Source: Takakia lepidozioides (lineage: Eukaryota; Plantae; Bryophyta). From it: a stretch of DNA of 64,000 bases. This document shows positions 1 through 64,000 of this stretch, piece after piece (within the stretch, counting starts at the first letter, position 1; each line of letters starts with the position of its first letter). The DNA lies in contig CM060732.1 in NCBI GenBank assembly GCA_030704615.1, positions 53,506,001-53,570,000 on the forward strand, given 5' to 3'. Under the pieces are notes generated by a model. That model saw only the letters and a list, made by a program, of their open reading frames with translations. It was not told where the DNA came from and made no database searches. The position numbers were made by a program, and so were the translations under genes.

Positions 1-559
1 TGAGTTCAAGGTCAGATGGTACAGTCAGCTGAATCGCATGCCTCATACCAGCGACCCTATGATAAATACCTGAATATTAGGAAGGAAGAACTCACCCTGC
101 TAGATGAATCTGACGTGGAGGCTGAAGTGTCTAAGGCCATGTCAAAAGCATGAAGAATGTCCGAACAAAACAATGTTAGGCATAAACTTCCCTGAACTCG
201 TTTCCAGTTTGTGACATGGGTGAGGACTTTGAGGATGATCTGAAGGGCAGACCTACCCTTGCACTAGACTGAAAATTTTACCTCAGGATGGGGAGTCTAC
301 CTTTGAACAATAAACAGATGCAGAGAGGAAAGGGAGATTGTCAATGCTCACTGGTGTGGGTGGCCTGAAGACAATGTCCATTTTCTGATACAAGTCCGGG
401 GTATTCTCATCAGAGAGCGACCCTCTTCAGGACCATCAAGAACATAGTCCCTGCACCTCTGTTCACCAACTTTCAATATCTCAAGGCTGAGTCTAAAGCG
501 GTGGCCTTGTTGGGGTCTCATTGCTTGGTAGCCCACATACAACATATTGATGCTTGTGT

Positions 560-2340
560 GAAGGGCTTTCTAAAAATCTGGAAAGCCTGAACTAATTTAT
601 AACACGGTAAGTCCTACTACTGGAGTGAGCCCCTCATGTCTGTTCCTTGTTCTGCTGGGCACGGGCAAGGTCTGTGGCCACAAGGCTATGATCAACTTCT
701 CAGGAGTGCATTCGAAAGTCTCGAGACGAAGGACCTCTTTGTGGGTTGTGTTTACATGCCCACAGAGGGACGCTTCTGATGCAGACAAAGCCTTCGAAGA
801 TGTAAAGCTGGACTGTGCTTCGTTCCTTGCCAAAGGTCAGGTGGTGCTATTGGGTGACTTCAATGCCCGGGTGGCAAAGGGCCCATCAGGACGATATCAT
901 TGGACCTTTTGGTGAGGACGAACTGAATTCTAATGGCAGACGGTTAATTAACTGTCTAGAAGATCTTCAGCTTTTGACCTTGAATAACAGGACAAGAGGT
1001 GACCAAGTGCAGTGGACTCGTGAGAAATCCCAAACTGGGGAACGTTCCATTGTGGATTATATCATAATGGACAAAAATTTGTTCCCCCAGTGTGCCAATG
1101 TGTTGATCGACAGAACTGATATTGGTACCTCTGACCATTTCCTGGTTTGGAATGAGATCAAAAGGTGTTTTCCCAACACCAAGAGATATGTGAAACATTC
1201 GATTCGGAAGTGGCGCATAGAAAAACTCCATAATGAGGAGGTCAAGGCTGAGTATGTCCAGCCCTTGCAAGAGGCTCTCCCTCATTTTGTCCAATCGCTC
1301 CAAGAACTTCAGTCTCGCTCTGATAACGCAAAATGAAGTCGAAAGAGCAGGGGACTCTTGGGAGTTTCGTTTCCTCCGTGGTTGACAAGATCATTGGGAT
1401 GAAACTAATTGTCTATGGTAGAGCTGTTAATTGGTGGACCAATGAGATTAAACTCAAGATAGCTGAGAGACGAGCCCTCTATAAAGAGTGCTGCAATTTG
1501 GAAACCAACAAGAATTGTGGGCGAGGTACTACCACCTCCGTAAAGATATCAAACAGCTTGTCTCAGAAGAAATTATACTGGGACAAGTTATACAGTGAAA
1601 TAAACTCAAACCACCATGGTGGTAATGACAAGAAATTCTGGTTGGCCCTTCAACATTTGTACAAGCCGAAAAACGGTCAGCAAGTACAAGCGCTGAAGAC
1701 TACTAAAGGTGCAGTGGTGACTTCATCGGTTGACATTGTCAAAACCTTTGAAACTCACTACAGTATCCTTGGCATAACTTCTAGGTCTAACAGTGAGGGG
1801 TCTTCTACTGAATGGAGGGACACAGTTGGAAAAACTGTTCCTATGATGCAAAACAGCCCTGATGAACTGGAGTATATTTCAATGGCTTATAACGCTCCCA
1901 TTAGTCCTTCTGAGATTGTGGAAGCAATTGAACATTTAAATGGATATAAAGCTGGTGGACCTGATGGTATTGTCAACGAGCTTATCAAGCACGGTGGCGA
2001 TCCCATGCGGGTTGTCAACATAAATCAGGCGTTGGCAGAGACGGTTCAATCCATCAACTTCAAGACAGAATTCAATCCCTACTTCTCCTCTTTAACCTGA
2101 TCTAGAAGACTGAAACGATCCCCTTTCGCTGGTGACAGGGCGTCATTGTCAATCTATACAAGAAGGATTTCTAGAGGATATCTGGAAAACCCGAATTAAT
2201 TCTATATATGAAGGTAAGTCTTACTACCAACGTCAGCCCCTGACAGAGGTAGGTTCTGTCCCTTTTGTGCTCAAACTGGGCGCGGGTCAATGTCCACAAG
2301 GCTACGGCAAACAACGTCTTATGAGTACAATCTCTCTCTC
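560..2340 (+). mobile_element. Decayed LINE (non-LTR) ORF2 fragment: AP endonuclease and start of RT
   Basis: Frameshifted ORFs 625-915, 815-1336 and 1333-2100 give LLGDFNARV, NSNGRRL, SIVDYI, SDHFLV (EEP endonuclease motifs), then KAGGPDGIVNELIK and W*QGVIVNLYKK (RT entry). Confidence 0.9.
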
Positions 2341-2823
2341 TGGAAAATGAAGTTAGACAAAGTGGCTTGTCACTACCGTTCATGTTGTTCTTCTTCTTGG
2401 TCCATGGATTGGTGAGAGACAATCACCAAATCAAAACCACTATTCTCAGTTTATGGGTTCAATGAAAAAGGAAAAAGAGGCAACATTTATATACCATCAT
2501 GAAGGAGAGTCAAGCATACCATAAGAGTACCAACACTCACATTGCTGAAAACAAAGGCACATGGTCCACAAGTTGAATTGGCAAAGAGATGTTGGAGGGT
2601 TTAGGGGTAAGGACTTCAAGTGCCTCTAGTGCTGCATTGTCTATCTGGCTTTGTTGAAGAAGAAGTATGACCCCCACAACTGTTGGCCTCATTACAATCC
2701 AGACCAAGCCAGAAAGCAGGCAACTGGAGTTGACATTCCAGTGAGCCTTTTCCCACCCAAATTCATATGCAAGACTCATGCCCAACAACCTTGCTGCAAT
2801 TGTTTCTTACCCTCACTGCCTTT

Positions 2824-3479
2824 TCATATGCACATGGAGACAGAACTTTGGTGCAGATCGCAAACCTGCTGATGGGTTGGGGAGTTTGCAGGGTGCTTTG
2901 CGCGCTTTGTCTTTGTTGGGGCTTCTTTCATCGTTTCCATCTCTGACTCCGAGCTGGTCTCATTGAAGTCTTCATGTGCGGCATAATCTTGGTCTCGCTG
3001 CAATTCTTGCTCTCGTGCCTCCTCTGTGTCTGACTCCGCTTGAACCTGCGCTTCCTCCTCTTGCTCTACCTCTTTCTCCCGTTGTGACATTGCAGAGTGC
3101 AGGAGTTGAACTCTGTGACTTCGGCGAGGAGGACCTGTGTGTTTGAGGATTTCCTCAACGAGGCGTTTAGGGCGACTCAAGCTCTCTTCGACGCTGCAAA
3201 GAAGAAGAAAGACAAAGTCAGCAGCTGCAAAACCCTAACATATCCTCTCTGCAGGTTTGGAGCTTTTAATGCGGTTTCATGGCTAGGGCTAGGTAGGGGA
3301 TATGAAAAAAACCGAAGTTTGGACCTCTTTGCAATGTCGTAGATCTTCAGTCGTGCGAAGAATGCCTTGTTCTCCGCTTGACGCTTTGCTCGTTCTACCT
3401 CCCTCGCTGTAGGCTTGCGCCCTGGTGTAACTTCTGGACACTCTATTTGGGTCTCCATTTCCTGACGAGTCTCACTCAC
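2824..3479 (-). other. Charged low-complexity ORF fragments divergent from the CACTA transposase; possibly a CACTA accessory (TnpA-like) piece
   Basis: ORFs 3177-3479 and 2824-3180 are E/R/K-rich. The call rests on adjacency only; no recognisable motif. Confidence 0.25.
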
Positions 3480-3487
3480 TCGCCAAG

Positions 3488-6400
3488 ATGATCCCTCCTA
3501 CTGCCCATCGATTGCAAAGGCGGACACAAGCAGAACATGACGATGACAGATTGTGGAAACTAGAGGAAGCGCGAGCAAGAAGACTGGGTCTTCGGAAAAT
3601 TCTATGTCCATGCAATGCCTGTCATGGTGGGAACTGGCAAACCATTGGCCGGGCTAAGCGTCATCTGCTTTTGAACTTGCGAGATCCTAACTTACGAGAA
3701 CTCCCGGTGCATATCTCTGGATTCTCTTCCCTTTGCAGATGCATACTTTGAAATTATAAGAAACAGTTCAAATTCCTGGTAGCGGTATTGTTGTAAGGTG
3801 TAGAGTATTGTACATGTCCGTTTTCCTATTGCCACGTGCCTGTATAATGGCACGTTCCACATCCCACTATTGCAAATGAAAAAACTCCCCATCTTATAGT
3901 GGATTGACATGTGGCGTCTGATATGTACTAAGCAGGAAAACTCTGGAGACGAACATGAGGGGTTTAGAACGGAAACCAGCCCTGCAGGTGGTCCTGATAC
4001 CTTGGATCGTAATCTTGACATGCTTAGAATGCTCCGGGAGACATTCGCAACTATAGATAATGGGGTGCAAACTGGTGATGCACATGAGGAACCGGGAGAT
4101 GGAACACAGGGCCAATGGGACACAGATGGAGTGCCAGAGCAGACTGATGGTGGACTGAAGAGCGATGGTGATCGTGGTGCAGCGAGTGCCTTACGTTTTG
4201 AGCACGAGGCATCCAGGGCTTTATATGTAGGGAGTTCTTCCTCTCGATTGTCTGCTACCTTACTGCTGTTAAATGCTTGTCAAACCCATGGTGTGTCAAA
4301 CACCTTTGTCGATGAACTCCTTACATTGTTAGGAAGACAACTGTTGCCAGCAGACAATTGCCTGCCAAAGTCCCACTATGAGGCAAAACAACTCATAATG
4401 GAACTCGGGCTTCATTACGAGAGTATACATGCATGTCCGAAAGGCTGTGTGTTGTTCAGAAGGGAGCTTCAGAATTTGGAGGTTTGTCCAAAATGTCAGG
4501 CACGTCGTTATGTGGTGGGTACGAAGACACCAGTACCTCGTAAGGTCCTTCGACATTTCCCTATCATTCCAAGGCTGCTTCGAATGTATAAAGCCAAATC
4601 CATCTCAGAGTTAATGTCATGGCACTTTAAGAATCGAAGTCTGGATGGCTTGGTTAGGCACCCAGCAGACAGCAAGGCTTGGGCCCACATTGACCAAAAA
4701 TGGCCTGAGTTTGCAGCGGACCCCAGAAATCTGCGATTGGGTCTCGCATGGGATGGTGTCAATCCTTACAGTGATAAATCAAACAAATGGTCAACTTGGC
4801 CTGTCATGTTGGTAAACTATAATCTTCCACCCTGGCTGTGTACTAAGCCATTTTTCACGATGTTGGCTTTATTGATTCCTGGACCACAATCTGTGGGAAA
4901 TGACAATGCAGATGTTTATCTGCAGCCCCTTGTGGATGAGCTAAAATTGTTGTGGGAAGTTGGTGTGGAGGCATTGGATGGAAGTAGCCTAGTGGGGCAA
5001 CAGTCATTTCGCATGAGGGCCATCTTGATGTGGTCAATCCACGACTTTCCAGCTTATGGGTTGCTAGCAGGATGCGCACACGGGGGATACAAGGCCTGCC
5101 CAGCTTGCGGCCCTAATGTTGATTCCAGGTACTCGAAGGCATGCAAAAAAGTTTTGTATCTTGGTCATAGGAGATACTTGCCTGCTGTTCATCCCTATAG
5201 GAATAACTCGTCCCACTTTAATGGACATGTGGAACATAGAGCAGCTCCTATGGTGGTCACTGCAAGTGAGCAATTTGACCGGGCTAAAACCAGAGAGTTG
5301 TATCTCGCAATGGGAGGGGCTGAGGGGGGAAAACAGGACCCTTCAAAGGAACATGGCATGAAACGGGTCACTGTTTTGAACCAATTGCCATACTGGAAAG
5401 ACTTACTCATCCGACACACTGGATGTGATGCATTGTGAAAAAAATTGTGTGAGAATGTGCTGAGAACCATTCTTGGGAGAAGGACACAGCCACATCTAGG
5501 AAGGATATGGAACTCAATGTCATTCGTGAACACTTGTGGTTGAGACCCCATCCCTCTCACCCGAACAAGTTGGTGAAGCCTTTGGCCCCATATGTTCTTA
5601 CTGAAGATGAGAAGGTGTTGTTTTTGGAAACATTGGCTGCAGTAAAGGCCCCCACAGGTTATGCTGCCACATTCCAGAAACATGTGGCTGACAATAAACT
5701 GTCTACAATGAAAACCCATGACTACCATGTAATGATGCAGCAGATTTTACCTCTTTGCATTCGGGGTATTGGGAAAGGGTCCACGGATGGCAATTATGAG
5801 GCTTTCTCGAGTCTTCCGAAAAGTGTGTGCAAAGATCATTAATCCAACTGAGCTACCGGCCTTAAAAGAAGATGTTGCAATCACTATGTGTCTGCTGGAG
5901 AAAGAATTCCCTCCGTCATTTTTTGATATCATGACTCACTTGCTTGTACACCTTGTGGACGAATTGGAGGTGTGTGGTCCCGTGTCTAGCCGTTGGATGT
6001 ATCCTATGGAACGGTATATGAAGACATTAAAAGGCTATGTAAGGAATATGAGCCGACCTGAAGGGAGCATGGCGGAAGGGTATGCTTTGGATGAGGCCCT
6101 AGGGTTTCTAACTGAGTATATGGCTGAATTTCATGCTACAAGCCGAAGGGTGTGGGACTCCAATGAAGACTCAGTTAGTGGGGAGGTGGTTCAAGGATTG
6201 GGAAGTGTACGAGTCCTCACCATTCAAGAACGAGACAGTGCACACGAGTATATTTTGCACAACAGATTGCATGAAACCATTCCTTGAGTAAGTATGTGCT
6301 TATCATATCCTGTGTGTTTCATTTCTGCCAATGGTATAAGCTGTAATCCTAACTAAATTTGCAATTCTCATTTGGACAGGGCCTATGAAGAGGAGATGCA

Positions 6401-7230
6401 CTCATAGAAGCATCCCGCACTGAGTTCAGAACAACATTCCTTTGTGGACAAGACCAAGACACACCACAATGGAGAAATTCCATACCCAACAGATATGCGC
6501 TTACTAGCTCCATTCCATGAATGGATTGAAGGTGCTGTCCAACGCAAGGTGAGTTCAGGTGAGTCCTGATTTGGACATATGCCATTTATGTATACCACCA
6601 GCAGTACAGTCCTTGGGCTTCAAGTCCATGTATGCTACGGCAATCACTTTCGAGCAATACGTGATGGGACTGGCGCCACAGACAGGGTGACATTTGATTC
6701 TGGAGTTGCTCAAGTATTCCATCAGGAAAGCGAAAACAGAGCATGTATGTCCAAACGAGTGTTATCCCAATTGGAATATGTGGGTGTTGTAACAGAAATA
6801 ATTCAACTGGATTACGGAATTCTTCACCCAATTCTGTTCTTGTGTAGATGGGCGAGGTCACACATGGGTGGCCGGAATGCCACCATGAAACGAGATGATT
6901 ATGGCTTTCTCTTGGTTGACTTCAGTCGCATGTTACCTCGGATGGAGCAGCCCTGGACATTCCCTAGTCAGGTGGAGCAAGTTTTTTTCTCGGATGAAAA
7001 AAGTTCACGAGGGAACTGGAAGGTGGTCCTTCACAAGGACCCTCGATTCCGACGAGTGGCTCACGATATTACAGAAGTGGCACTGGGTGAGGGAGACACT
7101 TATGTAGGCATGGTGCCTCCTGAAATTCCTCATAACATCATGACTGAGCTTGTTGTTTGTGTTCCTTTGAGTGAGGCAGATGAATTGGCCATTGCCAACT
7201 TGAATGCACTTGTGTGTTGGTTTCTGCTAT
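3488..7230 (+). mobile_element. CACTA/EnSpm TnpD (TNP2)-type transposase pseudogene
   Basis: ILCPCNAC..HL transposase-associated domain; HACPKGC..CPKC; PRNLRLGLAWDGVNPY, STWPV, YNLPPW, HDFPAYG (Transposase_21); KTHDYHV, FPPSFFDIMTHL, RWMYPMER, PEGSMAEGY (DUF4218-like); PSQVEQVFF (DUF4216-like). Frameshifts near 5420 and 5765. Confidence 0.93.
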
Positions 7231-7379
7231 TGCATGTATTTTTCCAGGGTTTAGACTTGATACAAAATGGTACCTTGCATGGGTGGGAGTGACTGAGCTG
7301 TTGGGGTGGGCAAAATTCTGACAAAACACACTTTCATTTGTGACAGTGAACCCTAAACAGTCATGGAGTGTGGCCTGCA

Positions 7380-7995
7380 TACTTTTCTGACCCTAGTCAA
7401 TGGTGGGCCAATTGTGGCAAAAAGGTGAATGCATGTTGGATTATAGAGAGTAGCAGATGCAAATTGAGCATAGGAACTAGTGTGAGAAGTGAGTTGGGTG
7501 TTTCCTAGAACAAATGTAGGCTGTTATTGTCAGTTGCTACCAGCAAGGCAAAGATGTATGCATGATTTGTGAGAGGCATGGATAGCTGAAGGAGCAGGGA
7601 TAGAGCGTGGGTCCAGATTCATCCAAGAGGGCCACATTTCAAGCACAACATTGCCTATGATTCCTTGTGGAAGGATAGCTACAAGAAACCTGCATGGGTA
7701 GATGGTCAACTGGAAGCCGCAGCAGCGACACAATTGGTAAAATCAGGCGATGAGGGCACCTTCTTCAACACATTTCACCCTGTTTTCCCCCTTATCAGAA
7801 TCAGCCCTAAATTTCCATGTTGAATATGCAAGTTAGCTGGTTGAGTGAATCTTTGATATTGAAGTGACTTTGACATGATACTGCCAATGTGACAACATGA
7901 AAGTATCCAAAAACAGTACAAGAGATGAGGAGAAGGTGTGGAATGAATACTTTTCTGATCCAGTCAATGGTGGGACAACCGAGGCAAAAAGGTGA
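7380..7995 (+). pseudogene. OSB-type PDF-motif exons (organellar ssDNA-binding motif)
   Basis: FSDPSQWWANCGKK, a GT..AG intron, then IHPRGPHFKHNIAYDSLWKDSYKKPAWVDGQLE. A second WNEYFSDP..WWDNRGKK|gt (1-nt frameshift) occurs at ~7935-7995. Confidence 0.75.
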
Positions 7996-7999
7996 ATGC

Positions 8000-8735
8000 C
8001 TGGCAGATTACCAGATGTCATTTTGAACACTGCCCTGGTGGAAATATATGCCAAATGTTGGTGCATCGAGGATGCCAAGGGAGTGTTCAACACTATGGCT
8101 AAACGAGATGTGGTGTCGTGGAGTGCGATGCTTGCAGGGGCATGGGATGGAGGCTTTGGAGACCTATGAGCAAATGATGAGGGAAGGGTGAAGCCCGACC
8201 ACATAACATTTGTGTGTGTTGGCAGTGAGTGTGGGAGCCTGGCAGCCCTGGAAAAGGGCAAAGAGATCCATCGTGACAATTTGCAATTGTACCAGATGTC
8301 ATCCTGAACATGACTGCTCTGGTGGACACATGTATGCCCAATGTGGGAGCATTGAGGATGCGAAAGGAGTGTTCAACACTATGGCTGAACAAGATTGTGC
8401 GTTTGCAGTGCGTGTGCAAGTCTGGCAGCCCTGCAAAAGGGCAAAGTGGTGCATGGTTGCATCACCAAAGCTGGGAATTGTAACAGATGCGATTTTGAAC
8501 AATGCCCTCATGGACATGTATGCCAAATATATGTGAGAGCATTGAGGATGCGGAGGGAGTGTTCAACACTATGGCTGAACAAGATGTGGTGTCGTGGAGC
8601 GCGATGCTTGCAGGATGTGCACAGCAGTGAAGTGGGATGGAGCCTTTGGAGACCTATCATGACCAAATGATGGGGGAAGGGATGAAGCCCGACCACAACA
8701 CATTTGTGTGCGTTTGCAGTGCGTGTGCAAGCTTG
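8000..8735 (+). pseudogene. PLS-class PPR gene fragments
   Basis: Repeated NALVDMYAKCGSIEDAKGVFNTMAE.DVVSWSAML motifs with frameshifts. Confidence 0.85.
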
Positions 8736-10450
8736 GCAGCTCTGGAAAAGGGAAGAGGTCCATGGTTTCATTGTCAAAGCTGGAATTGTATTTGACGTGA
8801 TTATGAACAATGCCCTCGTGGACATGTATGCCAAATGTGGGAGCATCAAGGGCAAGCCTGCCAGCTCTGGAAAAGGGAAGATCGGGTCCATGGTTTCATT
8901 TTCAAAGCTTGCATTGTACCTGATTGTGATTATGGACAATGCCCTCGTGGACATGTATGCCAAATGTGTTAGCATGAAGGGCAAGCCTGGCAGCTCTGGA
9001 AAAGGGAAGATTAGGTCCATGCTTTAGGGATACCAAATGTGGGAGCATCAAGGGCAAGCCTGCCAGCTTTGGAAAAGGGAAGATCAAGTCCGTGGTTTCA
9101 TTGTCTAAGCTGGAATTGTACCTGATTGTGATTCTGGACAATGCCCTTGTGGACATGTATGCCAAATGTGGGAGCATGAAGGGCAAGCCTGCCAGCTCTG
9201 GGAAAGGGAAGATCAGGTCTATGGTTTCATTGTCAAAGCTTGCATTGTACGTGATTGTGATTCTGGACAATGCCCTCGTGGACATGTATGCCAAATGTGG
9301 GAGCATGAAGGGCAAGCCTGGCAGCTCTGGAAAATGGAAGATCAGGTCTATGGTTTCATTGTCAAAGCTTGCATTGTACGTGATTGTGATTCTGGACAAT
9401 GCCCTCGTGGACATGTATGCCAAACGTGGGAGCATCAATGGCAAGCCTGCCAGCTCTGGAAAAGGTTCTGCTCAGGTCCATGGTTTCATTGTCAAAGCTG
9501 GAATTGTACCTGATTGTGATTCTGGACAATGCCCTTGTGGACATGTATGCCAAATGTGGGAGCATCAAGGGCAAGCCTGCCAGCTCTGGAAAAAGGAAGA
9601 GGTCCATGGTTTCATTGTCAAAGCTGGAATTGTACCTGATGTGATTCTGGACAATGCCCTCGTGGACATGTATGCCAAATGTGGGAGCATGAAGGGCAAG
9701 CCTGCCAGCTCTGGAAAAGGGAAGAGGTCCATGGTTTCATTGTCAAAGGTGGAATTGTACCTGATGTGATTCTGAACAATGCCCTCGTGGTCATGTACGC
9801 CAAATGTGGGAGCATCAAGGGCAAGCCTGGCAGCTCTGGAAAATGGAAGATCAGGTCTATGGTTTCATTGTCAAAGCTTGCATTGTACGTGATTGTGATT
9901 CCGGACAATGCCCTCGTGGACATGTATGCCAAACGTGGGAGCATCAATGGCAAGCCTGCCAGCTCTGGAAAAGGTTCCGATCAGGTCCATGGTTTCATTG
10001 TACCTGACAGTGATTCTGGACAATGCCCTCGTGGACATGTATGCCAATCGTATGCCAAATGTGGGAGCATCAAGGGCAAGCCTGCCAGCTCTGGAAAAGG
10101 GAAGAGGTCCATGGTTTCATTGTCAAAGCTGGAATTATACCTGATGTGATTCTGGACAATGCCCTCGTGGACATGTATGCCAAATGTGTCAGCATGAAGG
10201 GCAAGCCTGGCAGCTCTGGAAAAGGGAAGAGGTCCATGGTTTCATTGTCAAAGGTGGAATTGTACCTGATGTGATTCTGAACAATGCCCTCGTGGACATG
10301 TACGCCAGATGTGGGAGCATCAAGGGCAAGCTTGCCAGCTCTGGAAAAGGGAAGATCAGGTCCATGGTTTCATTGTCAAAGCTGGAATTGTACCTGATTG
10401 TGATTCTGGACAGTGCCCTCGTGGACATGTATGCCAAATGTGGGAGCATC
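8735..10450 (+). repeat. Tandem array of ~13-14 PPR-derived units of ~115-130 bp
   Basis: ggacatgtatgccaaa-like anchor recurs at ~8821, 8950, 9151, 9280, 9409, 9539, 9664, 9789, 9918, 10033, 10170, 10295 and 10423. Confidence 0.92.
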
Positions 10451-11220
10451 AAGGATGCGAAGGCAGTTTTCCAACACTATGGCTCTTGGAGTGATTTTGA
10501 CAAAGGGAGTGTTCAACACTATGGCTGAACGAGATGTGGTGTCGTGGAGTGCGATGCTTGTAGGGTATGCACAACAAGGACGTGGGATGGAGGCTTTGGA
10601 GACCTATGAGCAAATGATGGGGGAAGGGGTTCAGCCCGGCCACATCATGTTTGTGTGCATTGCAGGCCTGGCAGCGCTGATTTAAATCAGGCACCTCAAC
10701 CATGACCACAGCTTCTAAAAGAGGATCAAGAGAGGGAGTCCATAATGCCTCTTCTAGCTCTTCTGGGCATGTGAAGATGCTTTGTGAGGCACGCAGACTG
10801 AAAGAGGCTCTACAACCTTTAAACCAAGGAGCATTTCAGTAGATTCAGATATGTATGTCTGTCTCTTGCTTAAGTGCATCAAATTGAAGGGTCTGGAAGC
10901 TGGAAAGCAGGTGCACACTTACATTATCCAAAGTGGATTCATGCCAAGTGTTTTTCTCCTCAACACCCTTGTGAACATGTATGTTAAGTGCAGGAGCATC
11001 ATGAATGCACACCGAGTGTTCAACGGAATGCCTCGATGAACTTTGATCACGTTGAATATAATGTTGGCACGATTTAACATGGGTGTGGTAGGAATGCTTT
11101 GGAGACCTATGAGCAACTGCATGTATGCCAAATGTGGGTGCATCGAGGATGCAAAGGAAGTGTTCGACAGTATGGCTGAACGAGATGTGGTGTCATGGAA
11201 TGCGATGATTGCAGAATATG
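10450..11220 (+). pseudogene. PLS PPR fragments including a likely N-terminal region (ATG ~10702)
   Basis: ERDVVSWSAMLVGYAQQGRGMEALETYEQMMGEGVQP; MLCEARRLKEAL..YVCLLLKC..GKQVHTYIIQSGFMPSVFLLNTLVNMYVKC. Confidence 0.85.
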
Positions 11221-11659
11221 CACACACTACAACAGATTGCGGCTTTTACGACTCCCATGGGTGCGCAGTCATGACAGATTTGTGGCAGAAATGCCATTTG
11301 CAGTCGTAAAATGCTTTTGAAGTCATAATGCAGGTTTGGGGAAGGCGTATATGCGACTGCATGGCTCCGGACTCTGCGGAACACAGGTCAAACATGTTTG
11401 ACCACGAATATTGGCATGGCAGATATGACTACCAGTCACGGTCATGGCTACACTAGAATGACGTGTGTATATTGCTAGAAAGACATATGACTTCATGACT
11501 CTCACTCTAATGCATTCTGCCAGATCATCACATGGATGAATCACTACATGATTGCACATGGCAACACATGCTTTTCTGGTTATATATATAATATATGAGT
11601 ATTTATATTTTGAAAAAACGGAGACTCTGACCACTAGAATCAATTTTTTTTTTTTTAAA

Positions 11660-11868
11660 AACACATCGGCTGGTAAGTGCACAGTGTGTCGCCCTGGTGG
11701 TTTGGGGTTTCAAACCGCTGCCTTATCCCGTGTGTGGGATTGTTGTGACAGTATGTCTGGGCGTTGATCGTCCTGTACGTCTTATGGCCCATAAATGAAG
11801 GCGGGGTGAATTTTCCCCCTCCTCAAAGACCTGTGGTTTCCTTTAAGAAAAGAAAAAAAAAAAAAAAA
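11660..11868 (+). mobile_element. tRNA-derived SINE-like element
   Basis: A-box-like ggctggtaag, B-box-like ggtttcaaacc, and an A-rich tail at 11844-11868. A diverged copy lies on the - strand at ~26921-27150. Confidence 0.6.
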
Positions 11869-12114
11869 TCAAAGAGGGGTTTTTAGGGTTTACAAAAAGG
11901 TTAAAAAACTTAAAAAGTTGCCCATCACGGTAGCGTGACAGACTTAGAGCGAGCGGGAGGGAGAGAGAGAGAGAGGGTTGGGACTTAGAGAGAGCGAGCG
12001 GAGAGAGGGCAAACATGCATGGGAGGCCCGCAGTTGGATCAACCTTCGCATTTGGAGCAAGCATCCCTAGAAACGCTACGGTATGTGTACGAGGAGGTTT
12101 CGGCTGGGAGCCCG

Positions 12115-13445
12115 TCGTTCTTGGGAGAGTCAGCTTCGTCTTAGCACGCCGTGTTTCAATCTCTACCCGCTCGGCCCTGATTTTACAGCACGGAGCAGAG
12201 CTGGCATGAGTTTCTAAAAGATCCTTCACGATGGTGGGACAACCGCAATCGCAAGGTGTGGCTTTTTCTTAATGTACGATGTGTGAAGAAGTTTGTCCAT
12301 CCTGCAAATGTGGGTTGTTGGCTCCTGTTAGTACCATGATTTGGTATTCTTCCTGATGTTTACAAGGTTCTTGGGAGAGTTAGCTTGGTCTTAGCAGGCC
12401 GTGTTTCAATCTCTGCCCACTCAGCTGCACCGTGGTGGTTCTCACTGACCAATCCGACATTACCTGACCACAGAAACAAGCAGCACTTTGAAGAGGTCCT
12501 CTTGGGTTCATGGTCAGTCAAATCCTCCATGGGCCATGACACAAGGTCGAGGACAATGTGGTGAGGGCACCTTCTTCTTCGACCTATTTCAGCCTGTTTT
12601 GCCCTCTCATCAGACTCGGCCCTTTATTTGCAGCACGGAGTACAGTTGGCATGAGATTTTTAAAGATCCTTCACGATGGTGCGACAACCGCAATGGCAAG
12701 GTGTGGCTTTTCCTTAATGTACGATGTGAAGAAGTTTGTCCATCCTGCAAATGTGGGCTGTTGGCTCCTGTTAGTACCATGATTTGGTATTCTTCCTGAT
12801 GTTTCAAGGTTCTTGGGAGAGTCGGCTTGGTCTTAGCAGGCCGTGTTTCAATCTCTGCCTGCTCATCTGCACCGTGCTGGTTCTCACAGACCAATCCGAC
12901 ATTACCTGACTACAAGACACAAGCAGCACACACAAGAGGTCCTTTTGGGTTGATGGTCGGTCAAATCCTCTATGGGTTCTTCTTCGACCTATTTCAGCCT
13001 GTTTTGCCCTCTCATCAGACTCGGCCTTGAGATGCATATTGAATTATGTAAGTTAGCTCGTTGCTCATTGATAAGTAGGGTTGGGGGTGTTTGCTGGAAT
13101 GATTGTTGTATGCATGATTTTGTGCAGAGGCATAGATAGCTGAAGGAGCAGGGATAGAGTGTGGAAGAGGGCCAGATTTCAAGCTCCAGATTATCTATGA
13201 TTCCCTATGGAAGGATAGATACAAGAAACCTGCATGGGTAGATGGTCAATTGGAAGCCGCAGCAGCAAGCAGCACAATTGATACAATCAAGCACTGCTAA
13301 TGAAGGCACCTTCTGAAAACACATTTCACCCTATTTTCCCCTCTTATCAGAATCGGCCCTAAATTTTCATGTTCAATTCTGCAAGTTAGCTGGTTGAGTG
13401 AATCTAGTTGGAGTGACTTTGACATGATACTGCCAATGTGACAAG
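12115..13445 (+). pseudogene. Locally duplicated (~450 bp unit) PDF-motif exon/intron blocks
   Basis: WHEFLKDPSRWWDNRNRK|gt at ~12200 and a variant at ~12645; TNPTLPD..WV.G.SNPPW at ~12450 and 12890; RGPDFK..SLWKD.YKKPAWVDGQLE at ~13170. Confidence 0.7.
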
Positions 13446-13489
13446 AGTATGCATTGAACCCATTGGTAGCGGGATATTGGGATATCTCT

Positions 13490-14510
13490 TGGCCATGTGC
13501 CATCGTCAAAGCTGAAACTGTACTAGTTGTCATTCTGACCACTGCCCTAGTGGACATGTATGCCAAATGTGGGTGCAGCAAGCCTGATGCAAAGGGAGAG
13601 TTCGACAACATGGCTAAATGAGATGTGGTGTTGTGGACTGCCATGATTGTAAGGGTTGTGTAGCATAGGTGTGGGAGTAAGGCTTTGGAAACCTAAGAAC
13701 AAATGATGTGGGAAAGGATGAAGCCAAACCAGGTCATGTTCATTTGTGTTTGTTAATATACATATGCGAGCCTAGCAGCCCTGGGAAGGGGCCAAGAGGT
13801 TCATGGTGACATCATCAAAGCTGGAATTGTACCTGATGTCATTCTGAACATTCCCTGGTGTACATGTATGTCAAATGCGAGCCTGGTAGCCCTGGAAAGG
13901 ACGCAAAGGTCCATTATCAAATCTAGAATTGTACCACTAGATGTCACTCTAAACACTGCCTTGGTGGATATGTATGTCAAATGCACGCGTGGCAGCCCTG
14001 AAAAAGGGTACAGAGGTCCACGGTGATATTGTCAAAGCTGGTATTGTATTGTATTGATGTGATTCTGAACGTTGCCGTAGTGGACATGTATGCCAAGGTT
14101 GCAGGGTGCAACTACAAGGACACATGGTAGTTCTGATAATATGGCTGAATGAGATGTGGTACCAGCCTAGCCCATAATTGCACTTACCTAGAGTAGGCAA
14201 TGAGTGAAGACGGGGTTTGTGATGTTGATCGTCCAAGCTGGGAATTAAACAAATGTTGTTCTGAACTATGCCCTTGTGGACTTGTATGCCAAATTGGGGT
14301 GCATGGAGGATGATGATCCCAGGATATGCACAACAGCGGCACGGGATGGAGGCCCTTTGGAGAGGTCTATGAGCAAGTGGTGTGGGAAGGGATACTGCAG
14401 CGCAACCACATTGCGTTTGTTACATTTGCAACATGTGTGCAAGCCTGGCAGCCCTGCAAAATAGCAAAGAGGTTCGTGGTGGAATTGTACTAGATGTCGA
14501 TCTGAACTTT
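13490..14510 (+). pseudogene. Degenerate PLS PPR fragments
   Basis: ALVDMYAKCG, DVV.W.AM and HGDIIKAGIVPDVIL motifs with many indels. Confidence 0.75.
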
Positions 14511-15328
14511 GACATGATGCCAATGTGACAACAGGAAAGTATCCAGAAACAGGTCACAGAGACAAGGAGAAGTTGTGGAATGGTGGGACAACCGAGGGAA
14601 AAAGGTTAATGCCTGTTAGATTATAGAGGGCAGACGCAATTCAGCATAGGAACTAGTGTGATAAGCTGAGTTGGGTGTTTCCTATAACAAATGTAGGCTG
14701 TCATTATCAGCTGCAAGGCAAGGAAGTATGCATGATTTGTGCAGAAGCAGTGATAGCTGAAAGAGCAGGGATAGAGTATGGGTCCAGATTCATCCAAGAG
14801 GGCCAGATTTCAAGCACATGATTACCTATGATTAGCTGTGGATTTAGCTATAAGAAACCTGCATGGGTAGATGGTGAACTGGAAGCCGCAGGAGTAGCGG
14901 CACAATTGATAAAATCAAGCACTGCTAATAAAGGCACCTTCTTCAACACATTTCACCCTGTTTTTCCCTCTTATCAGAACCGGCCCTAAATTTCAATGTC
15001 TGCAAGTTAGCTGGTTGAGTGAATCTAGTTTGGAGTGACTTTGACATGATATTGCCAATATGACAACAGGAAAGTATCAAAAAACAGTTAACGGAGATGA
15101 GGGGAAGCTGTGGAATGAATACTTTTCTGACCCCAGTCAATGGTGGGACAACCGAGGCAAAAAGGTAAATGCCTGTTGGATTACAGAGAGTAACAGATGC
15201 AATTGAGAATATGAACTAGTGTGGTAAGTTGAGTTGGGTGTTTGCTGGAACAAATGTAGGCTGTCATTGTCAGCTGCTAACAGCAATGCAAGGATATATG
15301 CATGATCTATGCAGAGGCATGGATAGCT
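14510..15328 (+). pseudogene. Further PDF-motif exon/intron duplicates
   Basis: WWDNRGKK|gt at ~14580 and ~15140; IHPRGPDFKH at ~14790. Intron sequence matches 7425-7618. Confidence 0.75.
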
Positions 15329-15800
15329 ACCAAGGGGGTTGCCTTGTAGTGCGGGCTAATGCGGAAGCTACGTGCTTCCGTTCACGTACTATAATCGTGT
15401 AGCCTCGGGACGAAGTCGTAGTGCGACTTCGACGTGTTCCCGTACCTCAGGCCAGCATTCCAAGGTGGACCCAATTGTAGTGATTGGGGCGCACGGTTGG
15501 TTCAAGGTCATCTTCCTAATAAAAAAGGGTTCAAGGTGAACCCTTGCTCAAGCTGATGCCAAAAGTGACATCATGAGCGGTCGCAAGCAATGTTGTTGCA
15601 GCAAGGCGATTCGGGGAGGATCGTTCCTTGGCCTTGAGGTAGGCCAAGAAGAGTGCACTGGGTGTGGGGTTTGGTTATTTGCCATGGGACGCCATGGTGC
15701 GGAAACAAACTCCTTGATGTGGGACGCCACAACTTGGATGTTTGTTTCTACAAAATGGACAAGTCGATGAGGACACCGACGCCCCGTTGGTAGGGGTGTG

Positions 15801-16525
15801 TGTCGCAGCCCTTTGCCTTGAGGGCAGGGGGTTGGGACGCAGAGGGGCTGCCCCTGTGGTGGGGGCGGTGGCAGCAATAGGTACGGGGGGCTGAAGCACC
15901 CTTGAGTGCCCAAGGCACTCAAGGAGGCGGAGGCGCTCACTAGGTGGAGCCCCGCACACCGGGTTGCGGTGGGGGTGGCTCCACAAGGGGTGGTGGTAGC
16001 TTAGTGGGACTTAGTGGGGGTGGCATAGGACTCACCATGGGGCGGAGACCTTGTGGTGGGAGTCGTGGGGAGTCTTGGGACTCACCACGGTCCAATGGGA
16101 CCGTGGTGGGTGGGCCAAGACTCACCGCGACTCATCACCGGGAATCGAGGGTCTTCGTGGTGGTTCGCCATAAAATGGCATGGTTGTTTGTGAAACCTCC
16201 GCGGACAGTCACAGAAGTATATATAGGGAGTAGTAACCCCGAGAATAGTGCAAGCCCGTTGGTGACAAAAAACTAATGAGTAAGCGAGCGAGCCTGAAAG
16301 CGACCAAGAAGTGGGGAACTATTCCGGATTGTCATCTATCAAAGGGAATTTTCACTAGGCCCATATTGGTGGAGGGTCTGTTGGGAGACAAAAGGGGGAC
16401 CGTTATGTCCCGGTGAGCAGCTGAAGCTCCGAGTTGGCCCGACGGCCAGGTTGGGAATTAGGCGCGCGCATCAAAGCGAGTAACTATGACTTGAAGGGGA
16501 GCTTACCGAAGTGAGGTGCGCGACA
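15801..16525 (+). mobile_element. 3' LTR of Ty3/Gypsy element B
   Basis: TGTCGC...CGCGACA termini, preceded by the purine-rich tract ggtaggggtgtg. Near-identical to the reverse complement of 20431-21095 apart from a ~60-bp indel. Confidence 0.9.
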
Positions 16526-18985
16526 CTCTTCCTTCATCATCCACCTGTGTGAGCACTGCTCCAATCCCCAACATACTCCAATCCGTATGTAGCTGGAAAG
16601 ACTGCCTCAGAATAGGTGCAGAAGTCAATCAAGCCTTGAGTTCCTCAAAGGCTTCCTCCTACTCCTCCTTCCATTGCCACTCCTGACCCACCTTGGTCAA
16701 CTTGGTAAGAGCCTTTGCAATGCTACTAAATCCCTTGATAAACCGTCAATAGTAGTTTGTCAATCCCATGAAAGCACGAACTCTGCTCACATCCATAGGG
16801 CATGGAATGCATGCAATAGCCTCCACCTTTGTCTGTTGAACACCCAATCCTCCAGGGTATATCACGTGGCCCAGATACTCAATCTGTTTTTGGAAGAACT
16901 TGTTGGGGTGCAGTTTCAACCCGTGCGCTCTCAAGCGCTCAAACACCACCTGAAGGTGTCTCTCATGCTCCTCAACCATAGCACTAAAGACGGTGATGTC
17001 ATCAATGTAGCACCGGGCGAAGTCTAGCCCCGCGAGAATCCTATCCATGACCCTCTGAAACTCTACAGGAACATTCTTCAACCCAAACGTTAAGAACCAC
17101 CATTGGTACAAACCAGTGTTGGTCTGGTATCGTGTTTTGGAGATATCAGGAGGGTCCTGGTAGTATAAAAATTTAGCTCTAGATGTCCCAAACACGGGTA
17201 TGCAATACTAAAAAAAAACCCAGATTTTGTTACTTGTAGGGTATCAATAATGCTAGCATTTCACTTTTGCAGACTTGGTATCAACAAGGGTATGAAAACC
17301 TTGATACCTGCTGATATCATCTTCGGGTAAAGTATCAAAAATTTACATTTCAGAGAGAAGCACACATTTGTTTAAAAATAAATAAAAAATAAAGCTGAAG
17401 TGCGCACTTCAGCGGCCGAAGTAAACCACCTCTGACGTTGAGTGCACTGAATATTGTAACATGCATATGAAAACTTTTGGCCTTGCATTTATAACCATTT
17501 TCACTGCCGCTGTTTTTCTTTCCAGCCACAAAGACTAATGCTGAATGCGACAGAGCACTAATACAAATAGAAACAAAACCATATGCCGCCATCTCTAGGC
17601 TATGCGCATTGATACCTGAACGGCGATACCAGCAACAGAGTTCCAACGAAAAAAACAAGTAACAACATCAACAACGGTGAGCCGAGACCAGTCGGCTAGG
17701 GTATCGGCCTCCCTGAAATCCTAATCATATCCTACAGGTAGGTTACTCTACGCATTTCCTTCCTATCTGGAACCGACTGGTAGGGGCTTCCATACCCGGG
17801 TGCATAACCGGGTTGATACATGTATTTTTGTACATACCAGACCAACACTGGTACAAATAATCCTTCCCATGTTGGTCAATCCCCCAGAATGCCGTCTTTT
17901 GCTTGTGAGCCTTTTTGATTGGCAAATGGTGGTAACCGGATCGCAAGTCCAATGTGCTAAACACCTTTGCATGCCCAATTACATCAAAGATCTCCTCTGG
18001 AGTTGGCATGACATATCTATCGGACTTAGTCTCACTATTCACAAGACGATAGTCCCCACACATCCTTCTTTCTGTCCAATTGCCATAGATATCCTTCTTA
18101 ACTGGCATCACTGTTGCCAAGGCATACTCCCCACCTGACAGCCACCTTGAGAACATCCTCTGAGCAAGAAACATTCTCAACCTCTTCAAAAACCTTGGCA
18201 ACCTTGGTCTCCTGATCCTCAGTCCATGGCTCTCCCCACTCCTCATACTGCTCCTTGAGAGATCCAATGACTCTCTCTTTGCGCATCTCATCTCATATCT
18301 GCCATGGGTGTTTGCAACCCACGATCCTGTGCTCGCCCCCACTCACTGCCTCAACCGTTCCGGTTGGCAGGGATGATGCACTATCAAATGGGAGTGCAGA
18401 AGTAGCCACCAATGCTTGCAATCTCCGTTGCTCAGCCATGCACAAGCTAATGACCCATATCAAGCAATTTAGCTCCATTGCCTGACCCAACACTTGACGA
18501 CGTGATACCTCTGACAGAGCTAGCACATCGGTAGTGCCCGTGGTAAAACCCATTGCCCGCTCTCGCTCATCTGCATTGGGCTCCACCAATTTTTGTAGCA
18601 CACTGTCCCAAATCAACCCATGACCATTGTCTCGGAAAACATGAGACGAGGGGAAACTCATGAGTGTAGGCAAGGCCACACGTGGCTGCCCCACTCGATT
18701 GACCACTGCTAGAGATAGACGATCATCATGTCGCACCCTCTGTTATTGCCTCCCTTGCGCGCGTGATCCCACCGCTGCTGCATCCAATAGCACCGCCGAT
18801 CCAATCCAAGACCGCACCTGATGCACACTGGCCATAACCTTGGTCCGAGAATCCTCCTTAAGAGGAACATTCTCCAAGATATAGCCTAGAGGTTGCACTT
18901 GTCTCGTCTGCAAGTCCCGCAAGACTCGCAACATCTCCCAAAACAAATGCGATCGCGCATCATGCAAGCCATTCCAATGACCGTG
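16526..18985 (-). mobile_element. Gypsy element A fragment: C5-MTase C-terminal half, RT and RNaseH N-part
   Basis: LFWEM..YILENV..LLDAAAVGSRA; EPNADERERAMGF..RRQVLGQAM; RRMCGDYR, LDLRSGYH, FGLKN, CYIDD; FQLHTDWSMLGIGAVL. Confidence 0.92.
17114..17850. mobile_element. Non-autonomous hAT-type element (MITE) inserted in the RT of element A
   Basis: Perfect 17-bp TIR cagtgttggtctggtat / ataccagaccaacactg; 8-bp TSD gtacaaac (17106-17113) and gtacaaat (17851-17858); no coding capacity. Confidence 0.9.
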
Positions 18986-20375
18986 GGAGCCTCTATTGAG
19001 GTGCGTTCTGCCAAAGGAGAACCACAATTGGTGACGAGGTTGGCTCGGGAGTCCCAGCTTCCGTGCCGTTGCCGGTGTCATGAAGGAGTGCGACGCTCCT
19101 GTGTCCACCAACAACGACACGTTAGATTTGGAAATTATAACATCCACGAACATTAACTGACTTCCTTTACGCAAGGTGCAGTTTCCTGATACAACTCACA
19201 AGAGTAGTTGTCTACCTTGCAAGTCTTGGCGACCACCACCTGCACCAAGCGACTGATTGAATCTTCGGACAGCTCCGTGGCTGCCCGAGTCATGTTCAAT
19301 TGTCGGGGTTTCGTGCACTTCTTGGCCATGTGCCCGGGCTCCCCACAATTGAAGCACACTCCATCGAAGGTCGTCTTTTGTCCGCCATAAGGCATCGCAC
19401 CTGATTTTCCTTTCGGAGCATCGGGTGTCGTCTTGGCGTGTAAAGGCCATCCCTTCGATTTCCACGTGCCATTGTCGCCGCGTGGCCTATCCTACTTCTT
19501 TTCCGGTTGAAAGGAGTCACCCTCCCGCCGGGTCTTCTTGTGGTTCAGCTCCATACGGCTTTGTCTTTTGCCCCTAGGGACATCCGAGAAACATTCAGCC
19601 CTCTCAATTGCCTCGATCAAAGTCTTAGGTGGCTTCTCCTCCAACTTCCGCTTGGCCCATGGGGCCAGTCCCGCCACAAAGTTGAAGACCATTTCTGGTT
19701 CTGCCATGTCCGCGACTTCGAGCAACAGCTCATTGAAAGCCTGAACATATCCCCGAATGTCATCCGTTTGCTTCAAATTCCTCATCTTGTCCCGGGCGAG
19801 CCAGGACGCGTTGAGGGGCACAAACTGTCTCTTCATAAGTTCCCTGAACCCACTCCAGTTCAAGGTTTCCGGGTTTGGACCTCGGTCGTGAAGGCGTTTA
19901 TGCCACCATTGTTGAGCATAGCCCCTCAAATAGGTGGGAGCCTCTTCCACCCGATCCTCGTTACTCAACTTGGCCGCCCGGAAGTACTGCTCTAGCTCCA
20001 AGAGCCAGGTGTTGAGTGCCTTCCGATTTCGGACGCCCTCGAAGGTGTCGGGTTCCTTAGGCTTCACCTTAAATTTTGCCTTAGTGGAAGTGGCATTAGC
20101 CGCCTTCAAGACGTCTTTCAACGTCCCGCCAAATTGCGTCAACAACCCTTCCCAAAAGGCTGCTGGCATGGGAGACATCTTTTGGTCTGTCGGAGCTCTC
20201 ATGGATTCTTTGGGCTCCGACTCCTCAATTTCTCTCGTTCTTGAACGGCCTCGTTTTCAAAAGCATGCATCGCTTCCTCAAATGGCCACTTCGGTGAAAC
20301 GTCGCCCCTATAGGGCTCACCAGGATCATCATCTTTCGAGCCGTTCCGCTTTTGCTTTGGCTTGCCCGACCCCAT
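18986..20375 (-). mobile_element. Gypsy element B gag, zinc knuckle and N-half of aspartic protease
   Basis: KPKEPDTFEG, YLRGYAQQWW, LKQTDDIRGY (retrotransposon gag); CFNCGEPGHMAKKC; LVDTGASHSF. Confidence 0.92.
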
Positions 20376-20416
20376 GATGAGGCCGATCCCAATGACGATC
20401 ACGTACTGAACTCTAA

Positions 20417-20428
20417 GCTCTGATACCA
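20417..20428 (-). promoter_or_regulatory. Primer-binding site (initiator tRNA-Met) of element B
   Basis: TGGTATCAGAGC on the - strand, 2 nt after the LTR's CA end. Confidence 0.92.
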
Positions 20429-20430
20429 AG

Positions 20431-21095
20431 TGTCGCGCACCTCACTTCAGTAAGCTCCCCTTCAAGTCATAGTTACTCGCTTTGATGCGCGCGCCTAACT
20501 CCCAACCTGGCTGTCGGGCCAACTCGGAGCTTCGGCTGCTCACCGGGATATAACGGTCCCCCTTTTGTCCCCCAACAAACCCTCTACCAATTTGGGCCTA
20601 GTGGAAATTCCCTTTGGTAGATGGCAGTCCGGAATAACTCCCCACTTCTTGGTCGCTTTCCGGCTCGCTCGCTTATTCATTAGTTTTTGGTCACCAACGG
20701 GCTTGCACCGTTCTCGGGGTTACTACTCTTTATACATACTTCTGTGACTGTCCGCGGGGGTTTCACAAACAACCATGCCATTTTATGGCGAACCACCACG
20801 AAGACCCTCGATTCCCGGTGATGAGTCGCGGTGAGTCTTGGCCCACCCATCCGCCCCATGGTGAGTCCTATGCCACCCCCACTAAGTCCCACTAAGCTAC
20901 CACCACCCCTTGTGGAGCCACCCCCACCGCAACCCGGTGTGCGGAGCTCCACCTAGTGAGCGCCTCCGCCTCCTTGAGTGCCTTGGGCACTCAAGGGTGC
21001 TTCAGCCCCCCGTACCTATTGCTGCCACCGCCCCCACCACAGGGGCAGCCCCTCTGCGTCCCGACCCTCTGCCCTCAAGGCAAAGGGCCGCGATA
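20431..21095 (-). mobile_element. 5' LTR of element B
   Basis: Homologous to 15801-16525, followed by PBS and gag, and flanked by AAGAG at 21096-21100. Confidence 0.9.
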
Positions 21096-22878
21096 AAGAG
21101 AGTTCGTAGTGGCATATACTAGCCGCTCGAACAATGATGCCGAGGCGAAGTATAGTTCCTATGAAGGGGAGTGTCTAGCTGTGGTATGGGCAGTGACACA
21201 TTTCAAATGCTACCTCTATGGCAATCTCGTCACCCTTGTCACGGATCACCAACCATTGAAATGGTTGATGGAGTCAGACAAGCTTATAGGGAAGCTTGCA
21301 CGGTGGGCACTTCTGCTTCAAGAGTACGACTTTCAAATGGTGCATCGAGCCGGTATTGTCAATCGGGATGCAGTCGTAATCCATGCACGAGTGAGTTGAT
21401 GATACTGGAGCTCAGTGGCATGGTGAGACGGATGAGGAGTTGGTGTCAGGATGGCATGCATCGGCCTTTTTGTGCATTCTAGCAAAGGGAGCTCAAGCTG
21501 GTTCATCCCATACAATTGGTCATGTAGATAGCATGCATGACGATCCAGAGATTAGTGAGGAGTTCGGTGGTGCTAAGGATGTGCATGAAGATGCAACAAT
21601 GTTATATACCTTCGTACCGGAGAGACAACAGCCAGTGTGACTGCTAAGGAGATGGATCGAGTCCTACAACGAGGCGCACAAGGTTCAAGTGGGATGGAAC
21701 TCACATACTCTGGGTATGGGAGGGGATGGACGAGTGAGGATTGTGCCTCATTCAACATAACGAGCGCGATTGATACGCCATGCCCATGAGGAGTTGAGAC
21801 ATTTTGGGGTGCGGCGCACTCATAGTTTGCTGCAAGGGCAGTATTGGTGGCGGGGTATGCACATGGATGTGCAACAATTAGTGGCAAAGTGCATGGTGTG
21901 TGATAGAGTACGGGCTTCTTTCAACGCCCCTACTCCACAATTGCATCTTTTACCCATTATGGGTTTGGGCTATCGTTGGAGTCTTGACTTCGTAGGCCCA
22001 TTGCCATTGAGGATTCGCCATAACAAGTATGTGCTGGTGATGATGGAACACTTCTCCAAATGGATTGAACTGGTGACATTGCCTGACAAGGCAAGTGAGG
22101 GGGCTGCGTATGCATTCTTAGATTGAGTGCTTAGCCATTTTGGTGCTCCAGCCGAAGGTACTCACGGACCAGGGGAGAGAGTTCTTGGGGGAGTTTCAGG
22201 CTTTGTGTGAGCAAGCCTTGATAGATCACCGCACTACTTCTGATGGCTTGGCGGAGAGAGTTGTTTAGACAGTCAAGAGAGGTTTGCGCAAGTACGGTTT
22301 GCAGAAGGGACACCTAGGAGATTGGGACCTTCAGCTGCCTTGGCTAGCTATGGGCTATAGGTTCAGCAAACAAGCTTCACTTGCATCATTCTCACCTTAC
22401 TTTCTTCTCTTCGGCCGAGAGCCGGATTTTTCTGCATCTATTTGTAGGGAGGCTGCAGTAGTTCTCAACCTTGATGATCCGGATGTGTGGATACAAGTAT
22501 GTGCCCAGTGGGCAGAGTTGGTCAAGAGAGTCATGCCTATGGCTTTTGAGAACCTTGCTATTGCCCAACACCGAGACACATTGAAATATGCCACTATACG
22601 TGGAGGGGGATATCGGCCAAGTGTTCGGCGTTTCCACCCTGGGGACTATGTGTATTTGCAGCAGACAACGCCTACGACCTTAGATGTCATAGCAGGACGT
22701 GTGATTCTAAGGGTCAGGGAGGTGTTGCCTTCAGGAGTATTGATTCTGGAGGGTCGAGATGGCATGGTATGGAAAGACCATGTGTGCAATCGTGCGCCAT
22801 GTCACCTTCTACATGTGGATGGGAGGATAGATCCCAATTTTGCAGTGGTACCTGCAGGGTTGCGTTGCATGCTGGTGG
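21096..22878 (+). mobile_element. Gypsy element A: RNaseH C-part and integrase, cut at the start of the PHD finger
   Basis: EFVVAYTSR..YEGECLAVVW..TDHQPL; HEELRHFG..C..C zinc finger; WSLDFVGP, TDQG.EF, GLAER.V (DDE core); ends AGLRCML. Confidence 0.92.
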
Positions 22879-22905
22879 CACTACTACAGAAACCGGTTTT
22901 TCCAA
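22879..22905 (+). mobile_element. CACTA terminal sequence interrupting element A
   Basis: CACTACTACAGAAACCGG begins where homology to element A stops. I saw no matching right end. Confidence 0.6.
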
Positions 22906-24179
22906 CACCACCCATAGTTCACACCTGGCACTTTGAACATCTCCTCTTACACCCATGTGAGAGGAGGCAAGGTGTGATCTGGACCATTGTAGGAAAACCC
23001 ACATGGTGTTACAAATTTCACACTCGAATGACACCCATACGGTCAACGGGTGTTGACCAAGATAATGCATATGGGGCATTTGACATGAGTGTGAAATGAG
23101 TCATGGAGTGTGAGGTTAGTGTGAGATGTCCTACAGGAATTTGGGGCAACTATATGGCGTGGCACATTGACCATCCAGGTGGAAGATAGATGGATGAAAT
23201 GACTTCCACCTCTATTCAACATGCCTTGGACGACATAACACATAGACTTTTGTTTAGAGAATTTAAAAGTTCAAAAATGTTATTAGGGTTATGGGGTCTG
23301 CATGTAGAGGGCTGTGGGACTTGTAGTTTTTCTTTGCCGGCTCGTTTAGAATCTGAATGCCCACCAGTGCAGGCCATCCATTTAAGTTGATGCCAAAATG
23401 CATTTTCATCCAAACATCAAAGCTCTCAAAATAGACAACCTCAAGTAAAATGAGAATGAGATCGGCAGAACCGAAAGGGCATAGAATTCTCTTCAATATT
23501 GAACACTGCCTGCAACTATTGGCTATAACTTGCCCTGTCCTGTCACATATAATCCCTTTGGGAACCAGCAATCCAAAAACATGCACTGCTCATGCAGCTG
23601 ACGACAATATCGTTATGAGAATGTCACACTATAATCAACAATGTACAACAATTGCTTTGAGAAGCTATAGATAAAACTACCTCATGTCGTCTCAGAGATT
23701 TGTGAGCGCCCAAAATGTCAATCCCATTTCTGTCTAGTCAACCTTGACACGCAGTTCGGGACACGCAGCAGAGAGGGCGCGTAGGCGCATGTGCACAACA
23801 ACCCTAGGCCCCTCACAATGAGACAGTCTGAAGCTGAGCTGAGCACGAATTTCAATCTCTACTAGTCCAACCGTACTAGAGAAATATCCAGTGATCCTCA
23901 GACAAGGCTTTCTTCACCACCTTACAAAAATTGTTCCCAATGACTACCTCCCTGTCCACATTGTTGCTTGATGTCGAGAAGCTTGGACAAAGTGCCTTGC
24001 TCTTTGTGACTGGCTCCCTTTTTGAGACAGCAGGGTTTTTTTTTGACGGGTGTACTTCACTCACAACCGTCTTTTTTACACTACGTCCGGGATATCAATG
24101 ATCGCCCCAGCCTGAATTTTGCCCCACCCTATCAAGCGCCAGTGTTTTTTAACTAGTGCTTTTCAACTCGTCTGCTGAG

Positions 24180-24975
24180 GGCCCCACTTTCTCCCCTCTA
24201 CTGGACATATATGCACAATAAAGTACTCTGCCACAATCGCCCCCCTAGCTGGTGGATAGGTCCCTCTACCTCCAGATAGCTACAAGATGTAATAACCACA
24301 GCCGTACTAAGTCCTCTATCACTGTCCCTATTGTACTCAAACTCTATAGACCAAGAGGCCGGGTACAAGAGTAGCCCCATCGTTAGTCGCCGTCTTGCAA
24401 TCTGTGAACTTGAGCCAGGATCTCGTGTGTTCAAGGTCTCCTAGTAGCTTGGCATTGCATTTCTTGTTAGCCTTCCATGGTTGTATCCACTCCCACTATC
24501 CAATGCAATGTGGACATAACCAATCCCCATCCGGAACCATCTCAAGAGGTGGAGTCAAGCATCCCATATGCCAACCTCTAGAGCATCGATCATACACCAG
24601 CATGGTGGCTGCCCCTTTAGCAGACCCACACAACATGCACCTCAAACCTGCAGATACCGCTGCCAGGTTTGGGTCAATCCTGCCATCGACATTCGGAAGG
24701 TGACATGGCGCACAATTACGCACATGGTCCTTCCAAGTTATGCCATCCCGACCCTCCGAGACCAAGACGCCTGAGGGCAAGACCTCTCGAACCCTCAAAA
24801 TAACACGTCCTGCAGTCACATCCAAGGTCGTAGGAGCAGTCTGCTGCAGATAGACATAGTCACCAGGGTTGAATCTCCGAACCCCATGACGATAGCCCCC
24901 ACCACGTATGGTAGCATACCTCAACGTATCACGGTGTTGTGCAATGCCAAGGTTCTCGAAACCCATGGGCATGAC
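24180..24975 (-). mobile_element. 3' end of element A pol: integrase C-terminus, PHD finger and a possible PPT
   Basis: Same sequence as 22540-22870, continuing CMLCGSAKGAATMLVYDRCSRGWHMGCLTPPLEMVPDGDWLCPHC*; purine tract aggggagaaagtggggc at ~24181-24197. Confidence 0.88.
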
Positions 24976-25249
24976 TTAAAGCTAGAATATTTCGAAAAAA
25001 TCCTAATCTAAATTTACTAACAAGTGTTCAAACCAGCCCAATGGTAATATATTTTATTACCATTATCAAATGTTTGTCTACGTGGTGTGGTTTTCTAGAC
25101 AAGTCTGGTAGCAGGATTTTAGCCTCTGACCTAGAATGACTTAAAGTGCAAAAGGTTAAAAAGTCAAAAAGTTGCTAATAAGGTTGCCCATTAGGATAAT
25201 CGTGAACACAGAGGAGGGCTGGGACTTGGCGTTTTTTTTTGTCTCCGGC

Positions 25250-26529
25250 GCCACACCATGTAGCTGAGGGATGGAACGCGATGATCGCAGGATATGCAGG
25301 GGCATGGGATGGAGGCGTTGAGCAAATAATGCGGGAAGGAGGAGAGGAGGAGGAGATGAGACGAGGAGAAGCTCGCAACATTCTTGCGAGCTCGCCGTTC
25401 TTGGGAGAGTCAGCTTGGTCTTAGCAGGTCGTGTTTCAATCTCTGCCTACTCAGCTGCACCGTGGTGGTTCGATCTCACAGACCAATCCGACATTACCTG
25501 ACTACAGACACAAACAGCACACACAAGAGGTCATTTTGGGTTGATGGTCGGTCAAGTCATGACACAAGCTCAAGGACAATGTGGTGAGGGCACCTTCTTC
25601 TTTGACCTATTTCAGCCTGTTTTGCCCTCTCACATCATGTTTGTGTGCATTGCAATGCTTGTGCAAGCCTGGCAGCCCTTGAGAAGGGCAAAGAGGTGCA
25701 TGGGGATATCATCAAAGCTGGAATTGTACCTAATGTCATTCTAAACACTGCCAGGCTGGCAGCTCTGGAAAAGGGGAAGGAGGTCCGTGGTGACATCTTC
25801 AGAGCTGGAATTGTACCAAATGTCATTTTGAACAATACCCTAGTGGACATGTATGCAAAGTGTGGGTGCATCGAGGATGCAAAGGGAGTGTTCAACACTA
25901 TGGCTGAACGAGATGTGGTGTCGTGGAGTGCGATGCTTGCAGGGTATGCACAGCAGGGACGTGGGATGGAGGCTTTGGAGACCTATGAGCAAATGATGGG
26001 GGAAGGGTTCCCGGCCACATCATGTTTGTATGCATTGCAGGCCTGGCAGCTCTGGAAAATGGGAAGGAGGTCCATGGTGACACCTTCGGAGCTGGAATTG
26101 TACCAAATGTCATTTTGAACAATACCCTAGTGGACATGTATGCAAATGTAGGTCATCGAGGATGCAAAGGAGTTTTTCACACTATGGCTGAACGAGATGT
26201 GGTGTCGTGGAATGCGATGCTTGCAGGGTATGCACAGCAGGACGTGGGATGGAGGCTTTGGAGACCTATGAGCAAATGATGGGGGAAGGGGTTCAGCCCG
26301 ACCACATCATTTTTGTATGCATTGCAGGCCTGGCAGCCCTGGAGAAGGGCAAATCGGGTGCATGAGGATATCATCAAAGCTGGAATTGTACCTAATGTCA
26401 TTCAAAACACTGCCCTGGAAGTTCTGGAAAAAAGGAAGGAGTCCATGTGGACACCTTCAAGAGCTGCAATTGTACCAAATGTCATTTTGAACAATACCCT
26501 AGGTAGTGGGCATGTATGCAAAATGTGGG
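25250..26529 (+). pseudogene. Duplicate PDF-exon piece directly joined to PLS PPR fragments
   Basis: 25395-25632 matches 12365-12610, followed by [52 protein letters not shown]. Confidence 0.85.
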
Positions 26530-26767
26530 TGAACCGTCTTATCTTCACGAGAGCGGCAGTCGCGCAGCTCATCTCTCTCGAGTTGAGCCTGCGCGACCGA
26601 CTCCTTCATGCGTTTAGATCTTAGTGTGCTTATGATGGGTGTAGTTGTGTGGGGTGGAGTCCCCATAGCTTGGGGTGCCCCTGGCTCGACTTCTATTTTA
26701 AAGAGTGATAGCGATGGATTTCATATTTCTTGTGTTGAGAGTGTGTGTCCTTTAGCTTTTCTTATCA
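26530..26767 (+). repeat. Dispersed ~240-bp repeat with an inverted copy at 44408-44650
   Basis: tgaaccgtcttatcttcacgagagcggcag...ttagcttttcttatca is near-identical to the reverse complement of 44408-44650. Confidence 0.88.
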
Positions 26768-26920
26768 TTGTGGCTGACTACTTTATTGTGCCTATATGTG
26801 TGGTGTGGTTTGGACAACGATGTAGTTGTGTAGCGATACGTATGCGCACGACAGTGAAATATACTCAATGAAACTACGTGTGATCGAGTTGTTCCACTCG
26901 ATTAGTTTTTCCTTGCAATC

Positions 26921-27150
26921 ATTTTCTTTTTTTCTTTTTTTAAAAGAAACCTGGGAGCGACTGCTCACAATTCAGGCCCTTGAGGAGGGGGAAAAATTAA
27001 CCCCCTGTCAGGTAAGCCATTAGGCACACAAGGGGGAACGTCACCACCAAACCAACTGGTCACAAACAATCCACACACCAGGCAGGGCAGCAGGTTTGAA
27101 CCCCAAACCACGAGGGCAACATACTGTGCACTTACCAGCTGATGTGCATT
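26921..27150 (-). mobile_element. tRNA-derived SINE-like element (second copy)
   Basis: Minus strand reads cagctggtaag...ggggttcaaacc with an A-rich tail; homologous to 11660-11868. Confidence 0.6.
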
Positions 27151-29184
27151 TCTCTTTGAAGTTGCATTAATGATTATGATTATATACATAACAATGTTTT
27201 CTTTCCACTAGTAACATGGAGATGTCCACCTACCAAATGAAAAGCAATAGTCTTTTGGGTGAAGTGACACCATAAGTTGTCATTGCTTCGACAAGAGTCT
27301 TGCTTCCTTTATATTAGGCACATGATCATGTTATAATTTGAAATAAATCTAAAGATCATAAAGGCGTTACGATTTTTGAAGCAGCGCCGATGATGAATTG
27401 GTTATTAATGTTTTGTTAAAGTAGAGAGATTTTTTTTTTAAACATGTAGATGTATCTTGTTAAAATGGATATTTTTAATTATGTTGTGAACTACATATGG
27501 GATAGAAAATTATTAGAGTAAATTACATAAGGGTATTCTGACAACCTATTTTTGCAATATTACATACATAATACTTTAAAATTTAAGACAGTGCATATAT
27601 ACAAAATATTATTCTATTCACAAAATTTACATTACATGTGTCATGGTTTTTGTTGTGATTAGTTAGAAATAGTTATTTCTAACTAATTAGGACATATACA
27701 TTTATATTTGTATTTTGTTGGCATTAGGACTTCATTTGGTTCTATGTGCCAAGTGAGGTGGCGACCCTCACTTGGGACGTGGAGAGGTTATCTCCACGTG
27801 AGACGTAGGCAGGCTCGTCTTCTTCTAGTCGAGCCTCCCGAGGCCTCTCTCGCCGCCATAGCTCTAGTACTTGAGATGAAGAGTGGGTGAGGTCTGTATA
27901 GTGGAGTCATTTAACAAATGTGTCATTGGCTTGACTTATACAACGTGATAGAGTGGGTTCACCTCTTTTCACCATTTCCGTATCACTAGAAGAAGACTTG
28001 CTTACATCGATGAATACAAGGTGTTAGCATAGTTTAGCACTTGTATGGAGGAGAGCTTGGTAGATAGCTCTTAAGTTACAAGGTGTTATAGGTTTTGCAA
28101 GAGGAAAGCCTTGTGGTGTTTATGTACAAGAGGAGGTCTTCAAGGAGAGCCCCATTGAAAAATTTGAGAGCTTGTGAAGAAGCTCTTGTTCTGCAAGTGT
28201 TGCAGGGTTTGAGGAGTTCAAGAAAAGCTCGGGTGTTAAGGAAGCAAGCGGTGCATGTGTGGAGCATGGTTTCAGCTTGTGGGAGCCTTCAACTTCAAGC
28301 TTAGGAGAGCTATGAGTGGAGGTAGACATCTGATTTCTCTTTGGGGCAGAATAGTGTATTTGGAGAGCATGCTTTGAGTTGGGGTTTCAATCCCAATCTT
28401 GGGAAGATCATGTCTATGGAAGTGGCAAGTGCGGGGCTGGATTAGGAGCTCTAAGAGGTGCACTATGGCCATGGAAGGAAGCACTATGAGTGCATGCGAT
28501 GGCTAGAAGAGGGTATGCCATAGAAAGCTCAATAGCTTGTTCTATGCTTGTTTCAATAAGTTCCATAGAGAAAGAGAGTTTGTTGTATGGCAAATAGCTT
28601 GCTCAGGGAGTTTAGAGGCACTCTTGGTGGTCTATTGATGCTCAAGAAACCAAGAACAATACCTCTGGTTGCTCCATAGAAGCCATAGCTCGACAACCAT
28701 CAGAATTAAAGGAGAAAGACCTCGGAACCAGCGTACCTCACTTTACAAAAGTCTATATGACAAATTAGGTTTTGTATTTGTGCACATTATCTGGGGATCA
28801 TTTGCTTTGATCTCTTCTGCGCATTGACGTTCCAATGCGAGATGCCAGACATGAAATAAATGATCAGAATCAAGGGAGAAAGACCTTGGAACCAGCGTGA
28901 GCCCACTTCATCAGGTTTTTGGCTGCATGCAAATACGAGTTGGCTCTCTCTATATTCAGTGGAGCAACAAATGCAGAAAAGCAAAACGGCGCAAACCCTA
29001 GCTTGGTAACGCGTGGGAACTCGAGAGAACGTGCGAGAACGTTTGGGAACTCCTTGGAACGTGTCGGGACGCGTGGGAACATTGCCCCAGGATTGGGAGC
29101 ACCACCATTGATCCATCTGATGAACTATTGAGCCAGTGGATGAAAATCGGCGCTCCTTAATGAGAATCGGTTGCAGTGACCTTG

Positions 29185-30010
29185 GTATCAGATGAAATAT
29201 CGTGCTATCGGATGAAATATCGCGCTATCGGATGAGAAATTTAAGCGACGGATGAAACTGCATCAGCGGATGAAATCGTGGCAGTGGAAGAACTATCGTG
29301 CCATTGGATGAAAAATCACGGCGACGGATGAAATTGCGCCAGCGGATGAAATATCGGACATGTGGATGAGAAATCACGGTTTTGGATGAAATTTGGTCAA
29401 TAACGGATGAAAAATCGACTGACTGTGGATATTTTGAGGATTATTTGGGGTCTATCGAGGCCAATATCTAGCAGGAATTGGGGCCTGCTTTGAGGACTAT
29501 TTGGGGTCCATTGAAGCCAATATCTTGCAGGCTCGTGGAGCCTGCTTGGGGCTTGTTTGAGGACTATTTGGGGTCCTTTGAGGCCAATGTTTTGTAGGCC
29601 TATGGAGCCTTCTGAGGGCTAGTTGGAGGATGATTGGAGGTCATTGGAGGCCCATATTGGGCAGACTTATGGAGCTTTCTAAGAGCTCTTTGGGGGACTA
29701 TTGGAGGTCCTTGGGAGCAAATACTTGGCAGATTTGAGGAGCTTCTTAAGGGATGTTGGAGGACTGTTGGAGGTCCTTGGAGGCCAATACTTGGCACATT
29801 TGAGAAGCTTCTTAAGGGTTGTTGCAGGACTGGTGGAGGTCCTTGGAGGCCAATACTTGGCAGATTTGAGGAGTTTCTTAAGGGTTGTTGGAGGTCCTTG
29901 GAGGCCAATACTTGGCAGATTTGTGGAGCTTCTTAAGGGCTGTTTGGAGGACTATTGGAGGTCCTTGGGGGCCATATTGGGCAGGCTTGTGGAGCCATTG
30001 TGAGGGCTGG
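29185..30010. repeat. Two abutting minisatellite arrays: ~20-bp ggatgaaa units and ~60-65-bp ggaggtccttggaggccaata units
   Basis: Periodicity visible by eye; repetitive translation GGPWRPILG. Confidence 0.85.
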
Positions 30011-30199
30011 TTGGAGACCTTGGAGGCCCCTAATTGGCGGGCGCCTAGGGCCTTTTGGTGGAGTGTTTGGAGTCCAAGTTTGTGAACTTTTTGAACCTCG
30101 GTGGGTCTATGTTATGGGTTGATTGAGGGCAGATTTCAGAAGTTCATGGCAAATAATTTGAGGGCTCTTGAGAGTTATTTGAGAGGTTCTTTAAGGATA

Positions 30200-30638
30200 G
30201 TCTTATCTATTGCTCGAGCAAGAGTGAGTGTGAAGATAGGGGGAGTAATGGGATGAGAGCATTCTGGGCTTAGAGATTGTTTTAGCTTCCCTTCTCTATA
30301 GTCTTCCATCATTCTTGTAGGCCAAAGCTTTTCCGTAAGCGGAGGCAAAGCTAGTTTGGATAGAGACTTGGCCATCTTGCAGGTTTATTGGAGCCGCAAG
30401 GAGATCGATTGATTTAAGGTGTGGGAGGTGTTGTTGTTTGAGTTTCGTTTGTTTGGATCCTCCTCCCACACATGCATGCTTGATTGTGCGCCATGCTAGT
30501 TTGGTTTGGGCGCTTACTTTTATAGGTGGTTGTGACGGAAATATTGTGGCCGGCCAACCCTAGAGCGTGCTGTCGGTGGTGAGGCTGGGGTGATGACCAG
30601 CAGACCATCATTGTTTCACTTATGGTGAGGCTGTTTGG
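30200..30638 (+). mobile_element. 5' leader of element A (copy Y)
   Basis: Homologous to the reverse complement of ~41010-41420, clearest at 30415-30635. Confidence 0.75.
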
Positions 30639-31670
30639 ACCTGCAATAGGGATGAATGTAGATCAAGTGTCTGAGGACCCTGAGGCCAGCAATGAGCAAG
30701 GTGGCGCCAAAGATATACATGAGGATTCAGTTGTGTTGGACTACCTCTGCACTGGAGACACTGCAGCCACTGTGACTGCCAAGGAGAGGGATCGGATCCT
30801 ACAACGAGCCAAGAGGTTCAAGTGGGAGGGGACACACCTGCTCCGAGTGTGGGAGGATGGTCGAGTGAGGATTGTGCCTCACCCAACACAGCGGGCACGG
30901 TTAGTGCGGCATGCCCATGAGGAGTTGGGGCATTTTGGGGTGCGACGCACTCATAGTCTACTGCAGGGGCAGTATTGGTGGCGTGGTATGCACACAGATG
31001 TGCAACAATTTGTGGCTAGGTGCATGGTGTGTGACAGGGTGCGTGCTTCATTCAACGCCCCTACTCCACAATTGCACCCTCTTCCGATCATGGGATTGGG
31101 CTACTGGTGGAGTCTTGACTTCGCAGGGCCATTGCCACTGACCATGCGCCACAACAAGTACGTGTTGGTGATGGTGGAGCACTTCTCCAAATGGATTGAG
31201 TTGGTTCCATTGCCTAATAAGGCTAGTGAGGGAGCTGCGTATGCATTCTTGGATTGTGTGCTTAGCCGATTCGGTGCTCCAGCTGAGGTACTCACGGACC
31301 AAGGGAGAGAGTTCTTGGGGGAGTTTCAGGCTTTGTGTAACAAGGCCTTGATAGACCACTGCACCACTTCTCGGGATCATCCTGAGGCCGATGGCTTGGC
31401 AGAGAGAGTTGTTCAGACAGTAAAGAGGGGTTTGCGCAAGTATGGCTTGCAGAAGGGACACCTAGGAGATTGGGACCTTCAGTTACCCTGGTTAGCCATG
31501 GGCTACAGGTTCAGCAAGCAAGCATCACTTGCCTCCTTCTCACCATACTTTCTTCTTTTTGGCCGAGAGCCGGATTTGCCTACATCCATTCGTAGGAGAA
31601 GCTGCTACAGTTCTTAATCTTGACGATCCAGACGTGTGGGCACGTGCATGTGAGCAGCGTGCAGAGTTGT
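30639..31670 (+). mobile_element. Element A integrase (HHCC and DDE)
   Basis: ORF 30622-31617: HEELGHFG, CMVC, SLDFAGP, TDQGREF, HPEADGLAER, SPYFLLFG. Confidence 0.95.
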
Positions 31671-31679
31671 TCAATCTCA

Positions 31680-32345
31680 AAGGGCAAAAGATGAATTGTC
31701 ATTTCTTTACCAAGACAAAACAAAGATCTGCTCATCTTGCCATTCTTATTCTCCGAGATTCATCCAATCTCCCTCGCTCCCTTCCAAAAGCTCTTTCATC
31801 TATCGCCTTTAATTATTTCTGCAGGCTCTTTGCGGTTGACCCTGTTTCCTATGATGTTCTAGCTGCTTGTGAGACTGCTTGAACTGATTTCCCTCACAAA
31901 CTTTTGGACCACCAATCACCTCTTTTAAACCAAGAGCTTTCCTAGGAGGAATTATGGGAAGCGAGTGAAATCTTAAGGATCTCAAAGCCCGTGGTCTAGA
32001 CGACGTGCCCATAGAATTTCAGAAAGCCCTTTGGCTCTCAATCTCTGGGATTTTTTGGCCATAGCGACTGATATCCTTCTTAAAGGGATTATGCCATCCC
32101 AGATGTCCCAAGGGTTGTCTTTAAGAAAAGCGCGTCGGACTTAATCTCTAATTACCGTTATATTACCCTCATTCATCTAGAACAAACTGGTTTTGCCAAA
32201 AACCGTCTCATTTTCAATGACGTTCTTTTGCCTATGAGGCCTTAGACTATGCTGAAGCAACCAATAACCTTTTGGCCCTTATCATGCTTAAATTTGAATA
32301 AGCATTTGACAGGATCAACTAGGCTTTTCTCTTTGGGGCTCATCG
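31680..32345 (+). mobile_element. Decayed L1-like LINE RT fragment
   Basis: KARGLDDVPIEF, NYR.ITL, GFAKNRLI, EALDYA..LIMLKFE*AFDRI. Confidence 0.7.
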
Positions 32346-32429
32346 CCGTTTTATTTATTTTATTTTATTTTATTTTTTAAATCTTGGTTTCAAATTAGAC
32401 GATGGATGACATATATTCTTGAAATCTAT

Positions 32430-32897
32430 ACCACATGCACGGTCAAAACCAGGTTTTATGGAAGTCCATTTGGCATATCCTCAAGAGATTGTTGCTCTGC
32501 ATGAGTTCATCTCGTGGAAAGAACGTCAAGTAGCAAGACACATCATGGTATTTCTCCAAGATCCCTTTGATCCAATCTGGGCTCGGCTCCCTATCGCCTT
32601 CTCCCTTCACTTGTCTTACGTAAAGCAAAAACTGGGGCTCGTGTGACTCCTCCACGGCCCACTCCCTTGCTGACAGAAGGTTATTTGCCCTCCCACGGGG
32701 TTGGGCATTTTCGATACTCGTAAAACTTCGCCACCATTCCCACACGGTAACGTGACTACTCTCTTGCGGCCATCTATGACCGCTCCGGATTTGCTCAAAA
32801 AGGTCACCCCCAAAATGAGATCCACTCCATCGATCTCGCAAATGGTGAAGTTCTCACGTCCCTCCCAACTCCCCAGTTGAAGAGGAACATCGAACAA
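32430..32897 (-). mobile_element. Element B protease C-half and linker
   Basis: LFDVPLQLGSWEGRENFTICEIDGVDLILG..., WIKGILEKYHDV. Confidence 0.75.
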
Positions 32898-35800
32898 CTC
32901 AGGATATCGCTGTGTGAGCAAGGCGATGTGGCGCATAGAAATACACCGAGCTATCTCATCCTTCTCTACATACAAGTACTTACGTACTTTAATCCCTCCT
33001 TGCAATACTCTTGCAAGCCCAGTGCTTATGCCTCCAAACAGGTCTAGTAAAAAAATCCCTGAGTCAGGTGGTTGCCAGATAATGGGCACTGTGTCCAAAG
33101 GAGCTAACTCAGGAGGTCCAGGTGATGTCACTAAACTCCCTTCACTCATCAATGAAAAGGCCTTCTGCCATGCTTGGTGCACACACTCGCCTGCTACTCA
33201 ATGCAAATTCCGATCCGTACCCCACATTGGAATATGCACAGGCACATGAGGAAGCACATCAGCCTTATATGCCAATTGTTTGTCCTCAACAGGTAATGGC
33301 CTATCATTGCATGGCTATTGCCCTCCAAGAGCTCACCACCCCAAGCCACCACCCTTGAAAATGCAGCCAATGTAGGCATCATGTTCCTATGATCCACTGC
33401 TACATTCCCAATAAACCGCACTGGGAGTAGTGCATGTCGGCCATCTCCTGACTGCCATTCCGGCCTGTAGGATGTCGTTACCTCCCAAAAGTCCAGAATG
33501 AATCCCATGGGGTATAACACCCCCCAACCAAAAGCACATCATAAGATATCGCGTCCGTAACAATGGCTTTAACTCTCATGACTGAGCCGTCCGTAGGATG
33601 ATCCGGCTGCAATCGAATGAAGAGCTCATGGCGTGTAATCCCTCGTACCTTCTCTGAACCGCCCAAAGATGTTTGAATTTGGAAATGGCAAGGCTCCAAA
33701 TCCGCCTCTGTGAGGCCCAAGCCTGCAATTGCTGCTCTTTCCCAACATCAATGGCTGTGCTCCCGATTCCAACAAGACCAGCAATGGCTTGTACCTCCTC
33801 CCGGCTGGGCCACCCAACTAAAACACACCATCCTCATTGTCCATCAGGACTACCCCAGGAGTCACCATACTGCGCTCAATGGCTGGCCTAGCTGGCAACT
33901 CCTGCAACCTTGCAGCTGCCGCTTGCCATGGCGCAGTTGTGGCTGTCTTCATCCTTGAATCTAGGGCATCCATGCATGGCAACTTACCCACTATCCCTGC
34001 AGATAGTGTTGATGCATCACCACTCTCACAGAGTGCAGCTGCCAGTCTAAACACTGCAGCTAGCTGCATCACCGGCATTGCAATTGTCGTGGCAGAAAAC
34101 AATGGAGCTTGGCAAATTGTTGTAGCCGCCCCCAACAATGTACTGGATGCACCTTGCTTTGCTGCACCACCCACTAGCATTTCCCGAGCTACACCAATTC
34201 TCCCCAATGGCGCTCCTGGCTCTACCTCTGATACACTTGGGCGAGCGGGTGTCGTCAATGACGTAGTTGACACTGTCTCAGCCAATGTGAAAAACTGTGG
34301 AAGCCTTGTATGTCGACTTGCTTCCCCTCTTTGTGGATCAAAATCCACATCCGTTCCTCTTGGCTCAGGAGCACGAGTTGCTGCTCGAGTAACAGCAGCT
34401 GCAGAGTCCACATGCAATGGTCCTACAAGTGCGGCTCCATACATGAAGCCCATGTCAATCTGGTCTTTCTTAGGCATAGGAGGTTGTGCAGGTGAGGCTT
34501 AAACCTCAGGCCTTGGAACTGGCGCAACAAGAGTAGTGGCCATGGAAGTCCAAGGCAATAATAAACATGAAATGAGTACACTCACCTGATACAATGGCAG
34601 GGCAAGCCTATCCACCATGTCTTGGTCATGACCTTGACCTTGACTCTGTGCTCCTTGGTTTTGGTTACGACCTCCACCCCGACCTCTGCCTCCTCTACCT
34701 CTCTAGACTACATTGCCTCGTCCTCGGTCACCATTGTTCCCTTGGAACTAGCCTGGCCGTAGCTCAGGATGTAGGTCATAACAATGGGCCTCTTCATGCC
34801 CATACTTGCCACAATGCCCACACTGTAGTTGTGTAGGCTGTGCTTGTGCTGGCCCTTTGCCTCTCTCTAGGCAATCTCTCTTAACATGGGGTCCTCCACA
34901 ATCCCAACATGTCACACCCGACTGTTGTTGGCTTGAGAATGAAGGAAGTGACCTCTGCAACTAAGATCCTCTCTACCTTCCCTGGGCTTTGCCTGAGCCC
35001 CCTTGTTGCCTTGAGCATATTGGGGTAGTGGTTGTTGTTGGCTAGGAGCCTCACTTTGTTGTTTCTCCTTACCAAACCCCACCATGACCACTCGATTCTC
35101 CACCATATTGAGCTCTTTCCGCTCTGCCAGCAAAAACACGTTTGCTAAGCTGGCTTGAGCCACTTGTAAAAGAGTTGCATCCCGTACCCTTCTCCTCAGT
35201 TCCTTGTCCAATATCCCATACCAGAATTGGACTGCTTGAGCTTCCGTAACCCCTTGGGTTATATTTATCAATCGCCTCATGCGCGTGTAAGCCTCCCTCA
35301 AACTCTCAGTAGGCTTGCGATGGAATTCTTGCAAGCTCCGCAATTTATCCGTCCTCATCCCCTGGTAGTTTCTCCTCAACTCCTCGAAGAACTCCACAAC
35401 TGGGTTAAAGGCAGGCACGGGTGCTGGTGCTGCAGCAGGAGCTTGAGTGGATTTCCCAGCTCCATCTTTACTTGTCCCACTACTAGTACTTGCAGTTGGG
35501 GATGTTGGTGTAGCTGCTGGTGTCGCCGCTGCCCTTATGCCTCTGTGATGGAGATGTAGTCAGGTGACCAATATTGTCACCACTCCTCAATCTCCACCTT
35601 ATTTCCCCGCCTAAACTCATGGTAGTCATCCATAGGCAGCCCCTCAAGGTGCTGAAACAGCCCCTTCCACGCCATAAAAGGCGTAAACAGTTGTGGATTG
35701 CGCATCTGCTGTAAATCACACCAACTATCAAACTCATGTATGAAATCATCAAGCTCGATGGTGCCCACAGCTCCAGAGTACCGACGTGGCCCCTTGGTAG

Positions 35801-36170
35801 CTCCATACATTTCCTCCATCGTATCCCACAACAATGGAAATGGCTTGCACCCTTGGAGAGAATCCTCCTAACTCTGAGTTTGAACTTTCCTCAAAAGACA
35901 CTGAAGGTGAAGATGGCCTAAACCGCATACCTCGTCTTGTATGCCCACTAGTATCGTTGGTGCTCGAACTGGCACTCTCCTCAGCAACTGGTGGCACCTC
36001 CGTGATGAAAACTCACACTCAAACCGGTTATCAACTTGTCTCTAATCCCCCTTTTCACAAGGTAACCGGGTAGAGAATTTATTGTGGCTTATGGTTTGGA
36101 ATACTATGTTCCTAACCTGAACCTGCACTTGCACCTGCATCCACCGCAGGCACTCCTATGGTCTGCTGGT
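32898..36170 (-). mobile_element. Element A copy Y: leader, gag, zinc knuckles, protease and C5-MTase N-terminus
   Basis: Gag ELDDFIHEFDSWCDLQ, ESLREAYTRM; CWDCGGPHVKRDC and CGHCGKYGHEEAHC; LLESGAQ..YDVLL protease-like; LLDLFGGISTG, YLYVEKDE. Confidence 0.9.
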
Positions 36171-39100
36171 TTGGCCTTCCGCTGCCAAGATACACATAAA
36201 TGCAGATGCATGCCATCCGGGCACCATCTCCTCGTCCGTCTCACCATGCCACCGAGCTCCAATGTCATCCTGCTGGTTCGTGCATGGATTGCGACTCAAC
36301 CCATCTGCATTGCGATTGACCAAACCCGGTCGATGCACTACCTGAAAGTCATACTCTTGAAGGATGAGTGCTCACCGTGCAAGCTTCCCCATAAGCTTGT
36401 CTGACTCCATCAACCACTTGAGTGGTTGGTGATCCGTGATAAGGGTGAAGAGATTGACGTATAGATAGCACCTGAAGTGTGCTACGGCCCACACTGCAGC
36501 TAAGCATTCTCCCTCATATGAGCTATACTTAGACTCAGCAGCATAGTTCGAGCGGCTAGCGTAAGCCACTATGAACTCTCTTCCCTCATCATCCACCTGT
36601 GTGAGCACCGCTCCAAGCCCCAGCATGCTCCAATCTGTATGCAGCTGAAAAGGACGCCCCCTAATAGGTCGTCTCAAGATGGGCGCCGAGGTCAACCTCG
36701 CCTTGAGCTCTTGAAAAGCTTGTTCTTGCTCATCTTCCCACTGCCAGTCCTGGTCCACCTTGGTCAGCTTGGTTAGAGCCTTTGCAATGGCACTAAATCC
36801 CTTAACAAACCGTCTGTAATAGTTTGCTAACCCCATGAAAACTCAAACTCGGCTCACATCCGTGGGGCATGGAACCTGTGCAATGGACTCTACCTTAGTC
36901 TGCTGTACCCCCAATCCTCCAGGATATATCATGTGACCCAGATACTCAATCTGGTTGTGGAAAATCTTGCACTTTCCCGTATGTAACTTCAATCCGTGCG
37001 TCCTCAAGCGCTCAAATACCCCCTGAAGGTGTCTCTCATGCTCCTCTACCGTAGCACTAAAGATGATGATTTCATCTATGTAGCACCGAGCAAACTCCAC
37101 CCCTGCTAGAATCCTGTCCACGACCCTTTGAAACTCAGCAGGAGCGTTTTTAAGCCCAAATGGTAAGAACCGCCACTGGTACAGGCAATCCTTCCTGTGC
37201 TCATTGATCCCCCATAATGCCGTCTTTTGCTTATCCGCCTCCTTGATCGGCAACTGGTGATATCCGGATCGTAAATCCAACGTGCTAAAGACCTTGGAAT
37301 GCCCAATGGCATCAAAGATCTCCTCTGGTGTCGGCATGGCATACTATCGGACTTGGTCTGACGATTTACAGGCCGGTAATCACCGCACATACGTCTCTCC
37401 GTCCAATTGCCATAGACATCTTTCTTGGCTGGCATCACTGTGGCTGAAGCATACTCTCCACCAGAGAGCTCCACCAAACCTGCCTCCCACAGATCCTGAG
37501 TTCTCATCTGAATCAAGGACCGCTCCATGTCACTGTATCTATAGGGTCTCCGAAAGATTGGCGTGTCAGTAGCCAATTCAATGCGAATCTCTTGACCCTT
37601 CAGTGCTCCCAAGTCCTTCAAACTGAAGGCAAAGCAATTCCTGTAAGCCCTCAGGAACCGCCGCATACATCGTCTCTCTCCTCCGGTGACAATGGGTCCA
37701 ATGTCAGGCTCCCAATTGTCCTCCGTAACTGCAACCTTAAGTCCAGTGGGCTTAGAGGTAGAGGACGCATCCCGTGGTTGCTATGCTGCAACCTCTTGAG
37801 CAGTACTCCCTTCCTGCTCAGTCAATGACAAGGCCTCATCCTGCCCCATCATCTCATCATTGAGAACCTCCTCAACCCGAGAAGAATCCCCAACCTCATC
37901 CATCACAGCTGTCTTGGCTGCCAACTCCCTCTGGACCTCGAACACCTCCCACGTGTGCCATGGATGTCTACACCCCGTGGTCCTCACCGGCTCGCCCCCA
38001 CTCGCTGTCTGTACCGTCTCGGTAGGCAGAGAGACCGTCAAGGGAAGTGCACTCCGCACTCTACGTTGCTCAGCCATAGCCAAGCTGATAATCCACGTCA
38101 AGCAATTGAGATCCATTGCTTGCCCCAACACCTGATGACGTGATGCCTCAGAAAGAGAAGGCACCGCCGTGGTCCCAGTGGAAAACCCCATTGCCCACTC
38201 TCGCTCGTCGGCATTAGGCTCCACTAACTGTTACAACTGAGCATCCCACAGGAGGCCAGGTCCACCATCCCGAAAAGCATGGGATCCTGGGAAGTTGAGC
38301 AGTGTAGGTAATGCTGCTCGTGGTTGACCCACCCTGATGACCACTGCCAAAGGCGAACGGTCATCGTGTCTCACACGTTGAGACTGCCTCCCTGTGTCCA
38401 AAATGTTGTCCACTATGAGGTGTGTTGGCCGCTGCACCCCATCAAATGCACACTTGAGCAGTGCGGGTGGCATCAAGTTAGTCCACCATAGCCGTGGACG
38501 ATGAGCCCGTGATCCCACTGCAGCTGCATCCAACAGCACTGCTGACCCAAGCCACGACCGGACTTGATGCACACTGGCCATCACCCTGGCCCGAGAATCG
38601 CCCATCAGTGGTACATTCTCCAAGATGTATGCTGACGACACAGCTTGATGAAGCTGCAAGTGGCGCAAAATCCGCACCATCTCCCAAAACAGACCCGTCC
38701 TCGAGTCTCGCAATCCATTGCCATGCCCGGCTGATGAATGCCCTTGGCAGGGCCAACCTGCCACTACCAGATCAATGGAGCCAACTTGCTCCAAATCCGG
38801 CGCCCCCAGCAACGAAATGTCTGCTGGCAAGGCTTGTTGGTATCCACGAACTGCAGACACTGGCAACAAAGCAGGGTACTGCTGTACCAACTGAGCAACA
38901 TGACGCAGTGAGACGCGTCATGCAGTCTCATCCCTCTCCACATACAGGTAACGCCTTACCCGCACACCTGCCTGTAGCACAGCAGCCAATCCGGTGCTGA
39001 TCCCGCCAAACAAGTCCAGAAGGCAAATGCCTTCATCCGGATATTGCCACACAATAGGTGTGGTATCCAATGGTGACAACTGAGGTGGTCCTAGTGGCTG

Positions 39101-41230
39101 CCCCCAATAACACACCGGCCGCACTAGCCTTGGTAGCAGGTGTCAGTGCTGCACGTGTAGCTCTCCCCAATGGCATAGTAACCTCCGCCTCGGTAACAGT
39201 CGGGCGCAAACTAGGTGCCATGGATGGCGTTGACACTGTCTCCGCCAAGGTAAATGACTGAGGCAGCCTCGCCTGACGGCTTGCCTCCCCACGTTGTGGA
39301 CCCAACTCCACCTCTGCACCTCGTGGCTCAGGAACTCGTGCTGCTCCTCGAGTCACGGCTGCAGCAGACTCCACCTGCTGTAGTGGTAGTGCTGCTCCGC
39401 ACATGAATCCCATGCCTCCCATATCTCCTCCCTCAGGAACAGGAGGTGGACCATCCCGCCTGGGAGCCGGTATCGCCTGAGCTGTAGCCATGGTAGCGAG
39501 CCTCTGCTCTAGCTGCTGAAGCCGGTTGGTCATGCCTTGGTCAACACCTTGACCTCCGCGTCCTTGGCCATGTTGAGCTTGCCCTTGGCCTGCACCTCGT
39601 GCCCGACCACCTCATCCTCTCTGGGCTGGTCCACCTCGCCCCCGGCCACCATTGTTCCCTTGGAACTGGCCTGGGCGCAACTCATGATGCAAGTCATAAT
39701 ACTGGGCATCTCCATGCCCATACTTGCCACAATGCCCACACTGCAACTGTGCAGGCTGTGTTTGTGCCGGCCTTTTGCCACTCTCTGGGCAATCACTTGG
39801 GTTGGGAAACCTTGCCCCCCTGACCACGCTGTTGGGCAATCCCTTGTGCCTGTGGGCTGGCAGCTGCGCCTCGTGCAGGCATGTCCTTGCCAAACCCAAT
39901 GATAACAACTCGCTCCTCCACCATGTTGAGCTCAATCCGCTCAGCCAGCAGAAACACATCTGCTAATGTGGGTTGGGCTGCTTGTAACAGGGTTGCATCC
40001 CGCACCCTTCTCCTGAGCTCCTTGTCCAAAATTCCATACCAGAACTGGATTGCCTGAGCTTCAGTAACCCCTTGGGTCACACTTATCAAGCGCCTCATAC
40101 GAGTGTAGGCCTTTCGCAAGCTCTCACTGGGTTTGCGCTGGAAGTCTTGCAAACTTCGCAGCTTCTCTGTCCGTACACCTTGGTAGTTCCTCCGCAACTC
40201 CTGGAAGAACTCCACCACCGGGTTGAATCTAGGCACATGTGTTGTAGTCGTGGCAGGAGGAGTAGTAGCACCTTTTGAACTGGTACCACCTGCAGAAGTA
40301 CCGGCACTACTTGTTCCACTACTAGTACTGGTAGTGGGAGATATTGGTACTGATGCAGCTACTGATCGCGTCGTGCCTCAAGTAATGGAGACGTAGTCAG
40401 GTGACCAATACATCCTCCACTCCTCAATCTCTGCTTCATGTCCTCGCCTGAACTCGTGGTAATCGTCCATAGGCGGGCCTTCCAAATGCTGGAACAGTCC
40501 CTTCCACGCCATGAATGGGGTGAATAGCTGTGGATTGCACATCTGCTGCAAATCACACCAGCTGTCGAACTCCTGGATAAAGTCATCCAACTCGATTGTG
40601 CCCACAGCTCCAGAGTACCTACAAGGCCCCTTGGTAGCTCCATACATCTTCTCCATGTCGTCCCACAACAATGGCGAATGAAACTGCACACCTGTTGATG
40701 AAACCTCCGAGTCTGTGTTTGACTCTGCACTAGTTGAGGGTGGAGGTGAAGGTGGTCTGAAACAAACACCTCGTCTGGTGAACCCACTCTCACTGCTACT
40801 GCCTGTAGCCGTACTCCCCTCAGAACCCCTGGGTAACTCCGTGATGACACTCACAATGTAAACCTCCCCCACATGACACTATAAGGCTCTATTACTAATT
40901 CTAATAGTGACACGGGTAGGCACCTGTTGCAGTTTAAGGGTCATATCCCAGTGGCTCAGGGCACCTGCACTTGCATCCACCGCAAGAACTCCTATGGTTG
41001 GCTGGTCATCAACCCAGTCTCACCATAGAAGAAACACTGGTGGTCTTGCTGGTCATCACTCCAGCCTCACCACCGACAACATACTCTAGGATTGACCGGT
41101 GATCAAATCTGGCCTAATCCCTATGAAAGCAAGCGCCCACACAAAACCAACATGGCGCACAGTCAAGCATGCAGGTGTTGGGGGGGATCCAAACACAAGA
41201 AATCAAAACATCAACACCCCCACACCAAAA
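36171..41230 (-). mobile_element. Element A copy X: leader, gag, (protease deleted), C5-MTase, RT and RNaseH
   Basis: Collinear frameshifted ORFs 40378-40872, 39793-40236, 39033-39533, 38918-39124, 38231-38890, 37781-38224, 37106-37666, 36843-37337 and 36372-36836. RT motifs LDLRSGYHQ, LPFGLKNAP, YIDE; RNaseH TDWS, EGECLA, TDHQPL. Confidence 0.93.
38080..39030 (-). pseudogene. DNA (cytosine-5)-methyltransferase domain, DNMT3-like, inside Gypsy pol
   Basis: Motif I LLDLFGGISTG; II YVERD; III ADI; IV DLVVAGWPCQGHS; V RTGLFWE; VI YILENV; VII LDAAAV; VIII AHRPRLWWTNL; IX EREWAMGF; X RHQVLGQAM. One frameshift near 38900 and one stop at 38231. Confidence 0.93.
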
Positions 41231-41399
41231 TCCATCTGTAGTGCTGACCTACATAATATCCCAGCCCAAAACCCCGGACTGACTGGCCTCCACCAAGAGA
41301 GGCTTTGGCAACTACAAGTACAAAGTAATGAAAATAGTAAAGAGGTGGAGGGGAAGAATAGAAGCCCGACCAAGCAAGATCTAATCCTGATCTATGCTA

Positions 41400-42137
41400 T
41401 CAACAGACTTCTCTCAAAGTGCCTCGCTCTGCATGATGGTAAGGTGTAGGAGGTATATCTATGTCCAGAAACCTGCCACTAACCTTGTCCCAAGCTACAG
41501 TAGCTCGCTCTAACCAACCCTCCTCCTCTTTCTGCCAGGTAGAGACAAAGCAATACTCCCCTATCTCCCGCTCACTGAACACTAAAGAAAACAAAGGTAG
41601 GGTCTGATAGTCTCTCAACTCGAAAGCTTTGAGACGGTTGCGGGTGTCCTCATTGCGAATGACTGCATCTCCCTCAAGCAAAACAAACTTGTCATTGCTA
41701 ATGAACCCCCGCTCATGGTTGCCTTGTGCAGAGTGTGTCCGACTGCAACCATGTCTGATTGCACAAACTTGTGTAGCTCCTACTCCTCTACTCCAGTACA
41801 CCACGGCCTTGTGGCTGAACACCTTGGTCCCCGGGGCTGTCTTTGGCTGTGTTCCAAGCCTAGCTTTCACCCGCTTTGGTATTTCACTTACAGCTGCAGA
41901 ACTGCTGGCTCCAACAGAGTTCTGACTGTCCAAAGCAACATTGAGGCCCTCAACGCCAACTACAACAGTTTGTTGTCTACTGCTAATGCATGACTCCCAG
42001 TATGTAAACAACTCGTCCAACTGTTCTCCACTCACATCAGTCTGAGTTCCTTGGGAAACATAAATCTTGTCCCCTTGGGTGCACAGGCTAAGAGAAGAGA
42101 CCTGCCCTTCAATTACGTCCTCATTTCCCCTAGCCAT
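41400..42137 (-). CDS. Unassigned 245-aa ORF upstream of element A copy X
   Basis: Uninterrupted ORF, same strand as gag; no recognised domain. Confidence 0.3.
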   Translation of the reverse strand: MARGNEDVIEGQVSSLSLCTQGDKIYVSQGTQTDVSGEQLDELFTYWESCISSRQQTVVVGVEGLNVALDSQNSVGASSSAAVSEIPKRVKARLGTQPKTAPGTKVFSHKAVVYWSRGVGATQVCAIRHGCSRTHSAQGNHERGFISNDKFVLLEGDAVIRNEDTRNRLKAFELRDYQTLPLFSLVFSEREIGEYCFVSTWQKEEEGWLERATVAWDKVSGRFLDIDIPPTPYHHAERGTLREVC

Positions 42138-42589
42138 ACAAGGAGTACATCCCCAGATTTATCTCTCATGTAGACCAGAACAGGTTCTAGAAATAGGATT
42201 GTGGATCTTTTATGGCACATTCACACTCTAAAAATTCCATAGATTTTTAGCAGAGTCCCAAAAACAAAACAAAAAAAAACCAGATCTAGATAGGTAGATA
42301 TCCCCTTTCTGCAGCTATCCCCCCAAAAACTGGGTCAAACAGAGTCCATTTGACAAAGATATGACCAATTTGGCTCTAAATCATTTAAACTAGATCAAAA
42401 GGTTTTTTTTTTTTTTTTAACACCAAAACGTTCTCGCCATTACAACCTGTTCCCAGGTTATCTACGGGTTCCCGAGGCCGTTCCCACATATATACCCCTC
42501 CCCGCTCCCCTGCGTTTGTACTTACTGCTTCTACTCGCCTGTATTACTGCTCCCCCGCTCCTCTGTGTTCGTGCTCCCCTACTGCTTCC

Positions 42590-42970
42590 GCCCCCCCGTA
42601 AAAGTTGCCTTGCTTGATTGCATCATCATTTGCATCACCCAAGGCAGCCTGAGACAGGTATTTTGCAGCGAGTTGGACACGCTTCACATTCTCCTGCTCT
42701 TGCACCAGCATGTGTCCATACTGCATCAACTTTGCAAGTGTCATGGCCGGCTTCTGAAACCTCGGGGGGCCTTCCTTGGAATTTACCAGCTTTTTGCCTA
42801 TGTTCTCCACTCCTACTAAAGTGGGCCCTAACTGCATCGTCGTACACCCGAGCCCTCACTGCCCCAAAGAAGTCAATGGACTGCCCAGGAAATGCATCCA
42901 CCAAGACTGTTATCTCATCAGGATGTACATTGTCTTCTCTAAAAAATTGCCCATGCAAAACCCTGCTTCC
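42590..42970 (-). pseudogene. RCA: Rubisco activase C-terminal fragment
   Basis: [29 protein letters not shown]; [50 protein letters not shown]; frameshifted. Confidence 0.93.
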
Positions 42971-43024
42971 ACTCTGGGGTCGTACTGTGATTCACAACCT
43001 TGGTTTGTCGAGGAGGACCACTTC

Positions 43025-44210
43025 CAAGTGCAGAGCTTACAGAAGGAAGCACTAAAGAGTGCATCAAATAGTTGGCCCAATGCAGTGGCGGATGCAGGGG
43101 GCATAGTGGAGCTTTCCGCCCTCATTCTGCAAGTGGATCCTCAGCCTCCACATGCCCTTTTGGAAGCAGCAACACTGGTGCTTTCCAATGTGCTCCGTTT
43201 CAGCTCACAGTATTATCTCAAAGTACCAATTGCGGTGCTTGTGAAGTTGTTGCGCCCAACCTGTGAGGCAACAGTGGTGGTGGCACTGAGTGCACTGCTA
43301 GTTCTGGAGAGGGATGATGCATCTAGTGCTGAAGGCATGGCTGAGACAGGTGCAGTGGAGGCACTGTTGGAGCTACTACGGTGCCATCAGTGCGAGGAAA
43401 TTGCGGCACGCCTTGTGGAGGCCTTGTTCAACAACGTCAAAATTCGTGACATGAAGGTGGCCAAACTTGCCATTGCACCTTTGTCACAGTACTTGCTCGA
43501 CCCACAGACACGAATGCAGCCAGCAAGGCTGTTGGCAGCATTGGCATTACGGGATCTGTTTCAGCATCAGGGCCTGTCTCGCAGTAGTGATGCAGTGTCA
43601 GCCTGCCGTGCTTTGGTGAGCTTGTTGGAGGATCAACCAAAATGAAGATGGTGGCCGTGTGCGCGCTGCAGAACTTGGTGTGCAACAGCCGGTCCAACAA
43701 GCGTGCAGTGGCTGAGGCTGGTGGTATTCAGGTGGTACAAGAGCTCCTGGCCTCAAGCAATTCGGAAACTGCAGGGCAAGCTGCTGCATTGATCAAGCTT
43801 GTCTTTTCAAACCATACCATTCAAGAGTATGCCTCAAGTGAAATTATTCGGGCTCTGGCAGCTGCCCTTGAGAAGGATTTGTGGGCAACAGCATCAGTGA
43901 ATGAGGATGTTGTGAAGGCCATGACAGTAATGTTTGGAAACTTTGGCCGGTTGCGCTGCACGGATGCTGCCACACATAGTATCACGCAGCTGGTGGGTGC
44001 ACTAAAGGCTGGCAATGAAGGAGCACAGAAAGCAGCACTTGAGGCTTTGTTCCTACTACGTCAAGCCTGGTCCTCCAGTCCTGCCGAGGTGGGAAAAGCA
44101 CAAACCATGGCAGCGGCAGAAGCCATTCCTATGCTGCAACTGTTGATGAGGACAGGCCCCCCACGCTTTCAGGACAAGGCAGACAGCCTGCTGCAGTGCT
44201 TGCCAGGAAG
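43025..44210 (+). pseudogene. CSI1: CELLULOSE SYNTHASE INTERACTIVE (ARM-repeat) fragment
   Basis: [18 protein letters not shown]; LLRCHQCEE; [14 protein letters not shown]; [26 protein letters not shown]; [18 protein letters not shown]. Frameshift at ~43640; the C2 domain is missing. Confidence 0.88.
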
Positions 44211-44407
44211 ACGAGAATATTGTTGGCTTTGAACTGCTGCAGCGACACTTCGAGTGGTTCCCGCCTTCCTGTTATGCTCCACTAGGCACACATAGCCAGT
44301 CTACCTGCAGGCTCTCGTGACCAAGCTATATTATAATAGTGCTTAAAAACAAAAACGTCACATCTAGCTTAGCACTAGAAAACTAGATACAGCTCATCTC
44401 TCTCGAG

Positions 44408-44650
44408 TGATAAGAAAAGCTAAAGGACACACACTCTCAACACAAGAAATATGAAATCCATCGCTATCACTCTTTAAAATAGAAGTCGAGCCAGGTGCAC
44501 CCCAAGCTATGGGGACTCCACCCCACAACAACCTACACTCCCATCATAAGCACACTCAGATCTAAATGCATGAAGGAGCTCGGTCGCGCAGGCTCAACTC
44601 GAGAGAGATGAGCTGCGCGACTGCCGCTCTCGTGAAGATAAGACGGTTCA
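44408..44650 (-). repeat. Inverted copy of the 26530-26767 repeat
   Basis: Direct sequence match. Confidence 0.88.
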
Positions 44651-45843
44651 GGTGTCAAACTAAACTTGACACCTGATTTAACACTTGACCTAAATCCAAG
44701 TGTTAAATATAAATAACTAGCTTTATTCTAGTTGTTTTCACACTATGCTTATTTAACTTGACATCACACCAAAAATTATTCATTAGAAAATGATAGCACC
44801 CCAATTGTTATACAAAATACAAAAGGGTTCTGTTATATGTACAAAGTGTTACTGGAGGAAGCCTTTACATTGGATGTGTAAAATTCATTGAGTAACCTAT
44901 AATAGCTCTTAAGAATTTTGATTAGATGAGAAATTTATGTCAATGTGCAATCTATGAATAAACTCAATAACTCAACAACTCAATAGTATAGTTGGTCGAC
45001 AGAGAGTAATGCAAGAGCTTATAAATTAGTATTGTTTAGAGTCTATTGACTTAATACTTGGGGTGTCACAGCTTGAATACATATATAAATGTAGACTTCA
45101 AGCAGATCACCAGATCATAAGACATGGCACATGACACGAGGACACGGCACCTGCAAACAAATATTTGTACTGAAAAAAAGCTTTTAAAAGCATATTATAG
45201 TTACATAGATATAAATACATAGGGTGTGTTAGTTTCTCAACATATTACAACTTACAAATGGGGGTATAATATTATAATCACAATACTAGCTTTTAATCAA
45301 ACTCAAAATTTATAAAATCATAAAATGAAGTACTTAAATAAAGCATTTATGAACTCATTTTCAATCAATGTTTCATTTTATATCTTTATATTTGGCAGAT
45401 ACAAGATTGCTAAGCAATTTGATTGGGTGTTTCATCCTATTACCTCTATGTATGTATGTAAAAAATTATGATCCGATTAACAAGATTGTTAAGCAATCTG
45501 ACTGGGTGTTTCATCTCATATCTTTATACATATATGTGGCAAATTATGATTCATTAATAAGATTGCTAAGCAATCTGATTCGATTTTATTAGACGTCTAG
45601 GATTAAGTTAGGTTTTGGTCTTCCTAGGTGGCAGCGGGAGGTCTTTTCAATCTTCTCTTCTCTTGTGATTTTTTTCATGTTGCAAAGAAGCGACAATGGG
45701 GGAACCGGTGGAAGTTATAGAATCAATGAGATATTTTAGTTTATGTGATTTTGGGATGACGAGGAGGCAACGAGGAGACGACGATGGCCATAGAGTTCTT
45801 CACAACTCCTATGTTTCACATCCAGGAGATGAAGTACTATGGT

Positions 45844-45876
<33 letters not shown>

Positions 45877-47749
45877 GAAGTAGTTGTACAATGATCTATA
45901 GATAGAGAATTTAACTGTGAGAAGGACAAGAGAGTGAAGGAAAGAGAAAAGTTATAACTATGGAGGTGTGCACAAAAGTAAGATTGTCGTGTTGTACATC
46001 AGTTTATGGTTGTGCAGGTCGATATGGAGCTTACTGGAACGAAACGATCAACTGTTGACAAGGAATTCTGGCCTCGAGCTTCCTTCGGTCTGTGATGTAC
46101 ATCGAGGGTGCGTTGTGAATTTACGATTGGTCACTCTGTATTAAGGGCTGACAGGATGTGAAGTGTAGTATCATTTTGCAGTAAGGTGAACATGTTATAA
46201 GGGGGGATAAATTTGATTGGCAAAGAAATATCTGCACGTCTCTTTCCAACGAATGAGACATCCAAAGGAGTGGCCAGAAAGGCACCATGTTCCCAAATAT
46301 TTGCAATATGAGAGAGTCTAGCCTTCTCCCAATTAGCCCATTTTGCCCAAAGGAGTGGCCAGAAGGGCACCTTGTTCCCAAATATTCGTAAGAGGAGAGA
46401 ATTCAGCATTATCTCAGTTAGCCCATTTTGCCTTTAAGTCCAACAAGATCTCCGAGTCCATATTGTAGTTTTCAAATATGGGTTGTTGGATAGCTTCAAC
46501 GAAACATGCGGGAGCATTCTCTGAATTAGAAAGGCTTGCACTATGTTCCATGCTTTCTAGATATTGGAGCGTCATGGTTGCGACTCGATCTCCTTGTTGG
46601 TTCTCTTACCCTGTACAACTCATATGACCGCTGAGAATCCAAAGGGTGGAAGAAGATGGGTGTAGTGCAGTAAATGAGGTTATATTAATTTGATCCACGG
46701 ATATTTGCGTTTTAGGGTCTATGATTCATAAGCCTCCCTGCTCTTTTGGTTGGCATAATTGGCTCCAGGAAATCGGAGCAAAACGTTTAGGGGAAATGGG
46801 GGTTGGCCCCCCACAGAAAGTTCGTCATTAGTGCTTTGATTTTTCTTATGAACAAAAAACCCAGGGCCAAGATTGCACAAATGGACGTGCAAATGCGCGT
46901 CAGGTCCAAAATGAACGTTATTTAAGTTTTATTAATAAATTTTTTATCCTTGATATTGAGGTGGCAGCCTAGGTGGACCGTGGGTAGATCTAACTAGCAC
47001 TAAAAATATTTTAATGATATAAATTATATATTTTCAAAATTATCAAATTAGCTGCGACCGCCCAGTTTTGGCGATCACTTCAAAATTTTGTATTTCTTAA
47101 TTAGCTGCGATTGTCAAAATTTGGCAGTCACAGCTGTTAAAATTTGGCAGTCGCCGACTGCCAAATTTTGAGTTTGGCAGTCGAATGTAATTCTTTATTT
47201 TGTTAATAGGTGTGACCACCAATTATGGCGGTCGCATGTATTTTAAAAAAAAAATGGTCCGGCATGTTTTTTTGGAATTTTTGCAGTTCCGACAGTGATC
47301 ATGATAAATAATTAAAAACATAACTTCTGCATGTGTACATGGTTAGTATAATGATCACACTAAACTTTGGCAGTGCAGGTCTTGGGGTCGAATATTCATG
47401 ACATTCGGCACTGGAAGGGCTTCAATTTAAAATTCTCCGGCAACCTCTTTCTGGATTTAGTTATCACCGGATAGAGTAGGCATATACGGTATTTATTTTT
47501 ATTATAGAAAAACAGACGTGACATAGGTCGAGTCAGCGTCAGTTCTAACGTGACGTGACGTGACATGACGTGATTGACGTGATATGTGCAATTGGGCCCA
47601 AGGCCCAAACCGCAACAAAAGACCACAAAGTTCCTAACAGAATCTGGTCTAGTACCAAAGCATTACCGACGATGGAGAAAATGACAGAACTTTAGTAAGC
47701 TAGTTGTTGATTCATTCGCTTTAAGACTATGTCAAATGTTTGGTCGTCC

Positions 47750-48565
47750 AATAGGTTGTGACCAATCTGATAACCAAGGAGCGTATGGGATTCACTTTCT
47801 CATAACCACTTGAGTCCAAAATCTGCACCCTATGGTTGGTAGTGAGCAGAAGGGTACCACTACTTAATTGGGAAAGCAGCCCTAGTTAACTTTGAGACTA
47901 GAGGCCATGTTGTTTCAAAGCCTGATCAACGTTCCCCCTTGAGGAGTTATCCAATAGCAACGTAGTATCATCCGCATACAAAGATAGAGTCAATGAATTC
48001 TAAGGATCAGAAAGTAGAGTGCGCAAGCCAATGATGTCATGGCGATGATCCGGAAGTGGCCCAAAGAGTCTGTTGCAATTAACAAGATGAAATGTGTCAA
48101 GGGGCATTATCGTCTCACAGATCTAAAAAGAGGAAAAGACGGAGAGATCACTCCATTCACCATAATCCTACGGGAGGCGGAAGACGTAAAATTTTGACCC
48201 AGAAGAGGAAAAGACCATCCAGTCTTAGATTTTGGTGAGGGCCCCAAAGAGAAAATGCCAGTCCAACGAGTTACGAGTCAAATGCTTTTTCAAAGTCAAG
48301 CATGAGGAATGCTAAAGGCTGATGGATTTATGAAGCCACGGTATGAAGTGCTTCATGGGCAAGAATGATGTTGTCCAAGATCATGCGATCCTTAACAAAT
48401 CTCGTTTGATCTTGACTAATGATTTGAGAGAGGAGGGGTTGTAGCCTCATTGCTAGAGTCTTAGCAATAATTTTGTACAAGGAATTCAACAGAGTGATAG
48501 GTCCGTAATTAGTGATTTTATCTCTATCATTTTTCTTGAAGATAAAAGTGACGAGGCCGTGTGAA
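47750..48565 (-). mobile_element. Decayed L1-like LINE RT fragment
   Basis: GLVTFIFKK..NYGPITLLNSLYKIIAKTLA.RLQPLL..DQTRFVKDRMILDNIILAHE..FEKAFD. Confidence 0.8.
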
Positions 48566-49173
48566 GGTGATGACCAGCTTGGTTTTTTTTAGTTTTATGG
48601 ACCGTAACTTAATGTCTATTGTAAGACAACGAGGGTCGTCTACATGTTAGAGATCCAGCCCAACCGGAGTTGAGATCCCGAGTTGGTATGATTTAGTACT
48701 TATTTGATTTGATTTGGGTCATAACTCATGAGTCATTAGGAGACAATTAATACAATTATCAAGTATATCAATTTTTACTATTGAAAATTCCGTGTGGGAA
48801 GTGAAGGAAGAGTGCAGATAATTCTCGATTGCCTCATACAAGCACAATGTGGTGGCAGATTTTTTCATATTTTGTGCTTACAAATCAAATCAATTCATGG
48901 GGTGAACTGACATTGCTTCCATGATTTTATGGTTGTCAAGCAGCTAACACCTTGATCCAGTCCCACGTTTCAGCAGTGAGGCACGAGAACGAAGGTTTTT
49001 GATTGAACTGGCTGTGAATGGGTACAAGGCTCTCACAACCCTTTTGATTTGAGTTGGTCCATAACCCCTGAGTCACTACGAATTCGAAATAGTTGAACGT
49101 TTGAGTATGATTAATGGGGTTTGGGAAGATGATAATTGTTATGATCGTGAGATGAATGACAATTCTAGTAAAG

Positions 49174-49174
<1 letters not shown>

Positions 49175-49206
<32 letters not shown>
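49175..49206. repeat. (TA)n microsatellite
   Basis: Seen directly. Confidence 0.9.
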
Positions 49207-49208
<2 letters not shown>

Positions 49209-49599
49209 CAGGCCCGACGGACATCAAGATTTTTTTTTTAAAACCCATAGCTCTGCCCGGCGGGTATATTAATTAAACCCATATACTCGCCGAACACTGG
49301 TTGTAACGTAACAAGCTACATTCGGTTCTTCTTCAACATCAACGAATAACCAACAAAACTTATAATGACGACGACCATCCTTAGACTTACGATGGATTGA
49401 AAAATATGACATTTTTATTACATCTCACTGATGGGCCGTACAGTTGGAGACATCACATGTAAATTCCCCGAAATTTGTTTCATTGAATCACCATCAAACA
49501 ATGAGAAAAACACATAAATTAAAAAAATAGCTTGAAATTTTAATGATCAAAATTTATGAATGAATTTCGAAAATACTTACTTTACGAACCGTCGAGAAA

Positions 49600-51880
49600 G
49601 CAGTCCCTCGTATATGAATGTCGTGGATGACAGTCAACTCATCGCGCATTTCTTCGTCAGGAAATGGAATCACTACGATGAATAAAATCTCTACATTCTG
49701 CAAACCGATTATTGATTTTCTTCTGCATTCTTTGAACCCTGCCTAAATACCAAGTGTCATTGGGTGCTCCTCTGCAGTTTTCCTTGGTCTGCATTTCTTG
49801 TTTGTAGTCTGGATCGCAGTCTCTTCCTCAACAAAAAATTCAGCACAATCCAAACGTAATCCCAAGCTCGTGGCTTTGTTGCTAGTACTTGGTTTTTTTT
49901 CTCGGTAAAACAACATCGATGCACTTTTTACTCGTGTCAATCTATCCTTGGACAGAGTAAGGTTGTCATTGAGTTGACTAACCAAAGTGCTCTTGACGAT
50001 GGTCTTCCCATCTACTTCAACAAATTGAACCACCGTCTTCGAACCATCTTTCTCTTGTTCAAACTCATCAATGATAACATCTAGAGGATATCTCAATTCA
50101 CTTTGAACAAATACATCTTCCGTATGATCGTCCAAGGGTTTGTTCAAAATATCCTCCATTGACTTCGAAGGACCGCACGCCAATTCATCCTCCACGACCT
50201 CATTTTGAATATGTGTGTCTGCATCAAGAGGAGAACAAATACAGTCTATATCGTCGACATCATCACCCTCATCTTCCATGCTTTTGAATAGCTTAGCTTT
50301 CATTTGTCTCTCAATTGTTCATGGCTCATTTCACCAATCCTCGTTTGTCGCTTTGTTTGGTCTCATCCCAAGTTTATGGCATAAAGGTTGCGCCTCTAGA
50401 AATCCAATTTTGAAAGCCTCTACAATGCAATCATCCGATTGTATAGTAAAAAAGTCGGACAAATCAGCAAGGGTATCTGGCTTCTTCTCCAAAGAAAACC
50501 AAATGTGTTCTAGTTTTTTGTGAGTTTTTGATAACTTGGCCTTTGGATTCACCTCGAACTTGGATATGTGTGTTAATGCTCCCACACTCTCAATCAAATC
50601 ACACCCGTTATATGTCATCTCATTCCGTAACATACCTCCCACTTTGCTGAAGAATATTTCACATACATCTGAACCAACAAGGCTAAAAAAAACTTGTACA
50701 TGATTAAACTTATCATTGCACAATTTGATAAGCAGAACCACGTAATGGCATGAAATTTGTAAATCCAAGTATGTTTTTCTGCTAATAAAGAAAATTTCAG
50801 ATTATATACCTCGTGTGGAATAACCACAACTTCCACAATCTGAAAAAAAAAACGGTACTTCACAGCACACAATGACATGTGAGGAGACAAAAAAACGTCG
50901 ATGTAATATGAAATGATGTGTAGGTATATTTCAGTACCTCTGGTATTCTTTCTTCAATGATTCACCGTTGATTGTAACTCCATCAGAGAAGCTTGCACAT
51001 TCCGAGATGCTAATCGTTGAGCTGCTGCCCAATTCAGTCGATCTTCTCTTTTGATATCACCTTCTTGAAGTTCATGCTTGTCCACTAATGAGTGATACAC
51101 CAATAAAACATGGTTCAATGTAACAACTTCATCACCCAACACCAAAATACGTGATGCACTGTCCAATGGATTTACTTTTTATCATTGTGGATGAGGTCCT
51201 GATCATGAAGTCCGTAGATATCTCTGCCGTTGTACACTTGACCTGAAAATAACCATCCTTCCTAAGGGATGCGAAATCTACAGTTGTCCGTATCATTGCA
51301 ATGTTTAGAACATCATACATTTTGACAAAGTCGTCTAAGATTATTACACCACCCACCTCTTTATTCACGGCATAGTCTTCTAACATCAATTTTCTCCTCT
51401 TACTATCTCCGTCTGAAGCATGCCCAATGACATGCCCAACCACCACCCTCACATATTTGTCCCACAACCGCCTCACCAATTCCCATTAAGATCTCACAAA
51501 ATTGCTGTCAAATCTATTGCAAGTGAGCTGGATTACCAATACCAATTCTTGGCTTCAAATGTGAGGTCCTTCTATGATACTATAAGACGGTCTTTGAGGA
51601 AGAGTTTAAGTATAAAATGAGAGAAAATGATGATATATTTCAGCATATGGTTGGAATGTGATGGAATATGCAAGTATTCCAATGGGAAGCATCTATGTGA
51701 TGGTGGCCGAAGATGAAACTGTTGTGAAGCGATTGTTCTCGAGTTCTGTGGGCTTCAAGACAACCATGTATGTATTTCAGATTTTATGATGCAAGTGGGA
51801 AAAGAGGAATCAGGATACGAACATATTGTGGAGGCATTAAAAAATAATGTGATCGCCCATTACGCCAGAGTGTTGATAAC
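49600..51880 (-). mobile_element. Decayed DNA transposase, P-element/THAP9-like
   Basis: IGHASDGDSKRRKLM; HDQDLIH; REDRLNWAAAQRL; GSDVCEIFFSKVGG. Spacing resembles the P-type SD, D(x)H, GTP-insertion and E..F motifs. Confidence 0.5.
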
Positions 51881-52649
51881 AAATAAAAAAGGCGGACTTG
51901 GTGGCAGTACAACAGCAGGGAGAGTGGAGGCTAGTTGCAGAGTAACAACTTGTAAGAGGAGCGGGGCTAGGTGAGCAGCAGCAAAAGCGGCAACATGAGG
52001 GAGAGAGCAGCGGGGGGTCCAGCGGCTGGCACGAGTTCTAGAACAGCAGCGGACCCGGGGTGAGCACCAACGCAGCAAGGGGGTCACGGGGGCGGGGCTG
52101 TTTTCACAAAAGTCTATCAGCAGCGGGGATGGAAGGCATGCGGGCCCAACATCAAAGATGAAAGAGATGAAGAAAGAGAGAAGAGAGATTGACATGCTGA
52201 ACAAACAAGATATCATAAGTTGATGAGAGAGTGAGGGAGGTGGTGAGAGGGTGACCAAACGGTGGCATAACTGTAAAAGCACTTTTCATCCACTCTGTCA
52301 TCCCTGCGCGTATGGAGGGATGCATGGATCATTAAATGTTTTGGTTTGGACCAATAAATATATTTAAGACCAAAAGGTCATGACCATAACTCTATATTGA
52401 CCTACTACTAATCCATAACAAACTACACGAACTAATGAACGAAAGTGAGAGTTCCAGGCCTGTTCTAAAATGCTATGGCACTTATTTGGTTGTTTGTTTA
52501 GACCACGTGGTTATTTTTCATATTTTTTAGCTTATGTGACGTCTTTTTTTTTCCTTTATATTTTTTATTTATTTTATATTAAACTAAAGTGATGTAGTCC
52601 CCGTCAGCGTCAGATTCGACGTGACTTGACGCGACTTGACATCACGTTA

Positions 52650-53590
52650 GTGTACAACTCTGCTATAAAACCATAACTAGGTGCTGGCTTCCGACATGTA
52701 ACTAAACGTTAAGGGACATATAGCTCTGTATTATGTTGCAACGCCTAACTTCATGCTATCCCTAAAACACGTAAAGGCTAGATATGCCTGAATTGTCGCG
52801 AAACTACGTGATCTGCTCAGATTTGTAGCTGTGTGTTATGTTTCAAATCATAACTCTGCAGCGACGCTGTCCCGTTACAAAACAAATACAAGAAAAATCA
52901 AATGGGAGCAGACTTCATAATAACAATGGACTTCCTTACGCGCATCTCTGGAAAAATCGACGTTCTTCCCCAACATACCCTAGGTGGTACGTTTAGTGGA
53001 AGTAACATGCTGTTACCAAACCATACATAACCCACAGCTAGGTGTAGGTCACAACATAACGGCCAGGTATCTTTCCACACGTATCTAGATCTAGCGCATA
53101 TAGTTTAGCTTTCAGCTGACTAGACACATTGAACTACATGTTATGTTCCAAGAACTAACTTTTAGCTATCTCTCAACGCGTAACAACTAGATATGCCGAA
53201 AATATCGCGGAACTCCGCGATCTGCGTAGTGACGTAACATACTGTTATGTTTCAACCCATAACTAAATACCGGCTTCCGACATGTAACTATACGCTAAGT
53301 GACATATACCTCTCTGTTATGTTGCAAAGCCTAGCTCAGCGCTATCCCTAAACACGTAACTGATAGATATGTCGGACCTGTCGCGGAACTAAGCGATCTG
53401 CTCAGGTACATAGCTGTATGTTATGTTTCAAACCATAACTGTACAGCGACACTGTCCCGTTACAAAACAAATACGAGAAAAATCGAATGAGAGCAGACTT
53501 CATAATAACAAGGGACTTTCTTACGCGCATCTCCGGAAAAATCGACGTCCTTCCCCAACATACCCTAGGTGGTACGTTTAATGGAAGAAT
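52650..53590. repeat. Internally repetitive block with a ~330-bp direct duplication
   Basis: ~52660-52995 is similar to ~53255-53590; recurring gttatgtttcaa/cataact units. Confidence 0.8.
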
Positions 53591-53699
53591 TGTATTTCAG
53601 AGTAGTTGGTATGTATTCCGAATGTGAAAGGTAATCCTCCCACGTGAGGGTGTTGTTCATAAAAGATACATAATTATGAAATTCCAACACCTACGTGTG

Positions 53700-54065
53700 C
53701 ACACTTTTGAGCCGGATCCTTTGAAGATTTGACGAGGGATATCACCACAATCAAGCATTGTCTTTATCCATTCCTTTAGCCTTTAGGTCCTCCAAAATAA
53801 ATGGAGCAAATTGAGATGGATGGTTAACTGACCGATGATCCAGAATTCTATGGTTATGATTATCTTCCACGTTTGTATTGTCTCAATGATGATATGTTAC
53901 CCCAACAATTGATGGATACAAGAATAATTGTTTGACCGAGAACTTGTAAACACAATCACAGTTAGATGTTTCATAAAACATACTTTTGTCTTTTTGTTTC
54001 TTGCGATTGTTAGTTCTTGGTGGTAATGATTTTCGATGGTAATTTTGTGCATACGCAATGCGCAT
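53700..54065 (-). mobile_element. Possible Mutator-like transposase N-terminal remnant
   Basis: CDCVYKFSVKQLFLYP..YHH..H resembles a WRKY/GCM1-type zinc finger; highly degenerate. Confidence 0.35.
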
Positions 54066-54149
54066 TGGTACCTATAGTCTGGTCATATACTTCTTAGTCA
54101 ACTAGTTTTCACAATGTGACTAGACATTTGATAAGATACAAACAAAACA

Positions 54150-54943
54150 TTATAGAAAAAACACTTCAAAGTACATAAGCTTAAATAACATACCATTTGT
54201 GAGTGATGAAATTGTTTTCGTTGGGAATTGACATATGACAATATCTGCGAGTGCTTGGTTAATTTTCACCACCCTCAATCGCTCTAGAATTCCTGCCGCT
54301 GGAGGTGTAGATCCATTCAAACTATTCAAATGAGGCTCAAACATGATGTGCTTGTCAATCACGAAAACATGTGGTTTGTTATACCATTGTGCGTACACAT
54401 TGGGATTCCGGCAGGTAATAAGAACCAAACCGGTGTGTCTGGATTTTTCATTCCTGTCGATGTTGTCAAAGTGGATGCCCGTCAGATTGTCTTTGCCCAT
54501 GATGCTGTGGAGAGCGGTTCATTGACAGATTGAGAGTGTAAGGGATTGAGGTTTTTGATGACTTGGGTAAGGGCATCGCGCTCTGTGATAATCTCCTGGG
54601 GTGTTGCAGCTTGTCCTGTCATGCTAGTGCGACGAGTGTGGACCTGAGGTTTGATAAGCGTGTGATTAACGCATACGCCTTTTACCATCCTACGCTGCCT
54701 GATATCTTCAACAACCATGCAGATGAAACAAAACTTCGTGTCGGGGCCAGGTTTGGAAACGTGGATTATTTCGTCACCGTGAAGATATGTTTCCATGATA
54801 ATATGCCTGGTTAATTTGTCACTAGTTGTCCCCAACAGAGATTTGCTCGCCATGTGGAGAGACAAATGGTCTAGTGAAGCAGGCAAGTCGAAGGCCTTTT
54901 TGATTTTTCCTTGAATATTTGCTGACAGACTGTAATTTTTCAT
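54150..54943 (-). other. Frameshifted ORF pair of unknown, probably TE, origin
   Basis: ORFs 54482-54943 and 54150-54500 overlap in tandem. A peptide matches the insertion at 2008-2070. Confidence 0.35.
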
Positions 54944-55799
54944 CCGAAAATTGAAAAGACAATCCAGATCCCAAGGCTTGGGGTTGAGATAAAATACTTA
55001 TGATCTTAAGGGGAGTGTTTTCGACCCTTAAGAGAGACCTTATATGAGATCTTGCACGATGATTTACTTTTCTTGCAAGAAGAAGAGTCTACTTGTATAT
55101 CTAGGCAATGATCTATGGTTCGTTAAATAGTTAGGAAAATTTTCCACATTATGCATGTTATTCTGAATTTAGGATTTTTTTGGTAATATTAATTTGATAA
55201 CTTGCTTTTCTGTTTAGAAATTAGCGTAACAATAAAATCAGTAATATTTTAATTTATGATTTATGATTTTTATATTATAAAATCTATTTAAATAATATTA
55301 TTTTTCTAATTTTTCTCTTGCAAAATGATCTTTAATAAGTAATTGCCTTATAACATGGGAGGGAAATATGGTGTTATTTGGAGAGTATTTTTTCTTACTA
55401 GGATAAAGTTGCTCGGGATAGTGGGGTAAAATGATGGTTTCTGATACGTAGGTATTGTCTCGAGAAACGTGAAGCGACCTAGACTTAAACAACTTGCCCT
55501 TACGTCATGGATATAGCTCCGGAACTTGGAAGTTGGTCCCCACATGGGAGAGGACCTCCCGATAAGCCTTAACAGATTCATGGGTGAAATTGTGTTAATC
55601 GTCCGCTCATGACTTTAATCACAAAGACGATGATATCAGGTCGCGTCGGATCTGACGTTGATCTAGCCCTGCATCACGTCAGTTTTATATAAAATAGAAT
55701 TAATAGCTACATTACATAACTAAAAAACGAAAAATGTCATGTCAGCTATAATGATTTATTAAATATTATTTTTCTAAATCGAGATTGTCAAAAAAATAT

Positions 55800-57000
55800 G
55801 CATTAAATTGAGACCACCAGTTCTGGCGGTCGCAATTTTTTAAGAAAATATTCCATAAGCTAAGACCACCAGCTTTAGAGGTCCAGATATTTTAAGATTT
55901 AATTATCAAAATATGAAAATATTTAAGAAAATATTTATTATTAAATAAATCGGGATTGCCAGCTCTAGCGGTCTCGGGATTTTTTAAAATATTAAATGAA
56001 ACGAGACCGTCACAGAGCGTCCCATTTTATTTAATAGATAAAATTAAAACCACCAGAACTGGCAGTCTTATTATTATTATTATTATTATTAAATTAAATT
56101 CGGGACTGCCACAACTATTGATCACAATTTTACAAAAAAATTAATTCTTCTTTATATTATATTCGAGACCGCTAGAGCTTAGGATCCATATTTTTTTTTT
56201 AAATTTTTTTTCTTTTATTACATGCAGGACCAACAAAGCTGGTGGTCCCAATTTTTTTTATTTTTTTTCTAATTAAATCTTGGATACAAGAACTGGCAGT
56301 CGCATTTTTTTTAATTATTTTTCAGTAAAACTAGCGGCCCATTTTATTTAATAAATAAAATTAAAACACCAGAACTGGCTATCTTATTTTTTTAATTATT
56401 ATTTAATTAAATTCGGGACTGCCACAGCTATTGATCCCAATTTTTTAAAGTTTTTAATTCTTCTTTATATTATATTCGAGCTTAGGATCCATATTTTGTT
56501 TTTCTTTTTAAACTTTTTCTTTTATTACATACAGGACGGACAAAGTTGGCGGTCCCAAATTTCTATTTTGTTTTTTTCTAATTCAATCTTGGATATAAGA
56601 ACTGGCGGTCGCAATTTTTTTAATTATTTTTCAGTAAAATCGGGACCGCCAGCAACTGTCGGTCCCAATTGTATAAATTAAAAAAAAAAATGGACCGCCA
56701 TCTCTTGCGGTCATGATTTTATCCTAAAAGAAGAATTCAAAAATAAAAATGAATTGGAACCGCCAGCTCTGGCGGTCATGATTTTATCCTAAAAGAAGAA
56801 TTCAAAAATAAAAATGAATTGGAACCGCCGGCTCTGGCGGTCATGATTTTATCCTAAAATAAAAAAATAAAAAATAAAAATAAATTGGTACCGCTGGCCC
56901 TGGGATCGTCAGAGCTGATAGACACATTTAATTAAATATTTTTCAAAAATCAGGACTGCTAGAGCTGACGGTCTCGAAATTTATTAAATAATAATCTTAA
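55800..57000. repeat. AT-rich array of short palindromic motifs (gaccgccag..ctggcggtc) with ~63-bp tandem units at 56690-56890
   Basis: Seen directly; related motifs at 47050-47240 and 63380-63800. Confidence 0.75.
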
Positions 57001-60000
57001 ATATCGGGGGGAGTTGCACAAGTATTCTTTTAGGATCTCGAAAATAGAAATAGTTTTTAAGGATGTCGTGAGATGCATATACTATATTTCTTAGTCGATT
57101 TGCCTAAGAAGCATTTAAAGTCAAGCAATATGCCTAGGTCTGATTGAGTCATTTAGAATTGATTTTAGATCTAGCGGTCGAGATCATTTATTTTTTGTAT
57201 CATCTTCAATTCTTTAAGGCATTTTCGTCCACTCCAAGTATAGTATTGACTCAATCAGAATTGACTTTCACAAGTACAACTCCATCTACACCTTGCACAT
57301 TATCACTGATAGAACGTGCAAAATACACTCGTCAGTTGTCTTACATGCATTACCGAAAGGAATTGTATCAATTTGTTTAACAAGGTCTTCCAATTCACAA
57401 TATGCAAGAACACGCTTGAATGGTGGAGTAGAAGGAAATTTGATGACAAATACGCTTATAACTTACAAAAACAAGAAAATGTAACTAAGTACTTGTAAGA
57501 AAATAAAAAAATATATACAAAAAAATAAAGAAAGATATAGAGATATTAGATGAATACTTGGGTAGCTATGCAATGACCATCATAAGCAGTATGCGTATAA
57601 TGAACTTGCTGCCGCTGATTGCGAACATCCCGATTTGTCACAACAGCAAAATAGTACAAGGGAAGGTCACAAGATGGACGTCTCTAGTAGATCTAGCTAT
57701 CAAGGACGAAAACATGACTGAACACAAATCAGAGATCAGACTAGAGGTGCAAGACTAGACAAGAAGTCAAGGCCGGCGTGGCCGAATGCATGATGAGTAA
57801 ATATGAATCAAGACGATATTTATAACAATGAACAAGAGTACAAGATATTGGAACACGACTTTAATACTGGAAATGTTGGAAACGGGACTGGAGTACCAGA
57901 TATTGGAAACTGGGCTAGAATACTAAGAACTGGACTGAAGTACTGGAACTGGGAACAAGAGTAGCTTGAACTGGTGTTGGCAAAATTGAAGAGTGTTCAG
58001 TCTCGCCTCCTATATATATTGGCGACTAAAAGGCTTCCCTCAGAAGCTTCCCCTATAGAGGTTTCTTGCTGGAGAAGTTCCCAAGATTAAACAAAAGTTT
58101 CTTGATGGAGAAACTTTCTTAAACAAATGAGGTATCTTGATGGAGAAGTTTCCTCCAAAAGAAGCTTCCTGAGCAATTTCTCAAGTTATTCTTGGTAATT
58201 TGATAAACTCCCGGTAACTTGGTAAGTATTGATAAATCATGGTAGATAATGGTAATCACGGTAAGTAACTTTTGATAACATGATAACTTGATAACTTCTG
58301 GTATTTACTCCTGGTAAGTTCCTCTGGGCTATGTTCGTGACACTAGCCCCAATGTTTTTGAACAAGACATATGTGATAACCGCAGACCCAAACTCTTGCA
58401 CAGCCATTCAAACTCTGCAATAAATGTTACGTTACGTTACGTGAGACTTGATGCTGACATGACTTGTGTCAAGTCAGTTTTGAATCATGAAATTGTAAAT
58501 TATAAAAGAATGAAAAAACGTGACACGTAAGTATACACATTTCTCCTAGTAAAATTACAAGCAGATATTTTTATATTTTTAATTAAAAAATTGGATGACG
58601 GTTTGATGGTCGTTCAACTATCATCTATTTGTCACTATCGTCTTGCTGGCATCCGAATTATTAAGAAAAAAAAAACAAAAAAAAAAAACATAACCATCGT
58701 CACCTTGCAGTCGTTCGAAACGGAATATTATTAAATAATTAATTTCAAAAAATAAAATAAAAAATTGCATAGCCACCATCGTCTGACGCCAAGCAATCGT
58801 CTTAGCGGTCGTCTGACTGTCACTTATCTCTCATAGATATTCAAATGTACCACCCGAGTGAAGAGCCGCAAATATAAGTTTAAGCTTCATTATTTCCGAG
58901 GTCTCATATAGCGACATGTACAACGTGCTATAGTATGTAGCAGATGTGGGAAGTTGGCTTGTGGGCAAGCAGGGTTGGCTCGGATCGCTCACACCTCAGT
59001 TTTACACCCTTCGTTTCACCTGCCCAGGGCTGCCTGACACAGAAAAATTCGGCTGTTCAGAACACAATTTGACTTTTGAAGGCTTTCACCACTTCCTCGT
59101 TCACAAACTCGTGCGTCCATACGCATGCTTCCAGAAATGCGTGCCAGAACCGAGCTCGGCGAGGCGCTATGCGTTGCAAAATAATCGAAAAAATAAAAAA
59201 TAAAATAAAATAAAATAAAAATCCTAACCCTCGTTGGAGTACCGCAAATAAACCCTAACCTTTTGCCGAGGGTATGGAATTAACCGTTAATAATGGTTAG
59301 ACGGAGCTAGGAATGATGGGTCTCGAAGGCACTGCCTAACTCATAAAGTTATTGCGGATTTATAGATTTTCCATGTTATATATAAGTTTTACGTTTGTAA
59401 TTTTATCCAACGGTTAGAAATAACTTAGTTACGTATTTTAGAAAATAATATTCTAGAGATGATTAATTCTAATGTGTAATTATCTTCAATATAAAAAGTT
59501 ATTATATATATATATATGCATATTTTCAGAGAGATGTCCTAGTGTAAATACTATTTAGTAGGCAAATAACAAAATTTTATTACAGCTAACCAATGTTGAT
59601 GTTTATTTTCTTTGTAAATATTTGTATTAATTTTTAATGTAAAATATAGAGATATTTATTTATCTCAATTATATTATGTGAGTGAAGAGTGGATAACCAA
59701 TTAAACCATTCTAAGAAAAATCAACCCAATAGCATTCCGATTTGAATCCCCGCTCTATGGGTCCCCAATAACTACCCTAACCACTAAACCAATGTTCAAA
59801 TTTTTAAATAAAAAAATAATATATTAACTACTTGTGTAGGTGCAAAATCAGTGATCTAAGTCTCTAAAACTTTTAGCGCATTCTCCCTTCTTTGAAATTA
59901 ATATGTGAAGATCTGGATCTCCGATCTTGCTAGAATTTGGGCCTAGAGTTAGTATTATCATAATTCTATCCAATCACCTATTTCTATTATGGAAAAACGC

Positions 60001-61029
60001 AAGGAGAAGACCCTAAGGCAACTCATTTTTGCTCAATTTCTAGAATCAAATTCTAAGGACTTAGCCACAAAAACAAGAAATCCCTTAGTAATTGTATATT
60101 TCCTTCTTTGGAAATTATTATTTGAAGATCTGGACCTCCGATCTTGCTAGAATCTGGTCCTAAAGGTAGTTCTTCCCAAGTTCCAACCATCTAGTTTTAT
60201 CATCTAAAAACACAGAGGGAAAAACACTAGGGCAACTCGAATTTGCCCAAAATCCAGACTTAAAATGCAAAATACTTGGCCAAAAAAAAACTCTAAAATG
60301 TATTCAAAGAATCCAGAATTAATCACTTAGATATGATACTGCTGCAGTAGAAAGAAAACAACATAGTAATTGTTCTTAAGTTCTATTCAATCTAGTTACT
60401 GAATGTAAGTACTCACAGTGTCGTGAAGATGACCACATGCGGGGGCTCTCGTACTTTCTTACCTACGATATCCTTTCTAATTACACTGAATAGTGAAGTC
60501 AACTGGTCAGGTCATCAGATCAGTGTATCACACATGGGTCCTCACAACATAGTCCTTCTTGTTAACTTGAGTTGGTTCAGTCTACCAAATACTATCATAG
60601 TAAGGAAATGAAATTCTTGAAAGTCTGAAACCCTCAACTTAAAACAACGACACTTCCCCCATAATCGTTCTATATGCTTAGTCAGTGAGTAATCACAAAA
60701 TCCCATCGGTTAGTACTATACCAGATGCACTCAACAGCCCATAAGTACAAAAATCACAGTGTTAAAATTTCAGCTTTGAAAAATCGAATATCTCGATAGT
60801 GATCTCGGAATACTATTCTGAAAGTCATTTGTAGCCCAGTTAGGATAATTCTATGCTAGTAAGTTGATTATAACACCATTTGGGTTGTAGAGAATACACA
60901 CAAAATCTTGCATATGTTGTATTTGTATCAACTGAAGTTTCCATTGAAAACAGCTAAGCCACATATCTCTCTTACAACCGCTATTTCTGCTCTTATGACT
61001 ACATCAGTTTCAGGTTCCTGCTTGGTTTT

Positions 61030-61790
61030 TTTCCTCGATAAATTTTCTGGTTACAATCAGATCACGATTACAGAGGAAGATCGGCCAAAGACTACATTTA
61101 CTACCGATTGGGGTACTTATGCCTATAAGATCATGTCTTTCGGACTTTGCAATGCTCCTGCTACGTTTCAACGAGTGATGACTGCAGTCTTTCACGACTA
61201 TTTGCGGTTATTTCTGAAAATATTTTTGGATGATTTTTGTGTCTATAGTAGTAAAGCAACACATGCTGAGATATTGAAGCTGTGTTTTAAAAAATGTAAG
61301 GAGTATGAAATCTCCCTGAATGTAGACAAATGTCAATTTTTTGTTACCAATGGGAAACTATTAGGCCATATTGTATCAATTCGAGGAATATCGACTGACC
61401 ACACCAAGATTGAGATTATTGTCCAATTACTTACTCTCACGACAGTGACGAAGGTATGTGCATTTTTGGAGTATGTGGATTATTATCGCCGCTTTCTCCG
61501 TCGATATGCCGAGATTGCCTTACTTTGACGCAATTATTGAAACATGATGCCGAGCAATAATGGACAAAAGAATGTCATCATTCCTTTCATGAATTAAAAG
61601 GGCGATTTGATAAAGATGTCTATCTTGATTTTCCCCGATTGGAATAAGGAGTTTCAGATATATGTGGATGCCTCAAACTATGTCATTGATAGCGTTTTAA
61701 GTCAGAAAGATGAAAAGACATTCTATCATCCGATATATTTTGCAAGTCGTCAATTGGCTGCAGCGGAGAAAAATTATACTACGAGATAGA
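61030..61790 (+). mobile_element. Old Ty3/Gypsy RT-RNaseH fragment (a different family)
   Basis: FLDKFSGYNQI, KTTF, MSFGLCNAPATFQR, FLDDF, YVDASNY, YFASRQL..AEKNYTT. Confidence 0.9.
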
Positions 61791-64000
61791 CTACACTAGT
61801 TTCAATGATATTCCCTCTATTATCTATCAACTCTATCCCATTAGCTGAGATCAAATACCATTGTTCATCTAATTCTCTCCTCCAGTAATCTACTTGATAC
61901 AAAGTCAATAGCTCTCGATACCATCCTTTACTCACTAGCCATAAATTGATTATCTCTCTGTCACTACATTGCAGTCTTCTAAAGATATCTAACGACAGAC
62001 TATTAGGTAGTCCATTAATTAATTCTATAAAATCTACTATCTGTTCTTTTCCACATATCACTATCGATTAATCTTCAAGATAGCCTTCAAACGATCTATA
62101 CCATGTCTGCACCCAACTGTGCTTTCAATAATAAAAATGATCAACTCTGATACTTCTTTTATTCTCTCACCATTGCTCTATGTCATGCAAACGATTTTAC
62201 TTCACTATTATACTCCTCCAGTTAATCCAACCGAAGACTTTCTATTTTCATGTCCTTAATCTGCTCTTTCATGAACTCTGGGCAACCATCTATCGGACAA
62301 CATCACATACTCATCCACTTATTTCCCAATTGACGATGTTTATATAGAATTGATAATTCTTTTCTTCAGACTTTACTCACACTTTCTATTCGAACTAACT
62401 CTGCCTCATTGTAAGATAAACTCTTAAATATCCGAATCGATATTTCACTGGATAAACCAGAAATTAATTTTCGCTTGGAATTTTTTTTCTCTCCATTTAT
62501 GTACATTCTCACTATCTCATATATTTATAGTTCTTCAACCATTACATTCAGAATTGGATTCTCATTTCATCATTCCATTATATAGTGCTATTGTTGTTCT
62601 GAATCTCTTGCTCCGTCCTCTTTCGTATCTATAGTCAAAATGTTTTGGCAGTCCTCCATAATGACAAGTTCTCAAGTTTGCATAAATCTAGTTGTTGAAA
62701 CGAGCCATCACTGGTGTGGCTCCAATGACGCTCTCCGAACTGAGGCTCTTCATTTTATCGAAGATGAAGTCGTACGAAGGACATGACAAGGTGTGGTCAT
62801 GTCACATGGCAGGAAACAAACGCTGTACAATAGTGGAATTGAGTGCCCTGAAGCACACATACACTATGGACGAGGACGGACAGATGGATGTGGTGCTTGC
62901 CCATGTCCACCCGGGGTTTGTTGATAGAATAGTTTTCAGGACATTCAAGCACATGTCATCCAGGTTTGATGACGAAATGTCTATAGATTGGGGATACTAC
63001 ATTTTCATGGGGGGGACATGGGTGTAGGAGTTCGTTACTCTCCTCCTCTTCACCATTTAGTGGAATGTAATAGTTGATGCATCCCCAGAACCTAAGCAGT
63101 GACACAAGAAATATAGTGTCAAAAATGCAAAAGAAGAGTTTAATTCTTTCCTTCACATGACAATTTGACTGTCGCGATTTTATATATTTTGGAAAAATAA
63201 AATAAAAATCATATTGTTTCCTCCTTCGTATAGTTGTCAATTATCACGTGGCGTAAACACGTTAGACATTACGTCCCAAACGACATTACATTGAGTAATT
63301 ATTTTTTACTTTCACACGATCGAGATGACAACCTACATGGTTTTTTAATTAATTAATTAATTATAATTTTTTAGAATGAATTGTCGGGGGATGTACAATC
63401 GTCCAATGACCGCTTGGCAACGGTGATCATGGGGCAACCGTGGGACGACCGTCCGACAACGGTGGATATGTTTCTTTTTATAAAAAATAAAATAAAATCG
63501 GGACCGTCAGCACCGTCAGAGTTGGTGGTTTCAATTATTATTATTATTATTATATTAAATATTAAATATTGGGACCCTAGAGCGGACGCAACCTCACGTC
63601 ACTGACACAGATAATTTTCCCATTTTCAAATTAGGACCACGAACTTAGGCGATCTCAATTTAGTGAAATAAAAATGATCCCGAGTCTATCAAGAGAAATT
63701 TATTAGAAACAAATTGGGGTCCCTGCTCTGGTGATCCTAATTCTATCCATAAGAAATAAAATAATCAGGACCGCATATTCTCGGGGATCCGTTTATTTCT
63801 TAAAAATTAAAATAAAATATTTTGTGCTCTCAAATTTTTTTTATTTAAATTTGGGGGATGGTTATTTGGATGATCCCACTGGCCCACCTGCTGCACCAAG
63901 CCCCTCACCAAGCCCCAACCTTCCCTACATCTTGCCACTGCTCTCTGTACTCCTGCAACAGCCACAACCATAACCACTAGTGAGTTGCTTGGCCCACCCT

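Follow-up and report, generated by a model that had tools for sequence, protein, structure and literature searches.

The closest described counterpart of the element analysed here is KnitGypsy-Dnmt3 of Klebsormidium nitens, which in the account of PMC5890265 has Gypsy domains, a Dnmt3-like domain that is intronless, non-permuted and subject to purifying selection, and DIRS-like A-coding-B-A-B repeats, and in which the DNMT is stated to lie in one ORF with the reverse transcriptase (RT) and RNase H. That account also reports that the Klebsormidium Dnmt3 domain gave no methylation in yeast, a result called inconclusive by its authors (human DNMT3B failed too), and that the Klebsormidium methylome is plant-like in spite of such elements; host-level effects and self-restraint are raised there as well. 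SymbioDIRS-Dnmt3 of Symbiodinium is of the Dnmt3 type and methylates CG in yeast; it and SymbioLINE-Dnmt are likewise retrotransposon-borne C5 methyltransferases, but of the tyrosine recombinase and LINE classes, respectively (PMC5890265). The EpiLTRs of Cymbomonas and Euglena also encode a C5 methyltransferase, but this enzyme is described as sister to DNMT4 and carries DAM and a chromodomain (bioRxiv 10.64898/2026.05.21.726589). What transposon-borne cytosine methyltransferases do has been an unanswered question since 2018, in part owing to algal hosts that are difficult to work with.

The locus studied here lies in Takakia lepidozioides, in a stretch of 64,000 nucleotides (contig CM060732.1, positions 53,506,001 to 53,570,000) that we refer to as the window. 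A retrotransposon-borne Dnmt3 of the Klebsormidium kind is already known; what differs here is a conserved in-frame stop between the methyltransferase (MTase) and the RT. In contrast to KnitGypsy-Dnmt3, the host is a land plant in which the family is very abundant and, unlike the Symbiodinium elements and the EpiLTRs, the Takakia-type family encodes a DDE integrase that bears a PHD finger. Our preferred reading, to which we assign a probability of roughly 0.55, is that of a high-copy Ty3/Gypsy family with a Gag-level MTase placed before a leaky stop, the enzyme likely methylating the element's own new cDNA.

The main copy, at positions 36171-41230 on the minus strand, is dead, with at least 5 premature stops and 2 frameshifts, a lost protease and both ends cut (Table 1). 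Its gag capsid region was 61% identical to residues 1-276 of P0003, the protein of Marchantia gene Mp4g09160, and matched PF03732 weakly (E 0.004, under its cut-off), while the following gag part, which contains the motif CGHCGKYGH, was 41% identical to residues 313-490. Residues 491-859 of P0003 were unmatched between 39213 and 39091 of the main copy, and family contigs had loose ends at 39096 (22 contigs) and 39146 (28 contigs). The RT opens in the frame of the MTase, with a frameshift at 37343-37344 that is private to this copy, and the RT/RNase H part contains premature stops at 36845 and 36374 before it is cut at 36171, ahead of the integrase. At the other end, 33 family contigs diverge from the window behind 41230. 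The segment 41015-41236 was also considered as an LTR or as a linker between RNase H and integrase, and both assignments were rejected, since it is leader sequence.

Table 1. Positions of the family's features in the window, counted from its first nucleotide
Feature	Position	Strand	Remarks
5' leader remnant, main copy	40879..41236	-	cut at about 41230; 79% match to 30407-30633
gag, capsid region	39796..40656	-	premature stop 40380; frameshift and short deletion at about 39795
gag zinc-knuckle-like and glycine/arginine-rich part with linker	39213..39794	-	premature stop 39614
Internal deletion junction, protease lost	39096..39146	-	loose family-contig ends
DNMT3-like C5-MTase domain, motifs I-X in canonical order	38072..39037	-	premature stops 38920, 38233
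In-frame stop TAG CAA CCA, readthrough-type context	37775..37783	-	closes the gag-protease-MTase ORF
RT and RNase H	36171..37774	-	PF00078 E 4e-28, PF17917 E 3e-32
Second, diverged copy: leader, gag, protease, first ~50 residues of MTase	32892..36170	-	cut at 32892
Third copy, first part: second half of MTase (18983-18281), RT (18142-17846 and 17111-16527)	16527..18983	-	
RNase H, integrase, PHD finger	21096..22889	+	P0045, P0053 matches
3' end of another copy: PHD finger, start of repeat B	24205..24976	-	
Purine-tract-like GCTAGGGGGG	24250-24241	-	within the 3' end 24205..24976
Solo A-B terminal repeat unit	26530..26853	+	terminates in CACGACA as in the relatives' B repeat
Deleted copy: leader piece fused to integrase	30407..31674	+	PF17921, PF00665
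5' repeat A, then 18 bases complementary to a site inside A	44390..44650	-	same strand as main copy

The MTase domain is complete and reads in a single frame from 39037 to 38072, with the motifs LDLFGG (39019-39002), YVERD (38944-38930), AGWPCQG (38761-38741), YILENVP (38629-38609), HRPRLWWTNL (38503-38474), EWAMGF (38200-38183) and LGQAMD (38128-38111), and it matched PF00145 with 49 bits (E 7.7e-13; curated cut-off 22). An earlier note on this DNA, made from the sequence alone, had recognised a full C5-MTase with motifs I-X in canonical order, which is borne out by these data, and had proposed a frameshift correction, which is unnecessary since the domain contains no frameshift and just the two stops at 38920 and 38233. 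The motif ERAMGF that it gave for this copy belongs to the copy at 18.5 kb. The note had also placed the domain between gag/protease and RT; gag does precede it and RT follows, but the protease is absent from this copy.

In a profile comparison against PDB sequences, the best 29 of the 57 sequences were DNMT3A/B/C, with a score of 90.7 bits for DNMT3A compared with 40 bits for M.HhaI and 37.9 bits for DRM2. The C-terminal part of DRM2 aligned to profile positions 1-128 only, as expected for a permuted enzyme. The predicted fold superposed on DNMT3A with a TM-score of 0.73/0.82 (E 3e-18), and among the matches listed in the fold search all 34 of 34 were DNMT3 entries. By sequence and predicted fold, DNMT3 is closest, ahead of DRM, DNMT2 and bacterial MTases, and we classify the domain as DNMT3-like and non-permuted, as the note had proposed in setting it apart from DRM. 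The catalytic domain of human DNMT3A/3B was the best PDB match, yet the identity to DNMT3A was about 21%, and the Takakia element, which was also set beside plant DNMT3 (PMC6453930), has neither a PWWP nor an ADD domain. Among 173 domains, the motif IV Cys was conserved in 149, EN(V/T/A) of motif VI in 157 and RxR of motif VIII in 158. The exact Pro-Cys dipeptide was found in just 78 of the 173, and Glu precedes the Cys in several algal-type rows of alignment A3; the clade of the window has GWPCQG and ENV. The dN/dS values ranged from 0.07 to 0.22 for the 8 of 15 pairs with computable dS, and the MTase has evolved under purifying selection across relatives, some of which have intact versions of the domain that carries two stops in the main copy.

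A homologue search with the MTase yielded 65 longer homologues at E<=1e-5, the named ones being from Marchantia, Calypogeia and Sphagnum, and close relatives in Marchantia polymorpha had an MTase domain that was 73% identical. The MTases of the relatives were linked to gag, protease or RT; the domain was intronless, in frame and at the corresponding position in dozens of relatives, which belong to several genera, and the long loci as well as the intact element L029 had the order gag-PR-MT-RT-RH-INT-PHD with a DDE integrase. The assignment to Ty3/Gypsy made in the earlier note thus holds for L029 and the long loci, and piecewise for the window. The MTase is a family trait and not a secondary insertion, in agreement with the note, which had described it as stable within the family: relatives, including intact ones, have kept it, and 37701-39300 contained one inverted 10-mer and no inverted repeat of 11 bases or more. 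With the PF00145 match, none of the three outcomes that the note had named as counting against its view came up. The note had drawn on the same position of the domain in 2 other pieces of the window, each of which shows half of the order and neither the whole. In Takakia, the family was represented by 50,190 contigs in one run. The summed contig depth (run X1, DNA of this organism), which is not a copy number, was level across the MTase (0.79-1.11 million) and RT/RNase H (0.82-1.10 million).

Many algal relatives have the MTase after RNase H and ahead of the integrase, or encode it together with the RT in one ORF, and single-ORF forms were found in a sister group (P0075, and P0060 from Closterium). 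The MTase and RT trees displayed the same broad groups; the RT tree has an unreliable root, and the MTase tree was built from element domains only, with a random subset of the 88 RH-MT-INT proteins and without most of the 42 unclassified proteins. The note had likened the element to that of Klebsormidium, and the Gypsy domains, the Dnmt3-like domain and the repeat order all agree; none of the hits was labelled Klebsormidium, most of them carrying no name, and the likeness to KnitGypsy-Dnmt3 is drawn from its published description. A search of IMG/VR gave no relative, and no paper on this element in land plants was found in the literature covered, which was mostly outside subscription papers.

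The MTase had been placed within pol in the earlier note. Instead, an in-frame TAG (37783-37781), followed by CAA-CCA down to 37775, separates it from the RT, so that the MTase closes ORF1. In 39 of 42 junctions there was an in-frame stop at most 45 codons ahead of the RT, and in 36 of the 42 it was followed by CAR-YY, compared with 7 of 331 decay stops in the comparison set; 3 junctions had no stop and 3 had a stop in a different context. The count excludes 22 of 63 loci that lacked an MTase end with an RT start behind it. One subfamily contributes 33 of the 42 junctions, some being the same insertion. The stop context was present in all 6 subfamily representatives, whose flanks were 22% to 67% alike, and synonymous sites were near saturation between most subfamilies. 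Strict CAR-YYA was seen in 5 of the 6 subfamilies (that of the window and 4 others), whereas the sixth, a large subfamily, had CAA-CCC, often after TAA (11 loci). The second codon after the stop encodes Pro, Leu or Ser, so the constraint acts on the bases. The intact L029 has 1369 open codons, TAG-CAG-TTA and a further 1047 open codons in the same frame, with the earliest Met past the stop at codon 116, within the conserved RT region.

Type I readthrough in plant viruses has the consensus UAG-CAR-YYA (PMC3542737), and the feature shared with tobamoviruses is the stop with its six-base context; no common hairpin after the stop was apparent in six single-sequence folds. Because the context fits this consensus, production of the enzyme in Gag-like amounts is likely, and we regard readthrough of the junction stop at a low rate as very probable. 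Tj1 is also reported to have an in-frame stop between gag and pol, which is needed for transposition (PMC4600332). That stop comes right after Gag in an element described with ordinary LTRs and no MTase, whereas protease and MTase precede the stop here. No description of the Takakia-type stop was found in the literature, mostly outside subscription papers.

In the preferred reading, ORF1 would comprise Gag, protease and MTase and end at the conserved stop, and occasional readthrough would add RT, RNase H, integrase and the PHD finger. The MTase would match Gag in the amounts made and packaged and would probably methylate new cDNA before integration, so that new copies would arrive methylated like host DNA, the likely gain being camouflage or self-restraint. 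It is probable that the protease releases the MTase and that particles take it up, and the intact copies are likely to be catalytically active. We slightly favour cDNA as the main substrate, with methylation probably at CG by analogy with DNMT3 and SymbioDIRS-Dnmt3. Several observations argue against the preferred reading. Most junctions come from the one subfamily with CAA-CCC and an ATG close behind, 6 of the 42 junctions lack the stop or its context, and four gene models (see below) have MTase and RT in one protein. The nearest tested case, the Klebsormidium domain, produced no methylation in yeast as reported in PMC5890265; algal relatives with the MTase elsewhere indicate that Gag-level supply is not needed everywhere; and the main copy is CpG-depleted (observed/expected 0.51, compared with 0.85 and 0.88 for 2 other Ty3 pieces) no more strongly than a DNA transposon (0.45) or ARM fragment (0.38) nearby.

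The same facts can be read in other ways. An active MTase might work chiefly in the nucleus in trans, on integrated copies or host DNA, and thereby curb the spread of the family or add to host de novo methylation. The placement before the stop would supply far more MTase than a few cDNAs require, the family is very abundant, and such host-level effects and self-restraint were raised in PMC5890265; yet translation within the Gag polyprotein points to particles, the MTase has no targeting domain (the PHD finger sits on the integrase) and the Klebsormidium methylome is described there as plant-like, which leaves this unlikely. We are more doubtful still that the MTase is retained for a DNA-binding or structural role, in which it binds cDNA or protects or joins ends while methylating weakly or incidentally. 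The negative yeast result (PMC5890265), the scarcity of the exact Pro-Cys, the Glu before the Cys in algal-type rows and the Gag-level amounts would suit such a role, but the active-site Cys, the Glu and both Arg are kept in about 86% to 91% of the 173 domains, the window's clade retains GWPCQG and ENV, and dN/dS is low.

It is improbable that the stop truly ends ORF1 and that Pol is made by splicing, by reinitiation or from a second promoter. In four gene models from NCBI (P0006, P0008, P0012, P0040) a stretch of the linker is skipped, which puts MTase and RT into one protein and leaves 122-187 residues from motif X to the CGDYR motif of the RT compared with 246 codons in the window, and in the large subfamily an ATG lies two codons past the stop. 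However, the 4 skips are unequal in length, as expected from ab initio predictions or from copies that have decayed, the ATG is missing from the other 5 subfamily representatives, and continuation in the same frame and conservation of CAR-YY would be purposeless under splicing. That the MTase is a passenger, be it inserted secondarily, captured as a piece of a host gene or joined on in an assembly chimera, could be suspected from the broken elements around it and from the deletion junctions 5' of it in the main copy. This was refuted by the intact L029 and is hardly credible given the in-frame, intronless domain that recurs at one position in dozens of relatives belonging to several genera, the concordant broad groups of the 2 trees, the purifying selection and the lack of terminal inverted repeats.

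More tentatively, and with rather less than even confidence, we suggest that liverworts and mosses host a widespread and in places very abundant group of retrotransposons whose active DNMT3-type enzyme is produced at the level of the coat protein via a virus-type leaky stop, within an old green-plant lineage in which the enzyme has moved among 3 polyprotein positions. If so, the element would itself set the methylation of its new copies and could contribute to de novo methylation in bryophytes. The stop alters the expected dose, since the published model has the enzyme fused to the RT and the supply here would be at Gag level. With close relatives in the genetic model plant Marchantia polymorpha and with intact elements, self-methylation of cDNA and its purpose become testable. 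Work on bryophyte methylation may also need to take into account the DNMT3-like domains that such elements bear; in some cases these have been annotated as normal host genes.

The repeat order of the relatives was A-coding-B-A-B (complete in L036 and L041, partial in L013, L019 and L057) or A-coding-B, in place of two ordinary identical LTRs. They have TG...CA ends and a short target-site duplication, which was an exact 4-base duplication at 4 of the 5 loci with both ends and had one mismatch at the fifth; the ends of the window copy are lost. The primer site in the window is an exact 18-base complement, compared with at most 9 bases in 2000 shuffles. Past the 5' repeat, 15 bases were complementary in L029 and 16 in L032 and L036, beginning 26 bases after TATA in all 3, and 6 of 12 5' ends in the large subfamily matched at 13-16 of 16. 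The sites are complementary to the predicted 5' end of the element's own RNA, as in Tf1-type self-priming and as described for Tj1/Tf1 of fission yeasts (PMC4600332).

The window as a whole is a nest of broken elements, in which A, B and solo A-B repeats occur in separate pieces. The second copy matched residues 1-935 of P0003 in order and was 75% to 85% identical in DNA sequence to the main copy. The MTase half of the third copy, with the motif ERAMGF, matched PF00145 weakly (E 0.034), and upstream it is fused to gag/protease from a different Ty3 element. The match to P0006 breaks at residue 1022 (16527) and restarts at 21097, and the piece at 21096..22889 likely continues the third copy after a local inversion. 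A 252-codon ORF at 41400-42158 had no Pfam or Atlas match. The solo unit matched 44650-44408 at 97%, and its B part matched 4 loci at 76% to 80%; its target duplication is not clear. The segments 26530-26767 and 44408-44650 were also considered as terminal inverted repeats of a DNA transposon, which was rejected, as they are two A repeats of the MTase family. The repeat A within 44390..44650, which may or may not belong to the main copy, is followed by a candidate primer site of the self-priming type.

The element copy at 36171 to approximately 41230 on the minus strand is a dead element. It was truncated at both positions, contained 6 premature stops (40380, 39614, 38920, 38233, 36845, and 36374; 5 of them outside the poorly conserved gag linker) and frameshifts at approximately 39795 and at 37343, and had its protease (PR) region deleted, with residues 491 to 859 of the Marchantia homolog P0003 lacking a match. 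Contigs from X1, a DNA run from the same organism and possibly the source of the window itself, departed from the window at 36172, 39096, 39146, and 41230, and 99% of the X1 depth at position 38233 had a different letter, for which reason the lesions were considered private to this copy. With stops translated as X, the methyltransferase (MTase, MT) occupied a single frame at 39037-38072, with motifs I, II, IV, VI, VIII, IX, and X in canonical order, confirming the complete C5-MTase claimed in the earlier note. The profile check suggested there gave a match to PF00145 of 49 bits (E 7.7e-13, cut-off 22), and Pfam identified RVT_1 and then RT_RNaseH downstream.

DNMT3A ranked first in the PDB search with the single MTase sequence and with a 21-sequence profile (90.7 bits, followed by DNMT3B/3C), while the same profile gave lower scores for 4onj, which we take to be a plant DRM (51.7 bits), M.HhaI (40 bits), and DRM2 (38 bits). 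The DRM chains aligned to the first 129 profile positions only, via their C-terminal part, as expected since DRM is permuted. The AlphaFold model (pLDDT 92.5, pTM 0.91) matched DNMT3A (E 3e-18, TM 0.73/0.82), and all 34 matches listed in the fold search were DNMT3 entries; the enzyme is thus DNMT3-like rather than a permuted DRM by sequence, profile, and predicted fold, as had been proposed. Across 173 near-complete homologous domains, the active-site residues were conserved at motif IV (Cys, 149), motif VI (157), and motif VIII (158), with the exact Pro-Cys dipeptide in 78, and dS could be computed for 8 of 15 pairs, in which dN/dS was 0.07 to 0.22.

The MTase frame of the window continued into the reverse transcriptase (RT) across a single TAG (37783-37781) followed by CAA CCA. 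We examined 42 junctions with an MTase end and then an RT start, from the window and 41 of 63 metagenome loci of the family; these are not independent, as one subfamily accounts for 33 of them and certain loci represent the same insertion. An in-frame stop was located within 45 codons before RT in 39 of the 42, and CAR-YY directly followed the stop in 36, compared with 7 of 331 control stops that interrupt the MTase and RT-RNase H domains themselves. All 6 subfamily representatives retained TAG-CAR-YY (CAACCA and CAATCA twice each, CAACCC, CAGTTA), and their flanks of 54 to 60 bases on each side were 22% to 67% alike. The exceptions were 3 loci without a stop, L059/L060 with another context, and L044, in which TAG TAG CCA is a single C-to-T change away from the consensus. 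In the intact locus L029, 1369 open codons encoding protease and MTase (ORF1) were followed by TAG CAG TTA and 1047 more codons in the same frame encoding RT, RNase H (RH), integrase (INT), and PHD by Pfam (ORF2); L038 and L008 also had an open frame past the stop. The earlier note had placed the MTase within pol, between gag/protease and RT; the order stands, but the in-frame stop splits the MTase from RT. Tobamoviruses have UAG-CAR-YYA as their type I readthrough consensus, which functions after UAA too (PMC3542737), and the fission-yeast element Tj1 needs a stop between gag and pol (PMC4600332), much as the MTase family has one before RT.

Every sufficiently long locus among the 63 had the order gag-PR-MT-RT-RH-INT-PHD except L055 (RT-RH-MT-INT-PHD), and pieces of the domain were found in 2 other window copies, in agreement with the stable family trait proposed earlier. 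Among the 173 proteins, the MTase followed RNase H or preceded integrase in 88; another 28 terminated shortly past PR-MT, 15 were predicted as single proteins with MT ahead of RT, and 42 were left unclassed. A search for longer proteins gave 65 matches at E<=1e-5; the best, with 66% to 74% identity, included Marchantia polymorpha and Calypogeia fissa, with Sphagnum, Closterium, and Haematococcus ranking lower, and further hosts were Riccia, M. paleacea, and Scenedesmus. The MTase tree placed the window in a group with Marchantia, Calypogeia, and the large subfamily resembling Sphagnum (FastTree support 1.0), nested in a clade of mainly PR-MT-stop proteins (0.98). The RT tree recovered the same main groups, with poorly supported nodes close to the window. 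These placements point to a bryophyte as the probable host. A total of 50,190 X1 contigs matched the stretch, and their summed depth, which is not a copy number, was even over MTase and RT/RNase H, which fits a very abundant family carrying the domain throughout.

It was also noted that a large sister group of algal type has the same MTase located after RNase H and ahead of integrase (L055:350-4501; proteins P0045, P0049, P0058, P0088), with named matches in Haematococcus and Scenedesmus and Glu-Cys replacing Pro-Cys in several. The family domain of P0218, with 50% identity, sits on a 2.4 kb contig of a bacterial MAG and has the NCBI label DNA cytosine methyltransferase; it is probably plant DNA assigned to a bacterial bin.

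KnitGypsy-Dnmt3 of Klebsormidium nitens has Gypsy domains, an intronless non-permuted Dnmt3, and a DIRS-like repeat order (de Mendoza et al. 2018, PMC5890265), all of which the MTase family shares when compared by description. In the Klebsormidium element, however, the DNMT shares an ORF with RT and RNase H, unlike here. Marchantia and Sphagnum were not named in the searchable supplements of that paper, which later papers cite for "streptophytes", and we found no account of an MTase element in land plants or of the conserved stop in the open-access literature. The element is of a published kind and the main copy is dead, but its range in land plants, its intact relatives, and the placement of the enzyme on the Gag side make an open question testable.

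With the architecture itself established, our overall reading, to which we assign a probability of about 0.55, is a Gag-level MTase, rare readthrough, and methylation of the element's own cDNA. ORF1 would yield Gag-protease-MTase, to which occasional readthrough would append RT, RNase H, and integrase-PHD. The stop context makes readthrough highly probable. Splicing or reinitiation could instead produce Pol, since 4 gene models fuse MTase and RT with part of the linker skipped and the junction of the large subfamily reads CAA-CCC-ATG, but the first Met of ORF2 in L029 lies 116 codons in, which disfavors reinitiation, and we regard this route as improbable.

Because ORF1 encodes the MTase and readthrough would be only occasional, the enzyme would be present in the particle at Gag-like amounts; such packaging is likely, as is catalytic activity, given the retained motifs. 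New cDNA is the somewhat favored substrate, most likely methylated prior to integration and probably at CG; these 4 assessments overlap. Action in trans on chromatin seems unlikely, and a non-catalytic role slightly more so, even though yeast tests of the Klebsormidium domain showed no methylation, a result described by its authors as inconclusive (PMC5890265). That the MTase is a passenger or artefact is hardly credible. CpG depletion across the window did not set the family apart.

The relatives lacked ordinary LTRs and were instead bounded by terminal repeats A and B, arranged as A-coding-B-A-B (L036, L041) or A-coding-B (L017, L026). Repeat A begins with TGTCA and B terminates in ACA (mostly GACA), with an inner B-A junction of GACA-NN-TGTC in L013, L019, L036, L029, and L038, and a G-rich tract upstream of B, present in the window at 24250-24241. 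Of 5 loci with both ends, 4 had an exact 4-base target duplication and the fifth had one mismatch. The sequence past the 5' A was complementary to a site within A over 18 bases in the window (44407-44390), 15 in L029, and 16 in L032 and L036, compared with 9 and 11 in shuffled controls, and in these 3 loci a TATA was located 26 bases before the site. This 5' layout is that of the self-priming Tf1/Tj1 elements. The true LTR of the cDNA would be B-A, closure would give a one- or two-repeat circle, and opening by integrase at the inner palindrome would generate both repeat forms observed. Five insertions stopped after a single B (L003, L010, L017, L026/L031, L043), 2 of which retained both ends plus a target duplication; these insertions could derive from one-repeat circles or B-B recombination.

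Other features of the window, with the basis of each assignment
Feature	Position	Strand	Basis
Second MTase-element copy, gag-PR-MT start	36170-32892		P0003 protein matching
Third MTase-element copy, MT-RT	18983-16527		protein matching
Inverted pair of ~720-base LTR-like repeats	15803-16527 and 20429-21093		94-98% in ungapped parts
gag of other Ty3 element owning the ~720-base repeats	19492-20256		PF19259
ARM-repeat fragment, intronless, two frames	42758-44232	+	PF00514 in second frame; Atlas ARM/HEAT 0.93
Decayed PPR-like coding-repeat arrays, unit ~125-129 bases	7985-14480 and 25630-26530		PPR by eye
CACTA-type transposase + DUF4216	3900-5438 and 6570-7292	+	PF02992 E 4e-79
Tandem array, unit ~67 bases	29190-30040		
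RT of unrelated Ty3-like element	60863-61800	+	28% identity to MTase-family RT

A 252-codon open frame immediately upstream of the main copy (41400-42158, minus strand) had no Pfam or Atlas match. The ARM-repeat fragment, which presumably resembles CELLULOSE SYNTHASE INTERACTIVE 1, has a family A repeat on one side and the main copy on the other, and may represent host sequence captured by transduction. The DNA between the ~720-base repeats appears inverted, so that the third MTase-element copy is interrupted at RNase H, and a solo A-B repeat of the family was located at the edge of one PPR-like array.
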